Shown piece after piece: positions 1 through 64,000 of a stretch of DNA of 64,000 bases. The position numbers and the translations under genes are program-made. Source of the stretch: a virus; IMG/VR virus record IMGVR_UViG_3300045988_137393; one strand, given 5' to 3'. Under the pieces are notes generated by a model. It did not search any database. It was not told the origin of the DNA and worked only from the letters and a program-made list of their open reading frames with translations. How positions within the stretch are numbered: position 1 is the first letter of the stretch; every line of letters starts with the position of its first letter.

Positions 1-283
1 CATGGTGCGAATTAAATGATTTGGAAATGTATGAAGTAACAGGAAATATCTTAGATAATATCTAATCAGTCTTGAACGATTCAGTTCAAAAATTCCAAAA
101 ATCAAAACTGAATAGAAAATATAAATATGGGTGGAAGAACAGCATACCCTTGGGTTTTTACGCTCAAAAATCACTGATTATACATAGATGTTTATATAAA
201 TTAACTTCTGTGTTCCAGTCGCAAGACTGTTCAAATATAGTTATCAAAAAATTTTATTACATATTATAAGGAGGATTCATTTA

Positions 284-1495
284 ATGAATTTTGAAATGAC
301 AGGAAAGTTAAGCATCAGTAAGGAGAGTGATAAGTTTCATCCTTATCAGGAAAAACAGTTTGACTCTGGTTGGGTTCGTAAGCAGTTAATGTTCAATGTT
401 GCTTGTGGTGACAACAGACATATGCTTACTGTTACATCTGGTGCTTTCGCAGATGGACATGGCGATGTATACACATTTTCTAAGAGTGGTGTAGATGAGG
501 ATGGCAATAAGGTTAAGGGAGAGTCATTAAAGATTCCATTCAAAGAGAGACTTACTTCTCCAAAATTAGCAGAGGTTGCTGAATTCAAGAAGTTTATCTT
601 TGACCTTGAGAAACCTGGTCGTAGATATAAACTTGAGAAAGCTGCTGAAAAGGTTAAGGAAGGAACAAGTCTTACAGATGAAGAGCTAAAAGAGATTGGT
701 CTTGAGAGTGAAACAGATGTAAATGCTGAACTTGAAAAGAGTAATAAGAGAAGACATGAGTTTATTTCTGAGTGGGATTTTATTGATTTCATCAAAAAGG
801 TAATTGAAAGTGGAAAGTATTCTGATAAGAAATTCTTTATTCGTGGAAATGGAGAATATCAGTATTCAGATAAAAACGAGAGAGTATATGAGTCTTATGT
901 ACCTAATCGTATTTATCTTGCAGCAGATGATGCAGAAGAGACATCTATAGCAACAATCAACATTTTATTTAACTCTGAGAGTTTAGATGATATGTGTGTT
1001 GAAGAGAAGGGCAAATATTATGTAAATGGTTACATGATGGAATATGACAATAATCGTAAGGGTAATATTCCTGTACCAGTTACAATTACAATTCCAGTTC
1101 CTTCTGATGATGCAGATGAAAAAGCCAAGAAGAGAGCAGAATCAATTAAGCATAAATTTATGGTTGATGATGACACATTTAAGGAATATGGGGCTGTTGT
1201 TAATATGCTGAATGGAGCACAGAAGACAGAAATTACAGAAGATATGCTTACTGATGAACAGAAGGATGATTTAGAGTGTGGTCTTATTACTATGGATGAT
1301 ATTCGTGCCGAACTTGGGGGAAGTGTATACGGTGAAAGAATTAGAGAGTATCAGTTCTTAAAACCAGCAAAGGGCTTTACTAAGGGTAGACAGGATACAG
1401 TCTACGATGAGGACGATATGGTTATCAAGCCACTCGAAGAGGAAGTTCCTGAAGGAACAGAAGACTTATTTGAAGATGACGATGATGAACTTTAA
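284..1495 (+). CDS. putative ssDNA-binding / recombination-mediator protein with acidic C-terminal tail
   Basis: 403-aa ORF with aaggagg RBS upstream. It is the first gene of the replication module and sits directly upstream of a Sak4-like ATPase. The C-terminus FEDDDDEL resembles SSB-type acidic tips. Function is inferred from context and the tail only. Confidence 0.3.
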   Translation: MNFEMTGKLSISKESDKFHPYQEKQFDSGWVRKQLMFNVACGDNRHMLTVTSGAFADGHGDVYTFSKSGVDEDGNKVKGESLKIPFKERLTSPKLAEVAEFKKFIFDLEKPGRRYKLEKAAEKVKEGTSLTDEELKEIGLESETDVNAELEKSNKRRHEFISEWDFIDFIKKVIESGKYSDKKFFIRGNGEYQYSDKNERVYESYVPNRIYLAADDAEETSIATINILFNSESLDDMCVEEKGKYYVNGYMMEYDNNRKGNIPVPVTITIPVPSDDADEKAKKRAESIKHKFMVDDDTFKEYGAVVNMLNGAQKTEITEDMLTDEQKDDLECGLITMDDIRAELGGSVYGERIREYQFLKPAKGFTKGRQDTVYDEDDMVIKPLEEEVPEGTEDLFEDDDDEL

Positions 1496-1503
1496 AAGAG
1501 ATG

Positions 1504-1522
1504 AGGGCATTTGCCCTTTCTC
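1504..1522 (+). terminator. weak intrinsic terminator candidate
   Basis: agggc-attt-gccct hairpin followed by tttctc, just after the stop of the 284-1495 ORF. Confidence 0.35.
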
Positions 1523-1557
1523 AAATAATAATAAACAGATTTTAGGAGGAATTTTAA

Positions 1558-2739
1558 ATGGCATTTGGTAAAAGAAGTACAATTAGTGACAATTTATACG
1601 ATTATTCAATTATGATTTGTGGTGAATCTGGTGTTGGTAAAACAACAGTAATCAGTGAACTTTGCGAAAAAGAGTTTGGTGAAGATGGATATCTATTACT
1701 TAATACAGGCGATGAGGAAGGCGTATCTGCAATTGAAGGAGTCACTTATGAAGATGTACCTACATATAAGAAATTTGTGGAAATTAGTAATGATATTATC
1801 AAGAATAAGGATACCGATTATCCAAATTTAAAGGTTGTTATTATTGATACTCTTGATCAGCTCATTGATTGTACTGAAAAACAGGCGATTGATGATTGGA
1901 ATAGAGAAAATATGAGCAATAAGAATTTTAAACCAGCAAAAACATTAAACAGTGTACAGGGTGGATTTGGTGCAGGATATGATGTTGTATTCAATATGAT
2001 TTATGACAAAGTAAGAGCATTAGGAAAAGCTGGAGTTAAGGTTTGGTACACATGTCATTCTAAGACAAAAGATATTATTGATCCAGTTTCAAGTGCAGCT
2101 TACACAACTCTGACATCAAATATGGCTCAGAGATATTTTAATGATTTTAAAACTAAAGTTCATGTTGTTGGAGTAGCTTGTGTTGATCGTTCAATTGAAG
2201 CAGAAGGAACAGGACGTACTAATATTATTAGTCACAAAGAGATTACTGTAAATAAGGTTAAAGATGAAAAGAGAAAAATTGTTTTTAGAGATGATTCTTA
2301 CTCTGTAGATAGCAAATCAAGATTTGCGGGAATTGTAAACGAAATTCCGCTTGATGCTGATGAATTAATTAAAGCTCTCAAGGATGCAATTAAAAATTCA
2401 AAGAAAAATGATTCAGTTGGATCAAAGAAGACAACATCAAAGAAGACTGCTCCAATTAAAGAAGAAAAGCCAGTAGAGTCAGATCCGATTGAGGATGATA
2501 TTGACGATATTGATACACCAGTTGAGACACCAGTTGAGACAACAGTTGAGACAACAGTTGAGGAGACAACGGAGACACCTACATATCCAGATGATTTAGA
2601 TGCTGTTATCCGTAAGATGTATAAGGAGTGCAAAGACGCAGAACTCAAGGCATCAGTCAAGAATGTAATTGCCGAGTATGGTAAGCTCAACGATGTTGAT
2701 GATGATGGATTAAAGAGAATCTACGACATGATGAATTAG
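1558..2739 (+). CDS. P-loop ATPase, Sak4/RecA-like (AAA_24-type) recombination protein
   Basis: Walker A motif ICGESGVGKTT near the N-terminus and Walker B-like VVIIDTLD. The position next to an SSB-like gene is typical of phage Sak4 modules. The C-terminal part is acidic with a PVET repeat. Confidence 0.6.
   Translation: MAFGKRSTISDNLYDYSIMICGESGVGKTTVISELCEKEFGEDGYLLLNTGDEEGVSAIEGVTYEDVPTYKKFVEISNDIIKNKDTDYPNLKVVIIDTLDQLIDCTEKQAIDDWNRENMSNKNFKPAKTLNSVQGGFGAGYDVVFNMIYDKVRALGKAGVKVWYTCHSKTKDIIDPVSSAAYTTLTSNMAQRYFNDFKTKVHVVGVACVDRSIEAEGTGRTNIISHKEITVNKVKDEKRKIVFRDDSYSVDSKSRFAGIVNEIPLDADELIKALKDAIKNSKKNDSVGSKKTTSKKTAPIKEEKPVESDPIEDDIDDIDTPVETPVETTVETTVEETTETPTYPDDLDAVIRKMYKECKDAELKASVKNVIAEYGKLNDVDDDGLKRIYDMMN
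2518..2565 (+). repeat. four tandem 12-bp repeats (ccagttgagaca-like) inside the ATPase gene
   Basis: Direct reading gives ccagttgagaca x2, then acagttgagaca, then acagttgaggag. These encode PVET PVET TVET TVEE. Confidence 0.85.
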
Positions 2740-2752
2740 TGAGGTATAGCAC

Positions 2753-3232
2753 ATGCTGGTAAAATGCAGATTGTGCGGTACTAAGGTAGATAGAAATAAA
2801 GCATTCAAGGTAGTAGTAGGTGGTAAAAACACCTACTATTGCAATGAAGCTGAATATCAAAAAGTATTGCACGAGAGAGAAGTAAAAGATAATACATATG
2901 AGTGCATTAATCAGATATTTGGATATAAAGTTCTAAATTCTGCACTGTTCAAAGAGATAAATCTTTTATTGGAGGTATATTCTTATGAACATATTTTGGC
3001 ATATCTAACAGAGAATAAAAAGTATATAACAAAAGTTCTTGAAAAGGATTTTGTAAGTGAATATGCAAAGATTCGATACTTCGCTGCAATACTAAAAAAT
3101 AATATTGCTGATTTTAAAATGAAAGAACCTGAAAAGCCTAAAGAGGTGGATGTAGATATGCCAGCTATGAAATATAAGAGAAGAAATAAACGTAGAAGTT
3201 TATCTGAAACTGAAGAAAGTGTAGGTGATTGA
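2753..3232 (+). CDS. hypothetical protein, N-terminal Cys-pair (zinc-ribbon-like)
   Basis: 159-aa ORF in the operon. It has CRLCG ... YYCNEAEY and a basic C-terminus KYKRRNKRR. No family recognised. Confidence 0.4.
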   Translation: MLVKCRLCGTKVDRNKAFKVVVGGKNTYYCNEAEYQKVLHEREVKDNTYECINQIFGYKVLNSALFKEINLLLEVYSYEHILAYLTENKKYITKVLEKDFVSEYAKIRYFAAILKNNIADFKMKEPEKPKEVDVDMPAMKYKRRNKRRSLSETEESVGD

Positions 3233-4784
3233 CATAAGTGAATTTATTACAGGTGTTAAAGAAAAGTATCCTGCTCAATTATTAAAAGGTAGGATTGAAA
3301 TAGAGGGTAATGTCATTAGTTGTTTCTTCAAAGATATGCTTCTACTTGATGATACAACATTTGAGCAGAAAGATTTTGTCACAGTAGATGGTCTTTTTTA
3401 TTTTTCGTTATTGAAAAATTTACGAAAGAAGGGATTTTATTCTCTTGATGAAATTACTATTCTGTCTAATATGAGTCAAGAAGTTGTTGAAAAATTTGAG
3501 GATAAAGGTGGTTGGGAAACGATTCAACACCAGATTGATATTATCAATACTCAGAATTTTGATACATACATAGATATTCTTTATAGAGAGAATATTATGA
3601 TGAACATGTATAAGGATGGTTTTAATCTTCTTCAAGAAATAACAATAGGAGATAAGAAAGTAATTCCGCTAAAGTTATTTAGAAAAATGACTGCTGAAGA
3701 AGTCACAGATTGGTATGAAGCTCGTATATCCAGTTATGGTACAGGATATAGTAGCAAGATTCTTGAAGAGGAAGAAATAGATTTTGATGATGAATTTATT
3801 GAATCTTGTAAAGATGGTGAAGAGAATGGTGTTCCATTTGATATAGCAGGATATGATAAAAATGGGGAGGAAATGAATTGTTTTCCTTTTCTATCACGAC
3901 AGATAATGGGGTTACTTGAAGGGACACTTACTATGATGGGTGGTTTCTCTAGTGCAGGTAAGTCTACTTGGTGGATTACAGTTCTGATGGCACTTCTACA
4001 TTATGATCGAAAAATTCTTATTATCTCCAATGAGGAGAATATCAAAAAATTCAAGATAAAATTCATGGTCTGGTTACTTGGAAAACGCAATAGATATTTC
4101 AAACTTACAAAAAAGAAAATGACATCTGGCGATATAAATGCAGAGAGTAGAGAGCAATTAACGGATGTTCAGAAGTTTTGGAGAGAGAATTATAAAGGAA
4201 GAGTCAAATTTATCTCTATCAATGACGCAGATATGAGAGTGGTTAAAAAGAAAATTCGTGAAAATGTTTTGAGACATGGATATGATACGGTGTTATATGA
4301 CACGTTCAAAATTCAAGAAGGAGATTTTTCATCTGCTAGGCAAGACTTATCACTTGTAAGAGATAGCCGAGAACTTGATAAATTAGCAAAAAAATATAAT
4401 TTGATTATGCTCGCTTCTGTTCAGTTAGCGGAATACATGAAGGGCAAACTGTTTCTTGACGCAAGTTGTTTAAGTAATGCAAAGCAAATTAAGGAAATTT
4501 TGGAAAATCTATTCTTAATGCGAACTGTATATGCGGAAGAATTGGACGAAAAAAGTAAATACTATTGTCGTCCGTTTAGGCTCAAAAAAGTTAATGATAA
4601 ATGGATAGAAGAAGAATATAAACCAGATCCTAATGCAGTATGGCGAATGTGTTTTACAGAGAAATGCCGTAGTGGTGCTAATTCAAGCGATAATGGCATT
4701 GCATATTTACTGAAATATGATGGTGATCATTGCATTTTCCGTGAAGTGGCACAATGCCGTCCTCGACACGGTGAAATAAAATAA
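3225..4784 (+). CDS. DnaB-like replicative helicase
   Basis: Walker A GGFSSAGKST, Walker B-like TVLYDTF and a DnaB H3-like ASVQLAE. Its size and position upstream of the primase fit. Confidence 0.75.
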   Translation: MIDISEFITGVKEKYPAQLLKGRIEIEGNVISCFFKDMLLLDDTTFEQKDFVTVDGLFYFSLLKNLRKKGFYSLDEITILSNMSQEVVEKFEDKGGWETIQHQIDIINTQNFDTYIDILYRENIMMNMYKDGFNLLQEITIGDKKVIPLKLFRKMTAEEVTDWYEARISSYGTGYSSKILEEEEIDFDDEFIESCKDGEENGVPFDIAGYDKNGEEMNCFPFLSRQIMGLLEGTLTMMGGFSSAGKSTWWITVLMALLHYDRKILIISNEENIKKFKIKFMVWLLGKRNRYFKLTKKKMTSGDINAESREQLTDVQKFWRENYKGRVKFISINDADMRVVKKKIRENVLRHGYDTVLYDTFKIQEGDFSSARQDLSLVRDSRELDKLAKKYNLIMLASVQLAEYMKGKLFLDASCLSNAKQIKEILENLFLMRTVYAEELDEKSKYYCRPFRLKKVNDKWIEEEYKPDPNAVWRMCFTEKCRSGANSSDNGIAYLLKYDGDHCIFREVAQCRPRHGEIK

Positions 4785-4802
4785 CAAATTATGGAGTGAT
4801 AT

Positions 4803-5831
4803 ATGTTAGCTGATGTTAAAAAAGAACTGATAAATCACCCAGATAAGCTAAAAGATGTTCTTGAACATTTTGGCTATTGTAACATAGTAATTCGTCCCAA
4901 ATATATTTCATTTGGGCGAGATGAGAAATCTTCAAAGAAAAGTATAGTAATCAATCTTGAAAACAATGAATACCTGTACATTATAGATTATGCAAGAAAT
5001 ATCAGAAAGGATATTTTTTCATATATTATTAAACAAAGAAAAGTTGAATTCATAGATGTCCTTAATGAAGTAAGACATGCATTAGGTATTACAGATTACT
5101 ATGATTTCTTTGATAATAGAGGAATTTTTGGAGGATTTTATGAGAAGATTAGAAAACGAAGAACAAATAAAGTCAATACATATGATGATTCCATCTTAAA
5201 TTGCTATGTTAATTGTGGGAATACGAAGTTTCTTGCTGATAATATATCACTTCTTTCACAAAAATTTTTTGATATAAGATATGACATAGAATCACAAGGT
5301 ATCGTTATCCCTATAAGAAATCAGTTTGGACAGCTTATGGGTGTCAAGGAACGATTTAATTATGATGTTGCTGATGGTGAAATGAAATATTTTTATGCTG
5401 TACCTTGCAGTATGAGTCAAACATTATTTGGTTATTCTCAAAATTATGAATTCTTAGTAGATAATACTATCTACATCTTTGAAGCGGAAAAGAGTTGTAT
5501 GCAATGCTTTTCTTATGGAATAAGAAATTGTGTATCTCTTGGAAGCGGATCTATTTCTATTCAACAAGTCAAAATGTTACTCGAATTAAATCCCAAAAAG
5601 ATAATTTTCCTGCATGACGTAGGATATGGATTAGAGAATATTATGAGAAACATTGACATGGTAAAGAATTATTCTAGGTTCACAGAGATAGAACTTGGAT
5701 ATTGGAGTTATTTTGGACGAGGATATAAGGATAAAGTTTCGCCATCTGATTTAGGAAAAGAATGTTTAGAAAATATTTTGCAGAATGAAATAACAATGAT
5801 TGGAGATGAGGATGACGAAGACGAATTATAG
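4803..5831 (+). CDS. Toprim-domain primase-like protein
   Basis: Toprim-like IYIFEAEKS (Glu) and IIFLHDVGYG (acidic pair). It follows the helicase. Acidic tail GDEDDEDEL. No obvious zinc finger. Confidence 0.5.
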   Translation: MLADVKKELINHPDKLKDVLEHFGYCNIVIRPKYISFGRDEKSSKKSIVINLENNEYLYIIDYARNIRKDIFSYIIKQRKVEFIDVLNEVRHALGITDYYDFFDNRGIFGGFYEKIRKRRTNKVNTYDDSILNCYVNCGNTKFLADNISLLSQKFFDIRYDIESQGIVIPIRNQFGQLMGVKERFNYDVADGEMKYFYAVPCSMSQTLFGYSQNYEFLVDNTIYIFEAEKSCMQCFSYGIRNCVSLGSGSISIQQVKMLLELNPKKIIFLHDVGYGLENIMRNIDMVKNYSRFTEIELGYWSYFGRGYKDKVSPSDLGKECLENILQNEITMIGDEDDEDEL

Positions 5832-7416
5832 AATACTAAATGATTGTCGTGGAATGTATGAGGATGAAGTATTTGATACGATTTTAAGTCAAAGAGGAAT
5901 TAATGATGTTGAACATTTTTTGACTCCTACAGAAGATGATTTGCTTCCCCTAGATTCATTACTTCGTATTGACGAGGCATATCAAAGAGTAGATAGAGCA
6001 ATTGTAAATAATGAGCGTATTGGAATTTTATTTGATACAGATTTAGATGGAATTACATCAGGAACAATAATGACCAGGTATTTCAGGCATTCTACTGATA
6101 ACATTAAAACTTATATTGATGAGGGTAAAATGCATGGTTTGATTGGGCAAGATTTATCTCAGTTTGAAGGCATTGATTTACTTTTTATTGTAGATAGTTT
6201 GGATAAAGATATATCTCAATATAAGTTATTAAAAGAAATGGGAGTAGATGTAATTGTACTCGATCATCATGCAATTAAGGAGAAAGAATCATATGATGAT
6301 TATGTAATTCTTGTATCTTCCCAGAGGAATTATGAAAATGCCCAACTATCAGGTGCAGGTGTTGTATGGAAGTTTTGTAAATATCTTGATGAACAATATC
6401 TTACAGATTATGCAGATGAACTTGTTGATTTAGCTGCATGTGGTCTTGTTGGAGATATGATGGATATGACTGTTATGGAGAATAGATATATTGTATCTAA
6501 GGGATTAGAGAAGATATATAATCCAGCAGTTAAGAAAATTGTTGGTGGCTTTGAGTTTAATAGTACCGCTATTGCATTCAGCATTGCACCAATTGTCAAT
6601 GCAAGTAATCGCATGGGTAAAAATGAAATTGCTATGAAAGCATTTTTGGAAGACGAAAATAAACAGGTTTTGGCTTACGTGAAAGAATTAAAAAAATGCA
6701 AGGAAGAACAAAACAAAGAAGTAGATAGATTATTACCCGATGTGTTGAAACAATGCGATACTCAAGTAGACAAGAAGATGATTATTACATATATAGATAC
6801 ACCTTATGGTGTTAGTGGATTACTTGGAAATAAGTTATTGGAAAGGTATCAAAAACCTATTCTTGTTCTAAAAGACATTAAGGATACATTTTCTGGTTCA
6901 ATGAGAGCAATTGGTGTAGATGATTTTCGCCAGATTTGTAACGACAGTGGTTTTGCAAAAGCAGATGGACATGAATTAGCAAGTGGTATTACTATAAAAA
7001 AATCTGACATTGATAAGTTTGCATTATATATAGAAGGAACTCTTCCAGAATTGGAATCTGACACTTCTATAAATGTAGATATTCAGATTAATATTTCAGA
7101 TGTTACTCGCAAACTTGTAGAGAATATAAAGAAGATAGATAAAATATCTGGTACAAATTTTAAGCCTGTAAAAGTATTTATTGATGGTATTGATGAATAT
7201 GAAATCGGTCAAATGAGTGACTATAAACATCTTGTAATAAAACCAAATGATTATCTACAAATTATCAAATGGAATTTTGATGGTTCATTTGACGAGATGG
7301 AGGATCATTCGATGATGAATGATGAGTTGGAAATTGTATGTACACTTGATTCGGGATTTTTTGGTAGAAAATTTGTATTAAAAGCAATATGTGATGAGAT
7401 TAAGGAGGTGGCTTGA
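5800..7416 (+). CDS. RecJ-like DHH-family ssDNA exonuclease
   Basis: DHH motifs FDTDLDGITSG and VIVLDHHAI, plus DHHA1-like ADGHELASG. The start is ambiguous (Met codons at 5800, 5806 and 5812 overlap the primase tail). Confidence 0.7.
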   Translation: MEMRMTKTNYRILNDCRGMYEDEVFDTILSQRGINDVEHFLTPTEDDLLPLDSLLRIDEAYQRVDRAIVNNERIGILFDTDLDGITSGTIMTRYFRHSTDNIKTYIDEGKMHGLIGQDLSQFEGIDLLFIVDSLDKDISQYKLLKEMGVDVIVLDHHAIKEKESYDDYVILVSSQRNYENAQLSGAGVVWKFCKYLDEQYLTDYADELVDLAACGLVGDMMDMTVMENRYIVSKGLEKIYNPAVKKIVGGFEFNSTAIAFSIAPIVNASNRMGKNEIAMKAFLEDENKQVLAYVKELKKCKEEQNKEVDRLLPDVLKQCDTQVDKKMIITYIDTPYGVSGLLGNKLLERYQKPILVLKDIKDTFSGSMRAIGVDDFRQICNDSGFAKADGHELASGITIKKSDIDKFALYIEGTLPELESDTSINVDIQINISDVTRKLVENIKKIDKISGTNFKPVKVFIDGIDEYEIGQMSDYKHLVIKPNDYLQIIKWNFDGSFDEMEDHSMMNDELEIVCTLDSGFFGRKFVLKAICDEIKEVA

Positions 7417-10400
7417 TATTTCTGATATTGAATTAGTTAAAAAAATTATTCCAACATTAACGTTTAAATTTCCTTATTCCGCAGAAGATTATGTGAAAAA
7501 TTTATATCTTGAAAATTATCATTGCCATAAAGATTTTAGTAATACATCTACCCCAGATTGTGCTGAATCAATTAATGCATACGCTGATAGAGTACATGAG
7601 TTTGGAACAAAATGTTTATATTCTGGCGAACATGGTTCACAAGGCAATCAGTTCCAAGTATATAAAGTTGCTGAGAGTGAACATCTTAAATATATACATT
7701 CATCTGAAGTATATTGGGTAAAAGATAGAAAAGAAAAAGATAGAGCAAATTGTCATATGATTGTAGCAGCTAAAAATGCTGAAGGTCGTGGAGACATTAA
7801 TTTTGCTTTATCTATGGCAAATATTGATGGATATTATTATAAGCCACGTATTGACTTGGAATTATTATTTAATATTCCAAAGGACAATGTGATTGTAACG
7901 TCAGCTTGTGTTGCAGGTTGGAATTATAAAGATGCAGAAGATATATGGCTTAAAATACACAAATATTTCGGAAATAATTTCTTTTTAGAAGTTCAGTATC
8001 ATAACACTGATAAACAGAAAGAACTTAATAAAAAGATTTTAAGAATTGCAAAAGAACATAATATCCAGATTATATGTGGCCTTGATAGTCATTATGTTAA
8101 AGAAGAAAATGCAGTTAAGCGTGACCAGATTCTGAAATATAAAAACATTAATTATCCAGATGAGGAAGGTTGGTATCTTGATTATCCTGATACTCAAACA
8201 GTAATTAAAAGATTTGAAGAACAAGGTGTTTTAAATAGAGAAGAAATATATAGAGCAATTATGAATACAAATGTTTTTGTGGCAGAATGTGAAGAAATTG
8301 TTCTTGATAGAAAATTTAAAATTCCGAGTGTTTACAAAGGAAAAACCTATAAAGAAAAATGTAAAATTTACAAAGATGTTCTTAATAAAGCTTATGCAAA
8401 AGAAAAAGAAAAGTCAAAAGAAAAAGCCGATGGTATTCGATATGAAGCAAAACAAGTTATGGAAGCTGGTGTTGTGGATTATTTCTTAACAAGTAAGGCT
8501 ATTGTAGATGATGCAATAAAAAATGAAAGTGGTATTTTAACAACTACTTCAAGAGGTAGTGCTGCATCATTTATAACAAATAAGCTTTTAGGTCTTACAA
8601 CTGTTGATAGATTCAACGCTGACATTCCTATTTATCCTGAACGTTTCTTAACTAAGGAACGTGTATTGGCTGGTCAGATGCCAGATATTGATTTGAATGT
8701 TGCTACACAAGAACCATTTGTTAAAGCAGCAAGAAAATTATTGGGGGAACATGGCTGTTACCCATTAATGGCAATAGAAAAACTTAAAGAAAAGGCAGCT
8801 TGGCAGTTATATGCAGGTGCAAACGAAGTTAAACCAGAGGATGCGAATCAGATTTCAAAATATCTTGATGAGTATAATAAGGCATTAAAATATGCGGATG
8901 AAGATGAAAAGGATGATATTCATGTAGAAGATTATATCCCTGAAGAGTATACAGAATTATTCAAACAGAGTAATGAATACCAGGGGATCACAATCAATTT
9001 GAAAGTACATGCTTGTGGTCATTTTATCTTTGATGGCGATATTCGTAGAGAAGTAGGATTAATAAGTGCTGTTTCTGAATCAACTGGCAAAAGAACAGTA
9101 TGTGCAGCTATTGAAGGTGGTTATCTTGATGAATTCGGATATGTAAAAGAGGATTTTCTTATTGTAGATAGTGTTTATCTTACATATAAATTTTTTCATA
9201 GTATTGGCATGGAAGTTCCGACATTTGATGAACTAAGACATATGATTGATGGTGATAAAAAAACATGGAATATTTATGCAAATGGTATTACATGTTGTGT
9301 TAATCAGTGTGAGAAAGAAGCGACCACTAATCGAGTGAAGAAGTATAAACCGCAAAATCTAGCAGAGTTAAGTAGTTTCATTGCAGCAATTCGACCAGGT
9401 TTTGCGTCATTACTTAGCACATTCTTGAATCGTGAGCCATATACTACAGGCGAGAAAAAAATTGATGATTTATTATCTGATACTGCACATTTCATGATTT
9501 ATCAGGAATCTATTATGAAAGTATTGTCATTCTTGGAATTGAAAATGGCTGAAACATATGGAGTTATTAAAAATATTTCAAAAAAGAAATATAAATTACA
9601 TCCTGAAATGTTAAAAGAATTACAGGAACGATTAATAGAAGGTTGGAAAGCAGAAATCGGCAAGACAGATAATTTTAATAATGTTTGGAATGTAATAGAG
9701 TCTTCTGGATCATACGCATTTAATTCTCCACATGCCTATTCAATGGGTGGAGATTCTGCCTATCAAGCATGGTTTAAAGCACATCATACTAAAACATTTT
9801 ATGAAGTAGCAATCAATCATTATCAGGAAAAGAATAAAAAGGATAAGATAGATGCTCTTGTTAAAGAAGCAATTAAATTTTGGGGATATAAATTAGGTGA
9901 TTATGAATTTGGTGCAGATAACAGAAAAGTGACGATTAATGAAGAGAATAAATTAATATATCCAAATTTGTCAAGTGTAAAAGGCTTTGGTGAGGGGGTT
10001 GTTGATGCTCTTTATGAATTAGGGCAATCGGAGTATAAAACATTTACCGATGTATTAACTGCACTATTTTCAAATTCAATTAATAAGACCATTGTTAATA
10101 AACTTATTAGAATCAATTATTTTAAGAAATATGGTGATGTAAATACTTTACTTGAGATTACAAGATTATATGATTTGTTGAATGGTGCGAAACAGATTTC
10201 TAAAGATAAAGCTGAAAAGAATAATATTCCATTTGATATACTTGAGAAACATGGAAATGAGACAGCCAAACAATTTAATAAACTTGACTCAGAACAAATT
10301 ATTAAGGAATTGATTTCTAATATTCCTTATAGAGAATTAACTTTAAAGGAAAGGCTTGATAATCAGAGAGAAGTTCTTGGTATTGTCAGTGACTCGGATT

Positions 10401-10720
10401 CAAAAGTAAGCAAACGTCTATATTATGTTTCTGAACTTGATATTAAAAAATCTATTGTAAATGTTCATCTTTTTGAAATCTATAGTGGTAAAACACGAGA
10501 AGTAAAAATGTGGACAAGTCAGTATAATCGAAATCCATTTGATCTAGGAGCAATTCTATATATTATTTCTCTTGAAAAGAAGAATAAAAAAGAGCCAACT
10601 GGTGAAATAAATCCAGTTACAGGTAAGAAAATTTATAAAGAAGTACCTGATAAATTTGAATTTTGGTTAAGCAAATTTGTAATAAAAAATGATATTGAGG
10701 AGGACGAAGACGATTTTTAA
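7391..10720 (+). CDS. dnaE: DNA polymerase III alpha subunit (DnaE-type, PHP domain)
   Basis: 1109 aa. N-terminal PHP-like YHCHKDFSN ... GLDSHY, and the palm motif GQMPDIDLNV typical of C-family polymerases. The start (7391 GTG or 7394 ATG) is uncertain because the strong aaggagg lies downstream of both. Confidence 0.85.
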   Translation: MMRLRRWLDISDIELVKKIIPTLTFKFPYSAEDYVKNLYLENYHCHKDFSNTSTPDCAESINAYADRVHEFGTKCLYSGEHGSQGNQFQVYKVAESEHLKYIHSSEVYWVKDRKEKDRANCHMIVAAKNAEGRGDINFALSMANIDGYYYKPRIDLELLFNIPKDNVIVTSACVAGWNYKDAEDIWLKIHKYFGNNFFLEVQYHNTDKQKELNKKILRIAKEHNIQIICGLDSHYVKEENAVKRDQILKYKNINYPDEEGWYLDYPDTQTVIKRFEEQGVLNREEIYRAIMNTNVFVAECEEIVLDRKFKIPSVYKGKTYKEKCKIYKDVLNKAYAKEKEKSKEKADGIRYEAKQVMEAGVVDYFLTSKAIVDDAIKNESGILTTTSRGSAASFITNKLLGLTTVDRFNADIPIYPERFLTKERVLAGQMPDIDLNVATQEPFVKAARKLLGEHGCYPLMAIEKLKEKAAWQLYAGANEVKPEDANQISKYLDEYNKALKYADEDEKDDIHVEDYIPEEYTELFKQSNEYQGITINLKVHACGHFIFDGDIRREVGLISAVSESTGKRTVCAAIEGGYLDEFGYVKEDFLIVDSVYLTYKFFHSIGMEVPTFDELRHMIDGDKKTWNIYANGITCCVNQCEKEATTNRVKKYKPQNLAELSSFIAAIRPGFASLLSTFLNREPYTTGEKKIDDLLSDTAHFMIYQESIMKVLSFLELKMAETYGVIKNISKKKYKLHPEMLKELQERLIEGWKAEIGKTDNFNNVWNVIESSGSYAFNSPHAYSMGGDSAYQAWFKAHHTKTFYEVAINHYQEKNKKDKIDALVKEAIKFWGYKLGDYEFGADNRKVTINEENKLIYPNLSSVKGFGEGVVDALYELGQSEYKTFTDVLTALFSNSINKTIVNKLIRINYFKKYGDVNTLLEITRLYDLLNGAKQISKDKAEKNNIPFDILEKHGNETAKQFNKLDSEQIIKELISNIPYRELTLKERLDNQREVLGIVSDSDSKVSKRLYYVSELDIKKSIVNVHLFEIYSGKTREVKMWTSQYNRNPFDLGAILYIISLEKKNKKEPTGEINPVTGKKIYKEVPDKFEFWLSKFVIKNDIEEDEDDF

Positions 10721-11243
10721 CAAATATAAGTATACAGATAAGGAAATGGAAGAGTTAATATCTTCCATTACAATCCTTATTGACACAAGGGAGAAAGTCA
10801 ATTCCCACATTACAGATTACTTTGATCGAAAAGGAATTTCATATAAAAAGAAAGCACTCGATTATGGAGATTATTCGTTCATGATTCCTGCAAATGAGAA
10901 GTTATCCATACCTCGTGATTTGTATTTTAATACAACATGTGTCATTGAGAGAAAAGCTAGTCTTGAAGAGATAAGTAATAATCTGACAAAAGAGCGTGAA
11001 AGATTTGAAAAAGAATTATGTCTTGCACCAAGAACTAAAGTTCTGTTGATTGAAAACGCTTCTTATGAAGATATTGCAACAGGAAATTATGATACAAAGT
11101 ATAATCGGAAATCATTCATTGCATCAATACACAGCTTTTGGTTCAAATATAATATTCCAGTTATGTTCATGCCAAACAATCAATACTCAGGATTATTTAT
11201 TAGGGAGTATTTTGAATATTTCTTAAAGAATTATCTTAGATAG
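10689..11243 (+). CDS. ERCC4/XPF-Mus81-type nuclease domain protein
   Basis: ILIDTREK ... DYGDYSF ... VIERKASLEEI matches the ERCC4 signature (D-x-RE, GDY/F, ERK). The true start may be the internal Met at 10746. Confidence 0.6.
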   Translation: MILRRTKTIFNKYKYTDKEMEELISSITILIDTREKVNSHITDYFDRKGISYKKKALDYGDYSFMIPANEKLSIPRDLYFNTTCVIERKASLEEISNNLTKERERFEKELCLAPRTKVLLIENASYEDIATGNYDTKYNRKSFIASIHSFWFKYNIPVMFMPNNQYSGLFIREYFEYFLKNYLR

Positions 11244-11495
11244 AGAGAATAATACAATAGAGGATTTCTGGAATGCCCATAAATAGGGCGTTTCAGAGAC
11301 TCAAAAAGCCAAGGAAAGACGGATTTCATTCGTTCTGTAACCCTAGTAAAATCAAGGGTTGTAGGGCATGAAATTTTAAAAATCGTCAAAAATTGAGTAA
11401 AATACGGCATTTTTAAGGATTTGCCGAATTTTATAAAAATCAATGCTCTGAAAGCCTTATAAATCAAGGGTTTTGAGCGATTGATTTAAAAATAA
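11244..11495. promoter_or_regulatory. ORF-poor intergenic region with repeated AAATCAA-type motifs (origin or regulatory candidate)
   Basis: Several copies of (t/a)aaatcaa(g/t) occur, e.g. agtaaaatcaagggtt, aaaaatcaatgct and ataaatcaagggtt, plus the hairpin taaatcaa-N13-ttgattta. The 78-aa minus-strand ORF here has no RBS. Confidence 0.3.
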
Positions 11496-11549
11496 GTGAT
11501 TTTTAAGAACCGAAAGAAACCATTATTTCATGTAAAGGTTGAGAGAATA

Positions 11550-11714
11550 ATGAATAGGAATAGGCATTTAATGTATAAATCAATTATAGAAACAAGACCA
11601 TTTTTAGGTGGCATAGGTGTATCGGCAAGATGTCTTAAATGTAAAAGCATGATACAAATGCAACAGTTTAAATGTAAATGCGGTTGTAGCATCAGGTGGG
11701 ATAATAAATGTTAG
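11550..11714 (+). CDS. small Cys-rich protein
   Basis: Internal Met with a ggttgagag RBS-like sequence. Cys pairs CLKC ... CKCGC. Weak call. Confidence 0.3.
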   Translation: MNRNRHLMYKSIIETRPFLGGIGVSARCLKCKSMIQMQQFKCKCGCSIRWDNKC

Positions 11715-11727
11715 AGGAGGATAAGGC

Positions 11728-11919
11728 ATGAATATTATAGAGCAACACGAACCAATAACACCAACTAAAAGATTAACCTGCGATAAATGTGGCTCGATAT
11801 TTGAGTTTAAGAAAAGCGAATGTGATGTAACTGGTCAAATGGGTGTAATGCATGATGGTCTTGGTAGTTACAATATCAAATGTCCAGTATGTAAAAATAG
11901 ACAATACTTTAATTGGTAG
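11728..11919 (+). CDS. small zinc-ribbon protein
   Basis: Strong RBS agaggagg, and CDKCGS ... CPVCKN (two CxxC pairs). Confidence 0.5.
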   Translation: MNIIEQHEPITPTKRLTCDKCGSIFEFKKSECDVTGQMGVMHDGLGSYNIKCPVCKNRQYFNW

Positions 11920-11974
11920 AATCACACAGTAAACTAAACTTTCATCGGGATTAGAAAAATTGGAGGATTTAAGC

Positions 11975-12667
11975 TTGAAATTTGAAAAAACAGAGGTATG
12001 GGGATTTGAACACAGTTTCCGTGGGATGAGAAATCCTAAGAATTCTTGGGATAGAAGTGATAGCGGAAAATTATATTGGGATGGTACTTGGTATCACGAA
12101 GAATTAAAAAATTATTTTACTGAGTATGGAGTTAATTTCTACATCGGAGAAAATGATATGAAACTTGCACAGAATCTTATTAAAGCTGGTTCTGAGCATT
12201 GTAAATTTATGAGAATGATTCATGTAGCTGTAGATACAAATATGCCTAGATACTGGTGGAGTGAGGCTGACACATATCATTTCAATGCAAAGAACAGTTG
12301 TTCGACAATGCATAAGCTACTTAATAACGATGAACCTATTACATTAGATATGTTTGTTGTTTGCGAGGAAGATATGGATTGGTGGAATTATACAGTAAAT
12401 AAATTGGAATCTATGAGATTAGATTATAAGAAAATACAGAGAACAACAAAAGATACAAATGAAATGAATCGTCTTCTTATTAGGGCAAAGCGTATGTTAC
12501 CTGAAGGATTTGAACAAATGAGAACATGGGATACAAATTATGCAGAGCTTCGCAATATGTATTTTCAGCGTAGACATCATAGACTCAAAGAAGAATGGGT
12601 TGATACATTTTGTAGATGGGTAGAGTCACTTCCGTATGCAGAAGAGTTGATTATGTATGAGGGTTAG
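11975..12667 (+). CDS. ThyX-like (flavin-dependent thymidylate synthase fold) protein lacking the canonical RHR motif
   Basis: MPRYWWSEADTYHFNAKNSCSTMHKL aligns by pattern to the ThyX block P-x5-Q-x2-RHR-x3-N-x2-S-x-RY but carries TYH in place of RHR. The C-terminal TNYAELRNMYFQRRHHRLKEEW resembles the ThyX N-x-R-x-L ... R ... E-I/W block. Start is taken as the TTG 8 nt after ggagg; the track start is 11960. Confidence 0.45.
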   Translation: MKFEKTEVWGFEHSFRGMRNPKNSWDRSDSGKLYWDGTWYHEELKNYFTEYGVNFYIGENDMKLAQNLIKAGSEHCKFMRMIHVAVDTNMPRYWWSEADTYHFNAKNSCSTMHKLLNNDEPITLDMFVVCEEDMDWWNYTVNKLESMRLDYKKIQRTTKDTNEMNRLLIRAKRMLPEGFEQMRTWDTNYAELRNMYFQRRHHRLKEEWVDTFCRWVESLPYAEELIMYEG

Positions 12668-12688
12668 AAATGTTCATTTTGATAGGAG

Positions 12689-12946
12689 GTGATTAAAATA
12701 AGAAATCCAGAAAAATTAGACTCATTTTACTCGCAGTTATGTGAGATACACAAGAGGTCATTTCCAGATATGCGACCAGGACAATTCTTGTTAAATACTC
12801 TTGGATATATCAATAGTACATTACATAGAGATCCGTTCTTCCCTGAATCAGATGAATTAATAGAATTATTCAAACAACATGCTAATTCTAAGTCAATGTG
12901 GTATCAAGGATGGAGTTTGTTAAAAAAGGAGAATTCTGATGAATAA
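12689..12946 (+). CDS. hypothetical protein
   Basis: 85-aa ORF, GTG start after ggagg. Confidence 0.4.
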   Translation: MIKIRNPEKLDSFYSQLCEIHKRSFPDMRPGQFLLNTLGYINSTLHRDPFFPESDELIELFKQHANSKSMWYQGWSLLKKENSDE

Positions 12947-13142
12947 ATTTACGAAAATATTCAAAGTTTTATTATGTGTTATTTGTCTTTCACTCATAAC
13001 TATTTCATTATGGACGGGTTTTCTTGCAATAACTGGTGTTATATTGATGAACTTCTTTACTTTAGAAGTTGCTGCTAATATTGCTATTTACATTGCAACA
13101 ATTTTAATACTTATTATTTTTGTGATGATTTTAAAGCCGTGA
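12939..13142 (+). CDS. small membrane protein (two hydrophobic helices)
   Basis: 67 aa, almost entirely hydrophobic (LLCVICLSLITISLW ... IAIYIATILILIIFVMIL). Overlaps the upstream stop. Confidence 0.4.
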   Translation: MNKFTKIFKVLLCVICLSLITISLWTGFLAITGVILMNFFTLEVAANIAIYIATILILIIFVMILKP

Positions 13143-13154
13143 AGGAGGGGTTAA

Positions 13155-14432
13155 ATGGAAGAAGTAATTAAAATTTTCAAACAGATACAAAATACAAGCA
13201 GTACAAATGGTAAGAAAACAATTATTGAAGCCAACAAGGACAATGAGTTATTTAAAAAGTGTTTGGTTTTTCTACTTGATTCAAATGTGGTAACTGGTAT
13301 CAGTGACAAGAAATTAAATAAATTCGTTGGTATGTCAGGGACAGAATTAAACTCTTTTAAAGAAGTTATAAAATACTTATTAGATTTTAATTCAGGTAGT
13401 GATATGGATATTGGAGCTATACAAGGATTTATCGAAAACCAACCAGAAGAATATCATGATTTTTACAAACAGATGGTTACAAAGAAATTTCGTCTTGGTT
13501 GTGATAAAAAAGTTGTAAATAGTGTGATTCATGGTTTGATTCCATCATGGGACGTACAGCAAGCATATCCAATTTCTGAGAAGAATGAACCTAAAGATGG
13601 TGAATGGTTTGCTTTATCCCAAAAACTTAATGGCAATAACTGCGCATATTATAAAGGAAGACTAATTAGTAGACAGGGTAAACCATTTACAGGTCTTGAC
13701 CATATTATTAAAGATATTGAACAATTACCTAAACATGAAAATTATATGTTTAATGGTGAATTGATTCGTAAAAATTATGATAATCTTTCTGATAATGACA
13801 ACTTCCAAATTGGAACTGGTATTATCAATTCTGATGAATCTGACAAATCTTGTATTAAATTCGTAATCTATGAATGTATCCCAAATGAAGAATTTGAAAA
13901 TGGCGAGAGCAAATTAAAATATAAAGCTCGTAGAGAACAAATTTTAAATCCACTAACAACAGCGATTTCTCGTTTAAATACAGATAATCTTGAAGTTGTT
14001 TCTATTATATATGAAGGAAGTGATAAGTCAGTTATTCAACCATTGCTTGATAAAGCTGACAAAGATGGTTGGGAAGGGCTGATGCTCAATAAGGATACCA
14101 AATGGAAAAATAAACGTAATAATGGAATTCTTAAAGTGAAGTCATTTAAACATGCCGATATTCGTTGCACTGATATTGTTGAGGGTGATGGTAAATATAA
14201 AGGAACTCTTGGACTAATTAAATGTGATTACAAAGGATATGAACTCGGTGTAGGATCTGGATTTACTGATGAGCAGAGAAATTACTATTGGAACAATCCT
14301 AATGAGATTATTGGTAAAATTGTGCAGATTAAATTCAAAGGTGAAACAAAGAATAAAAATGGTGGAATTTCGGTTCAGTTCCCTATTTTTGAAATCGTGA
14401 GAAATGACAAATCTGAACCTTCTTATAATTAA
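13155..14432 (+). CDS. ATP-dependent DNA ligase
   Basis: Adenylation motif I variant SQKLNGNNC (KxxG), motif III FNGELI, motif IV WEGLMLNKD and motif V GILKVKSF. RBS gaaggagggg. Confidence 0.8.
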   Translation: MEEVIKIFKQIQNTSSTNGKKTIIEANKDNELFKKCLVFLLDSNVVTGISDKKLNKFVGMSGTELNSFKEVIKYLLDFNSGSDMDIGAIQGFIENQPEEYHDFYKQMVTKKFRLGCDKKVVNSVIHGLIPSWDVQQAYPISEKNEPKDGEWFALSQKLNGNNCAYYKGRLISRQGKPFTGLDHIIKDIEQLPKHENYMFNGELIRKNYDNLSDNDNFQIGTGIINSDESDKSCIKFVIYECIPNEEFENGESKLKYKARREQILNPLTTAISRLNTDNLEVVSIIYEGSDKSVIQPLLDKADKDGWEGLMLNKDTKWKNKRNNGILKVKSFKHADIRCTDIVEGDGKYKGTLGLIKCDYKGYELGVGSGFTDEQRNYYWNNPNEIIGKIVQIKFKGETKNKNGGISVQFPIFEIVRNDKSEPSYN

Positions 14433-14522
14433 CAATTCGCTAAATATTCCCAATTCAAACAGAGAATATACAAATGTAACATATTAATAGCACAAAGGAG
14501 GCAATGTATTTTATTACGAAAA

Positions 14523-15311
14523 ATGACATTTGGAATGGTTGTTCTTGTAGTTCTTGCAACTTCTGTTCCAACAGCACAAGCAGGGGGTTGTAACAAACCT
14601 TGCATAACGGTTACGCCCTGTCTTACGGCAGGGTTTAGCAATCAATTAAACTTATTATCTCAATCAAAAGAAGTAACTAAGTACAAGAAAAAATATGTAA
14701 AAGGTACATATGTGAACATTCGAGAGCAACCAAGCAAGAACTCAGAAGTTATCAAACAAGTTTCGTTTAATGAAAAAGTTATTATCATTGGAAATAAACT
14801 TACGAATGGTGTTTGGTATACTGTCGATCTTGACAACAAAATTGGTTATATTCATAAGGACTATGTATCTGATAAACCAATCAATTACAGAATCTACAAC
14901 GTTCCATGTGTTAAGAATAAGACTTGGATGCCATACACAGCAATTACCAGCAGAGGGAGCAAGCAGTACAAACTTCAACAGATTGCTTATACAGGTGATT
15001 ATGGTATTCGCATGGTAAATGGGAGATATTGTGTGGCTCTTGGTTCACATTTTGGATGTGAGATTGGACAGTATTTTGACTTAATTCTTGCTAATGGTGA
15101 AATAATCCCGTGTATTATGGCTGATCAGAAGGCAAATAAACACACCGATTCTGCGAATATCGTCACAATATCTACAAATTGCTTAAGTGAATTTATTGTA
15201 GACAGACAAGCATTGAACAGAAATGCTAAACGTGATGGTGATATATCTTCTTGCTGCGCAGAATGGAAATCGGTTGTAAAACAAATTAAAGTATATGAAA
15301 AGGTGATCTAA
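14523..15311 (+). CDS. secreted SH3b-domain protein with C-terminal putative cell-wall-active domain
   Basis: Signal-peptide-like MTFGMVVLVVLATSVPTAQAGGC. Bacterial SH3-like GTYVNIREQPSKNSEVIKQVSFNEKVIIIGN...WYTVDLDNKIGYIHKDYV. The C-terminal domain (GSHFGCEIGQYFDLILANGEIIPCIMADQKA) resembles DPBB/3D-type folds, but only loosely. Confidence 0.45.
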   Translation: MTFGMVVLVVLATSVPTAQAGGCNKPCITVTPCLTAGFSNQLNLLSQSKEVTKYKKKYVKGTYVNIREQPSKNSEVIKQVSFNEKVIIIGNKLTNGVWYTVDLDNKIGYIHKDYVSDKPINYRIYNVPCVKNKTWMPYTAITSRGSKQYKLQQIAYTGDYGIRMVNGRYCVALGSHFGCEIGQYFDLILANGEIIPCIMADQKANKHTDSANIVTISTNCLSEFIVDRQALNRNAKRDGDISSCCAEWKSVVKQIKVYEKVI

Positions 15312-15352
15312 TGTTTATTAGTGGGGTTTGTTTTAGAGAGGTGAAAAATTAA

Positions 15353-15607
15353 ATGGAAAGAACATATAAATTAGATTTACAAAGTATCAATGATGCAAAA
15401 GATTTTGTAGTGGCTATAAACAAATTAGATAGCGAAGTTGACGCAAGGTACGGTGTACGTGTTGTCGATGCAAAATCTATGTTTGGCTTGTTAAATATGT
15501 CTCATTGCAAGCCGTTAGAAACAACTATTTATTCTAATGATGAAAATGAGATTAATGAATTTGCTAAAATTTGTAAGAGATATGAGGTAAAAAAGAATGA
15601 CAAATAG
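15353..15607 (+). CDS. HPr/Crh-like phosphocarrier-fold protein lacking the His15 site
   Basis: VVDAKSMFGLLNM matches the Firmicutes HPr/Crh Ser46 region (V-N-x-KS-I-M-G-x-M-S-L). The region equivalent to His15 reads QSINDAKDF, with no His. Size is 84 aa. Confidence 0.5.
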   Translation: MERTYKLDLQSINDAKDFVVAINKLDSEVDARYGVRVVDAKSMFGLLNMSHCKPLETTIYSNDENEINEFAKICKRYEVKKNDK

Positions 15608-16016
15608 AGAGAAATATAAAGAAGAACTTATTGATTTGGCAATAAAAAGAAATATTTTTGCATTAGTAAAAGGAGTCCCAAAGCTATGTAATGAAACATA
15701 TTGTGTAAATTGTGATTATGGTTATCTTAATAAAGATTGTAATTGCGAGAGTAAAAGACAAAATATTTTTAAATTATGGCTAAACAAAGAATATGTCGAG
15801 CCACCTATTGACTGGATTAAAGTTGCAGTAGATACACCAATTTTTGTCAGAGATGAAGAAAGTAAAACATGGGCGAAAAGACATTTTGCGAAATACGAAA
15901 ATGGCAAGATTTATACATGGACAAGTGGAACAACATCTTGGAGTGGGGAAGATGATAGTATGATATCGTGGAAATATGCAAAACTTGCCACAGAGGAGGA
16001 TATGAAGAATGACTAA
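15597..16016 (+). CDS. hypothetical Cys-rich protein
   Basis: 139-aa ORF overlapping the upstream stop. Contains CNETYCVNCDYGYLNKDCNC. Confidence 0.4.
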   Translation: MTNREKYKEELIDLAIKRNIFALVKGVPKLCNETYCVNCDYGYLNKDCNCESKRQNIFKLWLNKEYVEPPIDWIKVAVDTPIFVRDEESKTWAKRHFAKYENGKIYTWTSGTTSWSGEDDSMISWKYAKLATEEDMKND

Positions 16017-16140
16017 TTATTCACAGGTATTAGAGTTAGATGAAATTACATTAGAAGATTGCATGAATTTATTCAAATGTGGCAAAACAACACTAATTGA
16101 AGATGGTAGGATTACAAATATTTTGGAAGAAGGTGATTGA
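16009..16140 (+). CDS. small hypothetical protein (43 aa)
   Basis: ATG at 16009 overlaps the previous stop, and the ORF ends at 16140, overlapping the next start. It fills an otherwise empty gap. Below the ORF-track size cutoff. Confidence 0.25.
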   Translation: MTNYSQVLELDEITLEDCMNLFKCGKTTLIEDGRITNILEEGD

Positions 16141-16709
16141 TTATACTCTGTTTAATTGGCAAAAGCGCAAGTGGTAAAACATTTGTGCGAGATAAATTAG
16201 TAAAAGAACATGGTTATAAAAGTCTGGTGACATTTACATCTCGACCACCACGAAAAGGTGAGAAACAAGATATTACATATCATTTTATTCCCCAAGAAGA
16301 TTTTGAACAGAAAATTGAAGAAGGATTTTTTGCAGAATGGAAGAAATATGATACTGAGCAAGGTGTTTGGTATTATGGTACTGCATTAGCGGATTGTTAT
16401 GACGCAGACGATGATACCGTAGTGATTCTTACGCCTGATGGTGTGAGAGATTTGCAAGCAATAGAGATTCATATGGCTGTCATCTACTTATATAGTAATT
16501 TAAACACGATTAAACAGAGATTGTCTATTCGTGGCGATAACCAAAAAGAAGTTGAAAGGCGTATGAAAGCTGATATTAAAGATTTTAATGGTGCTGAAAT
16601 GTTGGCTGATAGAATTGTATATAACAATTTATCTGATGATATTGAGGATGTTATCAGTAATGTTGACTATTGGTATAAAAAAATTTTAAAGGAGAAAGCA
16701 GATGAGTAA
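16137..16709 (+). CDS. guanylate kinase-like nucleoside monophosphate kinase
   Basis: P-loop IGKSASGKT followed by FTSRPPRKGEKQDITYHF, which matches the guanylate kinase TTRxPRxGExxGxxYxF signature. Confidence 0.7.
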   Translation: MIILCLIGKSASGKTFVRDKLVKEHGYKSLVTFTSRPPRKGEKQDITYHFIPQEDFEQKIEEGFFAEWKKYDTEQGVWYYGTALADCYDADDDTVVILTPDGVRDLQAIEIHMAVIYLYSNLNTIKQRLSIRGDNQKEVERRMKADIKDFNGAEMLADRIVYNNLSDDIEDVISNVDYWYKKILKEKADE

Positions 16710-17181
16710 TAAATTAACTATTTACTTGACTGGACGTATGGGTGGTCTTACAAAAACTGAATATGACACATGGCGAGAAGTTTTAAGGAAGAAACTTGAA
16801 ATAGCAGCAGAATGTTGTAACTCAATGATTCAAGTCATCAATCCTGCTGATTACTTTGACTTTGATAACATGGATGGTCACACAGATAAGGAAATTATGC
16901 AGTTTGATCTCAATATGATACGTCAAAGCGATATTGTGATTGCGAACATTAATGGTATCAATGAAAGTATCGGAACAGCAATCGAGGTTTATGAAGCAAA
17001 TAGATTAAATATCCCTGTTATTACATATGCAAACGTGCCAGAAATATTAGAACACAAAAGAAATAATGCTATTTTTGACAAGACTCACCCTTGGATCAAG
17101 GAATGTTTGACAACGAATCTAATGTTTCATGCTGATGATGTTGTGCAGTATGTGAAGGATTTTTATATGGTTAGATATTAG
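16702..17181 (+). CDS. nucleoside 2-deoxyribosyltransferase-like protein
   Basis: N-terminal IYLTGRMGG and catalytic-Glu block SIGTAIEVYEA, typical of the family. 159 aa. Confidence 0.55.
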   Translation: MSNKLTIYLTGRMGGLTKTEYDTWREVLRKKLEIAAECCNSMIQVINPADYFDFDNMDGHTDKEIMQFDLNMIRQSDIVIANINGINESIGTAIEVYEANRLNIPVITYANVPEILEHKRNNAIFDKTHPWIKECLTTNLMFHADDVVQYVKDFYMVRY

Positions 17182-17189
17182 GAAAGGAA

Positions 17190-17375
17190 GTGATTGAGAT
17201 ATACACAGGATATATGAGTTGTCGAAGTCTTGCTGATGCGTTATATGATAAAGACAATTTCGTAACAGTTCAAGTTGGAGACAGAGAATATTATATTAGA
17301 ACGGTTAAGCAGAAACGAACCCATGCAAATTTAGATGATTCAGTGACACACACGGTTCTAGTTTGTGAAGAATAG
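17190..17375 (+). CDS. hypothetical protein
   Basis: 61-aa ORF with GTG start after aggaaaggaag. Confidence 0.3.
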   Translation: MIEIYTGYMSCRSLADALYDKDNFVTVQVGDREYYIRTVKQKRTHANLDDSVTHTVLVCEE

Positions 17376-17388
17376 ATTGGAGGTAATT

Positions 17389-17544
17389 ATGCCAGATATG
17401 ACGTTATGCAGCAGTTTACATTGTCCAGTAAAAGGAGATTGTTTTCGTGCCACCGCAAAACCAAATCCAGTGAAACAGAGTTATTATAATTTTGAATATA
17501 CTTGTCACGAGGATAATGACTTTGCAGATTTTATTAAAAAATGA
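17389..17544 (+). CDS. small Cys-containing protein (51 aa)
   Basis: ATG 7 nt after ggaggt. Translated by hand as MPDMTLCSSLHCPVKGDCF... Not in the track because it is under 60 aa. Confidence 0.35.
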   Translation: MPDMTLCSSLHCPVKGDCFRATAKPNPVKQSYYNFEYTCHEDNDFADFIKK

Positions 17545-17593
17545 AAAGAAAGAAATGTTGATTTCTTATAGAATCGAGAAAGGAGAATAATAT

Positions 17594-17767
17594 ATGTGTT
17601 TAACAGTAAAAGAAGTAAAAGAAATTTTGGACGGAATGCGTGATGATGCATTGGTTTTAGCAGATAAAGAGCTTGAGGGCGATGCCGCACATGAACTAAC
17701 TGCTTATGAATATCCATCTGGCGATAAAAAGGATTGGAATTTTGTAATTTTAACGTGGGAGAAATAG
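17594..17767 (+). CDS. small hypothetical protein (57 aa)
   Basis: ATG after gaaaggaga. Frame checked by hand through to the TAG at 17765-17767. Confidence 0.35.
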   Translation: MCLTVKEVKEILDGMRDDALVLADKELEGDAAHELTAYEYPSGDKKDWNFVILTWEK

Positions 17768-17901
17768 GAAGAAGATAAAATGAAATTCAATATTATAGAT
17801 TGTATAGAATTTGAGATTGATTGGAAAGCTGTAGCAGCGATTGCGGCATGTGTACTTGGTTATGCAATCATAACAGTAATTTAGAAAGGAGATTTTACAT
17901 A

Positions 17902-20154
17902 TTGACAAAAGTAATTAAAAGAGATTGTTCAGAGGTTGATTTTGACAAATCAAAAATCTCAACTGCAATTCTTAAAGCAATGAAAAATGGCTCAGGTATT
18001 GTAAAACCAAAGATTGCAGAAGATATTGCAGACGAGATTGAAAATGAATGTAAGGATAAAGACGAAGTAAGCATCTCTGATATTGAATCAATGGTTTATG
18101 ATAAATTGATTACAAAAAAGCAGAGACTTACTGCAAAAGCGTATGAAGGATATAGACGTATTCGTGAGTTTCAGAGAGAAAATGAGAATACAACAGATGA
18201 AGAAATTCACAATCTTGTAGAAGACAAAGATGAATATTGGAAGGATGAAAATGCAAATAAAAATCCTGTATTAAACCCTACCAAAAGAGATTATATTGCT
18301 GGATCTGTTAGCACAGATATAACAAAAAGATATTTATTATCTCCTGAAATTATTCAGGCTCATAATGATGGACTAATTCATTTTCATGATGCTGATTATT
18401 TCTTGCAGCACATGCATAACTGTGGGTTGGTCAATTCTGAAGATATGCTTCAAAATAACACAGTTATTAGCGAAACTCTTATTGAAACACCGCATAGCTT
18501 TTCAACTGCTTGTAATATTGAAACACAGGCTATCGCACAGATTGCTAGTAACCAATATGGAGGACAAAGTATTTCTTTAGCACATCTTGCTCCATTTGTT
18601 AATGTGAGTAGAAAATCAATCAGAAAGAAAGTAACAGAAGAATTATATGATAATGGATTAATTAGTGAGTATGATGAAGACCTTGCAGAAGTTGTTCATA
18701 TCACCAATAAACGATTAAAAGAAGAAATAGAAAAAGGTGTTCAAACAATCCAGTATCAGTTGGTCACGCTTATGACAACAAATGGGCAAGCACCTTTTAT
18801 CACAATTTTTATGTATTTGAACGAAGCAAAAAACGAATGTGAGAAAGCTGACTTGGCAATGTTAATTGAAGAAATGCTTCACCAGAGAATTCAAGGTGTA
18901 AAAAACGAAAAGGGTGTTTACATTGCTCCTGCATTTCCAAAGCTTATTTATGTATTGGAAGAAGATAATATTACAGAAGATTCTAAATATTGGTATCTCA
19001 CAGAATTGGCTGCTGAATGTACATCTAAGAGACTTGTCCCTGATTACATATCCGAAAAAATGATGCTTGAATTAAAGGGTGATGTTTATACATGTATGGG
19101 CTGCCGAAGTTTTCTGACCGTTGATAGATTTACAGATAAAGTAGGGAATATTGCAAACGCAAAAAATTTTGATCCGAATAAACATAAATATTATGGGAGA
19201 TTCAATCAAGGCGTTGTAACGATTTCACTTCCAGATATTGCTTTCTCATCTGACGGAGATTTTGATAAATTTTGGGAAATCTTTGAAGAAAGAACTGAGT
19301 TGTGTCATAAAGCACTTAGGGCAAGACATGAAAGATTACTTGGTACATCTTCTGATGTAGCACCTATTTTATGGCAACATGGAGCATATGCTAGATTAAA
19401 GAAACATGAGAAAATCGACAGACTTCTTTATGATGGTTATTCTACAATCTCGCTTGGTTATGCTGGTTTATATGAATGTGTAAAATTTATGACTGGTCAT
19501 TCTCATTCTGATGAAGGGATTGGCGAAGAATTTGGATTAAAGGTTATGCAGGCGTTAAATGATAAATGCAATCAGTGGAAACAAGCTGAAAATATTGACT
19601 ATAGTTTGTACGGAACACCATTAGAGTCCACAACTTACAAATTTGCAAAGTGTCTAAAATCTCGTTTCGGTAGCGATATCTTTGAAAAATTAGATGGTTT
19701 TGATAGAAATTATATTACTAATTCATATCATATTCCTGTCTTTGAACATATCACGGCATTTGAAAAGTTAAGAATCGAATCAAAATTCCAAAAATTAAGT
19801 CCAGGGGGAGCAATTTCATATATCGAAGTACCAAGTATGAGTCATAATATTCCTGCTATATTAGAAGTCATTAAGTTTATTTACAACAACATCATGTATG
19901 CAGAGATCAACACAAAGAGTTGTTATTGTGAAAAATGTGGTTTTGATGGTGATATTCCTCTTGTATCAGATGAAAACAATAGACTTAAATGGGAATGTCC
20001 TAACTGTGGGAATACCGACAATACAACAATGGATATAGCATTTAGAGTTTGTGGTTATATTGGTACTGCAAAAAATGGTGGTAATCAGGGTAGATATGGT
20101 GATATCCATGATCGTGTTTATCATTTGGATGACATGGAATATACGGAGGATTAA
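17902..20154 (+). CDS. nrdD: anaerobic ribonucleoside-triphosphate reductase NrdD
   Basis: ATP-cone-like N-terminus VIKRDCSEVDFDKSKI. C-terminal zinc ribbon CEKCGF...CPNCG and glycyl-radical motif FRVCGYIG. Start moved to the in-frame TTG at 17902, which follows gaaaggag. Confidence 0.9.
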   Translation: MTKVIKRDCSEVDFDKSKISTAILKAMKNGSGIVKPKIAEDIADEIENECKDKDEVSISDIESMVYDKLITKKQRLTAKAYEGYRRIREFQRENENTTDEEIHNLVEDKDEYWKDENANKNPVLNPTKRDYIAGSVSTDITKRYLLSPEIIQAHNDGLIHFHDADYFLQHMHNCGLVNSEDMLQNNTVISETLIETPHSFSTACNIETQAIAQIASNQYGGQSISLAHLAPFVNVSRKSIRKKVTEELYDNGLISEYDEDLAEVVHITNKRLKEEIEKGVQTIQYQLVTLMTTNGQAPFITIFMYLNEAKNECEKADLAMLIEEMLHQRIQGVKNEKGVYIAPAFPKLIYVLEEDNITEDSKYWYLTELAAECTSKRLVPDYISEKMMLELKGDVYTCMGCRSFLTVDRFTDKVGNIANAKNFDPNKHKYYGRFNQGVVTISLPDIAFSSDGDFDKFWEIFEERTELCHKALRARHERLLGTSSDVAPILWQHGAYARLKKHEKIDRLLYDGYSTISLGYAGLYECVKFMTGHSHSDEGIGEEFGLKVMQALNDKCNQWKQAENIDYSLYGTPLESTTYKFAKCLKSRFGSDIFEKLDGFDRNYITNSYHIPVFEHITAFEKLRIESKFQKLSPGGAISYIEVPSMSHNIPAILEVIKFIYNNIMYAEINTKSCYCEKCGFDGDIPLVSDENNRLKWECPNCGNTDNTTMDIAFRVCGYIGTAKNGGNQGRYGDIHDRVYHLDDMEYTED

Positions 20155-20156
20155 AT

Positions 20157-20714
20157 ATGAGGTATGCGAGTATACGTAACCTTGATATTAGCAACGGGGC
20201 GAATATTGGAGTCGCCCTGTTTGTTCAAGGATGTGATAGAAATCCACACTGTAAAAACTGTTTCAATTCTGAAACATGGGATTTTAATAGTGGGAAAGAG
20301 TGGACAGAAAAAACAAAAAATAAATTTATGGAACTCATTGATAAACCATATATTAATCGAATTTCTGTTCTAGGTGGCGAACCTTTAGCGGAACAAAATC
20401 TCAATGAAGTATTATCTCTAATTAAAGAAATCCGTATTTCTTTTCCTGAGAAATCTATTTGGTTATATACGGGATATAATTTTGACCTTTTAAATTCCAA
20501 ATACAATGAATACAAATATACTCCGTTTGCAGCAAATGCAGATGAATGGCTTACACGATGGGAGATAATTTCTAATGTAAATGTGCTTGTAGACGGAGAA
20601 TATATAGATGAGAAGAGAGATATAACATTGAAGTGGTGCGGAAGTTCAAACCAACGAGTCATAAATGTGAAACAATCTCTCACTCAGAACAAAATGGTTT
20701 TATATTGTAATTAA
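20157..20714 (+). CDS. nrdG: anaerobic RNR activating protein NrdG (radical SAM)
   Basis: FVQGCDRNPHCKNCFN carries the radical SAM CxxxCxxC cluster. It immediately follows nrdD. Confidence 0.85.
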   Translation: MRYASIRNLDISNGANIGVALFVQGCDRNPHCKNCFNSETWDFNSGKEWTEKTKNKFMELIDKPYINRISVLGGEPLAEQNLNEVLSLIKEIRISFPEKSIWLYTGYNFDLLNSKYNEYKYTPFAANADEWLTRWEIISNVNVLVDGEYIDEKRDITLKWCGSSNQRVINVKQSLTQNKMVLYCN

Positions 20715-20725
20715 AAGAGATAAAA

Positions 20726-21586
20726 ATGATAAAAAAAGATAAAGATATAGTAAAAGAAATAGAGCAGCAAATATATCCGGCAACAGATGAAGAATATAAA
20801 AATATTGCTGATGAATTAAAAAACATGTCTTATACAAAAACGCCAAGTGGCATATTAAAAAACCCTTGTGCAAATTTAAACAAAGAATATTTATTTTTGT
20901 ATTTGGCAAAAGAATACAGTCGTATTTGGAAAGAATGGTCTTATGCCGAAGTATTAACAGATTTTTTAGAAGAAAATAAAAGTATTTTGAACTTACTTAT
21001 AAAAATCTTAGAAAAAGATACAGAGAATTTAACAAAAAATGAGGTTGTTGATTTAATTTTTAAGCTGTTTAGTGAGTGTTTTACAGAAATAGACTTAACA
21101 GATTTACAAGGAAGCGATAAAAAAGTTGAGGCTAAAAAAAATAATTTAATAGATGAAATTTACAAATGGCTTTCTAACAATGGATATACATATTCATATA
21201 AAACAAACAGTGCTCCAAACCAAACCATTTATGAAGAAGATAGATTTATTTTTTATCGAAAGATATTAGATGGATGTTCAAGAAAAATTAAAGAATTCTG
21301 CAATGCTCTTAATACATATGAGAAAGAGTTTGAAAGTTTCTTTATAGGAGAGTTAAATGATTTTATTCTTAATAATGCATGTATTTTAAGTGATAATTTT
21401 TTCAAAAGACATCCAGAGTATACAAGAAAAATGTCTATGAAAGAAATTGGTATACAAACGTGGGAAGAACATGACTTTAGTTTTAATATTATATATGTTG
21501 CGGAGTCAGGAATTTTTGAAAGAATTATAAATGATTTTGTAAATTTTGGAGGGGTATATAAATATGGAAATGGAAGATTTATATAA
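20726..21586 (+). CDS. hypothetical protein
   Basis: 286-aa ORF, no motif recognised. Confidence 0.45.
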   Translation: MIKKDKDIVKEIEQQIYPATDEEYKNIADELKNMSYTKTPSGILKNPCANLNKEYLFLYLAKEYSRIWKEWSYAEVLTDFLEENKSILNLLIKILEKDTENLTKNEVVDLIFKLFSECFTEIDLTDLQGSDKKVEAKKNNLIDEIYKWLSNNGYTYSYKTNSAPNQTIYEEDRFIFYRKILDGCSRKIKEFCNALNTYEKEFESFFIGELNDFILNNACILSDNFFKRHPEYTRKMSMKEIGIQTWEEHDFSFNIIYVAESGIFERIINDFVNFGGVYKYGNGRFI

Positions 21587-21899
21587 ATTAAAGAAGGGTG
21601 ATAAAGTTCTTGTTGAATGTACTGTAGAAGCAGTATTTGTTCAAAGCGGGATGGCAATGGTTAAGACAAGGGATTGTGATAATGGGTTTGATGCTTATGT
21701 AGATGAGGTTAAAGGTGTTTCAAATACACGTAACAATACAGAAGAAAACATCTTAAAGATTCTCAAAGAGTTTGAAAAATGCAAATATGATATTAAAAAA
21801 AATGTAAGTCCACAATTATATTATTTGTTGCTAAAACTAAAAGATTTATATAAAACTAAATGTATTAATTTTGGAAATGAGGTACAAGTAAATGAATAG
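21564..21899 (+). CDS. hypothetical protein
   Basis: Met at 21564 lies 8 nt after ggagggg. 111 aa. Confidence 0.4.
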   Translation: MEMEDLYKLKKGDKVLVECTVEAVFVQSGMAMVKTRDCDNGFDAYVDEVKGVSNTRNNTEENILKILKEFEKCKYDIKKNVSPQLYYLLLKLKDLYKTKCINFGNEVQVNE

Positions 21900-22056
21900 C
21901 ATTATTGGATTTCTGTTATTTTTTCTTGGAATCATAGTTGGCGCAACTATTGTATTTCTAGTTGTATGTCCAATAGTAAACTATATGTTTAACTATGTTC
22001 AAGATATGAAAGAATTTTTAAAAGACAAGGAGAATAAAACAAATGGAGAAAATTAA
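21892..22056 (+). CDS. small membrane protein (54 aa)
   Basis: Hand translation gives [29 protein letters not shown]... It overlaps the neighbours at both ends. Confidence 0.3.
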
Positions 22057-22474
22057 AATTAAATACTTTGATGACGAAATTGATAAAATTGAAAAAATAA
22101 GCAAAGGTGATTGGATTGATCTCAGAAGTGCCGAAACCGTACACCTGAAGAAAGGTGAATTTCGTCTAATCCCACTTGGAGTTGGAATGAAACTACCAGA
22201 TGGATACGAAGCAAATATTGTTCCACGCAGCAGTACATATAAGAATTTCAAAGTCTTACAGACAAATTGTTTTGCAGTGATCGACAATTCATATTCGGGA
22301 GACTCAGATCAATGGAAACTTCCCGTGATTGCCATGGATGCCACTGTAATTCATAAGAATGATAGAATATGTCAATTCCGTATCAATAAAATTCAGCCAG
22401 GGATTGAGTTTGAGGAAGTAGAACGTTTGGATGAAACAAACAGAGGTGGTTTTGGTTCTACAGGAAAAGCATAA
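22043..22474 (+). CDS. dut: trimeric dUTPase
   Basis: Motif 3-like [14 protein letters not shown] and motif 5 RGGFGSTGK. 143 aa. Confidence 0.85.
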
Positions 22475-22475
22475 T

Positions 22476-22679
22476 ATGGATAGTGCAACAAAAGTACCAT
22501 TAAGTGAGAAATTTAATCTAACTGTTTCAGAAGCAATTATTTACTTTAATATAGGAAGAGACAAACTGTATGAATTAGCAAAAGAAAATGGTAATGATTA
22601 CACACTACATAACGGTAAAACGATCCTATTCAAGCGTAAACAGTTAGAAAAATACTTAGAAAAACGTTCATATATTTAA
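22476..22679 (+). CDS. excisionase-like helix-turn-helix DNA-binding protein
   Basis: 67 aa starting at the internal Met. LTVSEAIIYFNIGRDKLYELAKEN resembles a MerR/Xis-type HTH. Located immediately upstream of the integrase. Confidence 0.5.
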   Translation: MDSATKVPLSEKFNLTVSEAIIYFNIGRDKLYELAKENGNDYTLHNGKTILFKRKQLEKYLEKRSYI

Positions 22680-22716
22680 AATTGTAAAAGATCAAATTTT
22701 GTGATATAGTTATTAC

Positions 22717-22730
22717 AGGTTTGGTCTTTT
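22717..22730. repeat. left copy of a 14-bp inverted repeat (aggtttggtctttt) flanking the integrase gene
   Basis: Its perfect reverse complement, aaaagaccaaacct, occurs at 24207-24220. Confidence 0.8.
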
Positions 22731-22750
22731 ACCCATAGAAAGGAGTACAG

Positions 22751-23923
22751 ATGGGTAAAGATTTAAAAGGTAAAGAACTTGGTGTGGGGTTGAATCAACG
22801 AAAGGATGGTAGGTATCAAGCACGATTTACTAAAAAAGGTGGTAAACGTGCAGAAAAGAATTTTGATAAAATAACAGAAGCAAGAGAATGGTTGTCAAAA
22901 GAAAAATATTTAGATAATATTCTAAGCAATAATAATATGACTGTAGATGAATGGTATAATTACTGGATTGAGAATTATAAAGAAGGAATTGTAAAAGATA
23001 ATACGACTAATAATTATAGACATCGTTATAAATACATTATAAAAAATGCCATTGGAGATATAAAATTAACAGATGTTAAACAAATCCATTGCCAAAAAAT
23101 TCTCAACCAAATGTTTGATAGTGGTAAATATTCGTATGGAACCATGGAGTTGACAGCTATTACAATGCACGCAATATTCAAATGTGCAGTAGAAAATAAT
23201 TATATCAGTAAGAATCCGGCAAATAACCTAAAAATTAAAAAACGTGACATTGACTTAATAGAAAGACGAGTTTTAACAAGAGAAGAACAAAAAATATTTA
23301 AAGAATATGCAAAAAACACTCTTTATTATAATGCATATTGCTTAGTTCTTGAAACCGGGTTAAGAGCCGGAGAAGTCGGTGGACTAAAATGGGATGATAT
23401 AGATTTTGATAATCACTATTTGTATGTAAACAGAACTCTCTTGCAAGACAAACAGAAGGGCGGTTTCTTTTTTGGAACACCAAAATCAAGATTAAGTAAA
23501 AGAAAGATTCCTTTAACAGATGAGGCAATCAAAGTCCTTAACGATCAAAAACAAGTGCAAAACAGACTGAAATTTCAAAATGACAAATGGGTTTCAAGAT
23601 GGGATGGACTTGTATTTACAACTATCAATGGTAATCCTGTTGGAACATCAACTTTTAGAACCATGATGGTGCGAATTGTTGCTAATATAAATAAAGACAG
23701 AATGATTAACAGTGTTGATGGGCAGTATGAAGAATTTGAACATTGTTATATGCACTCGCTCAGACATACATTTGCCACACGATGTATTGAAAAAGGAGTA
23801 CAACCTAAATCATTACAGAAGATGCTTGGACATTCTACAATTCAAGTAACAATGGATCTTTATGTTCATGTTACAGATGAACAATTAAGTGACGAAATTG
23901 AGAAGATGAATAAAGCCATTTAA
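22751..23923 (+). CDS. int: tyrosine-type phage integrase
   Basis: C-terminal catalytic region HSLRHTFATRC ... LGHSTIQVTMDLYVHV (HxxR and catalytic Tyr), with an RAGE motif upstream. 390 aa. Confidence 0.9.
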   Translation: MGKDLKGKELGVGLNQRKDGRYQARFTKKGGKRAEKNFDKITEAREWLSKEKYLDNILSNNNMTVDEWYNYWIENYKEGIVKDNTTNNYRHRYKYIIKNAIGDIKLTDVKQIHCQKILNQMFDSGKYSYGTMELTAITMHAIFKCAVENNYISKNPANNLKIKKRDIDLIERRVLTREEQKIFKEYAKNTLYYNAYCLVLETGLRAGEVGGLKWDDIDFDNHYLYVNRTLLQDKQKGGFFFGTPKSRLSKRKIPLTDEAIKVLNDQKQVQNRLKFQNDKWVSRWDGLVFTTINGNPVGTSTFRTMMVRIVANINKDRMINSVDGQYEEFEHCYMHSLRHTFATRCIEKGVQPKSLQKMLGHSTIQVTMDLYVHVTDEQLSDEIEKMNKAI

Positions 23924-24076
23924 AATACACTGGTGTAAAATTGGTGCAAAAATAACAAAATAAAATATTGATTGGTAAGAAAACCCAGTAAAATCAATGC
24001 TTTCAGACATGAAAATTGTAAAAGTTACACATTACGCTAAGTAATTTTACCGCTAATTAAAACAGAGCAAAAAACG

Positions 24077-24125
24077 TGGAAAGTATTGATATTATAGTGT
24101 TTTCAATACTTTCCATTTTTGTTTT
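24077..24125. terminator. bidirectional intrinsic terminator
   Basis: Perfect 13-bp stem tggaaagtattga / tcaatactttcca with a 13-nt loop. An A-run lies upstream and tttttgtttt downstream. Confidence 0.7.
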
Positions 24126-24206
24126 ATTAACTATTTTGTCCTATAGTATACTGTATTGTATGGTATGATTGGTGTCAAATTGGTGCAAGATTTTAGTAAT
24201 TGGTGC

Positions 24207-24220
24207 AAAAGACCAAACCT
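24207..24220. repeat. right copy of the 14-bp inverted repeat flanking the integrase gene
   Basis: aaaagaccaaacct is the reverse complement of 22717-22730. Confidence 0.8.
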
Positions 24221-24274
24221 TATTTTAGATATATTTGATTCTTGAAAACTTCAAAAATGAAATGTATCCAAAAT

Positions 24275-24317
24275 CGTAAAAAATAGGGACAGGTAGAAAT
24301 TCATCTACTTATCCCTA
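24275..24317 (-). terminator. intrinsic terminator of the minus-strand late operon
   Basis: Stem taggga..ggtaga / tctact..tcccta, followed on the minus strand by tattttttacg. The same tail cgtaaaaaataggga occurs at 53403. Confidence 0.6.
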
Positions 24318-24338
24318 AATTATTATTACATCATCATA

Positions 24339-24590
24339 TTACAACATCTGTCCGTTCCATTTTCGTCTATTCTCTGTGTCATATTCAACTTGAATCCGTG
24401 AGAGCGTATCATTGTGGCTTAATTCTTCATAGGCATCTTCCTGAGTCTCATACAAACGTTTTAAAGGCAATTGAGTACCACACCCATCAGTGAAACGTAT
24501 AATCACCAAATTCCCATTAATGCGAACTATTTTACATTCCCGAACAGTTCTATTGTTTTCTATAATCCATGCAGTATCACCTTGTTTCAT
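24339..24590 (-). CDS. hypothetical protein
   Basis: 83-aa ORF with RBS agaggtg. It is the last gene on the minus strand. Confidence 0.45.
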   Translation of the reverse strand: MKQGDTAWIIENNRTVRECKIVRINGNLVIIRFTDGCGTQLPLKRLYETQEDAYEELSHNDTLSRIQVEYDTENRRKWNGQML

Positions 24591-24615
24591 ATTATCACCT
24601 CTGCTATATTATGAC

Positions 24616-24677
24616 ATTATAACAGAATATATATTCGTATGTCTACAGAATTGTTGTAAGTATACGAACATATATTC
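24616..24677 (-). promoter_or_regulatory. extended -10 promoter (tgttataat) overlapped by a 16-bp inverted repeat
   Basis: The minus strand reads tgttataat at 24624-24616. The arms gaatatatattcgtat (24625-24640) and atacgaacatatattc (24662-24677) are 15/16 complementary. Confidence 0.4.
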
Positions 24678-24688
24678 GATAATCTTGT

Positions 24689-24707
24689 CTAAACGGCAGT
24701 TTAAATA
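24689..24707 (+). repeat. recombination-site candidate S3 (ctaaacggcagtttaaata)
   Basis: 18/19 identical to the reverse complement of S2 and 17/19 to that of S1. Contains the dyad (c)taaac-ggca-gtttaa. Confidence 0.75.
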
Positions 24708-24979
24708 ATAAAGTCAATAAAATAAGATATGACGATTCGAATAACGGCAGGGAAATCTCATATCTTGGATCTGCGTTTATTGTCGTATATCAAGGCGGCG
24801 CATTAGGGGCAGCAATATATTTTGTTAATTCTACAGAATATGTTTTCCAATACACTAAAATTAGTGATACTTTAACAGATTACCCTGTTACATTTTCGTC
24901 TGTAGATAAAAACACTGGAACTTTTAATATTGCATGGGACATAGCAAATTATGCCGTTCTCTTAGTTCCACTAGTGTAG
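24689..24979 (+). other. silent tail-fibre C-terminal cassette b (start-less ORF, inverted orientation)
   Basis: A 96-codon open frame, LNGSLNNKVNKIRYDDSNNGREISYLGSAFIVVYQGG...LLVPLV, ends with stop 24977-24979. An in-frame TAA lies 2 codons upstream of the site. There is no start codon or RBS. Confidence 0.6.
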
Positions 24980-24997
24980 AATGCATCGAGCAATAAA

Positions 24998-25294
24998 CTA
25001 AATGTTTATGCAGTCAACTTGAATCCAGGATTTTTTCGACGTAATTGTTACCAACCTCGTCGCAACATCGAGCGTAATTTCATACGTTTGTGATATAACA
25101 CTTGACGAGTGCAATGGGACTAAAGCATGTGCATATTCAGATACGCATCTGCATAAATAAACATCAGCTTCAGCGTTATTTCCGTAAGTTATAAAAAACA
25201 ACGATAATATATTGATCGGAAAGGTATGCGATTCATTATCTGTTGCGTAGCCTTGGGATGTCTTTGATACATATTTATTTAAACTGCCGTTTAA
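24998..25294 (-). other. silent tail-fibre C-terminal cassette a (same orientation as the tail fibre)
   Basis: The frame from S2 reads LNGSLNKYVSKTSQGYATDNESH...QVDCINI. The track ATG at 25363 has no SD, and the sequence upstream of S2 is unrelated to the tail fibre. Confidence 0.6.
25276..25294 (-). repeat. recombination-site candidate S2 (plus strand tatttaaactgccgtttaa)
   Basis: 18/19 identical to S1. In frame it encodes LNGSLN. Confidence 0.75.
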
Positions 25295-25432
25295 TCCAAC
25301 ATTACCAAACAAAAGTTCTATATATAATACAAAATAAACATAAAATACTATAATTGCACACATTTTTGTTTGATTTTGTGTGCTTTGTTCTTTTGTTGTC
25401 AGGTGTATATTGACACATTTATATACGTATAT

Positions 25433-26413
25433 TCACATAACCTTATTAAATTCGTTTCTAATATTTTTCTTATCACAAATGCAATAAATCATAGTAGTGT
25501 CTAACTTTGCATGTCCTAAGATTTGCTGAACATACTGAATTGGCATACCTTTACGGGCTAATTCTGTTGCCATTGTACGTCTACATCTGTGAGGATGAAC
25601 ATTTGTCACATTTGCAATATCGCCAATCTTATGTAACCTCTGTCGAATACTTTCCTTTGACATTCTTGTACCATGATCATTAAGAAACAATGGTTCAAGA
25701 TTATCTTCTCTAGTCATAATATATTCTTTGATATAATACATAGAGCGTTCAGATATGTAAACCGTCCTTTCTTTGTTACCTTTCCCAACGATAGTACATT
25801 CGCCCGATTTAAAATCAATATCCTCACGATTTGCATTCTGTACTTCAGAAACTCGACATCCAGTAGAAAACATAAATTCTAATAACGCACGATTTTTAAT
25901 TGTATCGCAGTTATCTAAAAGCTTTTCTACATCTTCATCAGAGAATGGTTTCTTTGTGACATATCGAGACTTAATCTCATGGATTTTCAACATTGGATTC
26001 TTTGGAATAATTTCTTCAATGGTCAACCATCTAAAGAACGCAGAAAGGTTTTTTCTCCTATTATTAGCAGTAGTATTTGAAACTCTTTGCTGATACAATG
26101 AGAGTGCCCATCTAATGTCGTTTGTAGTAATATCCTTTATATTTTTGTTTCCAAGATCATCTAACGTGTGCTTAATCGAATCCATATACTGATAAATTGT
26201 ACTAGGTGAACGACCTTCAAGACGCAAAGAAGCTCTATATGTATTAAGAATTTTCTCATTCTCATTTTCAAGTACACACAATTCTGTATGTTTCTCATTT
26301 ATATCATATTTTCTAAGTAATGCACAAAGGCATCCATCAAATAACATTACATTTTTATCATCCGCAAATCTGCTAACCATATCTAATAATTCTAATCTAA
26401 ATTTCTCTTCCAT
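25433..26413 (-). CDS. XerC/XerD-like tyrosine recombinase (candidate shufflon invertase)
   Basis: N-terminal SAM-like core-binding region LEGRSPSTIYQYMDSIKHTL. Catalytic TGCRVSEV (Arg), HPHRCRRTMATEL (HxxR) and LGHAKLDTTMIYC (Tyr). Start set at the Met that has a ggagg 11 nt upstream. Confidence 0.85.
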   Translation of the reverse strand: MEEKFRLELLDMVSRFADDKNVMLFDGCLCALLRKYDINEKHTELCVLENENEKILNTYRASLRLEGRSPSTIYQYMDSIKHTLDDLGNKNIKDITTNDIRWALSLYQQRVSNTTANNRRKNLSAFFRWLTIEEIIPKNPMLKIHEIKSRYVTKKPFSDEDVEKLLDNCDTIKNRALLEFMFSTGCRVSEVQNANREDIDFKSGECTIVGKGNKERTVYISERSMYYIKEYIMTREDNLEPLFLNDHGTRMSKESIRQRLHKIGDIANVTNVHPHRCRRTMATELARKGMPIQYVQQILGHAKLDTTMIYCICDKKNIRNEFNKVM

Positions 26414-26538
26414 AACGTAAAATACCTCCATTCTAAATCAAAATTTATATGTTCTACATATATATTCTCCATTTGGAAATAAATGGAATTGATTTTAGAA
26501 CGGAGGTTCGGTTATTCAATATTCAGTTGTAGATAAGA

Positions 26539-26721
26539 TTATTCGGATACAATACAATCTGAGAATCCATCAAGTTCCAAGATACTATTTACAGTATCCT
26601 GATAACGTCCATACAGTTTTGCGGCACTCTTTCTTACGAAATATGCTCTGTACTTTGCCTGTCCTTTTTCAAAACTAATTTCTCTTGCTTCTTCAATTCT
26701 TGTTGCCATAAATGTTTCCAT
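26539..26721 (-). CDS. small hypothetical protein downstream of the tail fibre
   Basis: 60 aa, RBS aaaggaga. Confidence 0.45.
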   Translation of the reverse strand: METFMATRIEEAREISFEKGQAKYRAYFVRKSAAKLYGRYQDTVNSILELDGFSDCIVSE

Positions 26722-26747
26722 ATTAAAATTCTCCTTTGAAATATATT

Positions 26748-27131
26748 TTATTCAGCACCTTCAGTATTTTCCATACCTGGAATAATATCTGTGATGATTG
26801 AATCAATAGCAGTAGCGTTTGCAATGTGACCTTTTTCCAATGAATCTAAACGCTTTTCAATATCTGTCTTTTCTCTGAGCGAGATAGTAACGATGTAGGC
26901 AGTTTCGTCCTCTGTTTTTGCATACGAGAACGATTCGCTTACTAAATCGGTATACTTTCCAGATACCTCATCATTGTGTGTAAATGCGACTTCCGCAAGG
27001 TTGTCTGCAGTAAAAGCATCCGTGATTGCTTTAATTCCATCAAAGTCTTTCGACTGAATCTGAATATTGCCGAGACTCGCTCCTTCAGCAACCTCGAACT
27101 CTGTTTTGTTTTTCAGGATAATTTTGTCCAT
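26748..27131 (-). CDS. hypothetical protein (possible tail-fibre accessory or chaperone)
   Basis: 127 aa, RBS aaggaagg. It lies immediately downstream of the tail fibre. The function is positional inference only. Confidence 0.4.
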   Translation of the reverse strand: MDKIILKNKTEFEVAEGASLGNIQIQSKDFDGIKAITDAFTADNLAEVAFTHNDEVSGKYTDLVSESFSYAKTEDETAYIVTISLREKTDIEKRLDSLEKGHIANATAIDSIITDIIPGMENTEGAE

Positions 27132-27150
27132 TTTTATTACCTTCCTTTCT

Positions 27151-28665
27151 TTAACCTAAGTGGATAACTAACGGCATGTATCTAATATCTGTCGATGTTT
27201 GGTTTGTACGCCCAGTGAATCTAATGTGTAGACCCCATACTGATGCACTATTTGACAAATTGCATTGAATTAGTGAACCTTGTATATCAATATTCTCTCC
27301 ATTAAGTGTATTTACATCAACAATAACAATGCTATTAGCAGGTAACGATAATGTGACCGTAAGACTAGTAGTCGTTCCTGCAGGAGACTTTATGTCTTTG
27401 ACCCTATAGCCGCCATTGTTTATATCCCAATCGGTTTGTACACTTATTACATTGGAACCATTGTTGACTACACAAAACGGGTTTCCAGTAAATATGTTTT
27501 CGATGCCAAATGATGGTATTTTCTTACTATTTAGACTGCCGTTTAAAGTAGTTAATTGATCCTGTAAAGCCTTACCCTGTCTTGCGTCTAATACAAAATC
27601 AGCCTTAGTTGTAGTGAGATTATTTGCGACATTAGCTTTATCAATCTTATTATCAACCAAGGCTATTTTATCTTGTAATGTTTTAGCGAGAGCAATTACT
27701 TTTGTAGCATCGTCTCTTGTGATTGTGATCCCATCAACTTGAATTGTGTCTGCACCATGAAGAGTTCCGTCTTCGTCAGCAGTAATTGTAGTACCATCTG
27801 GGGTATATTTTGTCAGTCCATCTAACTTCTTTGCGTATTCCTTTGTCATAAGTCCATCGACTTTATTTGTAGCCTTTGGAATGGCGTTAGCAGAAATTGC
27901 AACCCATTTAGTACCATTATAACGATATGTATAATCAGTATCTTTTACATTAACCGTCCATCCGTCATTTGGAGTAGGATATGTAGTTGCAATGTCATCA
28001 AAAGTGCTAACAGCCTCTTTCCAGTCGATATTGGTTTCGAGAGTAGAAAGCTTGTTATCTACCTCAGATTTGGTATATTTGTCATCCCAAACCTTTTTTC
28101 CGTTTTCAAGGTCTGTTTTTAGTTGATTTTCCACACTTTCTGCTCGTGTTTTTTCCAAAGAAACCGCTGTTTCAAGTGAAGTGATTTTTTGGGTATTGTT
28201 TGAGATATTTGTGCCATTTTTTGAAATATCTTCTGTATTCTTTGACACATTTTTCTCAATTTCATCAACTTTTGCCTTTACGACTTTATTCTGAATCGGA
28301 TTTGTTGAGATAGAAGAGAGAGCATCATCAACAGGCAATCCTCTGACAATACCATTCTCGTCAATAGTAATTGTGTTTCCATCTATTTTGGATGCAATAT
28401 GTCCATTATTGTCATTAAGAGTAACAGGGTATCTTTTTATATTCTCATTTTCGCTTTTCTTACAAATATACAATCTATCATCTGAGTATTCAAAGTAATA
28501 TCCATTTAACTTGCTATTAATATTTCCAATGGCTTCATCAATCAGTCGAATATTACTTTTTCCACCAGTACCAGTTAAGGCTTCAAACACACTTGTCTGT
28601 AACTCATCATAGTCATCTCTAATAGACCACAATGTTACACCAGTATTCTGTAATATTTCAGACAT
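27151..28665 (-). CDS. tail fibre protein
   Basis: 504 aa. The central region is coiled-coil-like (NTEDISKNGTNISNNTQKITSLETAVSLEKTRAESVENQLKTDLE). It follows Dit/Tal and small structural genes. Site S1 at codon 374 separates the constant part from a 131-aa tip. Confidence 0.65.
   Translation of the reverse strand: MSEILQNTGVTLWSIRDDYDELQTSVFEALTGTGGKSNIRLIDEAIGNINSKLNGYYFEYSDDRLYICKKSENENIKRYPVTLNDNNGHIASKIDGNTITIDENGIVRGLPVDDALSSISTNPIQNKVVKAKVDEIEKNVSKNTEDISKNGTNISNNTQKITSLETAVSLEKTRAESVENQLKTDLENGKKVWDDKYTKSEVDNKLSTLETNIDWKEAVSTFDDIATTYPTPNDGWTVNVKDTDYTYRYNGTKWVAISANAIPKATNKVDGLMTKEYAKKLDGLTKYTPDGTTITADEDGTLHGADTIQVDGITITRDDATKVIALAKTLQDKIALVDNKIDKANVANNLTTTKADFVLDARQGKALQDQLTTLNGSLNSKKIPSFGIENIFTGNPFCVVNNGSNVISVQTDWDINNGGYRVKDIKSPAGTTTSLTVTLSLPANSIVIVDVNTLNGENIDIQGSLIQCNLSNSASVWGLHIRFTGRTNQTSTDIRYMPLVIHLG
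27528..27546 (-). repeat. recombination-site candidate S1 (plus strand tatttagactgccgtttaa) inside the tail fibre gene
   Basis: In frame it encodes LNGSLN at residues 374-379. It matches S2 at 18/19 and S3 (inverted) at 17/19. Confidence 0.75.
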
Positions 28666-28680
28666 TTAATTCTCCTTTCA

Positions 28681-29298
28681 TTAAATTGCTTTCTTTCTTC
28701 CCAAAGTTTCTATTGGTTCATTTGGGATTTCGCCTAAAGCACCCGATAAATTTCCTAACTTTAAGAAATACCAAGCCGCTGAATTTACAGGTGGATTATC
28801 AATTGAAATATCATTATTTGCAATACGAAGTACACTGCTAACAGAAGTGTTAGCCACTCCATCGAAAATGATAGAATTATCTTTCATTTTCTCAGGAATA
28901 GCAACATTATGTTTTACATCGTTTTTAATTTTTACTTCATTAATCATCTCGGAAACTTTGGCAACATAGATCCAGAAAGTGTTTACGATTTTTAGATTTG
29001 ATTCTGATGGGTGTAATTTTACCATCAGTTTATTTAAAAAATTATTCTTTACAATAATATTGTTTTCTGTTATCTTAGGATAAATTTTGAGAGAACTGTC
29101 AACGGTTTTGGTTGTAATTTTAATGACATTTGGTTTTGTTTTTAATCCAAGTCTCAGTCTTGTTACAACCGTATTTTTAATTTTAATGACATTCGCCCTA
29201 AACAATCCTTGAGTATAAGCAGTAATTCCATGTATCATCTCAGAATAACTATGTGAATTATCTATAATAGCTTTGATGCTATGGTAATTACTTCTCAT
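28681..29298 (-). CDS. hypothetical structural protein
   Basis: 205-aa ORF in the tail/baseplate block. Confidence 0.4.
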   Translation of the reverse strand: MRSNYHSIKAIIDNSHSYSEMIHGITAYTQGLFRANVIKIKNTVVTRLRLGLKTKPNVIKITTKTVDSSLKIYPKITENNIIVKNNFLNKLMVKLHPSESNLKIVNTFWIYVAKVSEMINEVKIKNDVKHNVAIPEKMKDNSIIFDGVANTSVSSVLRIANNDISIDNPPVNSAAWYFLKLGNLSGALGEIPNEPIETLGRKKAI

Positions 29299-29316
29299 AT
29301 TACCACCTCACATCTT

Positions 29317-29736
29317 CTAAGCATTAAGAATAGTGGTGGTCAATCCATTTTCAGGGAACTCCAAAATCGCACCTCTTGGTACTTCCTGCGTCTTTGTGAG
29401 CTGTCCATAAAAAAGCATATTACCGCCTGTCTCCTGGTCGAACATAGCCCAGTGAGTAATTGGTGCGGCTTGTGTAGTCCATGATTCTTCTGCCTCAGCA
29501 AAACGAAGTGTACTAGAATTTGAAATACTTCCACCATTAGCTGCGTTCCAATTCACAGAATTAGAAGAGATTGCCAATCGCTTATAACTTGAAGCGTCTG
29601 GTTCAGTACAATTCGATCCTGCATCTGTGGGTGCAGATTTACTCAATGCAACATAAATAATGCTTGGTGGAGTATAGCTTTCTCCTCTAAACTGATTATC
29701 AAGTGTTTTATTTTTTAAATATGTAGTCATTGCCAT
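29317..29736 (-). CDS. hypothetical tail-associated protein
   Basis: 139 aa, RBS aaggagga. The pattern YVALSKSAPTD...WAMFDQETGGNMLFYG recalls small phage tail-fibre-associated proteins, but no family is named with confidence. Confidence 0.4.
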   Translation of the reverse strand: MAMTTYLKNKTLDNQFRGESYTPPSIIYVALSKSAPTDAGSNCTEPDASSYKRLAISSNSVNWNAANGGSISNSSTLRFAEAEESWTTQAAPITHWAMFDQETGGNMLFYGQLTKTQEVPRGAILEFPENGLTTTILNA

Positions 29737-29760
29737 AATAGCTTTCCTCCTTATTTTTAA

Positions 29761-30114
29761 TTATTTAATTAAAGGTTTGATTGATATTTTGCCGAGATCA
29801 GCAACAAAGATAGAACTGTGAATATCTCGAATTATAATTTGATGTGTAAACTTTCCGAATAAGTTCATAGTGTCTGACGGTAGAAGAGTAATAGTAATTA
29901 CATTTTCCTCATATTTGACTTCACCTGGACTATCTGCTGAAGTTTTTGAAGCTAAACATTCGGTTTCTCCGTAGCGGCTCATTCGCCATTCAACAGATTC
30001 TATTGCTACATTTTTAAATTCTTCTCCAAGAATTGTATATAAATCTAGTGTAATTGTCTGTTGTGATCCTTCAATCATACCAAAGTCTGAATTGTTAAAT
30101 ACTTCACATGACAT
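29761..30114 (-). CDS. hypothetical protein
   Basis: 117 aa. The start overlaps the upstream stop (taaatg). Confidence 0.4.
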   Translation of the reverse strand: MSCEVFNNSDFGMIEGSQQTITLDLYTILGEEFKNVAIESVEWRMSRYGETECLASKTSADSPGEVKYEENVITITLLPSDTMNLFGKFTHQIIIRDIHSSIFVADLGKISIKPLIK

Positions 30115-30330
30115 TTACTTTACCTCATTATTTTGTGACTCCTTTGTTACATTTTCTTTTTTATCCTCTATAATAGGACTATTAAGAATCACACTAATTT
30201 GTGCGATTCCTTGCGCTTGTTTAATTCCTGTAAAATTCATAGAATTCAGAATATTAAAAAGAAGTTGTATCTTATCTTTTGGATAAGAGACAACTTCCTG
30301 TACTTGTGTATTATTCTGTTTTTGTTCCAT
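30115..30330 (-). CDS. hypothetical protein
   Basis: Start taken at the internal Met after aagaaaggg, which avoids overlap with the Tal stop. 71 aa. Confidence 0.35.
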   Translation of the reverse strand: MEQKQNNTQVQEVVSYPKDKIQLLFNILNSMNFTGIKQAQGIAQISVILNSPIIEDKKENVTKESQNNEVK

Positions 30331-30343
30331 ATTAACCCTTTCT

Positions 30344-33241
30344 TTATTTCTTTTTGAACGTTCTATTACACCATGATTTTGTTGCATAACCACTTAAGTC
30401 AGATGCAGTAACCATTTTACGATATACTTCAGACAACTTATCTGCTACATATTCATTTACATACGTTTGAACATAATCTGGCGTTGCTCCTGTCAAAATA
30501 CCAGAACTATAATTAGAAAAATCAATGAGCCTAGATCCACCGCCATATGTTCCAACTGCAACTGAGTAAGATGCTTCGATATCTTTTGTACTTTTTGGAA
30601 GCGAAGAAGAAGTGATAAGTTGTTCACCGTTTGCAAAAATTGTACCTTTTAGATTGATAACATTTGATTGAATATTCAATTCGTTAGAACCATTTATATA
30701 ATTACAATTCATAGAATTAGAGAATATACTATTATTACTTATTATTGTTCCGTCATTATTTCCATTAGATAATAACTGTATTAAGCTTGGAGATATTATA
30801 CTTGTTCCATAGTCACCATCATACCATAAATATCCATTTGTAATTCCCCAATCACCAATTAACCCCGCATTTGCTTTCATATTTCCATATTTATCCACTA
30901 AAAAGTTACCATTGTTTATATTAATACTTCCACCAATAAGATCTCCACTAAACGTACCTTTGTTTGCGGTTAAATTACCATCTTTATCAACCGTAAATGT
31001 CCCATTACCAAGATTGATAGAGCCACCTTTTAACTGACCGCTGAAAATGCCACTAGAACCAGTCAAATCGCCCATAAAATGCACATTACCATCTGAGTCA
31101 ACGTAAAACTGTTTGTTATTCCCCTTATAAATAGAAAATAATTCTTCACTTTGATTCGGTTGAATTCGTACAGAGTTATTACCACTTTTAGCAATAAAAC
31201 CAGCATCATCAAATTTATAAGTACCTGAATTGTTTTGTAAAGTAAGATATTCTCCCAAAAATAATTTTCCTAAAATTGCTTCGGCATTTACGGCATAAAC
31301 AGTATTTCCATTTTTGTCAATGGGAATCTTACCGATAGCCATTTTTGCACTCTGGAAACCATCATCTGAAAATACAATTTGGTTGTTAATAATCTTAATC
31401 TGTTCGGGATCAAAGTCATTCTTCTGTTCATTCCATTGCCTGAACCACATTCCAGTTTCGTCCCATGATTGATGTTGATTTTTTACAGGAATATTTGCAA
31501 CATCTAATCCATATTTCCGCATTTCCTCAACAAAGTTACTCTGATTTACAGACTTATCGTATTGGTCTTTGTTAAACTGAAAGCTCATAGCAGCAGAGTT
31601 AGCCTGTGAAATGATACTGGCTACATCATTACATACACCATGCACACGAATAGCATCAGAGAATGTTACGTCAATTTTACTTGTGTCGTTATAATCAACT
31701 GTAAAACTAATCAATCTCAATTTAATTACAGTATCATAATCAGTAGCCATTCTTATGAAGTTGCCAAGTTGGAAATACTTTAAGAATCCTTTGAATTGTG
31801 GAATAGTGAGAACATTAGAAAGAGTAGAAGTGTACTGATATTGTGGTCGGCATTTCTTGGATAAATCCTTCCATGCAACATCATATAGCTGACGTTCAAT
31901 GTCGAATCTCTCTGTATCAGTTGTATTATCTGTAGTAATATAATTGTCGTTACTATATGTTTCCTCTACAACATAAGAATCAAGTGTTTTCCATTCATCC
32001 TTAGTAAACCATTTATCCATATCCAACTGAGATTGAACAGCATTTCTTTCTGCGATAATAGAATTATATACATCTGTAGCAGAATCAACCTCAGACTTTC
32101 TTTTATTGTATTCGGCAGTAACATTGTTCAAATCCTCAAGATTTTGCTGATACAGATTATAGTTAAAAGAATTTGGCTTATTCATACCTTGGGCACAATA
32201 AACTTCATCTATGTTCTTGAACGATTTAACCTTTGAATCCAGAAAATCCAATCCACATTTCGTCCAATCCTTAGAATCCAAACTATCAGGTAATCTCGTT
32301 TCAAGTTCCTGAATAACACCAATCTGATCACCAAGATGCTTCATAATTTCTTCGTACTGTGGTTTTAAAGATTGATATTTTTCATTATATAACTTTACTT
32401 TGTTCTGAATAGATTCTTCCATTTCAGGTAAATAATATTCAAAATTATAAATCTTATTTGTGCTATTTGGATTGACTTCATTGATATAAATTCCATCACC
32501 ACCATTTACACGATAGCATGTAATAATGCTATTTTCATCAATGCTTTCTATCATAGACTGCGCAAGATTATCCATTGAGATATAGATATTTGTATCTTCT
32601 CCATAATCGTCTAAATCATAAGCATTTATAGTCATATTGAATGTATCGAAAACAAACAAACAATTAAATGCTTCTGATACATCACCAGTCAAAAATGAAT
32701 ATATATCTATATCGTCCTCGTCAAAACTTCTTTGTTTGTTAGCAAGAGTAGCATCTACATGACCAACCGACCAACTTGGAGCAACATTCAATACACGATG
32801 CAATAAACTTCCTTTAGGGTTTGTAGGATCGTAGAAGATGGTCTTTACATAATCGTCATACAAAATCTCGCCCGTATTACATTCAAAATCAATGAGTCGC
32901 TTGTTACACAATGTACACTCTAATGAATTTGCTGTAATACTTTTTGAGATCCCTGTATTCTCAATATTAGTCTCCGCATGAATTTTATACCAGCCAATAC
33001 CCTGTACCATAATCAAACGATCTTCTTGAAAATCGTCATAATGTTCATATTTCTTACCATTGATATCTCTATAGATTTTAAAAGAAGCAGTCTGATAAGC
33101 ATTTAGATTAAAAGTAAGAGATAAATCATCATAAATACTTACTGCACCAAGAAAAGTTTTATCCTTTTTAGCAATGTAGATAATTGGTTTTTCAAGATTG
33201 TTCAAGAAATCAACGGGTAAATTAAATGATTGAACCGCCAT
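30344..33241 (-). CDS. tail-associated lysin / prophage endopeptidase-tail family protein (Tal-like)
   Basis: 965 aa, immediately after Dit. The Gly-rich repeats GDLTGSSGIFSGQLKGGSINLGNGTF / GTFSGDLIGGSININNGNF are typical of siphovirus Tal C-terminal regions. The assignment is positional. Confidence 0.55.
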   Translation of the reverse strand: MAVQSFNLPVDFLNNLEKPIIYIAKKDKTFLGAVSIYDDLSLTFNLNAYQTASFKIYRDINGKKYEHYDDFQEDRLIMVQGIGWYKIHAETNIENTGISKSITANSLECTLCNKRLIDFECNTGEILYDDYVKTIFYDPTNPKGSLLHRVLNVAPSWSVGHVDATLANKQRSFDEDDIDIYSFLTGDVSEAFNCLFVFDTFNMTINAYDLDDYGEDTNIYISMDNLAQSMIESIDENSIITCYRVNGGDGIYINEVNPNSTNKIYNFEYYLPEMEESIQNKVKLYNEKYQSLKPQYEEIMKHLGDQIGVIQELETRLPDSLDSKDWTKCGLDFLDSKVKSFKNIDEVYCAQGMNKPNSFNYNLYQQNLEDLNNVTAEYNKRKSEVDSATDVYNSIIAERNAVQSQLDMDKWFTKDEWKTLDSYVVEETYSNDNYITTDNTTDTERFDIERQLYDVAWKDLSKKCRPQYQYTSTLSNVLTIPQFKGFLKYFQLGNFIRMATDYDTVIKLRLISFTVDYNDTSKIDVTFSDAIRVHGVCNDVASIISQANSAAMSFQFNKDQYDKSVNQSNFVEEMRKYGLDVANIPVKNQHQSWDETGMWFRQWNEQKNDFDPEQIKIINNQIVFSDDGFQSAKMAIGKIPIDKNGNTVYAVNAEAILGKLFLGEYLTLQNNSGTYKFDDAGFIAKSGNNSVRIQPNQSEELFSIYKGNNKQFYVDSDGNVHFMGDLTGSSGIFSGQLKGGSINLGNGTFTVDKDGNLTANKGTFSGDLIGGSININNGNFLVDKYGNMKANAGLIGDWGITNGYLWYDGDYGTSIISPSLIQLLSNGNNDGTIISNNSIFSNSMNCNYINGSNELNIQSNVINLKGTIFANGEQLITSSSLPKSTKDIEASYSVAVGTYGGGSRLIDFSNYSSGILTGATPDYVQTYVNEYVADKLSEVYRKMVTASDLSGYATKSWCNRTFKKK

Positions 33242-34038
33242 CAGATCACCACCTTCCTTATTGGTCTATATTTCATAGTAAGAGTGCAATTACCCTCAAC
33301 CTTAAATATGTTCGTTCTCTTGTTAATGTCGTTTACAATACGTGGAAGTTTATAGTTGGTATCGTTGTAGATTTTATGTGATATAGCTGTAGAAGTGATT
33401 TCTAAGATTGTTCCATCAATTTTTATAACTTCATTATTGATGCAATTATCCAGCTTGAAAATTTCACCTGATGTTTCATTGGTAATTTTGAGGTTACAAG
33501 CACTGGAAATATCAATTTCTATATCGGGATAAATATAACCAATTTCATCACTCATATCTACAAACTTTAACATACCAATACCATTTTCTGTTGTTACCTT
33601 TAGTGTAATTAACTGTCCAAACCAAAATGGGGCATCTGTTGTCCCTGTGATTGTAATCCCAATAATATCACCAGCTATAGAAATAGGGGATACATTTAAT
33701 TGTGCATTAAAATGAACTGTATCATAATCTAATCGTGTAACTGTGAATTCCTTATAATTATCTTTCCTCTGTAACCATCGAGCAATTGTAGAATACTCAT
33801 ATGAATCAATTGGCTCAAAATTCTGTTTCATAACTTGGAATTCAAACTTAATCGCTTCTGAATAACTTGAATTTCCATTTTTATACCATCTATTTTGAAT
33901 AGGAGAGGAGGTTAGTGTAAATTCAATATTGCCACCTGTCGTATCAGATGGAGTATTCCCGTCAAATTCACATACCATCAGTCCATACTCATCAGAGGTC
34001 TTATTATCAAAAGTAAAACCACGAGTTTGAATTGTCAT
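33241..34038 (-). CDS. distal tail protein (Dit-like)
   Basis: 265 aa, positioned between the tape measure and Tal. The N-terminus TIQTRGFTFDNKTSDEYGLMV is typical of siphovirus tail-component family proteins. Confidence 0.55.
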   Translation of the reverse strand: MTIQTRGFTFDNKTSDEYGLMVCEFDGNTPSDTTGGNIEFTLTSSPIQNRWYKNGNSSYSEAIKFEFQVMKQNFEPIDSYEYSTIARWLQRKDNYKEFTVTRLDYDTVHFNAQLNVSPISIAGDIIGITITGTTDAPFWFGQLITLKVTTENGIGMLKFVDMSDEIGYIYPDIEIDISSACNLKITNETSGEIFKLDNCINNEVIKIDGTILEITSTAISHKIYNDTNYKLPRIVNDINKRTNIFKVEGNCTLTMKYRPIRKVVI

Positions 34039-34055
34039 GGCAACCTCCTTTCTTT

Positions 34056-34310
34056 TTACATCCTTTTCTTCATTTCTTTTTCATATTTCTTTTTGAGTTT
34101 TTTCATTTCTCTGTTTGTCCCAGAAAACTCTTTATTCAATTTCTGTGTCTCAGAAATAATATCTTGTAATTCCTTAATATCACTTCCAAAACTTTCAATT
34201 TCTTTCTCTAATTCAGTGTTTTTCTCCTGTAACTTCCGAATCTGTTCATCACGTTCAAGAAGCAGTTTTTCAAGAATACTTACTTTTCTTTCATTAGTCA
34301 CTTCTGACAT
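34056..34310 (-). CDS. small coiled-coil protein
   Basis: 84 aa, heptad-rich and K/E-rich, RBS ggagga. Confidence 0.4.
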   Translation of the reverse strand: MSEVTNERKVSILEKLLLERDEQIRKLQEKNTELEKEIESFGSDIKELQDIISETQKLNKEFSGTNREMKKLKKKYEKEMKKRM

Positions 34311-34323
34311 ACGTTTTCCTCCA

Positions 34324-34353
34324 TTAAAATAGGAGAGGATATTTCACCTCTCC
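34324..34353 (-). terminator. intrinsic terminator-like hairpin after the large tape-measure ORF
   Basis: Stem ggagagg / cctctcc with an 8-nt loop, followed on the minus strand by tattttaatgg. Confidence 0.5.
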
Positions 34354-34358
34354 ATAAA

Positions 34359-37300
34359 TTATCTTCTTACTCCTTTGGCATAAGTTGCTTGGTTAATCTT
34401 TCTCACAACATTTTCAGCCTGTTTCTGAGCAACACCTTCCATCTGCTTAACAATCTTGTCTGTAGCGACACCTTCAACAATCGTTCTGTTGTCGATTTGA
34501 TAAGTAGGAGATTGGGATGAAACTTTCTCAATAGGAATGTTCTTCAGATTGCCAATAATAGAATCAATCTGTGGAATAACAGGCTTAAAATTCAACAATG
34601 CTTGCGTCTGTTCCTTAGAAAGTACAGCTTCGCCACGTTGTAAGAAACTAATACCATCTTCACCAGAAAGTTTAACAAGATCCTTAATCACACCGCCAGT
34701 TGAGAACGAAGCGTCTTTTATAAGTTTCTTGAGAGCTGAAGCAATTTTCTCTCTATCATTCTTACCAGACAAATCACTTTTTACAGATACACCAAGTTTC
34801 TTCGCAAGAGCAACTTCATTAGCTATACTCAGAACTTGTTTATGCTGTTTATCATAAAGATACTGATTAAGAGCACCGTAATACGATTTCTTGTGTGTTG
34901 CCGAATCTGAATGCTTAGATATCCATTCTGTAATATCACTTGCTTTCTTTTTGAGTTCATACAATTTCTGTTGCTTATCGGTATTGTTACTTCCTGAAGA
35001 ACCAGAACCGTTTCCGCTTGAAGTTCCTGAATCGTTTGATGATCCAATACCTTGTGTGTCTGTAACTTTTGTCTCTGCATACTTGGCACTTGCTTCAGCG
35101 GCTCTGTCAGCAGCATCACAAATAGATTGCCACGAAGATGCAATCAAACTAAGTTGTGCTGTAATGTTTGGAATGTTAGAAGATAATGTGCTTGCATAAT
35201 CACCTACAGCGTTTCCACCCTTTTCCCAAGCATTCACAATGTACGATGATATATCATATCCAGTATCCTTTGCGATTTTCTCAATATTAGATGCAACCTG
35301 TGAAGAGTTAGCATTTACATATGTGAGAGCATCAGAGAAAACTTTATCTGTATCTTTCAGGTAGTCTTCAGCTTGTTTTTTGCTATTTTCAAGCATCTTA
35401 TCGAGAGCATCTTCCTGATCGGAAACAGAATGATCGTACAACATGTCCGATCTATCTTTCTGTGCGTCTTGAAGATCGGATTTAAGTTGTTGTAATTTCT
35501 TCCGATTTTCTTCAGAATCGTCGCCTTCCAAAGCCGCAATCTGCTTTTCTAACTTAGCGATATTTTTATTAGAATCAGCTAACTTATCATTCCACTCTTT
35601 TAAGGACTTGTCTGTTTCTAACAATTCCTTTTTCTTCGAAATTGCTTCTTCCAAAGCATTATTCTGCGCATCTAATCCTTGCTTTACATAAGCAGCTAAC
35701 GACTTCTTCGCTTCATTAGCAGACTTGATAGAATCACGCTGACCTTGCTGATAAGTTCTCAACTTAGAGTTGTAATCGTTAAGACCAATTTTGCCCTCAT
35801 TATACATCTCATTCAAATCAGCAATAGCATCTTTGTACTTCTGAGCCTCAGCAAGATATGTATCATAATTCTGAGCGGTCAATCCCATAGCAGTAATACC
35901 ATCCTGCGTAATCATTCCCGTATCACTGTCAAACAGATTGTCAGAATCAAGCATGTCAATTAAGAAATCTGTCTCGTCCGTGATGTCTCCAAGCTTATCA
36001 AGTAACTCGTCAAAACGATCAAACTTCAACTCATTGATAGACTTTTGAAACTCCGCAAGTTCTTGCTCATCCTGTTGAATAGATTCATAGACACCATTTA
36101 ATGCTTCTTGTGCTTCATACCATTCATCGCTACCAAACTTAATCGTAGATAATTTCTTTGCAAGTTCTTCAGCTTCTTCCTGTTTAAGCTGCATATCAGA
36201 CTTAACGGCATCTGCTTGACGTGTATAATAAGCTTCACCTATTAACAGACCTTTTGCTTCAGCTATACTAAGAGAATTGGAAACAGCGTTCTTTCTCTGC
36301 TCAATCAGCCCGGCTTTATTGTCATATCTTGCCTGTACCTCATCAAAGTGATCTTTCCTAGTCTGACGCACATTAGAGGTATGATCCTCTTTAGCCTGAT
36401 TATAATTATCAGTTGCGGTATTCTTTGCAAGAAGATATTCATTATGTGCTATGCACTTTTTCCTAAGAGTGTCATTTTCAATCTTGTTAATAAGATTATA
36501 CGAAATTGACTTATTGGATTTTAAATTACTCTTAATAGAATTAAATTCATTTTGAGTAAGACCAATGTTTTTAGCTTTTGTTTTTTTAAGAGACTTTGTA
36601 AGAGAACTCTTATTGGATTTATAACTCTTTGTTGCACCAGTATAAGCAGTTTTTGAAGCTGATAACTGGCTATTGTAGTTTTTAATAATCTGTTTATACA
36701 GATTGTCAATATCAGACGTACCGATTTTCTTTGTTGGATTAAATGTAAGATTACCTACCTTGGCATTCAGAATATCCATCTTTGTTCCAAGTTTTTCAAT
36801 CTTATCAGAAGCACTGTCAATCGGGTTGTTCGCTAAAGTCTCATATAAATCCTTTAACTGATCCGTAAGACTGGTAACCTGTTCCTTGCAAGATTTTGCC
36901 TTTTCATACCAAGTCTGATAATCTTTCATGGCATTTTTCAGGTTTTCATTTTTGATAGTCTGGATTCCATCAGCGTCCAATGTACCATTACGGATAAGTT
37001 TCTTGTAATGTTCCAGTGTCTTGGATGATACACCTTTTTTGACCTTTTTTACATTCTTTCCGCTGCTAGAAGATGTAGATGTTGCATTGTTGATTTTGCT
37101 AAAACGTGAACCAGATACAAAATCCTTACGAGATGAAAGCTTGGAAACTCTTACAGATGCGCCAGTATGAGGGGATTCAATAAACTTACCGTCTCCACCA
37201 TAAATACCTACATGTGTGATGTTGTTTTTGCTTCCAAAGAATACTAAGTCACCAGCTTGCAAATTTTTCTTCGATGTGATTTTTGTCCCCATCTTAGCCT

Positions 37301-40300
37301 GGTCAGCCGCATGATGTGGTAAACTTACACCAAACTTCTTGTAAATCTGCTGTGTAAATCCAGAACAATCCGCACCTTTTGTAAGACTTGCACCACCCCA
37401 AACATATTTCAGTCCAAGATAATCTGTAGCAGTATCATATACAGCATTTCCACCTGTAGAAGAAGATGATGAAGTTGTCTTTTTGCTATTCTGTGTTTTT
37501 GCGGCTTTATTGGCATATGCCATGTATTTCTTATATGCCTTTTCCTGTGCAGTAATAGCTTTAGTTGTAGCTTCGATAGCTTTCTTAGTCTGATTTTTCT
37601 TTTGACCAAATGTAAGAAGATCGTCAATCTTGTCTTTAGCCTTAGATGCCTTGTCCGTGAGATTATTAAGTTTGATCTCAATAAAGTCAAATACTTCGGC
37701 TGCATCGGATTTTGTTTTGGATTTGGATTTTGATTTTTTTGATGACGGAGATTTATAACTTGATGAACCAGAAGAATTTACTTTTACTTGTGGTATATCT
37801 AATTTTGCACCAGCAGAAGTTGTTACACCATTTACAATGTCTTGAATTGCATTGTTAATATTATTGCGCATTTCATTAGACATAATTGGATTGTCTGATA
37901 ATCTTTGTTTTAATGCCGCAAGTTTATTTAAAGCTTCTGTACCTGCACCAGCCATTTTAGCAAGAGTGTAAATATTTTGACAATCTGCATCAGTTACAAT
38001 AGTGTTTTTGTTACAATACTGTTTTTCCAATGTGAAAGCTGCAAGTTTTGCCTTTTCCTGTTCTGTAATATCACCAAGATTTTGAAGTTTAAGAATATCA
38101 GCAACTGTGGCATTTTGCAAATCTGTGGATGCATCGGCAGAAAGAAGTTTTTCAAATCTAAGTTCTTCTTCCTTTTTTGCCAAAGCCTCTGTTACAATTT
38201 GCTCGGCATTTTTAACGCCCATATCTTCAAGCTGAGTGATATAATACTGTTTGTTTTCATCGGTAAGATTAGCGAGAAAATTGCCATCATTTACCCATTC
38301 AGTAGCAAGAGCATTAGCTGCTTTCTGGCACTGATCCATGCTAGATTCAGAACTACCCATTACCTCTTCAAACTCATCCCATGATTCAAGACCACGGACT
38401 GAAACATCAAATCCTGCTAAATCAGAAGCGGATGCAACTGTACCATTTTTCTTGTCAGCAAGCATATCAGATATCTTAGAAATCTGTGTAGACATAGAAG
38501 AGAGCTGCGTAGAAGCGTTTACAAGACCATTTATTTTCTGTGCAAGTGCCTCTGCTGATAAACCTGTTTCATTCATCAACTGCTGACCACCAGCCAAACC
38601 TTCAAGTGCGTTTCCTGTTAATTGTCCTGCATTTGCAAGGTCAAGAAGGTCATCTGCCGCACCTTTTAAATCGGAATCGTCTGTGTTTTTGAGATTGAGC
38701 CATGCTTCGTCAAAAGAAGCGATAGATGGGGCAGCAGAATCAGCAGCATTACCCGTATCTTCAATAGCATCCACACCAGCATTCAAATCATCACAGAAAA
38801 CTTTAAGATTAGAATCTTTTTCCCCTAAAAACTCTGCGTTATTAATCGCATTCATAAGGTTAGGATATTTTTGTAATTCTTCCTCTGTAAGCTTACCTTC
38901 TTGTGCCAATTGTTTAAGATCTTCTTTTGATTTCTCAATTCCGTTTGTATTGAAAATTTCTGAAATCTGAGAATTATTCCATCCTGCTTTGTCAGTATAA
39001 GAGTAGATTAACTTAATTATGTCTGCAATTTCTTGATATTTTGAAATTGTATTTTTTTCATCGGAGGACAAAGATTCTCCATTAGACTTCTTTTTGACAG
39101 CATTATCATAGGCATCTTGAAGATTGTTCTTCTTCTTTGTGAGATCTTCGATATTGTTATTTAATGATGTTGTATATTCATCTACAGTATCAATACAATC
39201 TTGTAAATTCTCTTCATAATACTTAATATCATCCTTAGAACCAGATTTCAAAGCTTTGTTATATCTCTTTTGTGTCTTTTCCATCTGCTCCGTATAATAT
39301 TCAAAAGATGCTAAATTGCCAACAATATCATCGCTGTTTCGAGCTTCCTGAAATACGCCAGTTGCTTTTGACTGAGCAAGTTGAGTATCAACCGCATTTT
39401 TATCAATATCACCTTTCCCATATTGTTTATTAAATGCAGTTACTGTTTTATCTGCCGCCTCTCGCGCAGAATTAGCCTTCTCTTTTTCTTCAATATTTTT
39501 TTGAAGTTCTAACTGTCGAGTAGCTTCTTTTAATTTATCTAGTTCTTCCTGTTCAACGTATGTGAGTTTATCTTTTTTATTAAGTTCATCAATACTTTTA
39601 TTTTGTTCTTCTAATTGAGAAGTTGTGTCTTTTAATGCTGTTTTAGCAGAATCATACTCACTTACAGCTTCATTCATTGCTTCATTGGCTTTTTCTACAC
39701 GATGGATATAATTATCAATAGCTGTAACAGCTAATTGAATGCCTTCTGCGATAAGCATACCAGCAATCATATTTGCCGCCATCTTTAATCCTTCTAAGGC
39801 AATATTAGCTGCTTTAGCACCAATGGTCATTTGCTCTAATCCATTATTGTAAGCAATAGCAGACTGCCTTGCTGCATTCTGAGCATTTTTTACATCATCA
39901 AGAGATACTTTAGTTAAGTCATTTTCTTGAACAAATTTTACTTGCCATTTTTCACCTTCTGATAATCCTTCAAAGTATTTTTGCCAACTAGACTGATTAG
40001 AATCAACGAATTCTTTTTGTTTCAATAGATTATCTAAAATACCTTGCGGATTTTTTTCATAAACAGAAAGATCTTTTAATTTATCTTGTATATCAGATTT
40101 AGTAATAATAAATTTATCACTTAAGTCTTTCTTAACGGAAGAATTTTTCCACGCATTTGCAATATTAGATATTGTATAATCATTTATTACAATTAATTCA
40201 TCAGAAACTTTTTTAAATCTATTTCCAATATCTTCAAATGATTTCCCCAATATTCCAAATTTCGATGAAAATGTATCTTTATCACTGTCAAATGTTTTGA

Positions 40301-40307
40301 ATATCAT
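34359..40307 (-). CDS. tape measure protein, C-terminal portion, with embedded NlpC/P60 peptidase domain
   Basis: 1982 aa. It has long coiled-coil regions and the hydrophobic segment GAKAANIALEGLKMAANMIAGMLIAEGIQLAV. The NlpC/P60 block YVWGGASLTKGADCSGF...ITHVGIYGGDGKFIESPHTG maps to about 37090-37440. The ATG at 40307 has no SD. Confidence 0.7.
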   Translation of the reverse strand: MIFKTFDSDKDTFSSKFGILGKSFEDIGNRFKKVSDELIVINDYTISNIANAWKNSSVKKDLSDKFIITKSDIQDKLKDLSVYEKNPQGILDNLLKQKEFVDSNQSSWQKYFEGLSEGEKWQVKFVQENDLTKVSLDDVKNAQNAARQSAIAYNNGLEQMTIGAKAANIALEGLKMAANMIAGMLIAEGIQLAVTAIDNYIHRVEKANEAMNEAVSEYDSAKTALKDTTSQLEEQNKSIDELNKKDKLTYVEQEELDKLKEATRQLELQKNIEEKEKANSAREAADKTVTAFNKQYGKGDIDKNAVDTQLAQSKATGVFQEARNSDDIVGNLASFEYYTEQMEKTQKRYNKALKSGSKDDIKYYEENLQDCIDTVDEYTTSLNNNIEDLTKKKNNLQDAYDNAVKKKSNGESLSSDEKNTISKYQEIADIIKLIYSYTDKAGWNNSQISEIFNTNGIEKSKEDLKQLAQEGKLTEEELQKYPNLMNAINNAEFLGEKDSNLKVFCDDLNAGVDAIEDTGNAADSAAPSIASFDEAWLNLKNTDDSDLKGAADDLLDLANAGQLTGNALEGLAGGQQLMNETGLSAEALAQKINGLVNASTQLSSMSTQISKISDMLADKKNGTVASASDLAGFDVSVRGLESWDEFEEVMGSSESSMDQCQKAANALATEWVNDGNFLANLTDENKQYYITQLEDMGVKNAEQIVTEALAKKEEELRFEKLLSADASTDLQNATVADILKLQNLGDITEQEKAKLAAFTLEKQYCNKNTIVTDADCQNIYTLAKMAGAGTEALNKLAALKQRLSDNPIMSNEMRNNINNAIQDIVNGVTTSAGAKLDIPQVKVNSSGSSSYKSPSSKKSKSKSKTKSDAAEVFDFIEIKLNNLTDKASKAKDKIDDLLTFGQKKNQTKKAIEATTKAITAQEKAYKKYMAYANKAAKTQNSKKTTSSSSSTGGNAVYDTATDYLGLKYVWGGASLTKGADCSGFTQQIYKKFGVSLPHHAADQAKMGTKITSKKNLQAGDLVFFGSKNNITHVGIYGGDGKFIESPHTGASVRVSKLSSRKDFVSGSRFSKINNATSTSSSSGKNVKKVKKGVSSKTLEHYKKLIRNGTLDADGIQTIKNENLKNAMKDYQTWYEKAKSCKEQVTSLTDQLKDLYETLANNPIDSASDKIEKLGTKMDILNAKVGNLTFNPTKKIGTSDIDNLYKQIIKNYNSQLSASKTAYTGATKSYKSNKSSLTKSLKKTKAKNIGLTQNEFNSIKSNLKSNKSISYNLINKIENDTLRKKCIAHNEYLLAKNTATDNYNQAKEDHTSNVRQTRKDHFDEVQARYDNKAGLIEQRKNAVSNSLSIAEAKGLLIGEAYYTRQADAVKSDMQLKQEEAEELAKKLSTIKFGSDEWYEAQEALNGVYESIQQDEQELAEFQKSINELKFDRFDELLDKLGDITDETDFLIDMLDSDNLFDSDTGMITQDGITAMGLTAQNYDTYLAEAQKYKDAIADLNEMYNEGKIGLNDYNSKLRTYQQGQRDSIKSANEAKKSLAAYVKQGLDAQNNALEEAISKKKELLETDKSLKEWNDKLADSNKNIAKLEKQIAALEGDDSEENRKKLQQLKSDLQDAQKDRSDMLYDHSVSDQEDALDKMLENSKKQAEDYLKDTDKVFSDALTYVNANSSQVASNIEKIAKDTGYDISSYIVNAWEKGGNAVGDYASTLSSNIPNITAQLSLIASSWQSICDAADRAAEASAKYAETKVTDTQGIGSSNDSGTSSGNGSGSSGSNNTDKQQKLYELKKKASDITEWISKHSDSATHKKSYYGALNQYLYDKQHKQVLSIANEVALAKKLGVSVKSDLSGKNDREKIASALKKLIKDASFSTGGVIKDLVKLSGEDGISFLQRGEAVLSKEQTQALLNFKPVIPQIDSIIGNLKNIPIEKVSSQSPTYQIDNRTIVEGVATDKIVKQMEGVAQKQAENVVRKINQATYAKGVRR
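40293..40304. repeat. left copy of a perfect 12-bp inverted repeat (tgttttgaatat) bounding the tape-measure island
   Basis: Its reverse complement atattcaaaaca occurs at 44562-44573. This copy covers codons 2-5 of the 1982-aa ORF. Confidence 0.85.
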
Positions 40308-40335
40308 ACTATTTTATTACAAGTTGTTTGAGGAC

Positions 40336-40364
40336 TTGCTGAATTTTATTATATGTGATACAAT
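40336..40364 (+). promoter_or_regulatory. sigma-70-type promoter for the island plus-strand operon
   Basis: ttgctg (-35), a 17-nt spacer ending in tg-a, then tacaat (-10). It lies 25 nt upstream of ggagg and the ATG at 40390. Confidence 0.45.
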
Positions 40365-40389
40365 TTTCATAAATTGGAGGTGTGTCATC

Positions 40390-40860
40390 ATGTTAATGTA
40401 TTGTAAAAAATGTGGAAGAACAATTATAGATTCAAAAAAATGTGACATTTGTAACTCTATAACATATGAAGTTCCTGAAGAATATCTATTACTATATAAT
40501 GGAAAAATTTATAAAAATAATTTGAATGAAAGCAAAAAAGACCAATTCATAGAAGAATGTATAAAATCTTCACCAGAATTTGACGAATATCTATTTAACA
40601 ATAGAGATAGAATCAAAGCACAAAAATCTGCCGAATATGAACGAGATATGGCTATCGGTGATGCAATACGTCAAGGTGCGGATGTTAAAACAGCTTTTCG
40701 CAATGGTGGTAAGAACATGCCAAAATGCCCTACCTGTGGCTCACTTAATGTAGAAAAGATTTCAACTAGTAAGAAAATATTTGGCGGTGTAATATTTGGA
40801 TTGTTCAGTTCAGATGTAAGAAACACAATGCACTGTAAAAATTGTGGAGCAAAATGGTAA
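40390..40860 (+). CDS. double zinc-ribbon protein
   Basis: Start at the Met after ggaggtg. N-terminal CKKCG...CDIC and C-terminal CPTCG...CKNCG, with a hydrophobic patch IFGGVIFGLF. Confidence 0.5.
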   Translation: MLMYCKKCGRTIIDSKKCDICNSITYEVPEEYLLLYNGKIYKNNLNESKKDQFIEECIKSSPEFDEYLFNNRDRIKAQKSAEYERDMAIGDAIRQGADVKTAFRNGGKNMPKCPTCGSLNVEKISTSKKIFGGVIFGLFSSDVRNTMHCKNCGAKW

Positions 40861-40935
40861 ACGTATGTTCCGACTATCAATTCTTTGTTTAAAATGGTAA
40901 AATTTGGTTATCAAATATATTACGAAAGAAGGTTG

Positions 40936-41340
40936 ATGCATATGGATTTTATATCACCAGAAGTTAAAAGACAGATGCAGCAAAACCAAGCTAATCGTCA
41001 GATAGAAATAAATGCTTCCAAGATGCAGCTTGATAGTAGCGCAGAACAAGTTGCTTATTATCTGTATGAAGAAATCAGAGATTATCAAAACAAACTTCCT
41101 GATACAGAAGATGTAGCAATGTCTATTGTTCAATTTAATCAGTCAATTACCATTTTTGTTAAAGAAATCGGTTGCATTGGCTACAATTTGGTTTGTTTCC
41201 ACGGAGAGGACACATCTGGCAAACCGTTGGAACTGATACAGCATGTACAACAGTTAAATTTTCTTTTAATGGTTGTCCAAAAACCTGCTCCAGAAGTTCC
41301 GAAACGTCAGATAGGTTTCGTAGGTCAGGTTGAGGAATAA
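40936..41340 (+). CDS. hypothetical protein
   Basis: Met after gaaagaagg. 134 aa. No motif recognised. Confidence 0.4.
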   Translation: MHMDFISPEVKRQMQQNQANRQIEINASKMQLDSSAEQVAYYLYEEIRDYQNKLPDTEDVAMSIVQFNQSITIFVKEIGCIGYNLVCFHGEDTSGKPLELIQHVQQLNFLLMVVQKPAPEVPKRQIGFVGQVEE

Positions 41341-41390
41341 GTTTTGTTAAATCAATATTCGTATTTATCACCTCGAATTAAGAGAGTAGA

Positions 41391-41416
41391 AGACTTGTCA
41401 GATGGCAGGTCTTTTA
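41391..41416 (+). terminator. intrinsic terminator of the island plus-strand operon
   Basis: 9-bp stem agacttgtc / ggcaggtct (two G-U pairs) with a 4-nt loop, followed by tttt. Confidence 0.55.
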
Positions 41417-41437
41417 TGATATATGTTTACAATGCGA

Positions 41438-41463
41438 AAGAGACTAGATTGCTCTAGTCTCTT
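41438..41463. terminator. perfect 10-bp hairpin between convergent island operons
   Basis: aagagactag - attgct - ctagtctctt. Confidence 0.5.
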
Positions 41464-41554
41464 ATTAGTTACTAAAAACTTATATGCAGTTCGTATACAC
41501 ATTTCTGTGCAACTTGATTTACAATTCATATTATATATTATGTATTATATGTTG

Positions 41555-42100
41555 TCAAGATAAATTTGTTAATTCTTTTATTTTGTTTTTTACATAATCA
41601 TATGGTGTTTGTATTTTATAAACTTTTTTATTAGGATTTATTCTCATAATATCGGCACAAAACATTTGATGCACCTTTAATTTACTACATCCTTCTTCTT
41701 CAAAATTCTTAACTCTTATTATCATTTCACATGTTTTATCAACAGGAGCAGATTCTTTTTTAATAGATACAAGCGGAACTATTAACATAGTGTTTCCAAA
41801 ATCTTTTAATATTAAACACCAATGACTATTGTATATTTCTTTTGGGTATGAATTTTCTATATAAAAGTAACAGACATCTCCCTCTGACGGACGTTCCATT
41901 CCCTTTAAATTATATTTTATCTTTGATAATTCAGTATTATTTTTAGCATTCTTACCTATTGTGTTATTAAAGTGATAAATTGAATTAACCATTCTTTTAT
42001 AGTTGTATACAAAACTAATAATATCAAAATTCTTAATAGATAAAATCTTTTTATTTATTAACTCAAGTTCTTTTTCAACATCCATAATAGTGTCCACCAA
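41555..42100 (-). CDS. PemK/MazF-fold toxin-like protein with N-terminal extension
   Basis: EGDVCYFYI...HWCLILKDFGNTMLIVPLVSIKK...SKLKVHQMFCADIMRI follows the MazF/PemK pattern GD-hxxhxh ... RPxhhh ... hhhhPhTS ... sxhxxdQhxxhdxxRh. This is pattern-level evidence only. Confidence 0.45.
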   Translation of the reverse strand: MVDTIMDVEKELELINKKILSIKNFDIISFVYNYKRMVNSIYHFNNTIGKNAKNNTELSKIKYNLKGMERPSEGDVCYFYIENSYPKEIYNSHWCLILKDFGNTMLIVPLVSIKKESAPVDKTCEMIIRVKNFEEEGCSKLKVHQMFCADIMRINPNKKVYKIQTPYDYVKNKIKELTNLS

Positions 42101-42207
42101 TCATAAGTATTATAATTACCATTATATACCAATAATCGACAGAATACTATCAGAACGTATGTTTATAAATATAAAAGAAGAGTAGCCAATCGACTACTCT
42201 TTATCTT

Positions 42208-43218
42208 TTATCCAATTTCCTTTATAGCATCTTTAAAGAACTGCAATCGTCCATTTACCATATCTGAATTTGATGTACCGTTAGAACAGTATTGCAGGTA
42301 ATCCAAATTTGTGTCATATGATGCTAAGAATTCATTTAACCATTCCATATATTTAGAAGTAGATTTAGAATCTCTAACCATACGGTACATTCCATAAATA
42401 CACATTGGAATTGTACTTGCTTTTATTTTTACATCTTCTGGAAGTTCTTCATTCAACTTATCTAATGCTTTGCGCAGATTTTCAATTTTCTTTTCTGCAA
42501 ATTGTTTTTCATTTGGATCTGCAATCTTATCATTATAATACATAATAAATTTATTCATATCTACATCTCTAAATGAAGTAAAATTGTTTTTATCTGTCTT
42601 TTCTGTAAGCATTAAACATTGAATAACAATATCTCTGTCAAGGTTCTTTTTAAACTGAGCAGGAGATAAAACTTTTTCAAAGAATGGATGATCAGCAATA
42701 GAGTAAATAATTTCTCTGACTTCATTGCTTTCAATAGTGCTTCTTTTCTGTCCGTTTGAAAGTTGGTGTCCCATATTTATTCTTTCAAAAATATCAACAA
42801 TTTCTTCTTCGGTTGCATCTGTCATTGTTATAATAGAAATATCTCTGTCATTAAATCTTGACTGAACAGCTTCGTCAAGCTTAGAAAATTTCTTTCCTGC
42901 GATTTCGTATTCAGTCCCATCAATTGTTAATGGTTTTAAATTCTTTGACAATTTAAATTCGTCATTAGCAAAGGCTGCGATTGTAGTAAAACGTTGCTTA
43001 AAATCAACTACATCAATCTCTTTTGTGTCACTGTGTTTATTCACAAGTGCAGGGTAGATAGGGTAGTTTCTTAACAAAGTATCAATAAACAATGACTTCT
43101 CTTTTGGTTTCCAAATACCAGCTCTACGTTGAATTGGTAAGTCAAAATTATATTTTCCCTTATTGATTTCACCAACCAACGATCTTAAACTTTTCGGACT
43201 TGTTTTAATATCTTCCAT
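42208..43218 (-). CDS. DUF262 (ParB-like nuclease superfamily, GmrSD N-terminal type) protein
   Basis: N-terminal FDLPIQRRAGIWKPKEKSLFIDTLLRNYPIYPALV matches the DUF262 signature (P-x-Q-R ... W ... LIDS/T). No DUF1524/HNH half is present. Start set at the Met 8 nt after ggagg. Confidence 0.6.
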   Translation of the reverse strand: MEDIKTSPKSLRSLVGEINKGKYNFDLPIQRRAGIWKPKEKSLFIDTLLRNYPIYPALVNKHSDTKEIDVVDFKQRFTTIAAFANDEFKLSKNLKPLTIDGTEYEIAGKKFSKLDEAVQSRFNDRDISIITMTDATEEEIVDIFERINMGHQLSNGQKRSTIESNEVREIIYSIADHPFFEKVLSPAQFKKNLDRDIVIQCLMLTEKTDKNNFTSFRDVDMNKFIMYYNDKIADPNEKQFAEKKIENLRKALDKLNEELPEDVKIKASTIPMCIYGMYRMVRDSKSTSKYMEWLNEFLASYDTNLDYLQYCSNGTSNSDMVNGRLQFFKDAIKEIG

Positions 43219-43296
43219 CCAGTTTGCCTCCTTCAAAAAATGCAAAAATTTTTATATTTTCACAATAGCATAATTGTAAAATTTTGTAAATAGAAT

Positions 43297-43313
43297 TATT
43301 CAAAATTTGAATA
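43297..43313. promoter_or_regulatory. 17-bp perfect palindrome tattcaaa-a-tttgaata in the DUF262 operon promoter region
   Basis: Read directly from the sequence. It shares the attcaaaa core with the 12-bp island-bounding repeat. Confidence 0.4.
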
Positions 43314-43559
43314 TTTTTCTTTCTGCATTATTCGACAAACTTACGTTCTGGATTTAAGAATTTGGTAGAATATGGTAATATAATACCAAGTGCAAGATAA
43401 TCGTATTACCACATTACGATTCATTATCAGGATCGAACACTTGGTATCTTACCATGTGGGAGTGCCTATGTAAGTGGCACTAGGATGAACATTTCAGCCC
43501 ATTCTGGGCAAATACAAATTCCTGAAAAGTTATTTTACAGGAAAGGAGGGTAGAAGAGA

Positions 43560-43739
43560 TTGTACATTGTTATATTATTGTGTGCAATCATCGGATTACT
43601 TGCGGTGCGTAGATATTTTAAATCACAAGATCATGCCATTGATCAGATTGCTAATCATCAAGAAATGTCCGATGATAAAGCAGATGCTATCGCAAGAATT
43701 TCGACTAAACAACATAAAATCTTTAAAAAGGCTAGTTAA
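43560..43739 (+). CDS. small membrane-anchored protein (59 aa)
   Basis: TTG start 9 nt after aaaggaggg. Hand translation gives (M)YIVILLCAIIGLLAVRRYFKSQDH... It is preceded by a hairpin-rich leader and followed by a strong terminator. It uses a different frame from the track ORF 43567-43845. Confidence 0.45.
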   Translation: MYIVILLCAIIGLLAVRRYFKSQDHAIDQIANHQEMSDDKADAIARISTKQHKIFKKAS

Positions 43740-43786
43740 TTACCATTCTCCAATTGTATTCATATTCATCTATATTTATTCTCCAA

Positions 43787-43822
43787 GAGGGCTGGTCATC
43801 ACGACAGCCCTCATTTTATTTA
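43787..43822 (+). terminator. intrinsic terminator
   Basis: 8-bp GC-rich stem gagggctg / cagccctc followed by attttatttatt. Confidence 0.65.
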
Positions 43823-44592
43823 TTCTCTTTTTACTGTTGAAATAATCATTGATATTTGATACAATAAATTTGTACATACGACCAATTTTATGTACTACCC
43901 CCAATGTTACAATATAGGGAGTCTTTGATTTTCGGTAATCTCAAAGACAATTTAGCACTACAAGAACAGCAACTTGTGGTGCTATTTTATTATTCTCTAT
44001 TTTACTCGATTGAAATCAAGATTTCTTGGTTTTGTGTGTTTCTTCAAACTTACGGTACACACGAACCCTACTGTTATCCTATTAACAATGTGCTATTTAA
44101 TAGGGTGAGAGTAGTAACACTCTTTTACGCTTTTATATCTCAGTCACGAGAGTAGTGCGATAACTACGTATGGAGTCCCTTTTACAAGCTATTTTGTAAT
44201 AACTCAAAATCGTTTAGACTCTCTGAACACCTCCACTATAATATTCTCTATTACAGTAGAATCCGTTGCTGATTGCCGATTTAGTCCATTAAGGACATGA
44301 TACTTAGGGTTTCCCCATATACCCAAATAACCTCCATTTCTGGATTTGACTTTTCTTGTTGTTACCAACATCCTTTCGGAATACATTCACGCTCGCCATT
44401 TCTAGCCACGTTGTAGTGTGTTATTTTATATATACGGTATATTTTATTTCTTCCCAGCACTGTGAGATAGCAACTCACAATTACGATTTATTTTGAAACA
44501 TCTATAGGTTGACTAGACCTAATCTTCCCAACTCTTGATTGTTGTCTTGAGCTAGGTGGGCATATTCAAAACAATAACAATGATTTGAAAAA
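43823..44592 (-). ncRNA. candidate large structured RNA (class unresolved; some group I intron-like elements)
   Basis: About 770 nt with no credible ORF and many hairpins. Three are GAAA-capped in the minus orientation: 44371-44380 tcc-gaaa-gga, 44324-44348 caaa.tcca-gaaa-tgga.tttg, and 44299-44323 gguau.ggg-gaaa-ccc.guauc. There is also an 11-bp hairpin at 44233-44259. ggacuaaaucgg (44276-44287) and agagagucu (about 44216-44224) resemble the group I R/S (P7) elements. P3/P4 could not be assigned. Confidence 0.3.
44562..44573. repeat. right copy of the 12-bp inverted repeat (atattcaaaaca)
   Basis: Located 20-31 nt downstream of the stop of the 772-aa tape measure ORF. It is the reverse complement of 40293-40304. 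Confidence 0.85.
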
Positions 44593-46911
44593 TTACGCAC
44601 TCACGTAACATTTACCGATGTTTTTAAAACTAAGACTTGCTCCAATAGCAGCTAATAAAGTAGGTATTGCATTACCACTTTTTACAATACCATCTAAAAC
44701 TTCAATTAATTTTCCACCTGCATCAATTGCACCTTTAAGGAAATCGGACGACAAGAGATCGGCAGATAGTTCTTCTAATTTTGCCTTTGTTTGATCAATG
44801 GTATACTGTACGCTCTGTTGGTGTTTTTTTTCTTCCTCTGCGGCTGAACCAGCGGAATCCATAGCTTCCTGATATGATTTTTCAAGTAGCTCAGGATTAC
44901 TCAAGGCGGCTGCCAAAGCGTTGCTTTGCTGTTTTCCAGCTAATGCCTGAAGTAAAGAACTCTGATCCAGATCGGAAAGATTATTCCAGACTTTTGAGAT
45001 ATTTAATACGATATCATATATACTCTTAAATGTTTTTCCATCTGATTCGAGTATGTCATATCCTGTCATTGCTTTAATCATTTTCTGTAAATCAGCCGTA
45101 GATGTTACAAGACCATCAGTATCCTCGCCAGCCTGTTCTAACTCTGATGTTGCCGAACGGATGCGCATACTAACAACTTTCCACATATTTCCGACCTTTT
45201 CTGGGTTCTGAATTACAGAGTTGGTTGTACTAATTAAGGCTACGCTTTCCTGAAGTGAAGTGTTTGCTGCATTAAATGAAGCTGCTGATCTTTGAAGAGC
45301 TTCACCAATTCCACCAGAATCAATTGGCTCGTTGTTCGATACATTGTTGAAAATGTCAATTATTTTTTCGGCTTCATCAGCTTCCATTTTGAAGCCACGT
45401 AATGTAGAAATCAATGACTCGTTTGCGGTATCAATATCAATTCCATCACCAACATTTTTATATAATAAAGCAACCCTGGCTAATTCCTTACTATCTGGAA
45501 GATTATAACCATTTCTTGACCAGTCTGCTGTCGCAGAAATGGTATCAGAAATTGTTCCACCAATGTCTTTGGCAATATCTGCATAACTGCTAAAATCGCC
45601 ATATATCTGAGATGATGTTGCTTCTGAGACTTTTGCTAAATCTGTAATTTGCGTATTTAAATCAATTACAGTAGAAGCGACCTGTTTAAAACCATTAACA
45701 ATATCATTAAAACCGAAATACATTCCAATTTGTGCAGCAAAACCATAAAATGCTTTCTCTTTAATGACATCAAACATACTTCTGCCAGCACGACCAGCAA
45801 GTTCTTCGGCATTAACAATTTTCATTATTTCGCCATGTATTTTTTCTAAACTGACACTAGGATTTCCAGAAATAAGTTCTTGCTTATATGCTTTAATTTT
45901 AACCTTTGCCTCTGAAGACATTGCTGAATTTTCACGAAGTATTTTATTGATTTTATCAATTTCTTTTTGTCCTGCTAATTGACTATATCCCTTTTCAGAA
46001 GCCGACATATTAGTGACAGTGGCGATAGTTTCTTTGATTTTCTTTTCGTATTTGTCTAAGTTCTGAATATCCTCATCACTAGCGATACCATTTTGATTAG
46101 TCTTTATATTGTCGAGAAGAGTTGCATACTGTTTGACAGCATCACGTACAGCCTGTACATTTTTTAAATATGTATCACTTGTCCAACCACCATCATTAAA
46201 TCTATCAATAGTGGCTTGATATTTATCAACCTTACCATTGTAAGAATCTAACCGTTTATCATACTTATTGAGGTTTGCATTGGCATTCTGTTCTTTAGCC
46301 TGTGTGTTTTCCTTAACTTTCTGAGTATTCTGTTCTAATACATTATTCTCTTCTTTGATGGAATTGGTAACAGACTCTGTAGATGCAGATGAAATATTCG
46401 TTTTCTGTCCAATCTTACTCTGTGCATCAGCCAACTTCTCAGCTTCTTTAGCAGCATCTTGATATGCATTACTAATATTCTCCACCTGTTTGACAGCACC
46501 ACCCGTATTGCCACCCATATTGCTCATGTTTTTATTAACATTGAGAATATTCTGACTCAGTTCAGAAAGTGACTTGTCAATATTCTGAATAGAAGAGAGT
46601 AGTGTTTTAGCACCAGAATCATCCACTTTACCAAAAGCTTTACTTAAACTTTGTACTTCTGATACAATATTTGATAGTTCTTTCGATAAATTCTCAAACT
46701 GTTTAAAATCACCTGTTCCTTTACTAAGAGAATCAAGCATTTTTTCGAGATTAGAAATTACACTGGATAATTTCTTTTCATCGACATTTAATTTGATTTT
46801 ATATTCTTTGCCTTCAACAGTGTCTAATCTGTCTTGGACTTGTTTCATATCTGAAAGTAGTTTTGCTACATTCGATTTGATTTCTACATCATACTGATAT
46901 GTACCTGGCAT
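44593..46911 (-). CDS. tape measure protein, N-terminal portion (TP901-type core region)
   Basis: 772 aa. N-terminal coiled coil, then the block AFYGFAAQIGMYFGFNDIVNGFKQVASTVIDLNTQITDLAKVSEATS...DWSRNGYNL typical of the TP901-family TMP core. It ends abruptly in a hydrophobic segment, ...LLAAIGASLSFKNIGKCYVSA. Confidence 0.7.
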   Translation of the reverse strand: MPGTYQYDVEIKSNVAKLLSDMKQVQDRLDTVEGKEYKIKLNVDEKKLSSVISNLEKMLDSLSKGTGDFKQFENLSKELSNIVSEVQSLSKAFGKVDDSGAKTLLSSIQNIDKSLSELSQNILNVNKNMSNMGGNTGGAVKQVENISNAYQDAAKEAEKLADAQSKIGQKTNISSASTESVTNSIKEENNVLEQNTQKVKENTQAKEQNANANLNKYDKRLDSYNGKVDKYQATIDRFNDGGWTSDTYLKNVQAVRDAVKQYATLLDNIKTNQNGIASDEDIQNLDKYEKKIKETIATVTNMSASEKGYSQLAGQKEIDKINKILRENSAMSSEAKVKIKAYKQELISGNPSVSLEKIHGEIMKIVNAEELAGRAGRSMFDVIKEKAFYGFAAQIGMYFGFNDIVNGFKQVASTVIDLNTQITDLAKVSEATSSQIYGDFSSYADIAKDIGGTISDTISATADWSRNGYNLPDSKELARVALLYKNVGDGIDIDTANESLISTLRGFKMEADEAEKIIDIFNNVSNNEPIDSGGIGEALQRSAASFNAANTSLQESVALISTTNSVIQNPEKVGNMWKVVSMRIRSATSELEQAGEDTDGLVTSTADLQKMIKAMTGYDILESDGKTFKSIYDIVLNISKVWNNLSDLDQSSLLQALAGKQQSNALAAALSNPELLEKSYQEAMDSAGSAAEEEKKHQQSVQYTIDQTKAKLEELSADLLSSDFLKGAIDAGGKLIEVLDGIVKSGNAIPTLLAAIGASLSFKNIGKCYVSA

Positions 46912-46919
46912 TTTCTACC

Positions 46920-47378
46920 TCACTTTCTCAAAATTTGTTCTATTCTGTTATTTATAATTTTGTCTAAGCGACCACCAAATCCACTTTCAATATCTCGTTC
47001 AACATACATATATGGAGGTAATGATTGATGCATCATCCATTTTCCATGACCATGTTCTCCATCAATAAACATATAGTCGAAAGCTGTACTTGGTTTTAAA
47101 CTCTGACCAAACCAACCGACATATGAATCCATTGCGCCTGAATCAACTGAAAAAAGAAGAACGTTCCCTTTACCTCTTGTTTTTGTAGAATCAAGAATTT
47201 TCATGAAGTTATATGTTCTTTCATACGACTGTGGAGTATAGTCGTTATACCAATCTATTAATGAATATCTGACAGATTCTTTTAGAAGTTCATTTGCTTG
47301 TGGAGCAATTTCTTCTGCAATATGATTTTCAATTCTGTCTAACTTCTTTTTAAAATCTGCATATATATTTTTTGCCAT
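46920..47378 (-). CDS. hypothetical tail/structural protein
   Basis: 152 aa, RBS gaggtg, immediately upstream of the tape measure. Confidence 0.4.
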   Translation of the reverse strand: MAKNIYADFKKKLDRIENHIAEEIAPQANELLKESVRYSLIDWYNDYTPQSYERTYNFMKILDSTKTRGKGNVLLFSVDSGAMDSYVGWFGQSLKPSTAFDYMFIDGEHGHGKWMMHQSLPPYMYVERDIESGFGGRLDKIINNRIEQILRK

Positions 47379-47411
47379 TTCATCACCTCAAAAAATTTCA
47401 CTATTTTTACA

Positions 47412-47442
47412 CTAAAATAGGAGAGCAGTATAACCACTCTCC
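47412..47442 (-). terminator. terminator-like hairpin just upstream of the tail gene block
   Basis: Stem ggagag / ctctcc followed on the minus strand by tattttag. It lies 35 nt upstream of the ATG at 47378. Confidence 0.45.
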
Positions 47443-47631
47443 GTAAGAAAAGCCATATACGCTGTTACACGTATAGAGCCTGTTTATTATTTATTCAATT
47501 CATGTTATAATCAATTTGTCTGATAATAGACTGTGTGCAAAAGTGGCGCAGTCGTTGCACGCTGTTATCAGATGAGAAATAAAATTCTCCACAAAGTTAC
47601 ATGACCTTGCGTCATAGAAAGGAGCATATTG

Positions 47632-47781
47632 ATGATGGTTGCTTTATTATTCATCATCATACTTCTGATCGTCTTACTTCCTGTTTGGATTTATGTGCGA
47701 CACCACCGCATGAAAGACATCCGTGTGAAGTTAGCACTGTTCAGAGGTATAGATATTAAGTGCTCTTTCTATAAGGACTAG
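47632..47781 (+). CDS. small hydrophobic peptide (49 aa), antisense to the late operon
   Basis: ATG after gaaaggag. Hand translation gives MMVALLFIIILLIVLLPVWIYVRHHRMKDIRVKLALFRGIDIKCSFYKD. The upstream nested inverted repeat is tctgataa...gtgcaa...ttgcac...ttatcaga (about 47519-47575). A terminator lies downstream. Confidence 0.4.
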   Translation: MMVALLFIIILLIVLLPVWIYVRHHRMKDIRVKLALFRGIDIKCSFYKD

Positions 47782-47815
47782 AAAGACACAAGGATTAAAA
47801 GGAGAATGAGAAAGT

Positions 47816-47840
47816 CCGTGGCAGCCAGTCACGGCTTTTT
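47816..47840 (+). terminator. intrinsic terminator
   Basis: ccgtg-N9-cacgg followed by cttttt. Confidence 0.55.
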
Positions 47841-47879
47841 CGATTTTATAAATCCAAACACCTCATGAAATTTTATTTC

Positions 47880-48272
47880 CTATACACCTTTCAGGACGTA
47901 AATATATTCATTGTTGTGATAATCTTCGTTTGCTGAGTAATTTTCAAATTCAAAATTATGATATATTGATTCACATTCGATTTCATTTTGTGTATTTCTT
48001 GGATCAACTCTCAACTCATGTGTTCTGATAGTCTTTATTTTATTTCCTGAAATCATACAGTCATATAATAGAGGACTAAATGACAGTAAATGGATTACCA
48101 TATTACTATTGGAAGTGTAAGAGACAGACTGAATTAAAGCTCCGTTAAGTTTGATAGTAACATCATTATCTAAGATGAAATCTACATAAGTATATTTATC
48201 AAAAATTAAGAAATCATATTTTTTATCGTTTCCAATAATTTTAAATTCTCCAAGATGATTTAAATTATTCAT
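47880..48272 (-). CDS. hypothetical protein
   Basis: 130-aa ORF. Confidence 0.4.
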   Translation of the reverse strand: MNNLNHLGEFKIIGNDKKYDFLIFDKYTYVDFILDNDVTIKLNGALIQSVSYTSNSNMVIHLLSFSPLLYDCMISGNKIKTIRTHELRVDPRNTQNEIECESIYHNFEFENYSANEDYHNNEYIYVLKGV

Positions 48273-48275
48273 GTT

Positions 48276-48887
48276 CTATACCTCTTTGAAATTGCCATTC
48301 TTAACAAACTCAACTAAATCTTCCTTTGGAATCTCATCGAGTTTCTTACTTACTACGTTCATAAACGGTGTGAGAGTAGCGTTCGCTAAATCAGAAATCC
48401 TTCCAATCTGTTTACTAATAAACGCCTGAGTAGTTGTCTCATTGAACTGAGTGTCTGACTGTTTCATTGTTAAAATGGTATTAAATTCACTTAATTCACT
48501 CATAGGAATAAGTGGATCAGTTTTATCAGAGCCAACCATTAAAATATCGAGTAAACCAGATGATTTAAGTGCGTCATATCCCTTGATAAATCCTTTATCA
48601 TCCTCGTCAATCTCAAGATCTGTATATAATTCAATTACAGCACGACAAAACTGTACATACTGGGCAACAGAATTTACTCTAATCTTATCTGTTTTACGAT
48701 ACTTTGTTACTCCGTTATCATCATAAGATTCCTGCTCAAATGTTGTCTTATCTACAATCAACTGTGCGTAAGCATCTTTCTTGACAATTGATACATATGG
48801 GGTGATTTTGATTTTACTTAATAACTGTTCTTTTAATGTGCTATTTGCCATGTTGTTATACTTTTCTACAAACTCTAAAAGTTTCAT
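48276..48887 (-). CDS. hypothetical protein (possible tail assembly chaperone by position)
   Basis: 203 aa from the internal Met. Acidic. The role is a positional guess only. Confidence 0.35.
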   Translation of the reverse strand: MKLLEFVEKYNNMANSTLKEQLLSKIKITPYVSIVKKDAYAQLIVDKTTFEQESYDDNGVTKYRKTDKIRVNSVAQYVQFCRAVIELYTDLEIDEDDKGFIKGYDALKSSGLLDILMVGSDKTDPLIPMSELSEFNTILTMKQSDTQFNETTTQAFISKQIGRISDLANATLTPFMNVVSKKLDEIPKEDLVEFVKNGNFKEV

Positions 48888-48903
48888 ATTCCTTTTTTCT
48901 CCT

Positions 48904-49473
48904 TTAATCATTTATTGGTGAGAATTTTTCACATTCTCCATTATGTATTTCTTTTTGAATTCGACCTTCTATAGCTTTCTTTAGAAGACTACAGTTTCGT
49001 TTGTATCTTTTACATCCGATGCAGTGAGATTTAAATTCATCAAACTGTGAAGCATTGTCAAAAACTCCAATGTAGTCAACAGGATAGATAGTCAGTTCAA
49101 TTCTAGGATTTTCTGAATCATAATAAATTCTCTGTGGTCTAAATAAAGCTACATTGTCATCTTCCCAGATTAATTGTGTTTCAGTAATAGTGTCATCTAA
49201 ACACTTTTCATAGTTCGCACAATCCTTGTCAATTCTGTCAAAATAAAAAACAGCATCTATATTGAAATGCTGTGTGCTATTTACTTCCAAATCCCAATTT
49301 TGTAATTTAACTTGTTCTTCAATTATTTTCTTAAATTTCTTTTTATAATCTTTTGCTTCCTTCGTTTCATATACCATAGCCATAGGTTTACCATTTTTCA
49401 TTATAGTTCTGACTGAAGTATAATGATTGACTGAAGGTGGGAGAGGAGAAGTAAGCTTTAAAATCTTTCCCAT
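48904..49473 (-). CDS. rusA: RusA-family Holliday junction resolvase with Cys-rich C-terminal extension
   Basis: N-terminus LTSPLPPSVNHYTS and the acidic catalytic region FYFDRIDKDCANYEKCLDDTI...WEDDN fit RusA. The extra tail is HCIGCKRYKRNC...GEC. Start set at the Met after ggagga. Confidence 0.65.
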   Translation of the reverse strand: MGKILKLTSPLPPSVNHYTSVRTIMKNGKPMAMVYETKEAKDYKKKFKKIIEEQVKLQNWDLEVNSTQHFNIDAVFYFDRIDKDCANYEKCLDDTITETQLIWEDDNVALFRPQRIYYDSENPRIELTIYPVDYIGVFDNASQFDEFKSHCIGCKRYKRNCSLLKKAIEGRIQKEIHNGECEKFSPIND

Positions 49474-49493
49474 AATTCCTCCATAAAATAAAA

Positions 49494-49526
49494 AAATGAC
49501 TTTACTATATATAAGTAAGGTCATTT
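49494..49526 (-). other. 12-bp hairpin immediately 3' of tnpB (terminator, IS right-end hairpin or omega-RNA element)
   Basis: aaatgactttac - 9-nt loop - gtaaggtcattt (one G-U pair), located between the tnpB stop (49533) and the rusA start (49473). Confidence 0.4.
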
Positions 49527-49532
49527 TAAAAG

Positions 49533-50729
49533 TTATAATATTTCTAACCTAATTGGGTGAGAACCTACACCCTCTATTCCCTTGTCAAAGACATCGGGAA
49601 CTACCTTTTTCATGATCTGATAAGCACCATTCACATCAGCATTAATTGTTTTACCATTATTGGCAATGAACAGACCTCTATATACTCTTCTTTCTTTATT
49701 ATAATTCTCTTTTATAGGTTGCTCTTTGTCCAAAAATGATGTTCCACTTGTGTATGCTTCTTCTGTCATAACAACTTCAATACCATATTCTTCACATTTG
49801 CTCTGAATTTGACTAATCAACATATCAAATGGAATATATGTGAAGTTCTGCTTATTCTCGTTTTCTTGTTTCCACTTCTTATTTAATCCAATAATCAATG
49901 TATCAATTTTATTCTCTACACAATAATTCACCACCTTTTTACTTGCACAGTGCATAAGATATTTGATCTTCTCATATCTCTTATCTGTAAGTTTCTGAAG
50001 ATTTTTGCTCCAATCTCTACCAGTTTCTTTCTTTAATTGGGATTGCATTTCAGCTTTTCTTTTGTTATAAAACTGATTAACAGATTTGATTGCACCACCT
50101 TTGATTACTACTGGCTGCAAACCAACATTATTAACCATTGTCACAAGATTTTCTGTTCCTAAATCAATGCTACATATTCTTATTCTCTCTTCTACTGCAT
50201 CAGGGACTTCAATTTCATATACAATTTCCATCACATAATAATCGGCTTTAGGGACAAATCTACACTGCATTAATTTGCCAACTGCGTGAGTCTTCACTGT
50301 ATAACCACCAAAAGGTTTAAATGCAATTCTGAATTGTCCATTATTTAATGAGCATTGTATATTCTTCAACATAAAAACCTGTCTTCCATCTTTAGGAAGA
50401 TATTTGGGAAGCTTCGGCATACCTAAATACTTTGATGGATTCTTCTTCCAATCCTTGATTGCCTTAAAATAAGACTTCCACATTTTATCTACTAACTGAA
50501 TTGTTTTCTGAGCTGCTTGTGATCCACACTCTTTATAACAATCCATTGGTTGCATAAGTTTTTGTACGTCATAAGCACTAAGTTTGTTACCATTGTTTAT
50601 AAACTCCTGTCTTATAATGTAGTTCGCTTGATTATATACGTTCTTAGAATAGAAACAATACTGATCAACTACATTGTATATTGGGTTATTCTTTCTTATA
50701 ATTTGTTGTTCAACTCGATTTATCTTCAT
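49533..50729 (-). CDS. tnpB: TnpB (IS200/IS605-family OrfB, RuvC-like RNA-guided nuclease family), variant without zinc-finger cysteines
   Basis: RuvC triad context ICSIDLGTENL (D), VVMTEEAYTSGTSFLD (E) and INADVNGAYQI (D). No CxxC pairs lie between the E and the last D. Start set at the Met 8 nt after aaggagg. Confidence 0.8.
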   Translation of the reverse strand: MKINRVEQQIIRKNNPIYNVVDQYCFYSKNVYNQANYIIRQEFINNGNKLSAYDVQKLMQPMDCYKECGSQAAQKTIQLVDKMWKSYFKAIKDWKKNPSKYLGMPKLPKYLPKDGRQVFMLKNIQCSLNNGQFRIAFKPFGGYTVKTHAVGKLMQCRFVPKADYYVMEIVYEIEVPDAVEERIRICSIDLGTENLVTMVNNVGLQPVVIKGGAIKSVNQFYNKRKAEMQSQLKKETGRDWSKNLQKLTDKRYEKIKYLMHCASKKVVNYCVENKIDTLIIGLNKKWKQENENKQNFTYIPFDMLISQIQSKCEEYGIEVVMTEEAYTSGTSFLDKEQPIKENYNKERRVYRGLFIANNGKTINADVNGAYQIMKKVVPDVFDKGIEGVGSHPIRLEIL

Positions 50730-50761
50730 AGAGGACACCTCCTTACGCATTACAATATAGC

Positions 50762-50825
50762 ACGTATATACGTATATGTCAATTAAAATAATAAGTTTTT
50801 ACGTATTGACTTATATACGTATATA
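50762..50825. promoter_or_regulatory. divergent promoter/operator region with palindromes between tnpB and the RHH gene
   Basis: acgtatatacgt (50762-50773) and tatatacgtatata (50812-50825) are each self-complementary. The arms atatacgtatatgtcaat and attgac-tt-atatacgtatat form a larger inverted repeat. tataat lies at 50832-50837. Confidence 0.45.
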
Positions 50826-50853
50826 TGGTATTATAATCGTGAGGTGAATAGAT

Positions 50854-50997
50854 ATGGCAAAATCAAAATTTACAACAACACTTGATTCAGAATTATTAAA
50901 GAAAGCTAAGATTGAAGCAATTCAATTAGATATAAGTGTTGCACAATTTCTCGAAAAACTTATCGAGAAATACTTTGAGGATAAAGATAAGGAATAA
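50854..50997 (+). CDS. ribbon-helix-helix (CopG/Arc-like) DNA-binding protein (47 aa)
   Basis: RBS gtgaggtg. MAKSKFTTTLDSELLKKAKIEAIQLDISVAQFLEKLIEKYF has the RHH pattern (a beta strand with alternating polar residues, then two helices). Under 60 aa, so absent from the track. Confidence 0.5.
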   Translation: MAKSKFTTTLDSELLKKAKIEAIQLDISVAQFLEKLIEKYFEDKDKE

Positions 50998-51012
50998 TCC
51001 TTATCTTTATCC
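50979..51012. other. perfect 15-bp hairpin overlapping the RHH stop codon
   Basis: ggataaagataagga - ataa - tccttatctttatcc. There is no adjacent T-tract, so it may be a terminator or an element-end structure. Confidence 0.45.
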
Positions 51013-51133
51013 AAAGGTATTCCCAAACGCCTAACAGCAATGGGATAGAGGTTATGGTTCTTAGCCATTTATCAAATATTTTGATAATAAACGGTTATGA
51101 AAAAGCCGATGAATCCGCTCTTTCTTTTAAATA

Positions 51134-51310
51134 TTAAATTTTAAATATGATAAGTCGCAATTCCCAATGAGCATTGGGATATTTATCAATATTACTTATC
51201 ACGAAATTATGTACTTCATTCATATTTCCAAAGTTCTTGTCAACATGAATTACTTTACCACCCAATAATTCCAATTCTTCACAGATTACATTGTAAAATG
51301 TTTTCTCCAT
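51134..51310 (-). CDS. small hypothetical protein
   Basis: 58 aa from the Met after aaggaga. It follows the XRE gene. Confidence 0.35.
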   Translation of the reverse strand: MEKTFYNVICEELELLGGKVIHVDKNFGNMNEVHNFVISNIDKYPNAHWELRLIIFKI

Positions 51311-51321
51311 ATCAATTCTCC

Positions 51322-51555
51322 TTATCTCTTTATGCAAAACAAATCGTACAAATCAACATGTAATACATGAGATAAAGATACTGCATGAGAGAGTAGTATA
51401 TCAGAAGTATATCCATTTTCGAGATTGGATATTGCAGTTGCTGACAATCCTGTACGTCTCGCAAGTTCTGATATTGACATATTCTGTTGATACCTATATC
51501 TGCCTATTTCATTCTTCATGTATTTAGTCTGTGTATAATCTGTTTTTCTATACAT
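51322..51555 (-). CDS. XRE-family helix-turn-helix transcriptional regulator
   Basis: QQNMSISELARRTGLSATAISNLENG is a classic Cro/C1-type HTH. Confidence 0.7.
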   Translation of the reverse strand: MYRKTDYTQTKYMKNEIGRYRYQQNMSISELARRTGLSATAISNLENGYTSDILLSHAVSLSHVLHVDLYDLFCIKR

Positions 51556-51614
51556 ATATAATAAGGAAGAAATTCATAAGTTGAATTACTGGATTTTATG
51601 GTATAATAAAAGTA

Positions 51615-52091
51615 TTAGGGTTCATCCTTAATTGGTAACGACATTACTTCTGGCTTTAATTTATCATGATAGATATCATCGCCCCCAGCGGCTTCGTAAA
51701 TTTTCCCTAACTCCGTAAAAGTTTTTAATCCAGAATTGTCAACATAACCTTTTTCAGAAAATCTAGCATGTAATCCATATAACTGATTTCTTAATGTCGC
51801 AACTGTCCGCTCTTTATCAGCTCTTTCTTTTTCAGTTAATTGACATTTTATATCATCTATACCCTTTGACATTTTAGATATTTCTTTGTATTGCCAATTA
51901 TCATGTTTTTCTAAAGTGGTTATTCTGTCTTCAATTGTTTTTTTATCTTCTTCAAATCCAAATTTTATCCTAAAAGTCTTTTTAATTTTCAAAAATAAAT
52001 ACACTATTTTATCAATACCGAGAATAAAAATAAACACACCCATTATGATAGTTGGATACGGAAGATTAAATAATGCTTCTATTTCGTCCAT
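51615..52091 (-). CDS. membrane-anchored coiled-coil protein
   Basis: N-terminal TM helix PTIIMGVFIFILGIDKIVYLFL followed by a charged helical region. Located downstream of the holin. Confidence 0.4.
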   Translation of the reverse strand: MDEIEALFNLPYPTIIMGVFIFILGIDKIVYLFLKIKKTFRIKFGFEEDKKTIEDRITTLEKHDNWQYKEISKMSKGIDDIKCQLTEKERADKERTVATLRNQLYGLHARFSEKGYVDNSGLKTFTELGKIYEAAGGDDIYHDKLKPEVMSLPIKDEP

Positions 52092-52102
52092 AACACACCA
52101 CC

Positions 52103-52384
52103 TTAATCTTTAGGTTTGTTGTAAGTTAGGGCAATAGAAGAATCTCCAATTCCTTTTGTTGTTGGATCGGTAATTGCATTAAATAATGAAGCTAATACCA
52201 TTACTACTACATATGGATTACTAATTGCTTGTACAAATGTTTCCCATACTTTTGACCAAGTTGTTAAATCTGAAGCTTGTAAACCAAAGTACGTAAGAAT
52301 CGGAATTACAACAGAAATTATAACTTGCGAAATAAATAAAATATTTTCTTTATTAAAACGAACTTTCCAGTTAATTTTATTCAT
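52103..52384 (-). CDS. holin (phi LC3 / LL-H-type family)
   Basis: MNKINWKVRFNKENILFISQVI...DPTTKGIGDSSIALTYNKPK matches the conserved INWKVR N-terminus and the DPTT-x-G-x-xDS...Y..P C-terminus of this holin family. It has two TM segments. Confidence 0.75.
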   Translation of the reverse strand: MNKINWKVRFNKENILFISQVIISVVIPILTYFGLQASDLTTWSKVWETFVQAISNPYVVVMVLASLFNAITDPTTKGIGDSSIALTYNKPKD

Positions 52385-52402
52385 GACTTTTCCTCCTATA
52401 AT

Positions 52403-53137
52403 TTATACTCTTTTGAGTTTTCCTGCTTTTAATAATGAAAGAAGTCGTGTGTTTTGATCTGAACTTCCTACATACCCAGCAATTCTATTAGCTTTTGCAA
52501 TTTTAATACGATGTGCTTTTGATGAATCTACTTTGATACTATCCAATGCAGACGAAATAGTAGTACACTTACTTGCGCACTTAGGATAATAACTTGATTT
52601 TTTATTTGATGTAGGCTTATTAGCTGTAGAAGTGATTGTATAAATAAATTCAACATGTCCTATCTGCTTTGGACGAGACGGATCAGTTCCAACAAACAAT
52701 ATTGCATCTCCGACCTTTAAAATTTCAGGATTTGTAATATGACCATTTTTAATCTTTACAGGAACAGTTTCAAACAATGAACTTGTATAAATTCCTGCCG
52801 TATTTAGTAACGGTACACTATATCCAATTTTCTTAAACGTAGCACATCCACTAGAAGAGCAGTCTGAATAATACTTCCCCTTATATGGAGTATATACATA
52901 TGGTCGTAACGACTGATTATATGAGTTCCGACCTAGAATGGTTTTGTATGTGTCATGAAACTTTTTTCGTCCAGAATCAGTAATTTTTTTTAATCGTCTT
53001 ACTGCAATAACTCCCTTATGTTTTCCGTTTGGAGCAATGCTTTTGTATCTGCTTTCAAGATATGTATACATATTTTTAGTAGACGGAGTTCCTGATCCAT
53101 GACCACACAATGTAATATCTTTTTCAGTTACTGCCAT
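52403..53137 (-). CDS. endolysin, NlpC/P60 or Amidase_5-like cysteine peptidase domain
   Basis: YSDCSSSGCATF (catalytic Cys context, as in YDCSSS of streptococcal phage lysins) and VGDAILFVG...QIGHVEFIY (His). Adjacent to the holin. Confidence 0.65.
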   Translation of the reverse strand: MAVTEKDITLCGHGSGTPSTKNMYTYLESRYKSIAPNGKHKGVIAVRRLKKITDSGRKKFHDTYKTILGRNSYNQSLRPYVYTPYKGKYYSDCSSSGCATFKKIGYSVPLLNTAGIYTSSLFETVPVKIKNGHITNPEILKVGDAILFVGTDPSRPKQIGHVEFIYTITSTANKPTSNKKSSYYPKCASKCTTISSALDSIKVDSSKAHRIKIAKANRIAGYVGSSDQNTRLLSLLKAGKLKRV

Positions 53138-53153
53138 AATAGTTTCCTCCTTC

Positions 53154-53378
53154 CTATGTTAATTCATGATTACACCATTTCTTATAAACTTCTTTTGTGT
53201 CGTTTCTAATAAAAGTCATTATAATAATTTTCTTTTCACATTTAGGACTATAACTCGTATATACATCCACTGGATAAACATTAGAGTCGATGTAAAAAGT
53301 TTGTTGATCTCGATTATATATACGAACAACTTCTTTTTCAGTGTAATTTCTTGGTTTTAAATTACTTTCAATTATCAT
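53154..53378 (-). CDS. hypothetical protein
   Basis: 74-aa ORF. Confidence 0.35.
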   Translation of the reverse strand: MIIESNLKPRNYTEKEVVRIYNRDQQTFYIDSNVYPVDVYTSYSPKCEKKIIIMTFIRNDTKEVYKKWCNHELT

Positions 53379-53404
53379 TCCTTTTTATCCCTCAATTGAA
53401 TAAC

Positions 53405-53452
53405 GTAAAAAATAGGGATTACAACATTGAATAGTGGTATGTCATAATCCCT
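53405..53452 (-). terminator. intrinsic terminator
   Basis: Stem agggatta / taatccct with inner acat/atgt pairs. The minus strand continues tattttttacg. Confidence 0.55.
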
Positions 53453-53465
53453 TATTTAAAAATCA

Positions 53466-53840
53466 CTATTCAACATTACGTTCAGCCTCTTTTTCGACTT
53501 TTGTAACAATATCCTTTTTGACAGATTTAGCCTCTGTCTTTTTATTTTCTTTCTTAATAACTTGTGCTTTTGCCTTCATAATAGAAGTAATAGAATTTTT
53601 ATAGCTTTCACCAAAATATTCTTTTCTGCTTAAATCCAATTTATTTAACTTATCTTTAGCTTCAATATCTGTCATGCGTCCATCTTCAAATGCGGAAGCC
53701 ACTTCGTCAATTTCATGACAATTATCTGAACACCAACAAAAATACCATGTTGGCTTCAAACGGTCTTCTGGATTACAAACTGGACAAAACGAATAAGTTT
53801 TACCGCAAAGCACACAAGTTCTCAATTCTTTCTTTGACAT
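53466..53840 (-). CDS. zinc-ribbon protein with Lys-rich tail
   Basis: CVLCGKTYSFCPVC plus CWCSDNCH, RBS aaggagga. Confidence 0.45.
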   Translation of the reverse strand: MSKKELRTCVLCGKTYSFCPVCNPEDRLKPTWYFCWCSDNCHEIDEVASAFEDGRMTDIEAKDKLNKLDLSRKEYFGESYKNSITSIMKAKAQVIKKENKKTEAKSVKKDIVTKVEKEAERNVE

Positions 53841-53854
53841 TATTCCTCCTTGTA

Positions 53855-53881
53855 AGAATAGGGCAGTAATTTAACTGCCCT
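53855..53881 (-). terminator. hairpin after the putative major tail gene
   Basis: agggcagt - aattta - actgccct. The T-tract is weak (tattctta). Confidence 0.45.
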
Positions 53882-53889
53882 ACGTGTCC

Positions 53890-54738
53890 TTATAATTCGA
53901 TGTCGTCCTCTTCCTCATCAATGTAATAAATAGAGAAAAGTTCTGCATCTGTAGAGCAAGCATTTAACATCATAGAACCCTTATAGTCCATTGTCTGAGA
54001 ATCACCACTCTGTAATGCAAGTGAGAACTCAGGACTTGGCATAAATGAAGGGATATGAATGATAGCTGCTTTTAATACATCAGTTTCACACTTATCTACT
54101 ACAAGTGCCTTGAAGAACAACTCATGAGACTTAGGGAACTTTTTACCAGAATTAGTAATCTTTGCTCCACTCTTAATTGTCTTCTTATACTTTATAATAT
54201 ACTGAGTTTCACCATCTGCAATAGGCGGTGTTAATACATCACTCGCAGGAGTTGTTACATGCTGATCTCCTGGATCTTTTGCCTCATCAGTATGCTTAAT
54301 TGCATATTCAGTAGCAGAAGCAGCAGATCCTTTCTTAAATTCGTCCTTACCCATAGAACCTTTTGTAGAAAGAGCATTTACATGAATAGAACCTTCAATA
54401 AATCCCGTAATATCCAATGTCTCGCCAGCTTTTACGATCTGAATCATCGGCATAACAATACCATTATCTGCGGTTGCAATCTCGGCATCAGTAGCAGAAA
54501 TAGTCTCTACAACAGCAAGATTAAGGAATGCGTTAGTTGCAGTAACCTCACCTTTCTTACCTGTATACTTACGATATACAAGGTTTCCATCCTTATCATT
54601 GATATCTGTTGAGTCAGCAGTAATATCAATATTTGCCTGTGTAAGCTGTGTTAAAGCATACAGAGGTGTACCATTAGACTTTGCACCGTAACCAAACTGA
54701 AGTCTATCTACGATTACGTCACCTAATTTAAATGCCAT
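53890..54738 (-). CDS. putative major tail (tube) protein
   Basis: 282 aa, strong RBS aaaggagga, followed by a hairpin (high-expression context). It comes after the head-tail genes. Acidic tail EEEDDIEL. The assignment is positional. Confidence 0.35.
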   Translation of the reverse strand: MAFKLGDVIVDRLQFGYGAKSNGTPLYALTQLTQANIDITADSTDINDKDGNLVYRKYTGKKGEVTATNAFLNLAVVETISATDAEIATADNGIVMPMIQIVKAGETLDITGFIEGSIHVNALSTKGSMGKDEFKKGSAASATEYAIKHTDEAKDPGDQHVTTPASDVLTPPIADGETQYIIKYKKTIKSGAKITNSGKKFPKSHELFFKALVVDKCETDVLKAAIIHIPSFMPSPEFSLALQSGDSQTMDYKGSMMLNACSTDAELFSIYYIDEEEDDIEL

Positions 54739-54790
54739 AATTATTTTCCTCCTTTAAAATTGTTATTTTTATGCAATAAAAAATGAGCGA

Positions 54791-55624
54791 TTATAATTCG
54801 CCCATAAAATTGATTAAGTCTTCGGGAATATCTTTGGCTGACACCATACCGCCATAGATCCCATGTAATGCAGCCGTTCCCTGTTCGTATTTTTGAATTC
54901 TGTTTACAGAATCCATAAACTGACATATATTCACTTGTTTTAATTCTTCCAACTTATATTTAAACCCAGGATGATTTATACAACTCGAAACAAGTGGTAA
55001 AAGAGTCGATATGCCTTTCTTTTTATCATCCTGTTCTGCTTTCATTCTATCTTCTTGTAAAATCCATTGTTTTGTTGTTCTACCTTTTGCCTTTTCAACC
55101 TTTGGATGAACATTCATCATCGCTCGAATAAATTCAGCAATTTCCATATATTCATCATCATAAATAATCATATTTTTATCTTGATTAAAAAGTGCAAGAT
55201 GATTGTATTCTGGATCGTCAACATTTTTTCTTGCTTGAATTAGTTCAAATCCATCAAAACTAAAATCTTTGAATAGTAGCTTTAACGGCTCTTTATCTTC
55301 GAGCAATTGATATAAGATATAAAACACTTCAATATCTTTTGTTTTGTTCCAATCCTTTTTAAATACATCATAAAGAAGAACTCGAATAGAAGTAGAATTA
55401 CTAAGAAAAGGAGAGATTGCTTGGTAAAATTTTGATTCACCAATATCTAAAATATCTCCTATAGTTGGAATGGAAATAGTAATACCATTTATAGTATAAT
55501 CTTCACCAAAATACATTTTAAGTTTGTCAAAATGGTATTCTGGATTATTACTTTTTTCTTGTTTCTTTTTTATATCTTCTTCAGCAGCAGATTGAAGATT
55601 ATTTAATGTCTCTAATACATCCAA
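54791..55624 (-). CDS. hypothetical structural protein
   Basis: 277-aa ORF in the head-tail block. Confidence 0.4.
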   Translation of the reverse strand: MDVLETLNNLQSAAEEDIKKKQEKSNNPEYHFDKLKMYFGEDYTINGITISIPTIGDILDIGESKFYQAISPFLSNSTSIRVLLYDVFKKDWNKTKDIEVFYILYQLLEDKEPLKLLFKDFSFDGFELIQARKNVDDPEYNHLALFNQDKNMIIYDDEYMEIAEFIRAMMNVHPKVEKAKGRTTKQWILQEDRMKAEQDDKKKGISTLLPLVSSCINHPGFKYKLEELKQVNICQFMDSVNRIQKYEQGTAALHGIYGGMVSAKDIPEDLINFMGEL

Positions 55625-55628
55625 ATAA

Positions 55629-56279
55629 TCACCGCCTTATACCGTAATTCATAATAGAAGACTTTTTATCTGTTGTTTTATGAATTCCATTAGTATCAAC
55701 AACTTGGAATACGAGAGTGCGAACAAGATAATTATTATCTGTTGTAGATTCCTTTGATGATACAAGATGTGTTTGCATTCCAAATATATTAGACCAATTA
55801 AATCGCTCTCTTATAATAGAAGCAATGAGGTCATGCCTTGGAATACCTGTTAATTTATCATTTCTGTCATTACCATGAACAAAAATAGTGAATGTAACAT
55901 TCGTATACTTTAATGTATCCTGATAGCGAGGCATTTCATCAAAAGATACTTGGTAACAGATATAATGTTTTACCTCCGTCTGAGTGTCAGGAATAAACAA
56001 ATAAGGACGGATATTGGATGTTCCACCAAAATATCTATCCCATTCCCCAAGAGGTTCATACTCTTTTGTATCTTCGTTCCATTCCCAGTTGATATTACCA
56101 TCATCGTCAAAAAGTTCAGATTCTAATGACTTCTCATTAAGTGCATATAAAAGACATGGATTAAGCATAAGTGCTTTTTCAATCTTTTTCTTATACTGAA
56201 TATTTTCATCATCAGGAGTAGTCTTATATGCACGAAGCTTATTTAACAAATCATTTTTTGTAACTAATTTTTCTGCCAT
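55629..56279 (-). CDS. hypothetical structural protein
   Basis: 216-aa ORF, RBS ggaggtg. Confidence 0.4.
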   Translation of the reverse strand: MAEKLVTKNDLLNKLRAYKTTPDDENIQYKKKIEKALMLNPCLLYALNEKSLESELFDDDGNINWEWNEDTKEYEPLGEWDRYFGGTSNIRPYLFIPDTQTEVKHYICYQVSFDEMPRYQDTLKYTNVTFTIFVHGNDRNDKLTGIPRHDLIASIIRERFNWSNIFGMQTHLVSSKESTTDNNYLVRTLVFQVVDTNGIHKTTDKKSSIMNYGIRR

Positions 56280-56289
56280 AAAACACCTC

Positions 56290-57528
56290 CTATTCAGTTA
56301 ATTCTAACGACAAAATTTCAGATTCAATCGACAAGTTATCCTTAACAATTTCACATTTAACAGATAATATTTTGCCGATAGTAGAAGTGTCGTTGGGAAA
56401 CTTTGCTTTCTTTTGGTTGTACTCTGTACCAGCTCGCCATGTTACTTTATCAGTCCAGCCTTCATTATCAATAGAACAAGTCCATGTAAAAGTTGCATCA
56501 GCATATTCAGTTGTAATATCTTCATTGGAATCGTTGAATAGATTTACTGTGAGATTTTTATAAGAGCCGCCAACTTTGATTGTTGAAGTGGATGCTGAAA
56601 TTCTTGCTGTTATAGAAGATGGGGGAGTGGTTGGAGTAGATGAATCTGTTGGGGCGATTTCTGAATCGAAATAGTTCGCATACATTTCGCCTGTTTCAAG
56701 ATTAACATAATCGGTATGCTCGTTAAATCTATCCTGATAGAGTGTAAGCTTTTGAATACCAAGAGGTTGAGTGTTCTCACATTTTGTAATACGCCATGTG
56801 ACAGGTTCTTTAATAGGCGCGCTTACGATAAGGCGCATATTTTTATCATTGTCATCAGAATACCAAAACTTCTCTGTTATAGAATTCATTGAAAACCATA
56901 ATTTAGTTTGATTGTCTGGGCGTGAGAACACTTTGTCTACATAACTGCCGCTGGTATATGATGACTGCATACGAATTGCACACCACATATTTCTTTTATA
57001 TCTTTTATCACCATCTTGTTCTATCCAATACAGACGATAATTCAGTGGCAAAATTAAAAATTTTGGGAACTGATTGGCAGGTTCATCACGACAAATAAGC
57101 CATTTGTGATAAATTCCTCTATCATCTGGAATATCAATCATCATACCGATTGGGTAGTCAGCTCCATACTTTTTATGAAAGTCTTTCTCATAATAGTAAA
57201 GTTCGTCTTTCTCTGTGAAATCAAACTTCTCATCGGGTCTAAACTGAATATAATAATCAACCTGATCCTTATCCATAGACTGATACGATTTAACAATAAA
57301 CTTAATATCAATACGAGTTTTTGTTGTATTCTCATATGTCATATGATCTTTTATTTCTGGTTGGTCATCATGGAAGTAGTCATAGATATATGCGACTTTA
57401 CTTTGGGGATCATTCCACCATGTCTGTTCCATCGCCCAATCAGACTGTTCCTTATAAATCTGACCAATCGTTTTAGCACCGTTGTTCTTGGCGTTTGCGA
57501 CACGCCTAGCTGTTTGTAGACTCGGCAT
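56290..57528 (-). CDS. structural protein with C-terminal Ig-like (Big_2-type) domain
   Basis: Start at the Met 9 nt after gaggagg. The C-terminal ~90 aa (ISASTSTIKVGGSYKNLTVNLF...FTWTCS...ILSVKCEI) has the alternating beta pattern of Ig-like decoration domains. Confidence 0.45.
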   Translation of the reverse strand: MPSLQTARRVANAKNNGAKTIGQIYKEQSDWAMEQTWWNDPQSKVAYIYDYFHDDQPEIKDHMTYENTTKTRIDIKFIVKSYQSMDKDQVDYYIQFRPDEKFDFTEKDELYYYEKDFHKKYGADYPIGMMIDIPDDRGIYHKWLICRDEPANQFPKFLILPLNYRLYWIEQDGDKRYKRNMWCAIRMQSSYTSGSYVDKVFSRPDNQTKLWFSMNSITEKFWYSDDNDKNMRLIVSAPIKEPVTWRITKCENTQPLGIQKLTLYQDRFNEHTDYVNLETGEMYANYFDSEIAPTDSSTPTTPPSSITARISASTSTIKVGGSYKNLTVNLFNDSNEDITTEYADATFTWTCSIDNEGWTDKVTWRAGTEYNQKKAKFPNDTSTIGKILSVKCEIVKDNLSIESEILSLELTE

Positions 57529-57871
57529 CGCAACCCACCTCCTCAAACATTTGCTTAATATATCCGTGAGAATCTAAGATTGCCCTACGGAATTTTTTGT
57601 AACTAAAATGGTCACTCTTGAAATTATCCATAGCACCTTGCAAGGTTGCCATAAGAGTTACCATAAGTCCGTTGTCGTTAAATAGAGTTTTTGTGCCACC
57701 TAATTTAAACATAACATTCTCAAAGAAGATGAGAAATGCTTCATCATCTTCAAATATTTTCTCTTCAATTGTTTTGTCTTTGTAGAGCAGTAGCTTGTGA
57801 ATGTCACCATGCATTGCACGAACTGCTTCATTGATTTGCTTGTCTGTGAAGTCACCATATATGTATTGCAT
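57506..57871 (-). CDS. hypothetical head-tail protein
   Basis: Start moved to the Met just after the upstream stop. 121 aa. Confidence 0.35.
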   Translation of the reverse strand: MQYIYGDFTDKQINEAVRAMHGDIHKLLLYKDKTIEEKIFEDDEAFLIFFENVMFKLGGTKTLFNDNGLMVTLMATLQGAMDNFKSDHFSYKKFRRAILDSHGYIKQMFEEVGCDAESTNS

Positions 57872-57872
57872 A

Positions 57873-58328
57873 TTAGGACTCCGTTGACGAATATGGTTTA
57901 AAAGCAAAACCATAATCACGAATAAGTTTTTGCTGTTCAATTTTCATTTCTTTCAGCAATGCCTTATTCAATGAAAAATCGTCCTTCAATTTTTTTTCTT
58001 CTTTTCCACCGAAAAACCTTACAGTATTTTCCAATGATTTAACTTTTGGTTCAAGCCATTTTATAGCCATACCTTTGCTAAACAGTTCAATAACAAATTC
58101 TTCATCAGAATACTCGTCAACAGAAGTTGTTAATTCAAATTCAAACTGTTCCATTTCATCATCAAGTTTTAATGTGGAAAATAATCTACGAATAAATGGA
58201 CTAGAGATAGCAGAATGTAAACGTTCTGCTAATATTTCATGCAAATCAGACTCTTTTAAAGACAATTCTTTGACATCATCAATTAATCCAAAGTATCTGT
58301 CGAATACTTTTTCGTAGGAGATATTCAT
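57873..58328 (-). CDS. hypothetical head-tail connector-like protein
   Basis: 151 aa, RBS ggaggtg. Confidence 0.35.
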   Translation of the reverse strand: MNISYEKVFDRYFGLIDDVKELSLKESDLHEILAERLHSAISSPFIRRLFSTLKLDDEMEQFEFELTTSVDEYSDEEFVIELFSKGMAIKWLEPKVKSLENTVRFFGGKEEKKLKDDFSLNKALLKEMKIEQQKLIRDYGFAFKPYSSTES

Positions 58329-58345
58329 ATAACACCTCCAATATA

Positions 58346-58915
58346 TTACTCAGCAAGTAACTTCAAATCAGTACCGCATTCCTCATCAATAATCTTGATT
58401 TTATTCATACTGTCAAAAGTTCCTTCTGAAATCATTTCAGAAACCATTGTTGCGATTGTATTTTTGAAACCAGATGGAAGTTTTCTAAACTCTTCACTAA
58501 AACGCATAGTAGGAAGATTGATAAGATTTATTAAATCCTCTCTATCATATAAACCATCATATACTTTTTTAACTTCCTGCCAATGTACATTTTCAAGCAG
58601 CTCCTCATCTTCAATAATGATATAAGGTGCAAATAAAGACTTCTTACGAACAAGTAAGGCTGAGAGTAAGTCCTGATACTCAATATATCTGAAATCACCC
58701 ATGTTACTAAACTCATATGTAATCTTTGTCTTATCACCAGTAAATAAAAGAGTACCTGCATACATAGAACGACATGGAATTAAATCATCTGGTTCATACT
58801 TCTTAGGTTTCTTAACCTCTGCAACTGTTTCCTTTACTGTATCTTTTTCAACCCTTGTATCTTCTGCCTTTGTTTTTGCGGCTGAAGTAGTTGTAGCTTT
58901 CTTCTGATAAGCCAT
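58346..58915 (-). CDS. hypothetical protein
   Basis: 189 aa, RBS aaaggaga. Confidence 0.4.
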   Translation of the reverse strand: MAYQKKATTTSAAKTKAEDTRVEKDTVKETVAEVKKPKKYEPDDLIPCRSMYAGTLLFTGDKTKITYEFSNMGDFRYIEYQDLLSALLVRKKSLFAPYIIIEDEELLENVHWQEVKKVYDGLYDREDLINLINLPTMRFSEEFRKLPSGFKNTIATMVSEMISEGTFDSMNKIKIIDEECGTDLKLLAE

Positions 58916-58939
58916 TTATATTTTCTCCTTTCACTCAAT

Positions 58940-58975
58940 TCAAAAAGGACTGCATATCATTTAGATATACAGTCC
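58940..58975 (-). terminator. intrinsic terminator after the capsid gene
   Basis: 12-bp stem ggactgcatatc / gatatacagtcc (one wobble on the minus-strand RNA), followed on the minus strand by ttttt. Confidence 0.6.
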
Positions 58976-58990
58976 AAATATTTCTATGGA

Positions 58991-60091
58991 TTACGCACCG
59001 ATTGTCCAAGTACCAAATCTTGTGTTGGTCATAGTCTTGATACCAAAACGAGACTTGAACTCGTACTCTTTTGTATCATCGGCATTATCACCAGACTCAG
59101 ATACTTCCTTAGTCTCATCCATTCCCTCATAGTACATCTTAACAAACTTGTCGATGTTAGATGGGAGAATAAGAAGCTTTGTATCGTCTTCAAGGTAATG
59201 TTCTACGTCATTCTCCTTAAATGCCTGTGGAAGCTCGATAATCTGAGTACCCTCAAATGTACCAATTCTACCAGTGTTATAAACATCGTTCTTTGCAGCT
59301 TCAGAAACCCACTGAATATCTCCAAGGTTCTTTAATCCTGCAAGAGCAACCTTTGTACCAACAATAGTAGCGACACCACCTGTAGCAAGCTGAACATCAG
59401 AAATAAGCTTTACAAACTTATCATGGTTAGCTGCATTTAACTCACCACGGATATTCCACTTAGTAGGAACAGGAAGAGAAGTACCGGCACTCATAACAGC
59501 TTCATGAAGAAGAGTATTGATTAATCTTGTGAATGCTTCTGCAATCTTATTGATTAACTCACTCCAATCTTCAACGCCCTGAAGGAATCTTGACATTTCC
59601 ATGTAAACCTTTGCGCCATAAGACTTAACGTTCACACCAAATTCCTTGCCAGCACCAAGTCTCTGTCTCTCAATACTGTGATGACCATCAGCAATCTCAG
59701 CAACAGTAATAATGCAAGGATCTTTTGTATAGAACTTGTTTGTCTGTCCAAGAGCGAGAGTCTTAACTTCTACATACTTCTGGAATACAGGTGAACTTGT
59801 CCAACCAGATACAAGAGTATCTTCAACAGTCTCCTCAATAACCTCGAATACAGCCTCTCTTACAGACTGTTTCTTAAATGCCTTTCTTACCTCATTAGGA
59901 GTAGGAGACTCAGAAAGACCTGCCATCTCAATAATTGTTGTACGAATCTTATCATTTGCTTCTTCGATAGAATACTGCTTTACAGTACCCTTTGCTGTGT
60001 CAACACACAGACGAGAGAAATTCTTATATTTTGTTTCATCAAACTTTTCAACGATTACATCGCTCATTTCATTAAATCTTAATCTCTGCAT
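58991..60091 (-). CDS. putative major capsid protein
   Basis: 366 aa, strong RBS aaaggagga, flanked by terminator hairpins. It sits downstream of the scaffold-like gene. The assignment is positional and by size. Confidence 0.5.
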   Translation of the reverse strand: MQRLRFNEMSDVIVEKFDETKYKNFSRLCVDTAKGTVKQYSIEEANDKIRTTIIEMAGLSESPTPNEVRKAFKKQSVREAVFEVIEETVEDTLVSGWTSSPVFQKYVEVKTLALGQTNKFYTKDPCIITVAEIADGHHSIERQRLGAGKEFGVNVKSYGAKVYMEMSRFLQGVEDWSELINKIAEAFTRLINTLLHEAVMSAGTSLPVPTKWNIRGELNAANHDKFVKLISDVQLATGGVATIVGTKVALAGLKNLGDIQWVSEAAKNDVYNTGRIGTFEGTQIIELPQAFKENDVEHYLEDDTKLLILPSNIDKFVKMYYEGMDETKEVSESGDNADDTKEYEFKSRFGIKTMTNTRFGTWTIGA

Positions 60092-60118
60092 AGTATATTA
60101 ATCCTCCTTTCTACCGAA

Positions 60119-60640
60119 TTACGCATATACCTGGGCATTCTTATCTACCCAAATACGATAATTTCCATTTGCAGCAACCTCGTAGATATGTCCTACAAAA
60201 CCATACTCAGTCATACTTGGTTTTTCACCAGTTGTAAGCTTGAAGTCTGTACCATCTACGAATACATATTTTCCAACAGCTAATTCTGCATCAGAATTGA
60301 AAGCTTCTGTAGAAAGTGTGAATCTATCAGTGTCCTGAATCTCGTAAGCTCTCATAACTTCACCCTTACCGTTGTAGAAGTTAGATTCCTCCTGCATCTT
60401 TGTTGTATATTCCTCATAAATCTTTGGAGCAGTTAAAATGAGAACAATCTTGTCTCCCTTTGCAGGAACTTTTGCTTCAAACACATCTGCTTTCTTTCTG
60501 TCACCAATTACAGCAACAGAACCATTGTCAATATCCTTAGACTCATTTACTAAGTTGTAGTGATGACCAACTTTTGTAGCCTTAAGTAAAGTTGACTCAG
60601 CAACACCGTGCTTAGTATATGAAATGAAATTACTAGCCAT
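60119..60640 (-). CDS. hypothetical head protein (possible decoration protein)
   Basis: 173 aa, RBS aaggagga, between the scaffold-like and capsid genes. Confidence 0.35.
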   Translation of the reverse strand: MASNFISYTKHGVAESTLLKATKVGHHYNLVNESKDIDNGSVAVIGDRKKADVFEAKVPAKGDKIVLILTAPKIYEEYTTKMQEESNFYNGKGEVMRAYEIQDTDRFTLSTEAFNSDAELAVGKYVFVDGTDFKLTTGEKPSMTEYGFVGHIYEVAANGNYRIWVDKNAQVYA

Positions 60641-60678
60641 AGTTTTATTTCCTCCTTAAAATTTCTAATTTTTGTGCA

Positions 60679-60710
60679 ATAAAAAACACCTATGGATTTT
60701 TCCATAAGTG
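60679..60710 (-). terminator. intrinsic terminator-like hairpin
   Basis: cacctatgga - tttt - tccataagtg, followed on the minus strand by ttttttattg. Confidence 0.5.
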
Positions 60711-60739
60711 CTAATTCATAAAGTTATTTAGTTTTTGAT

Positions 60740-62446
60740 TTAATCAAACAGATCACCATATGGTTTATATGTATCTTCCGTTTCTTTTTCTGCATTAAAT
60801 GCAACTCTGCTCACATGTTTCTTCTGTGATGTTTCACCTGCAAAAGAGAATGTCTTATTCTTTTTAACAAGTTTTCCAAGAGTAGCATCAGCCTTCTCAG
60901 ATAACTCTTCCTTAGAATATTTGTTTACAGAATCCTCAGACATAAGTGCTTTGAATTCATCTGTATCAAGATATTCTGAATATGCTTCGTCATCAAATAC
61001 AGTCATCTTGTCTGCAAATACTTCAGCAGATTTATATGTGTTTAATTCCTCTACAACAGAAGAGTAGTTGGAACGCATGTCCTGAATTTCTGTATATTCT
61101 GAATCGGTAAGATATTCTTTGTGCAGATTATAGCGTTCACCATCAAATGATACATTGTCATTATCTTTTGTATATTTCTGACCGTAAATTTTACCGCCAT
61201 CCCAACTTTCATAAACAAAGTAAGAATCATATACACCAGTAATGTAATACCACTCATTATCTGCGTCTTCATAAGAAGATAAGAGATTATATAAAGCATA
61301 ACGAATGTCATCATGAGAAATTTCAAATGTCTTTGTCATATTCTCAAAATTCTGACCTTCGCCCTCATTATCTCCATCAGTAGTTCCTTCTGGCTCAGTA
61401 GTGTTTTCTCCATCACCTTCATTATCATTAGAAGGTTCATTCGCGGTATTATCACCAGAATTGTCACCATCTGTATTGTTGTCTTCACCAAATACTTCTG
61501 CAAATTTAGCCTCTAATTCTTCGTCTGATAATTCTGAATAATCAAAGGTTACATCTTCAACTGTTTTATTGTATTTAGCAAGTAACTCTTCAAATTTTGT
61601 CATACTTTCTTTATTTCCTCCTTCCTTTGATAATGTGTGAACAGAAGAATTCTGTTCTTTATTGAAACAAGCAGTCTCTAAATTTTCAATTCGTGCTTGT
61701 AGTTCAACCATTTTTGACTCATAATCTTCAAATAAACTGTTATTCTTAGAACTGAAATCTGCCAACTTAATATTTGAACCAGTCATTCCAGGCTTTACTT
61801 CATTGCCTTGAGGTGTTTTTCCTAGAATTGTCACACCAGAAAACCAAAAATCTTCAATATTTAAGAACTTCTGCTTTGCGTCATAACTGAGTTCTCGGAT
61901 TGACAATTCGACTGATACAGAGCATTCTTCTTCACGCTGTAAAATTTCAGCAGCTTTAGAATATTCCTCAAAAATATATCCATCGACTTCACAATAAGTT
62001 TTCTTCTTTTCTTCATCATAAACTAACTGTGCATTGCAACTTTCAGGTATGATTCCAATAGGATATTCATCATAAACCACATCACCATTCTCGTCTTCAT
62101 GCATATTATGAGAATAAAATTCCCACTGACCTTCTGGATTTTCATCGGTTGTTACCTTGTGAATGTATCCAAGAATAGGACGATTGCTAAAAGATGGAAG
62201 GGCAGCTTCCATGACAGAAGATTCAATATTAGAGCCGTTTACATTTAAATCTGTATGGCATGACTGTAAATGAACTGGAAGAAGCCCATCTTTGTTCTTG
62301 TCTGACTCATCAAAATTTATACGTCCATGTACTTGTACAACCAATGGTTCACCAGTTTTTTCGGCACTGAATTTCGTAGAACGTTTGTATTTATTTGAAT
62401 AGAAATCATACAAATCTTCTATATAACGAAGTCTTTTCTTAGCCAT
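60740..62446 (-). CDS. putative scaffolding / prohead protease-like protein with acidic low-complexity region
   Basis: 568 aa, between portal and capsid. Central tract GEDNNTDGDNSGDNTANEPSNDNEGDGENTTEPEGTTDGDNEGEG. No catalytic motif identified. Confidence 0.35.
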   Translation of the reverse strand: MAKKRLRYIEDLYDFYSNKYKRSTKFSAEKTGEPLVVQVHGRINFDESDKNKDGLLPVHLQSCHTDLNVNGSNIESSVMEAALPSFSNRPILGYIHKVTTDENPEGQWEFYSHNMHEDENGDVVYDEYPIGIIPESCNAQLVYDEEKKKTYCEVDGYIFEEYSKAAEILQREEECSVSVELSIRELSYDAKQKFLNIEDFWFSGVTILGKTPQGNEVKPGMTGSNIKLADFSSKNNSLFEDYESKMVELQARIENLETACFNKEQNSSVHTLSKEGGNKESMTKFEELLAKYNKTVEDVTFDYSELSDEELEAKFAEVFGEDNNTDGDNSGDNTANEPSNDNEGDGENTTEPEGTTDGDNEGEGQNFENMTKTFEISHDDIRYALYNLLSSYEDADNEWYYITGVYDSYFVYESWDGGKIYGQKYTKDNDNVSFDGERYNLHKEYLTDSEYTEIQDMRSNYSSVVEELNTYKSAEVFADKMTVFDDEAYSEYLDTDEFKALMSEDSVNKYSKEELSEKADATLGKLVKKNKTFSFAGETSQKKHVSRVAFNAEKETEDTYKPYGDLFD

Positions 62447-62477
62447 TTTCTTCTCCTTTCTTCAAAATTTAGGCATA

Positions 62478-62505
62478 AATAAAACCACTCAGAATAGGAG
62501 AGTGG
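62478..62505 (-). terminator. terminator-like hairpin
   Basis: ccactc - 9-nt loop - gagtgg, followed on the minus strand by ttttatttatg. Confidence 0.4.
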
Positions 62506-62688
62506 CTAAATATTCAGCATATTACTATACTGGATTTTCGATTTATCTATATCATCTGAAAACATCAATTTATCAGTATTCAGAAAAGTATAAATACCAT
62601 TTTGTTCATCAATTTTCTGAAAACCAAGATTTATCATCTTAGAAGCTGTTTCAGGATCTGATGTCTTTATAAAATTTTGTTCCATCAT
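62506..62688 (-). CDS. small hypothetical protein
   Basis: 60-aa ORF, RBS aaggagta. Confidence 0.35.
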   Translation of the reverse strand: MMEQNFIKTSDPETASKMINLGFQKIDEQNGIYTFLNTDKLMFSDDIDKSKIQYSNMLNI

Positions 62689-62696
62689 TTTACTCC

Positions 62697-64000
62697 TTAT
62701 TGTCCTGCTTGTGTGCCAGTATCTTTTTCACCCTCTCTGGTAGCAAGTCCCTCATCTGAAAGGTCATCTTCATTCTTAGTCTGACCACCACCTTCATTAC
62801 CACTCGTGCCACTTTGCGTATATGAAGATGAGAGAGGAGTAAAGTAATTCATTAATCCTAATGACCTCATCATAAAAGCATTATTAACAACTCTTGAAGG
62901 TGAAGAACCATCCAACGTTGCATAATCCATTGCATCTATACCCAACGTAGCTTTATCTTTTCTTTGAGACATCTTTTCATCAAGGTCAAATACAGATACA
63001 TAATGGAAATAAAATTCAAAATCCTCTGTAATATTTAATTTGACATATCTCTGGATGTTTGCTTCAATTCTTTTTAATAATTCCATAGGGAACGTCATAT
63101 CAACTGTAATAGAATGTTTAAGACCAACAGAACCAGATTTTTGACCATTGAATATCATTTCTGAAATTCCCAATGAAGAAAAAAGGTTGTGTATTGCTTG
63201 CGAATATATATTGGTATCATCAACTTGATTTTTATTACCAAACTCAATCTTTTCGACTTCACACGGAGTCCATGCCGAACCAACAAGACTTGGCAATACC
63301 TCATCAATTGCAGCTTGAGTAGCTTGTACAATTTCAAGATCTACAGCAAAGTCATTTACTTCGCCTGAATTTTCATTCATAGGGATTTTTGATAAGAGAA
63401 GAACATAATTTTCAAGTTCTGTTTTAGAACGAATAAGGGCTTCGTAATCAAGCAAGTCAAGAATAGAAGTGAATGTTCCTAAGAAGTATGGCAATGGTAC
63501 AACTGGATCATCACCACATATAATACAGATAGTTTTCTCTGGTGGTAATTCAAACCATTTATAATCATTACCTTTTGATTTATATGTTTCGTAGCCTTCT
63601 ACAAAAACATCATCCCATAAGCCTTCTTCTGAATCAGTTTCGCTACCAGTACCATATAAGAAATCCTTGTTGTTACCAGAATCAAAATAAGAAGCATCGA
63701 ATTTTACAATCCATGTATCTTTTTCTGCACGAGAACCTATTTTATAATATTTTGGATCAAGTGGATGTATAAAGAACGAATCTCCATCATCGTAACAAAA
63801 TCCACAATAGATACCATCTCTTAAACAAGTAGCAATTATTTGTGAACCCATTTCTTTCAGATCCATTTTATCTAATCTGGTACAAAGTTCTTGATACCCT
63901 TTAATATATTCAGATGCATCCTGTGGGGGATTTGCCCAATCGGGAATATTGTAAGATACGTTATAACTAAAGATAGGAGTGTAAGCATAATATTCTATAA
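62697..64000 (-). CDS. putative portal protein (5' end truncated by the window edge)
   Basis: The reading frame stays open upstream of the track ATG (63866) all the way to position 64000; hand translation reads ...YNIPDWANPPQDASEYIKGYQELCTRLDKMDLKEM. The size, the position upstream of the scaffold/capsid genes and the Gly/Ser-rich acidic C-terminus fit a portal. Confidence 0.5.
   Translation of the reverse strand, partial: IEYYAYTPIFSYNVSYNIPDWANPPQDASEYIKGYQELCTRLDKMDLKEMGSQIIATCLRDGIYCGFCYDDGDSFFIHPLDPKYYKIGSRAEKDTWIVKFDASYFDSGNNKDFLYGTGSETDSEEGLWDDVFVEGYETYKSKGNDYKWFELPPEKTICIICGDDPVVPLPYFLGTFTSILDLLDYEALIRSKTELENYVLLLSKIPMNENSGEVNDFAVDLEIVQATQAAIDEVLPSLVGSAWTPCEVEKIEFGNKNQVDDTNIYSQAIHNLFSSLGISEMIFNGQKSGSVGLKHSITVDMTFPMELLKRIEANIQRYVKLNITEDFEFYFHYVSVFDLDEKMSQRKDKATLGIDAMDYATLDGSSPSRVVNNAFMMRSLGLMNYFTPLSSSYTQSGTSGNEGGGQTKNEDDLSDEGLATREGEKDTGTQAGQ

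Follow-up and report, generated by a model that had tools for sequence, protein, structure and literature searches.

A probable group I self-splicing intron with multigene cargo in the tape measure gene of an SPbeta-like Lachnospiraceae phage

Introduction

In a 64,000-nucleotide stretch of viral DNA (IMG/VR record IMGVR_UViG_3300045988_137393, here called the window), the tape measure coding region is split into two open reading frames (ORFs) separated by 4.3 kb. How can a tape measure protein be obtained from such a locus? A preliminary description proposed that an element had inserted into a single ancestral gene of about 2,750 codons, with function restored by DNA excision, RNA splicing, or a tolerated two-piece protein. 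[quoted passage not shown] Among the three routes, RNA splicing is thus the one favored, on the basis of group I features (the type of intron had not been named), and the other two are unlikely.

Results

The upstream half of the gene is a 772-aa ORF (positions 44593 to 46911, minus strand) that ends with ...AAIGASLSFKNIGKCYVSA* and in which a domain profile search detected PF10145 (PhageMin_Tail; residues 447 to 659, E = 4.5e-22). The downstream half is a 1982-aa ORF (34359 to 40307, minus strand) containing an NlpC/P60 domain (residues 965 to 1059, E = 1.6e-26 in the same type of search). Both ORFs match PHROG 4211 collinearly (profile positions 571 to 944 for the upstream and 956 to 2596 for the downstream ORF), indicating that they belong to a single tape measure family. 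The sequence directly 5' of the downstream ATG, aaacaacttgtaataaaatagt, has no Shine-Dalgarno (SD)-like sequence, most neighboring genes have one (GAGGT, GGAGG, or AAGGAGG), and an in-frame TAA lies upstream of this ATG with two codons between them. The coordinates, domains, missing SD, and stop codon are all as first described. Computed ligation of exon 1 (44614 to 46911, minus strand; 766 codons ending in ...AAC ATC GGT, the final U being the predicted 5' splice-site nucleotide) to exon 2 (34359 to 40304, minus strand; 1,981 codons plus a stop, starting with AUA UUC AAA ACA, encoding IFKT) gives a 2,747-codon frame with one stop. The predicted ligated RNA junction is ...AACAUCGGU|AUAUUCAAAACA... 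and the predicted junction-spanning peptide is ...SFKNIGIFKTFDSDK...; halves that stay separate would have the termini ...NIGKCYVSA and MIFKTF.

Examination of 34 metagenome or viral loci and three Lachnospiraceae genomes located the break at the identical codon in all of them, the most divergent having ~34% protein identity. Among 120 homologues, protein conservation ended exactly after ...SFKN(I/V)G, beyond which at least eight unrelated tails were found. Judged from these alignments, the shared breakpoint is more than chance. The island was present in every split relative, its content varied, and the gap between exons 1 and 2 ranged from 2.2 to 7.4 kb. Uninterrupted tape measure proteins (2,958 to 3,852 aa, 35 to 52% identical) gave single BLASTP alignments that pass straight over the junction (residues 766|767), which, together with the length of the ligated frame, upholds the proposal of one interrupted ancestral gene. 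In the closest uninterrupted gene (L079), the corresponding residues are KKFG-GGL-ISQTFDS, versus KNIG|IFKTFDS in the window, the two differing at the site by a 3-codon indel. No allele lacking the intron and having exactly the predicted junction was found in the viral and metagenome contigs searched.

The triplet preceding conserved exon 2 was ATG, ACG, CAG, or TAG among the relatives, always with G as its last base, and ACG, CAG, or TAG replaced ATG even in introns 95 to 97% identical to that of the window. The downstream "ATG" is therefore no start codon; its last base is the predicted terminal G of the intron. A reading in which the ribozyme has decayed and the ORFs are translated separately, into products assembling noncovalently, is made very unlikely by these substitutions and the missing SD, even though an ATG happens to begin the downstream frame in the window and split essential phage genes with assembling products exist, such as the split DNA polymerase genes of T4-related phages. 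The compensatory changes that keep the core helices and both guide pairings (see below) also argue against such a two-piece tape measure.

The group I intron is predicted to extend from 40305 to 44613 (minus strand; 4,309 nt), with a ribozyme of ~560 nt at its 5' end, ~3.7 kb of cargo, and a short 3' tail. The exon 1 frame reads through into an intron-encoded tail, KCYVSA plus a stop codon (44593 to 44613, minus strand). Unspliced RNA would give only the 772-aa truncated product, because this stop lies 7 codons into the intron. The stop is part of a hairpin (UUACG/CGUAA) that immediately follows the 5' splice site and covaries in L052 (UUAUG/CAUAA). In the relatives where it was mapped, the stop was located 0 to 31 codons beyond the splice site.

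The internal guide sequence (44556 to 44573, minus strand) consists of the P10 strand 5'-UGUUUUGAAUAU (44573 to 44562) followed by the P1 strand GCCCAC (44561 to 44556). The former is the exact complement of nucleotides 1 to 12 of exon 2, a match equaled by 2 of 300 shuffles. P10 covaries among lineages (UUGUUUGAAUGU with AUAUUCAAACAA in L006, UGUGCAAG with CUUGCACA in L005); it comprises 11 + 3 bp in L018 and only 4 bp in L001. P1 also covaries (GUCGGU/GCCGAC, GUGGGU/GCCCAC, CUGAGU/GCUCAG, and UAGGU/GCCUA), each version ending in a U.G pair in which the terminal U of exon 1 faces a G of the guide. P1 of the window is weak (AUCGGU versus GCCCAC: 3 bp, one mismatch, 1 bp). The intron ends with GUAU-G (40305 to 40309, minus strand), whose terminal G at 40305 is invariant (last intron base in all 12 of the relatives whose 3' junction was mapped). 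Pairing of GUAU with AUAC (44168 to 44171, just after P7) could form P9.0, which is 4 bp long in the window and 3 bp long in the ACG variants.

These features also bear on site-specific recombination at a duplicated core, which would excise the island from the DNA before late expression. The resemblance between SFKNI and IFKTF (TTTAAAAACAT and TTCAAAACAT), previously pointed out as a possible duplicated target or attachment core, does exist in the window as a loose likeness. It is not a meaningful repeat, being absent from other intron lineages; in L005, exon 1 ends with ...GCTGAGT and exon 2 starts with CTTGCACA.... Recombination within the repeat would moreover create a stop (AAC ATT TGA), and its role as a target or attachment core is not supported. 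Profile searches revealed no recombinase or transposase in the island of the window, and ribozyme features fall exactly at the edges, which are set by P1 and P10 together with the terminal G rather than by an attachment core. DNA-level excision is consequently scarcely credible.

The ribozyme core displays P3, P4, P6, P7, and P8 in canonical order and with compensatory changes, the P, Q, R, and S elements being likewise ordered. P3 pairs AAAUCGU (44483 to 44489, minus strand) with ACGAUUU (44207 to 44213), with three compensatory pairs in comparison to L017 (AAGCCAU/AUGGCUU). P4, which is invariant and 100% paired, joins UGCUGG (44454 to 44459, minus strand), inside the P element AGUGCUGGGAAG, to UCAGCA (44267 to 44272), inside the Q element AAUCAGCAAC. 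The P6 hairpin (CUACUGUAAU...AUUAUAGUGG; 44233 to 44259, minus strand) differs in sequence in L017 and is still formed. The R element GUUCAGAGAGUC begins at 44227. P7 (44173 to 44221, minus strand; GAGUC at 44221 to 44217, GACUC at 44177 to 44173) encloses J7/3, the P3 3' strand (44213 to 44207), and the P8 hairpin (44205 to 44186), which also shows compensatory changes. In 10 sequences from 7 lineages, P7 was 100% paired, with four of its six pairs compensatory, a result reached by 0 of 500 shuffles. P3, P4, P7, P8, and two hairpins together provide 36 pairs, 96.5% paired and 12 of them compensatory; again, no shuffle out of 500 reached this value, and slid registers were only 33 to 44% paired. 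The fold z-score was -3.67, and the centroid recovered P6, P7, and P8. At threshold, Rfam gave no match in the window or in seven relatives; RF00028 (Intron_gpI) matched weakly, on the correct strand, at 44220 to 44317 over P4-P6/J6-7 (15.9 bits for a gathering score of 50 bits). The compensatory upkeep of the core helices and of both guide pairings indicates selection on RNA function. The core motif was found 23 times, and all 21 occurrences with enough upstream sequence were at one site in one gene.

The island of the window contains five cargo genes on both strands, and introns of relatives contain up to ~7 nonoverlapping ORFs of at least 70 aa, also on both strands. On the sense strand, a 336-aa NsnA-like protein (42208 to 43218, minus strand), composed of a ParB-DUF262/GmrSD_N domain and a C-terminal domain, has its own SD (AAGGAGG) and matches PF03235 (E = 6.9e-15), PADLOC NsnA over its full length (E = 1.4e-34), and PD-T4-2_A (E = 5.5e-14). 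Homologues are present in 12 of the 21 loci, always on the sense strand. The second sense gene encodes a 176-aa protein (41555 to 42085, minus strand) with no family match in domain, PHROG, and defense-model profile searches; a BLASTP match to a PemK-domain cargo protein of L029 (E = 0.098) suggests a possible MazF/PemK-like fold. Antisense to the tape measure gene are genes for a 59-aa hydrophobic protein (43560 to 43739, plus strand; no family match in domain and PHROG profile searches), a DUF6173 protein (40885 to 41340, plus strand; PF19670, E = 1.4e-22), and a 156-aa double zinc-ribbon protein (40390 to 40860, plus strand) abutting the 3' splice site. The latter family occurs in at least 17 of the 21 loci and in all intron lineages, always antisense and, in most loci, as the cargo ORF nearest to exon 2. 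Between cargo and ribozyme, two tandem terminator-like hairpins for antisense-direction transcripts (43787 to 43984, plus strand; 43953 to 43984 and ~43787 to 43812) are each followed by TTTTATT(T)ATTCTCT on the plus strand, a tail motif that recurs in the unrelated intron lineages L006 and L010. A further terminator-like hairpin follows the NsnA-like gene (42178 to 42201, minus strand; also scored on the plus strand). An antisense promoter-like site was read by eye within the cargo.

Since cargo differs between relatives, the intron appears to act as a tolerated insertion site for accessory or defense-type genes. The IS elements in the cargo of some relatives (IS21 in L003, TnpB in L018) are secondary insertions. 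They could evoke a defective prophage whose tape measure gene was broken by insertions, but this is most improbable: both exons stay open (766 and 1,981 codons), dozens of divergent phage contigs (80 to 186 kb), as well as prophages within larger contigs, share the architecture, and neither frame-disrupting mutations nor elevated dN/dS was seen in exon 2 across relatives.

The sense terminator-like hairpin (42201 to 42178) and the two to three cargo genes transcribed toward the late operon would hinder the synthesis of a continuous 4.3-kb intron RNA. The ribozyme might therefore operate in trans: one transcript would carry exon 1 and the core, a separate one the 3' tail and exon 2, and P10 and docking of the terminal G would unite them for exon ligation. 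Every recognizable core element is indeed 5' of the cargo, only ~85 nt of noncoding sequence precedes the 3' splice site, a perfect sigma-70 consensus promoter (41558 to 41530, sense strand) is located 1.2 kb upstream of exon 2, and the 12-bp P10 is far longer than the few base pairs usual in group I introns. However, natural trans-spliced group I introns are known only from organelles, and they are broken inside a core loop with complementary structure in both halves; the 3' piece would here carry only P10, P9.0, and the terminal G. In addition, P10 is short in some relatives (L001), and no conserved sense promoter adjoining the 3' splice site was found. Trans-splicing is thus unlikely, all the more so as IStrons splice in cis over kilobases of cargo (PMC4227781).

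Discussion

The anatomy of the sequence, its covariation, the ligated frame, and the collinear alignment with uninterrupted genes are all observed and are consistent with a catalytically active intron whose splicing in cis would bridge 4.3 kb. A single late transcript would contain both exons and the intron, whose first ~560 nt would fold into the ribozyme core. The guide sequence and the end of exon 1 would form P1, with the U.G wobble at the cleavage site, and the 12-nt guide extension would pair with the start of exon 2 across 4.2 kb to form P10. Cleavage after GGU (44614) by the guanosine cofactor, followed by docking of the terminal G (40305), would enable exon ligation (...SFKNIG-IFKTFDS...), giving one 2,747-aa tape measure protein. 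The region between the core and the 3' tail would be cargo expressed independently from its own signals (SDs, antisense promoter-like site, terminator-like hairpins).

The T4 nrdD (sunY) intron has its ORF after the entire catalytic core, and selection of the 3' splice site, which lies hundreds of nucleotides farther downstream, depends on P9.0 and P10. The window intron has the same layout but contains ~3.7 kb of cargo, with five genes on both strands and internal terminator-like hairpins, instead of one sense-strand endonuclease ORF of less than 1 kb. The P5-extension region of the window (CUACAACGUG...GAGCGUGAAUG) has a 41-nt match (85% identity) to the nrdE locus of Staphylococcus phage Twort, ~86 nt upstream of the I-TwoI ORF; the similarity is only local, and the Twort intron differs by its host gene and its single HNH endonuclease ORF.

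Extra helices between P7 and P3, which the window-type intron lacks, are typical of IA introns. In the Bacillus cereus group, group I introns occur at three sites in the tape measure genes of prophages (TMP-IVS1, -IVS2, and -IVS3), one site being occupied by different introns (Tourasse & Kolsto 2008, PMC2504315). They resemble the window-type intron in host gene class, kind of element, site definition by P1 and P10, occupation of one site by different lineages, and frequent lack of a complete homing endonuclease gene. They differ by their assignment to subclasses IA1 and IA2, and multigene cargo is not mentioned in the portion of that report considered here, whereas the window-type intron spans 2.2 to 7.4 kb with up to ~7 ORFs on both strands, resides in SPbeta-like Lachnospiraceae phages, and is missed by Rfam. 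The IStrons CdISt1 and BcISt1 combine a 5' ribozyme and 3' cargo spliced as one unit, as shown for CdISt1 (Tourasse et al. 2014, PMC4227781). Like the window intron, these elements of Firmicutes have a complete 5' ribozyme, kilobases of 3' coding cargo, and a 3' splice site past the cargo. Unlike it, they carry an IS200/605-type transposon, by which the element spreads to many unrelated genes; the core motif of the window-type intron keeps to one site in one gene, and the cargo of the window has no transposase and includes antisense transcription units. The commonest sense-strand cargo protein, which matches the NsnA model, recalls the Menshen (NsnABC) and ParB-DUF262 defense systems, and NsnA-type proteins have been proposed to be DNA sensors (PMC12065111). 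Unlike in Menshen, the window cargo has neither an NsnB ATPase nor an NsnC effector, and the NsnA-like gene is solitary or paired with that of the uncharacterized 176-aa protein.

Tape measure genes interrupted by group I introns are already known, as are layouts with a 5' ribozyme and 3' cargo (IStrons); the multigene bidirectional cargo is new. A self-removing RNA seems to offer accessory or defense-like genes a safe parking place inside an essential gene.

One interrupted tape measure gene

The two minus-strand ORFs of the preliminary description, 44593-46911 (772 aa) and 34359-40307 (1,982 aa), were recovered as described. Family searches placed a TP901-type tape measure core (PF10145, E=4.5e-22) in the 772-aa ORF and an NlpC/P60 domain in the 1,982-aa ORF. 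PHROG 4211, a tape measure profile of 2,625 positions, aligned collinearly with both, positions 571-944 with the first ORF and 956-2596 with the second. The downstream ATG is indeed preceded by no sequence resembling a Shine-Dalgarno (SD) motif, which most neighbouring genes have, and five plausible genes on both strands lie within the 4.3 kb between the ORFs.

The 120 close homologues of the upstream protein, nearly all of about 770 aa, agree up to ...SFKN[IV]G, after which at least eight unrelated short tails follow (KCYVSA, IDTLVAY and RDKMYSLSF, each before a stop codon, an immediate stop, EWNYISKF... before a stop, and others). A split intein, prompted by the cysteine of KCYVSA, was rejected on the grounds that the tail has 6 residues and differs in every lineage. 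The break is kept in 34 metagenomic or viral loci and in three Lachnospiraceae genomes, down to about 34% protein identity; in those loci a stop closes the frame at most a few codons from this position, and a large downstream frame begins 2.2 to 7.4 kb later. A GUGCG located 12 nt past the break raised the possibility of a group II intron. Frame and conservation put the break after GGU, not at GUGCG, and this candidate was therefore rejected; it also had no Rfam match, no domain V and no reverse transcriptase.

The neighbouring genes matched the YomU, YomW and YonB families, indicating that the phage is SPbeta-like. Typical contigs of related phages measure 80 to 186 kb, and no near-identical phage record was found for the window. 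The other arm (1-24000, plus strand) encodes a DnaB-like helicase, a DHH-family protein, DNA polymerase III alpha, an ATP-dependent ligase, the anaerobic ribonucleotide reductase NrdD and a tyrosine integrase (22751-23923, plus strand), a gene content that fits a large temperate phage or prophage.

Joining position 44614 to position 40304 on the minus strand links exon 1 (44614-46911, 766 codons) to exon 2 (34359-40304, 1,981 codons plus stop) in a 2,747-codon frame with a single stop, in which ...SFKNIG runs directly into IFKTFDSDKD.... Splicing would produce an RNA junction in which ...AAAAACAUCGGU is followed by AUAUUCAAAACAUUUGAC.... A search of 1.8 billion representative proteins returned many more split relatives ending at query residue ~766, together with uninterrupted tape measure proteins of 2,700 to 4,300 aa (35 to 52% identity). 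The comparison with uninterrupted homologues proposed in the preliminary description gave single BLASTP alignments that cross the junction between residues 766 and 767 and extend 200 to 280 residues into exon 2 (query residues 263-976 for P0216, 312-992 for P0220, 342-1049 for P0221, and up to ~999 for P0174). The closest of these proteins, P0174, is encoded by one continuous 9.7-kb gene that reads AAA AAA TTT GGC GGT GGT TTA ATT TCT CAA ACA TTT GAT TCA at the site. The exon edges of the window read AAA AAC ATC GGT and ATA TTC AAA ACA TTT GAC AGT, and the two agree except for a three-codon indel. The frame of the joined exons and the uninterrupted homologues concur that this is one gene, interrupted, as had been suggested. 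The further suggestion that similar exon edges form an attachment site or duplicated core did not hold, since recombination there gives a stop codon and the resemblance is not conserved. A search for intron-less alleles of the window lineage with the exact predicted junction gave no match in viral contigs and 14 matches in metagenomes, all due to chance and none in a tape measure gene. The intron seems fixed in the clade of the window.

Guide pairings at the predicted splice sites

The intervening sequence (40305-44613, minus strand, 4,309 nt) contains, ~40 nt from its 5' end, the guide 5'-UGUUUUGAAUAU followed directly by GCCCAC-3'. Its first 12 nt and the 12 nt that open exon 2 are perfect reverse complements (12/12; matched by 2 of 300 shuffles), pairing exon AUAUUCAAAACA with guide UGUUUUGAAUAU as P10. 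The hexamer GCCCAC pairs with the end of exon 1 as P1, with the final exon U opposite a guide G. P1 is weak in the window (GGU/GCC, 3 bp, then a mismatch and 1 bp); in relatives it comprises 5 to 6 bp, covaries and ends in U.G in each case (exon GUCGGU with guide GCCGAC in loci L006 and L025, GUGGGU with GCCCAC in L010, CUGAGU with GCUCAG in L005, and UAGGU with GCCUA in L033). P10 covaries in L006 (exon AUAUUCAAACAA, guide UGUUUGAAUGU, one G.U pair longer), in L005 (exon CUUGCACA, guide UGUGCAAG) and in L018. An automated choice of P1 partners proved noisy, with several loci misassigned, and gave way to an unbiased complementarity search with shuffles. At the 5' splice site of L003 and L027, exon ...GUCGGC lies opposite guide ACCGAC, giving C.A instead of U.G; both partners have changed there, and all other loci have the U.G wobble. 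C.A can replace U.G in ribozyme studies.

In aligned 3' junctions, coding conservation starts at AUAUUCA... (I-F-K/T...). The preceding triplet is ATG in the window, L011, L016 and L005, ACG in L001, L003, L006, L015 and L019, CAG in L020 and TAG in L022, and the variants include loci whose intervening sequence is 95 to 97% identical to that of the window. The last intron nucleotide, the G at 40305, is constant in 12 loci of several lineages, and the flanking bases vary. The downstream "start codon" is thus no start codon, the final G being its sole constant nucleotide. A possible short P9.0 (AUAC/GUAU) adjoins the terminal G. P1, P10 and the terminal G are the arrangement that defines the splice sites of group I introns.

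We also searched for a tether helix between the conserved YUCAAACAA, located ~30 nt 5' of the 3' splice site, and an extension of the guide; the result was no better than shuffles except in L001. In that locus, 12 nt are complementary (AUAUCAUUUUGU/ACAAAAUGAUGU, intron positions +16 to +27 with positions -46 to -35 from the 3' splice site; 3 of 300 shuffles). L001 is the one lineage in which P10 has only 4 bp, and this complementarity, which links the 5' end of the intron to its 3' tail, may act as a compensating tether.

Catalytic core

The first ~450 nt of the intron contain the core elements in canonical order. P4 is formed by the P element (AGUGCUGGGAAG) and the Q element (AAUCAGCAAC), P7 by the R element (GUUCAGAGAGUC) and an S-like element (AAAAGGGACUCC), and P3 (AAAUCGU/ACGAUUU) joins the sequence preceding P4 to that following P7. 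The P6 hairpin and P8 are also present, no additional helix separates P7 from P3, and the P5 extension spans ~180 nt. In several lineages the R/S pairs are near-consensus or near-textbook (GUUCAGAGACUA...AUAGUCC). A 41-nt stretch matched the nrdE locus of Twort, in which the I-TwoI endonuclease ORF lies ~86 nt farther downstream.

For P7, all 60 cells were paired in 10 sequences from 7 intron lineages, with double changes in 4 of the 6 pairs; none of 500 shuffles reached this pairing, and slid registers gave 23 to 57%. For the P2-hairpin, P3, an extra hairpin, P4, P7 and P8, counted over the window lineage and L017 (70% identical), 96.5% of 144 cells were paired with 12 compensatory pairs, again reached by none of 500 shuffles (slid registers, 33 to 44%). 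All ten P7 sequences have an invariant G-C after the bulged A (columns 61/119 of alignment A2) and a closing G-C or A-U pair (columns 59/120). By its position, the invariant G-C would be the guanosine-binding site. The extra hairpin, in J3/4 (44462-44478, minus strand), is GUGAG...CUCAC in the window and covaries fully with AGCGG...CCGCU in L017; it is absent in lineage L032. Such a J3/4 insertion is unusual for group I introns.

The predicted fold was more stable than those of shuffles (z = -3.67), with P6, P7 and P8 recovered in the centroid. Rfam model RF00028 gave a partial 15.9-bit match (P4-P6/J6-7) on the correct strand, obtained only with a reduced search space, and its gathering score of 50 was not reached in the whole window, a 6-kb region or seven relatives. 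This miss is a sensitivity limit of the model and not a structural criterion. Judged from the sequence, exons 1 and 2 would most likely be joined by group I self-splicing, probably in cis, a reading to which the frame of the joined exons and the uninterrupted homologues lend indirect support.

Cargo genes and transcription signals

All recognizable ribozyme parts lie 5' of the cargo genes, and the noncoding stretch before the 3' splice site is only ~85 nt long. On the sense strand, the cargo encodes an NsnA-like ParB-DUF262 protein (PADLOC E=1.4e-34), with its own SD, and downstream of it a 176-aa protein (41555-43218, minus strand, for both). The latter contains a GDVCYF...LIVPLVS motif reminiscent of MazF/PemK-fold toxins, a tentative likeness (E=0.098, no PDB or Pfam match); several relatives have PemK-domain or similar proteins in its slot. 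The two genes may form a sensor-effector module. A complete Menshen system (NsnABC, a three-gene operon with NsnA as the sensor) was rejected, since only the NsnA-like protein was found and no neighbour matched the NsnB ABC-ATPase or the NsnC effector.

Three cargo genes are antisense and encode a 59-aa hydrophobic protein, a DUF6173 protein and a double zinc-ribbon protein (40390-40860, plus strand). The zinc-ribbon family occurs in at least 17 of 21 loci, in all intron lineages and always antisense (homologues in L001, L005, L008, L015, L016, L018-L020, L022, L023, L026, L028, L029 and L032-L034), and in most loci no other cargo ORF lies between its gene and exon 2. The protein has variable N-termini and a conserved C-terminal module of ~45 aa (PKCPTCGS...GLFGLAS...CKNCGYKW). 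That the gene is so constantly present, and always in this orientation, suggests that it is linked to the intron, through maintenance, regulation or mobility. The NsnA-like gene is present in 12 of the 21 loci, on the sense strand in all.

The variable cargo of the 21 loci includes PemK/MazF-domain proteins, DUF3800, TnpB, IS21 and a DUF559/Vsr-like nuclease match, marginal (E=2e-4) and found only in L026. None of the five cargo proteins of the window matched a classical homing endonuclease family (LAGLIDADG, GIY-YIG, HNH, His-Cys or PD-(D/E)xK). TnpB is encoded right after the ribozyme core in L018 (~11503-12675) and is absent in L026, the intron of which is 99% identical to that of L018 over the first 527 nt; an IS21 istA/istB pair is present in L003 (15950-18279) and L004. 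These secondary insertions show that additional DNA is tolerated in the cargo region.

The layout of a 5' ribozyme followed by kilobases of 3' cargo is that of the IStrons, which are spliced as a unit (PMC4227781). In an IStron, the 3' end of the group I ribozyme is fused to an IS element with a transposase gene, and multiple copies occupy unrelated genes. No transposase is encoded in the intron of the window, and TnpB (L018) and IS21 are found in single lineages only. The core motif had 23 matches in viral contigs, two of them with too little upstream sequence to judge the site; the other 21 were all at the tape measure site. The absence of a transposase and the occurrence at a single site rule out an IStron. 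Outside the intron, a 405-aa TnpB (OrfB_IS605 and a Cas12f1-like TNB domain; 49533-50750, minus strand) is encoded ~2.6 kb upstream of exon 1, in the late/tail operon, by a gene that lacks an SD and is absent at that position in L001, L003 and L005. A search of the window for a second group I core, including around this gene, found no R/S pair; because no such core adjoins it, the gene is probably a plain IS605-type insertion.

Tandem terminator-like hairpins (43953-43984 and ~43787-43812, plus strand) lie between cargo and core, directed against antisense transcription, and on the plus strand TTTTATT(T)ATTCTCT comes after each. This tail motif, which reads AGAGAAUAAUAAAAU on the sense strand, recurs in L006 and L010, two unrelated intron lineages, as though the introns had exchanged a common insulator module. 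Within the cargo, the sense strand has a perfect sigma-70 consensus promoter (41558-41530, minus strand; TTGACA-17-TATAAT, 12/12), with a 10-bp hairpin (~41470-41440) ~60 nt downstream and no sizeable ORF thereafter. Its product could be a small RNA, an RNA antisense to the DUF6173/zinc-ribbon operon, or a transcript of exon 2 on its own. These signals and a sense-strand terminator-like hairpin at 42201-42178, also inside the intron, are compatible with splicing in trans, in which the intron would not be transcribed as one piece, an alternative that we consider less probable than splicing in cis.

Biological meaning

Group I introns that carry additional genes and reach ~20 kb in total have been recorded (PMC4227781), and group I introns in tape measure genes of Bacillus cereus group prophages have been described, different introns having adapted to one site (PMC2504315). 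In the literature that we searched, no phage group I intron was described whose cargo is a variable, bidirectional island of defence-type genes. We propose, tentatively and with more doubt than confidence, that the intron is more than a tolerated parasite, namely a "safe harbour" of long standing. As a self-excising RNA scaffold in an essential, low-copy late gene, it would let a whole clade of gut Lachnospiraceae phages keep an exchangeable island of defence, toxin and accessory genes that is transcribed in both directions. Signals of its own would drive expression of the cargo, for instance in the lysogen, the hairpins would insulate the cargo from the ribozyme, and the late mRNA would be freed of it; splicing across 2 to 7 kb, or even in trans, would also gate tail assembly.

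The interrupted gene explains why annotation pipelines make two "minor tail protein" calls, with a puzzling island between them, in a widespread, ~150-kb human-gut phage family. Tape measure length is a predictor of tail length and should be calculated for the ligated product of 2,747 aa. The curated group I model of Rfam misses this ribozyme family. The intron would offer a natural system in which to study how a ribozyme reaches, through a long P10, a 3' splice site kilobases away when terminator-like hairpins and antisense genes stand in the way. The capacity of phage group I introns would be widened from one endonuclease gene to a multigene, two-strand accessory island that contains, across loci, defence-type genes, toxin-like domains, IS elements, and promoter-like and terminator-like signals. 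Self-splicing introns would thereby be tied to the "hotspot" biology of phage accessory and defence genes.
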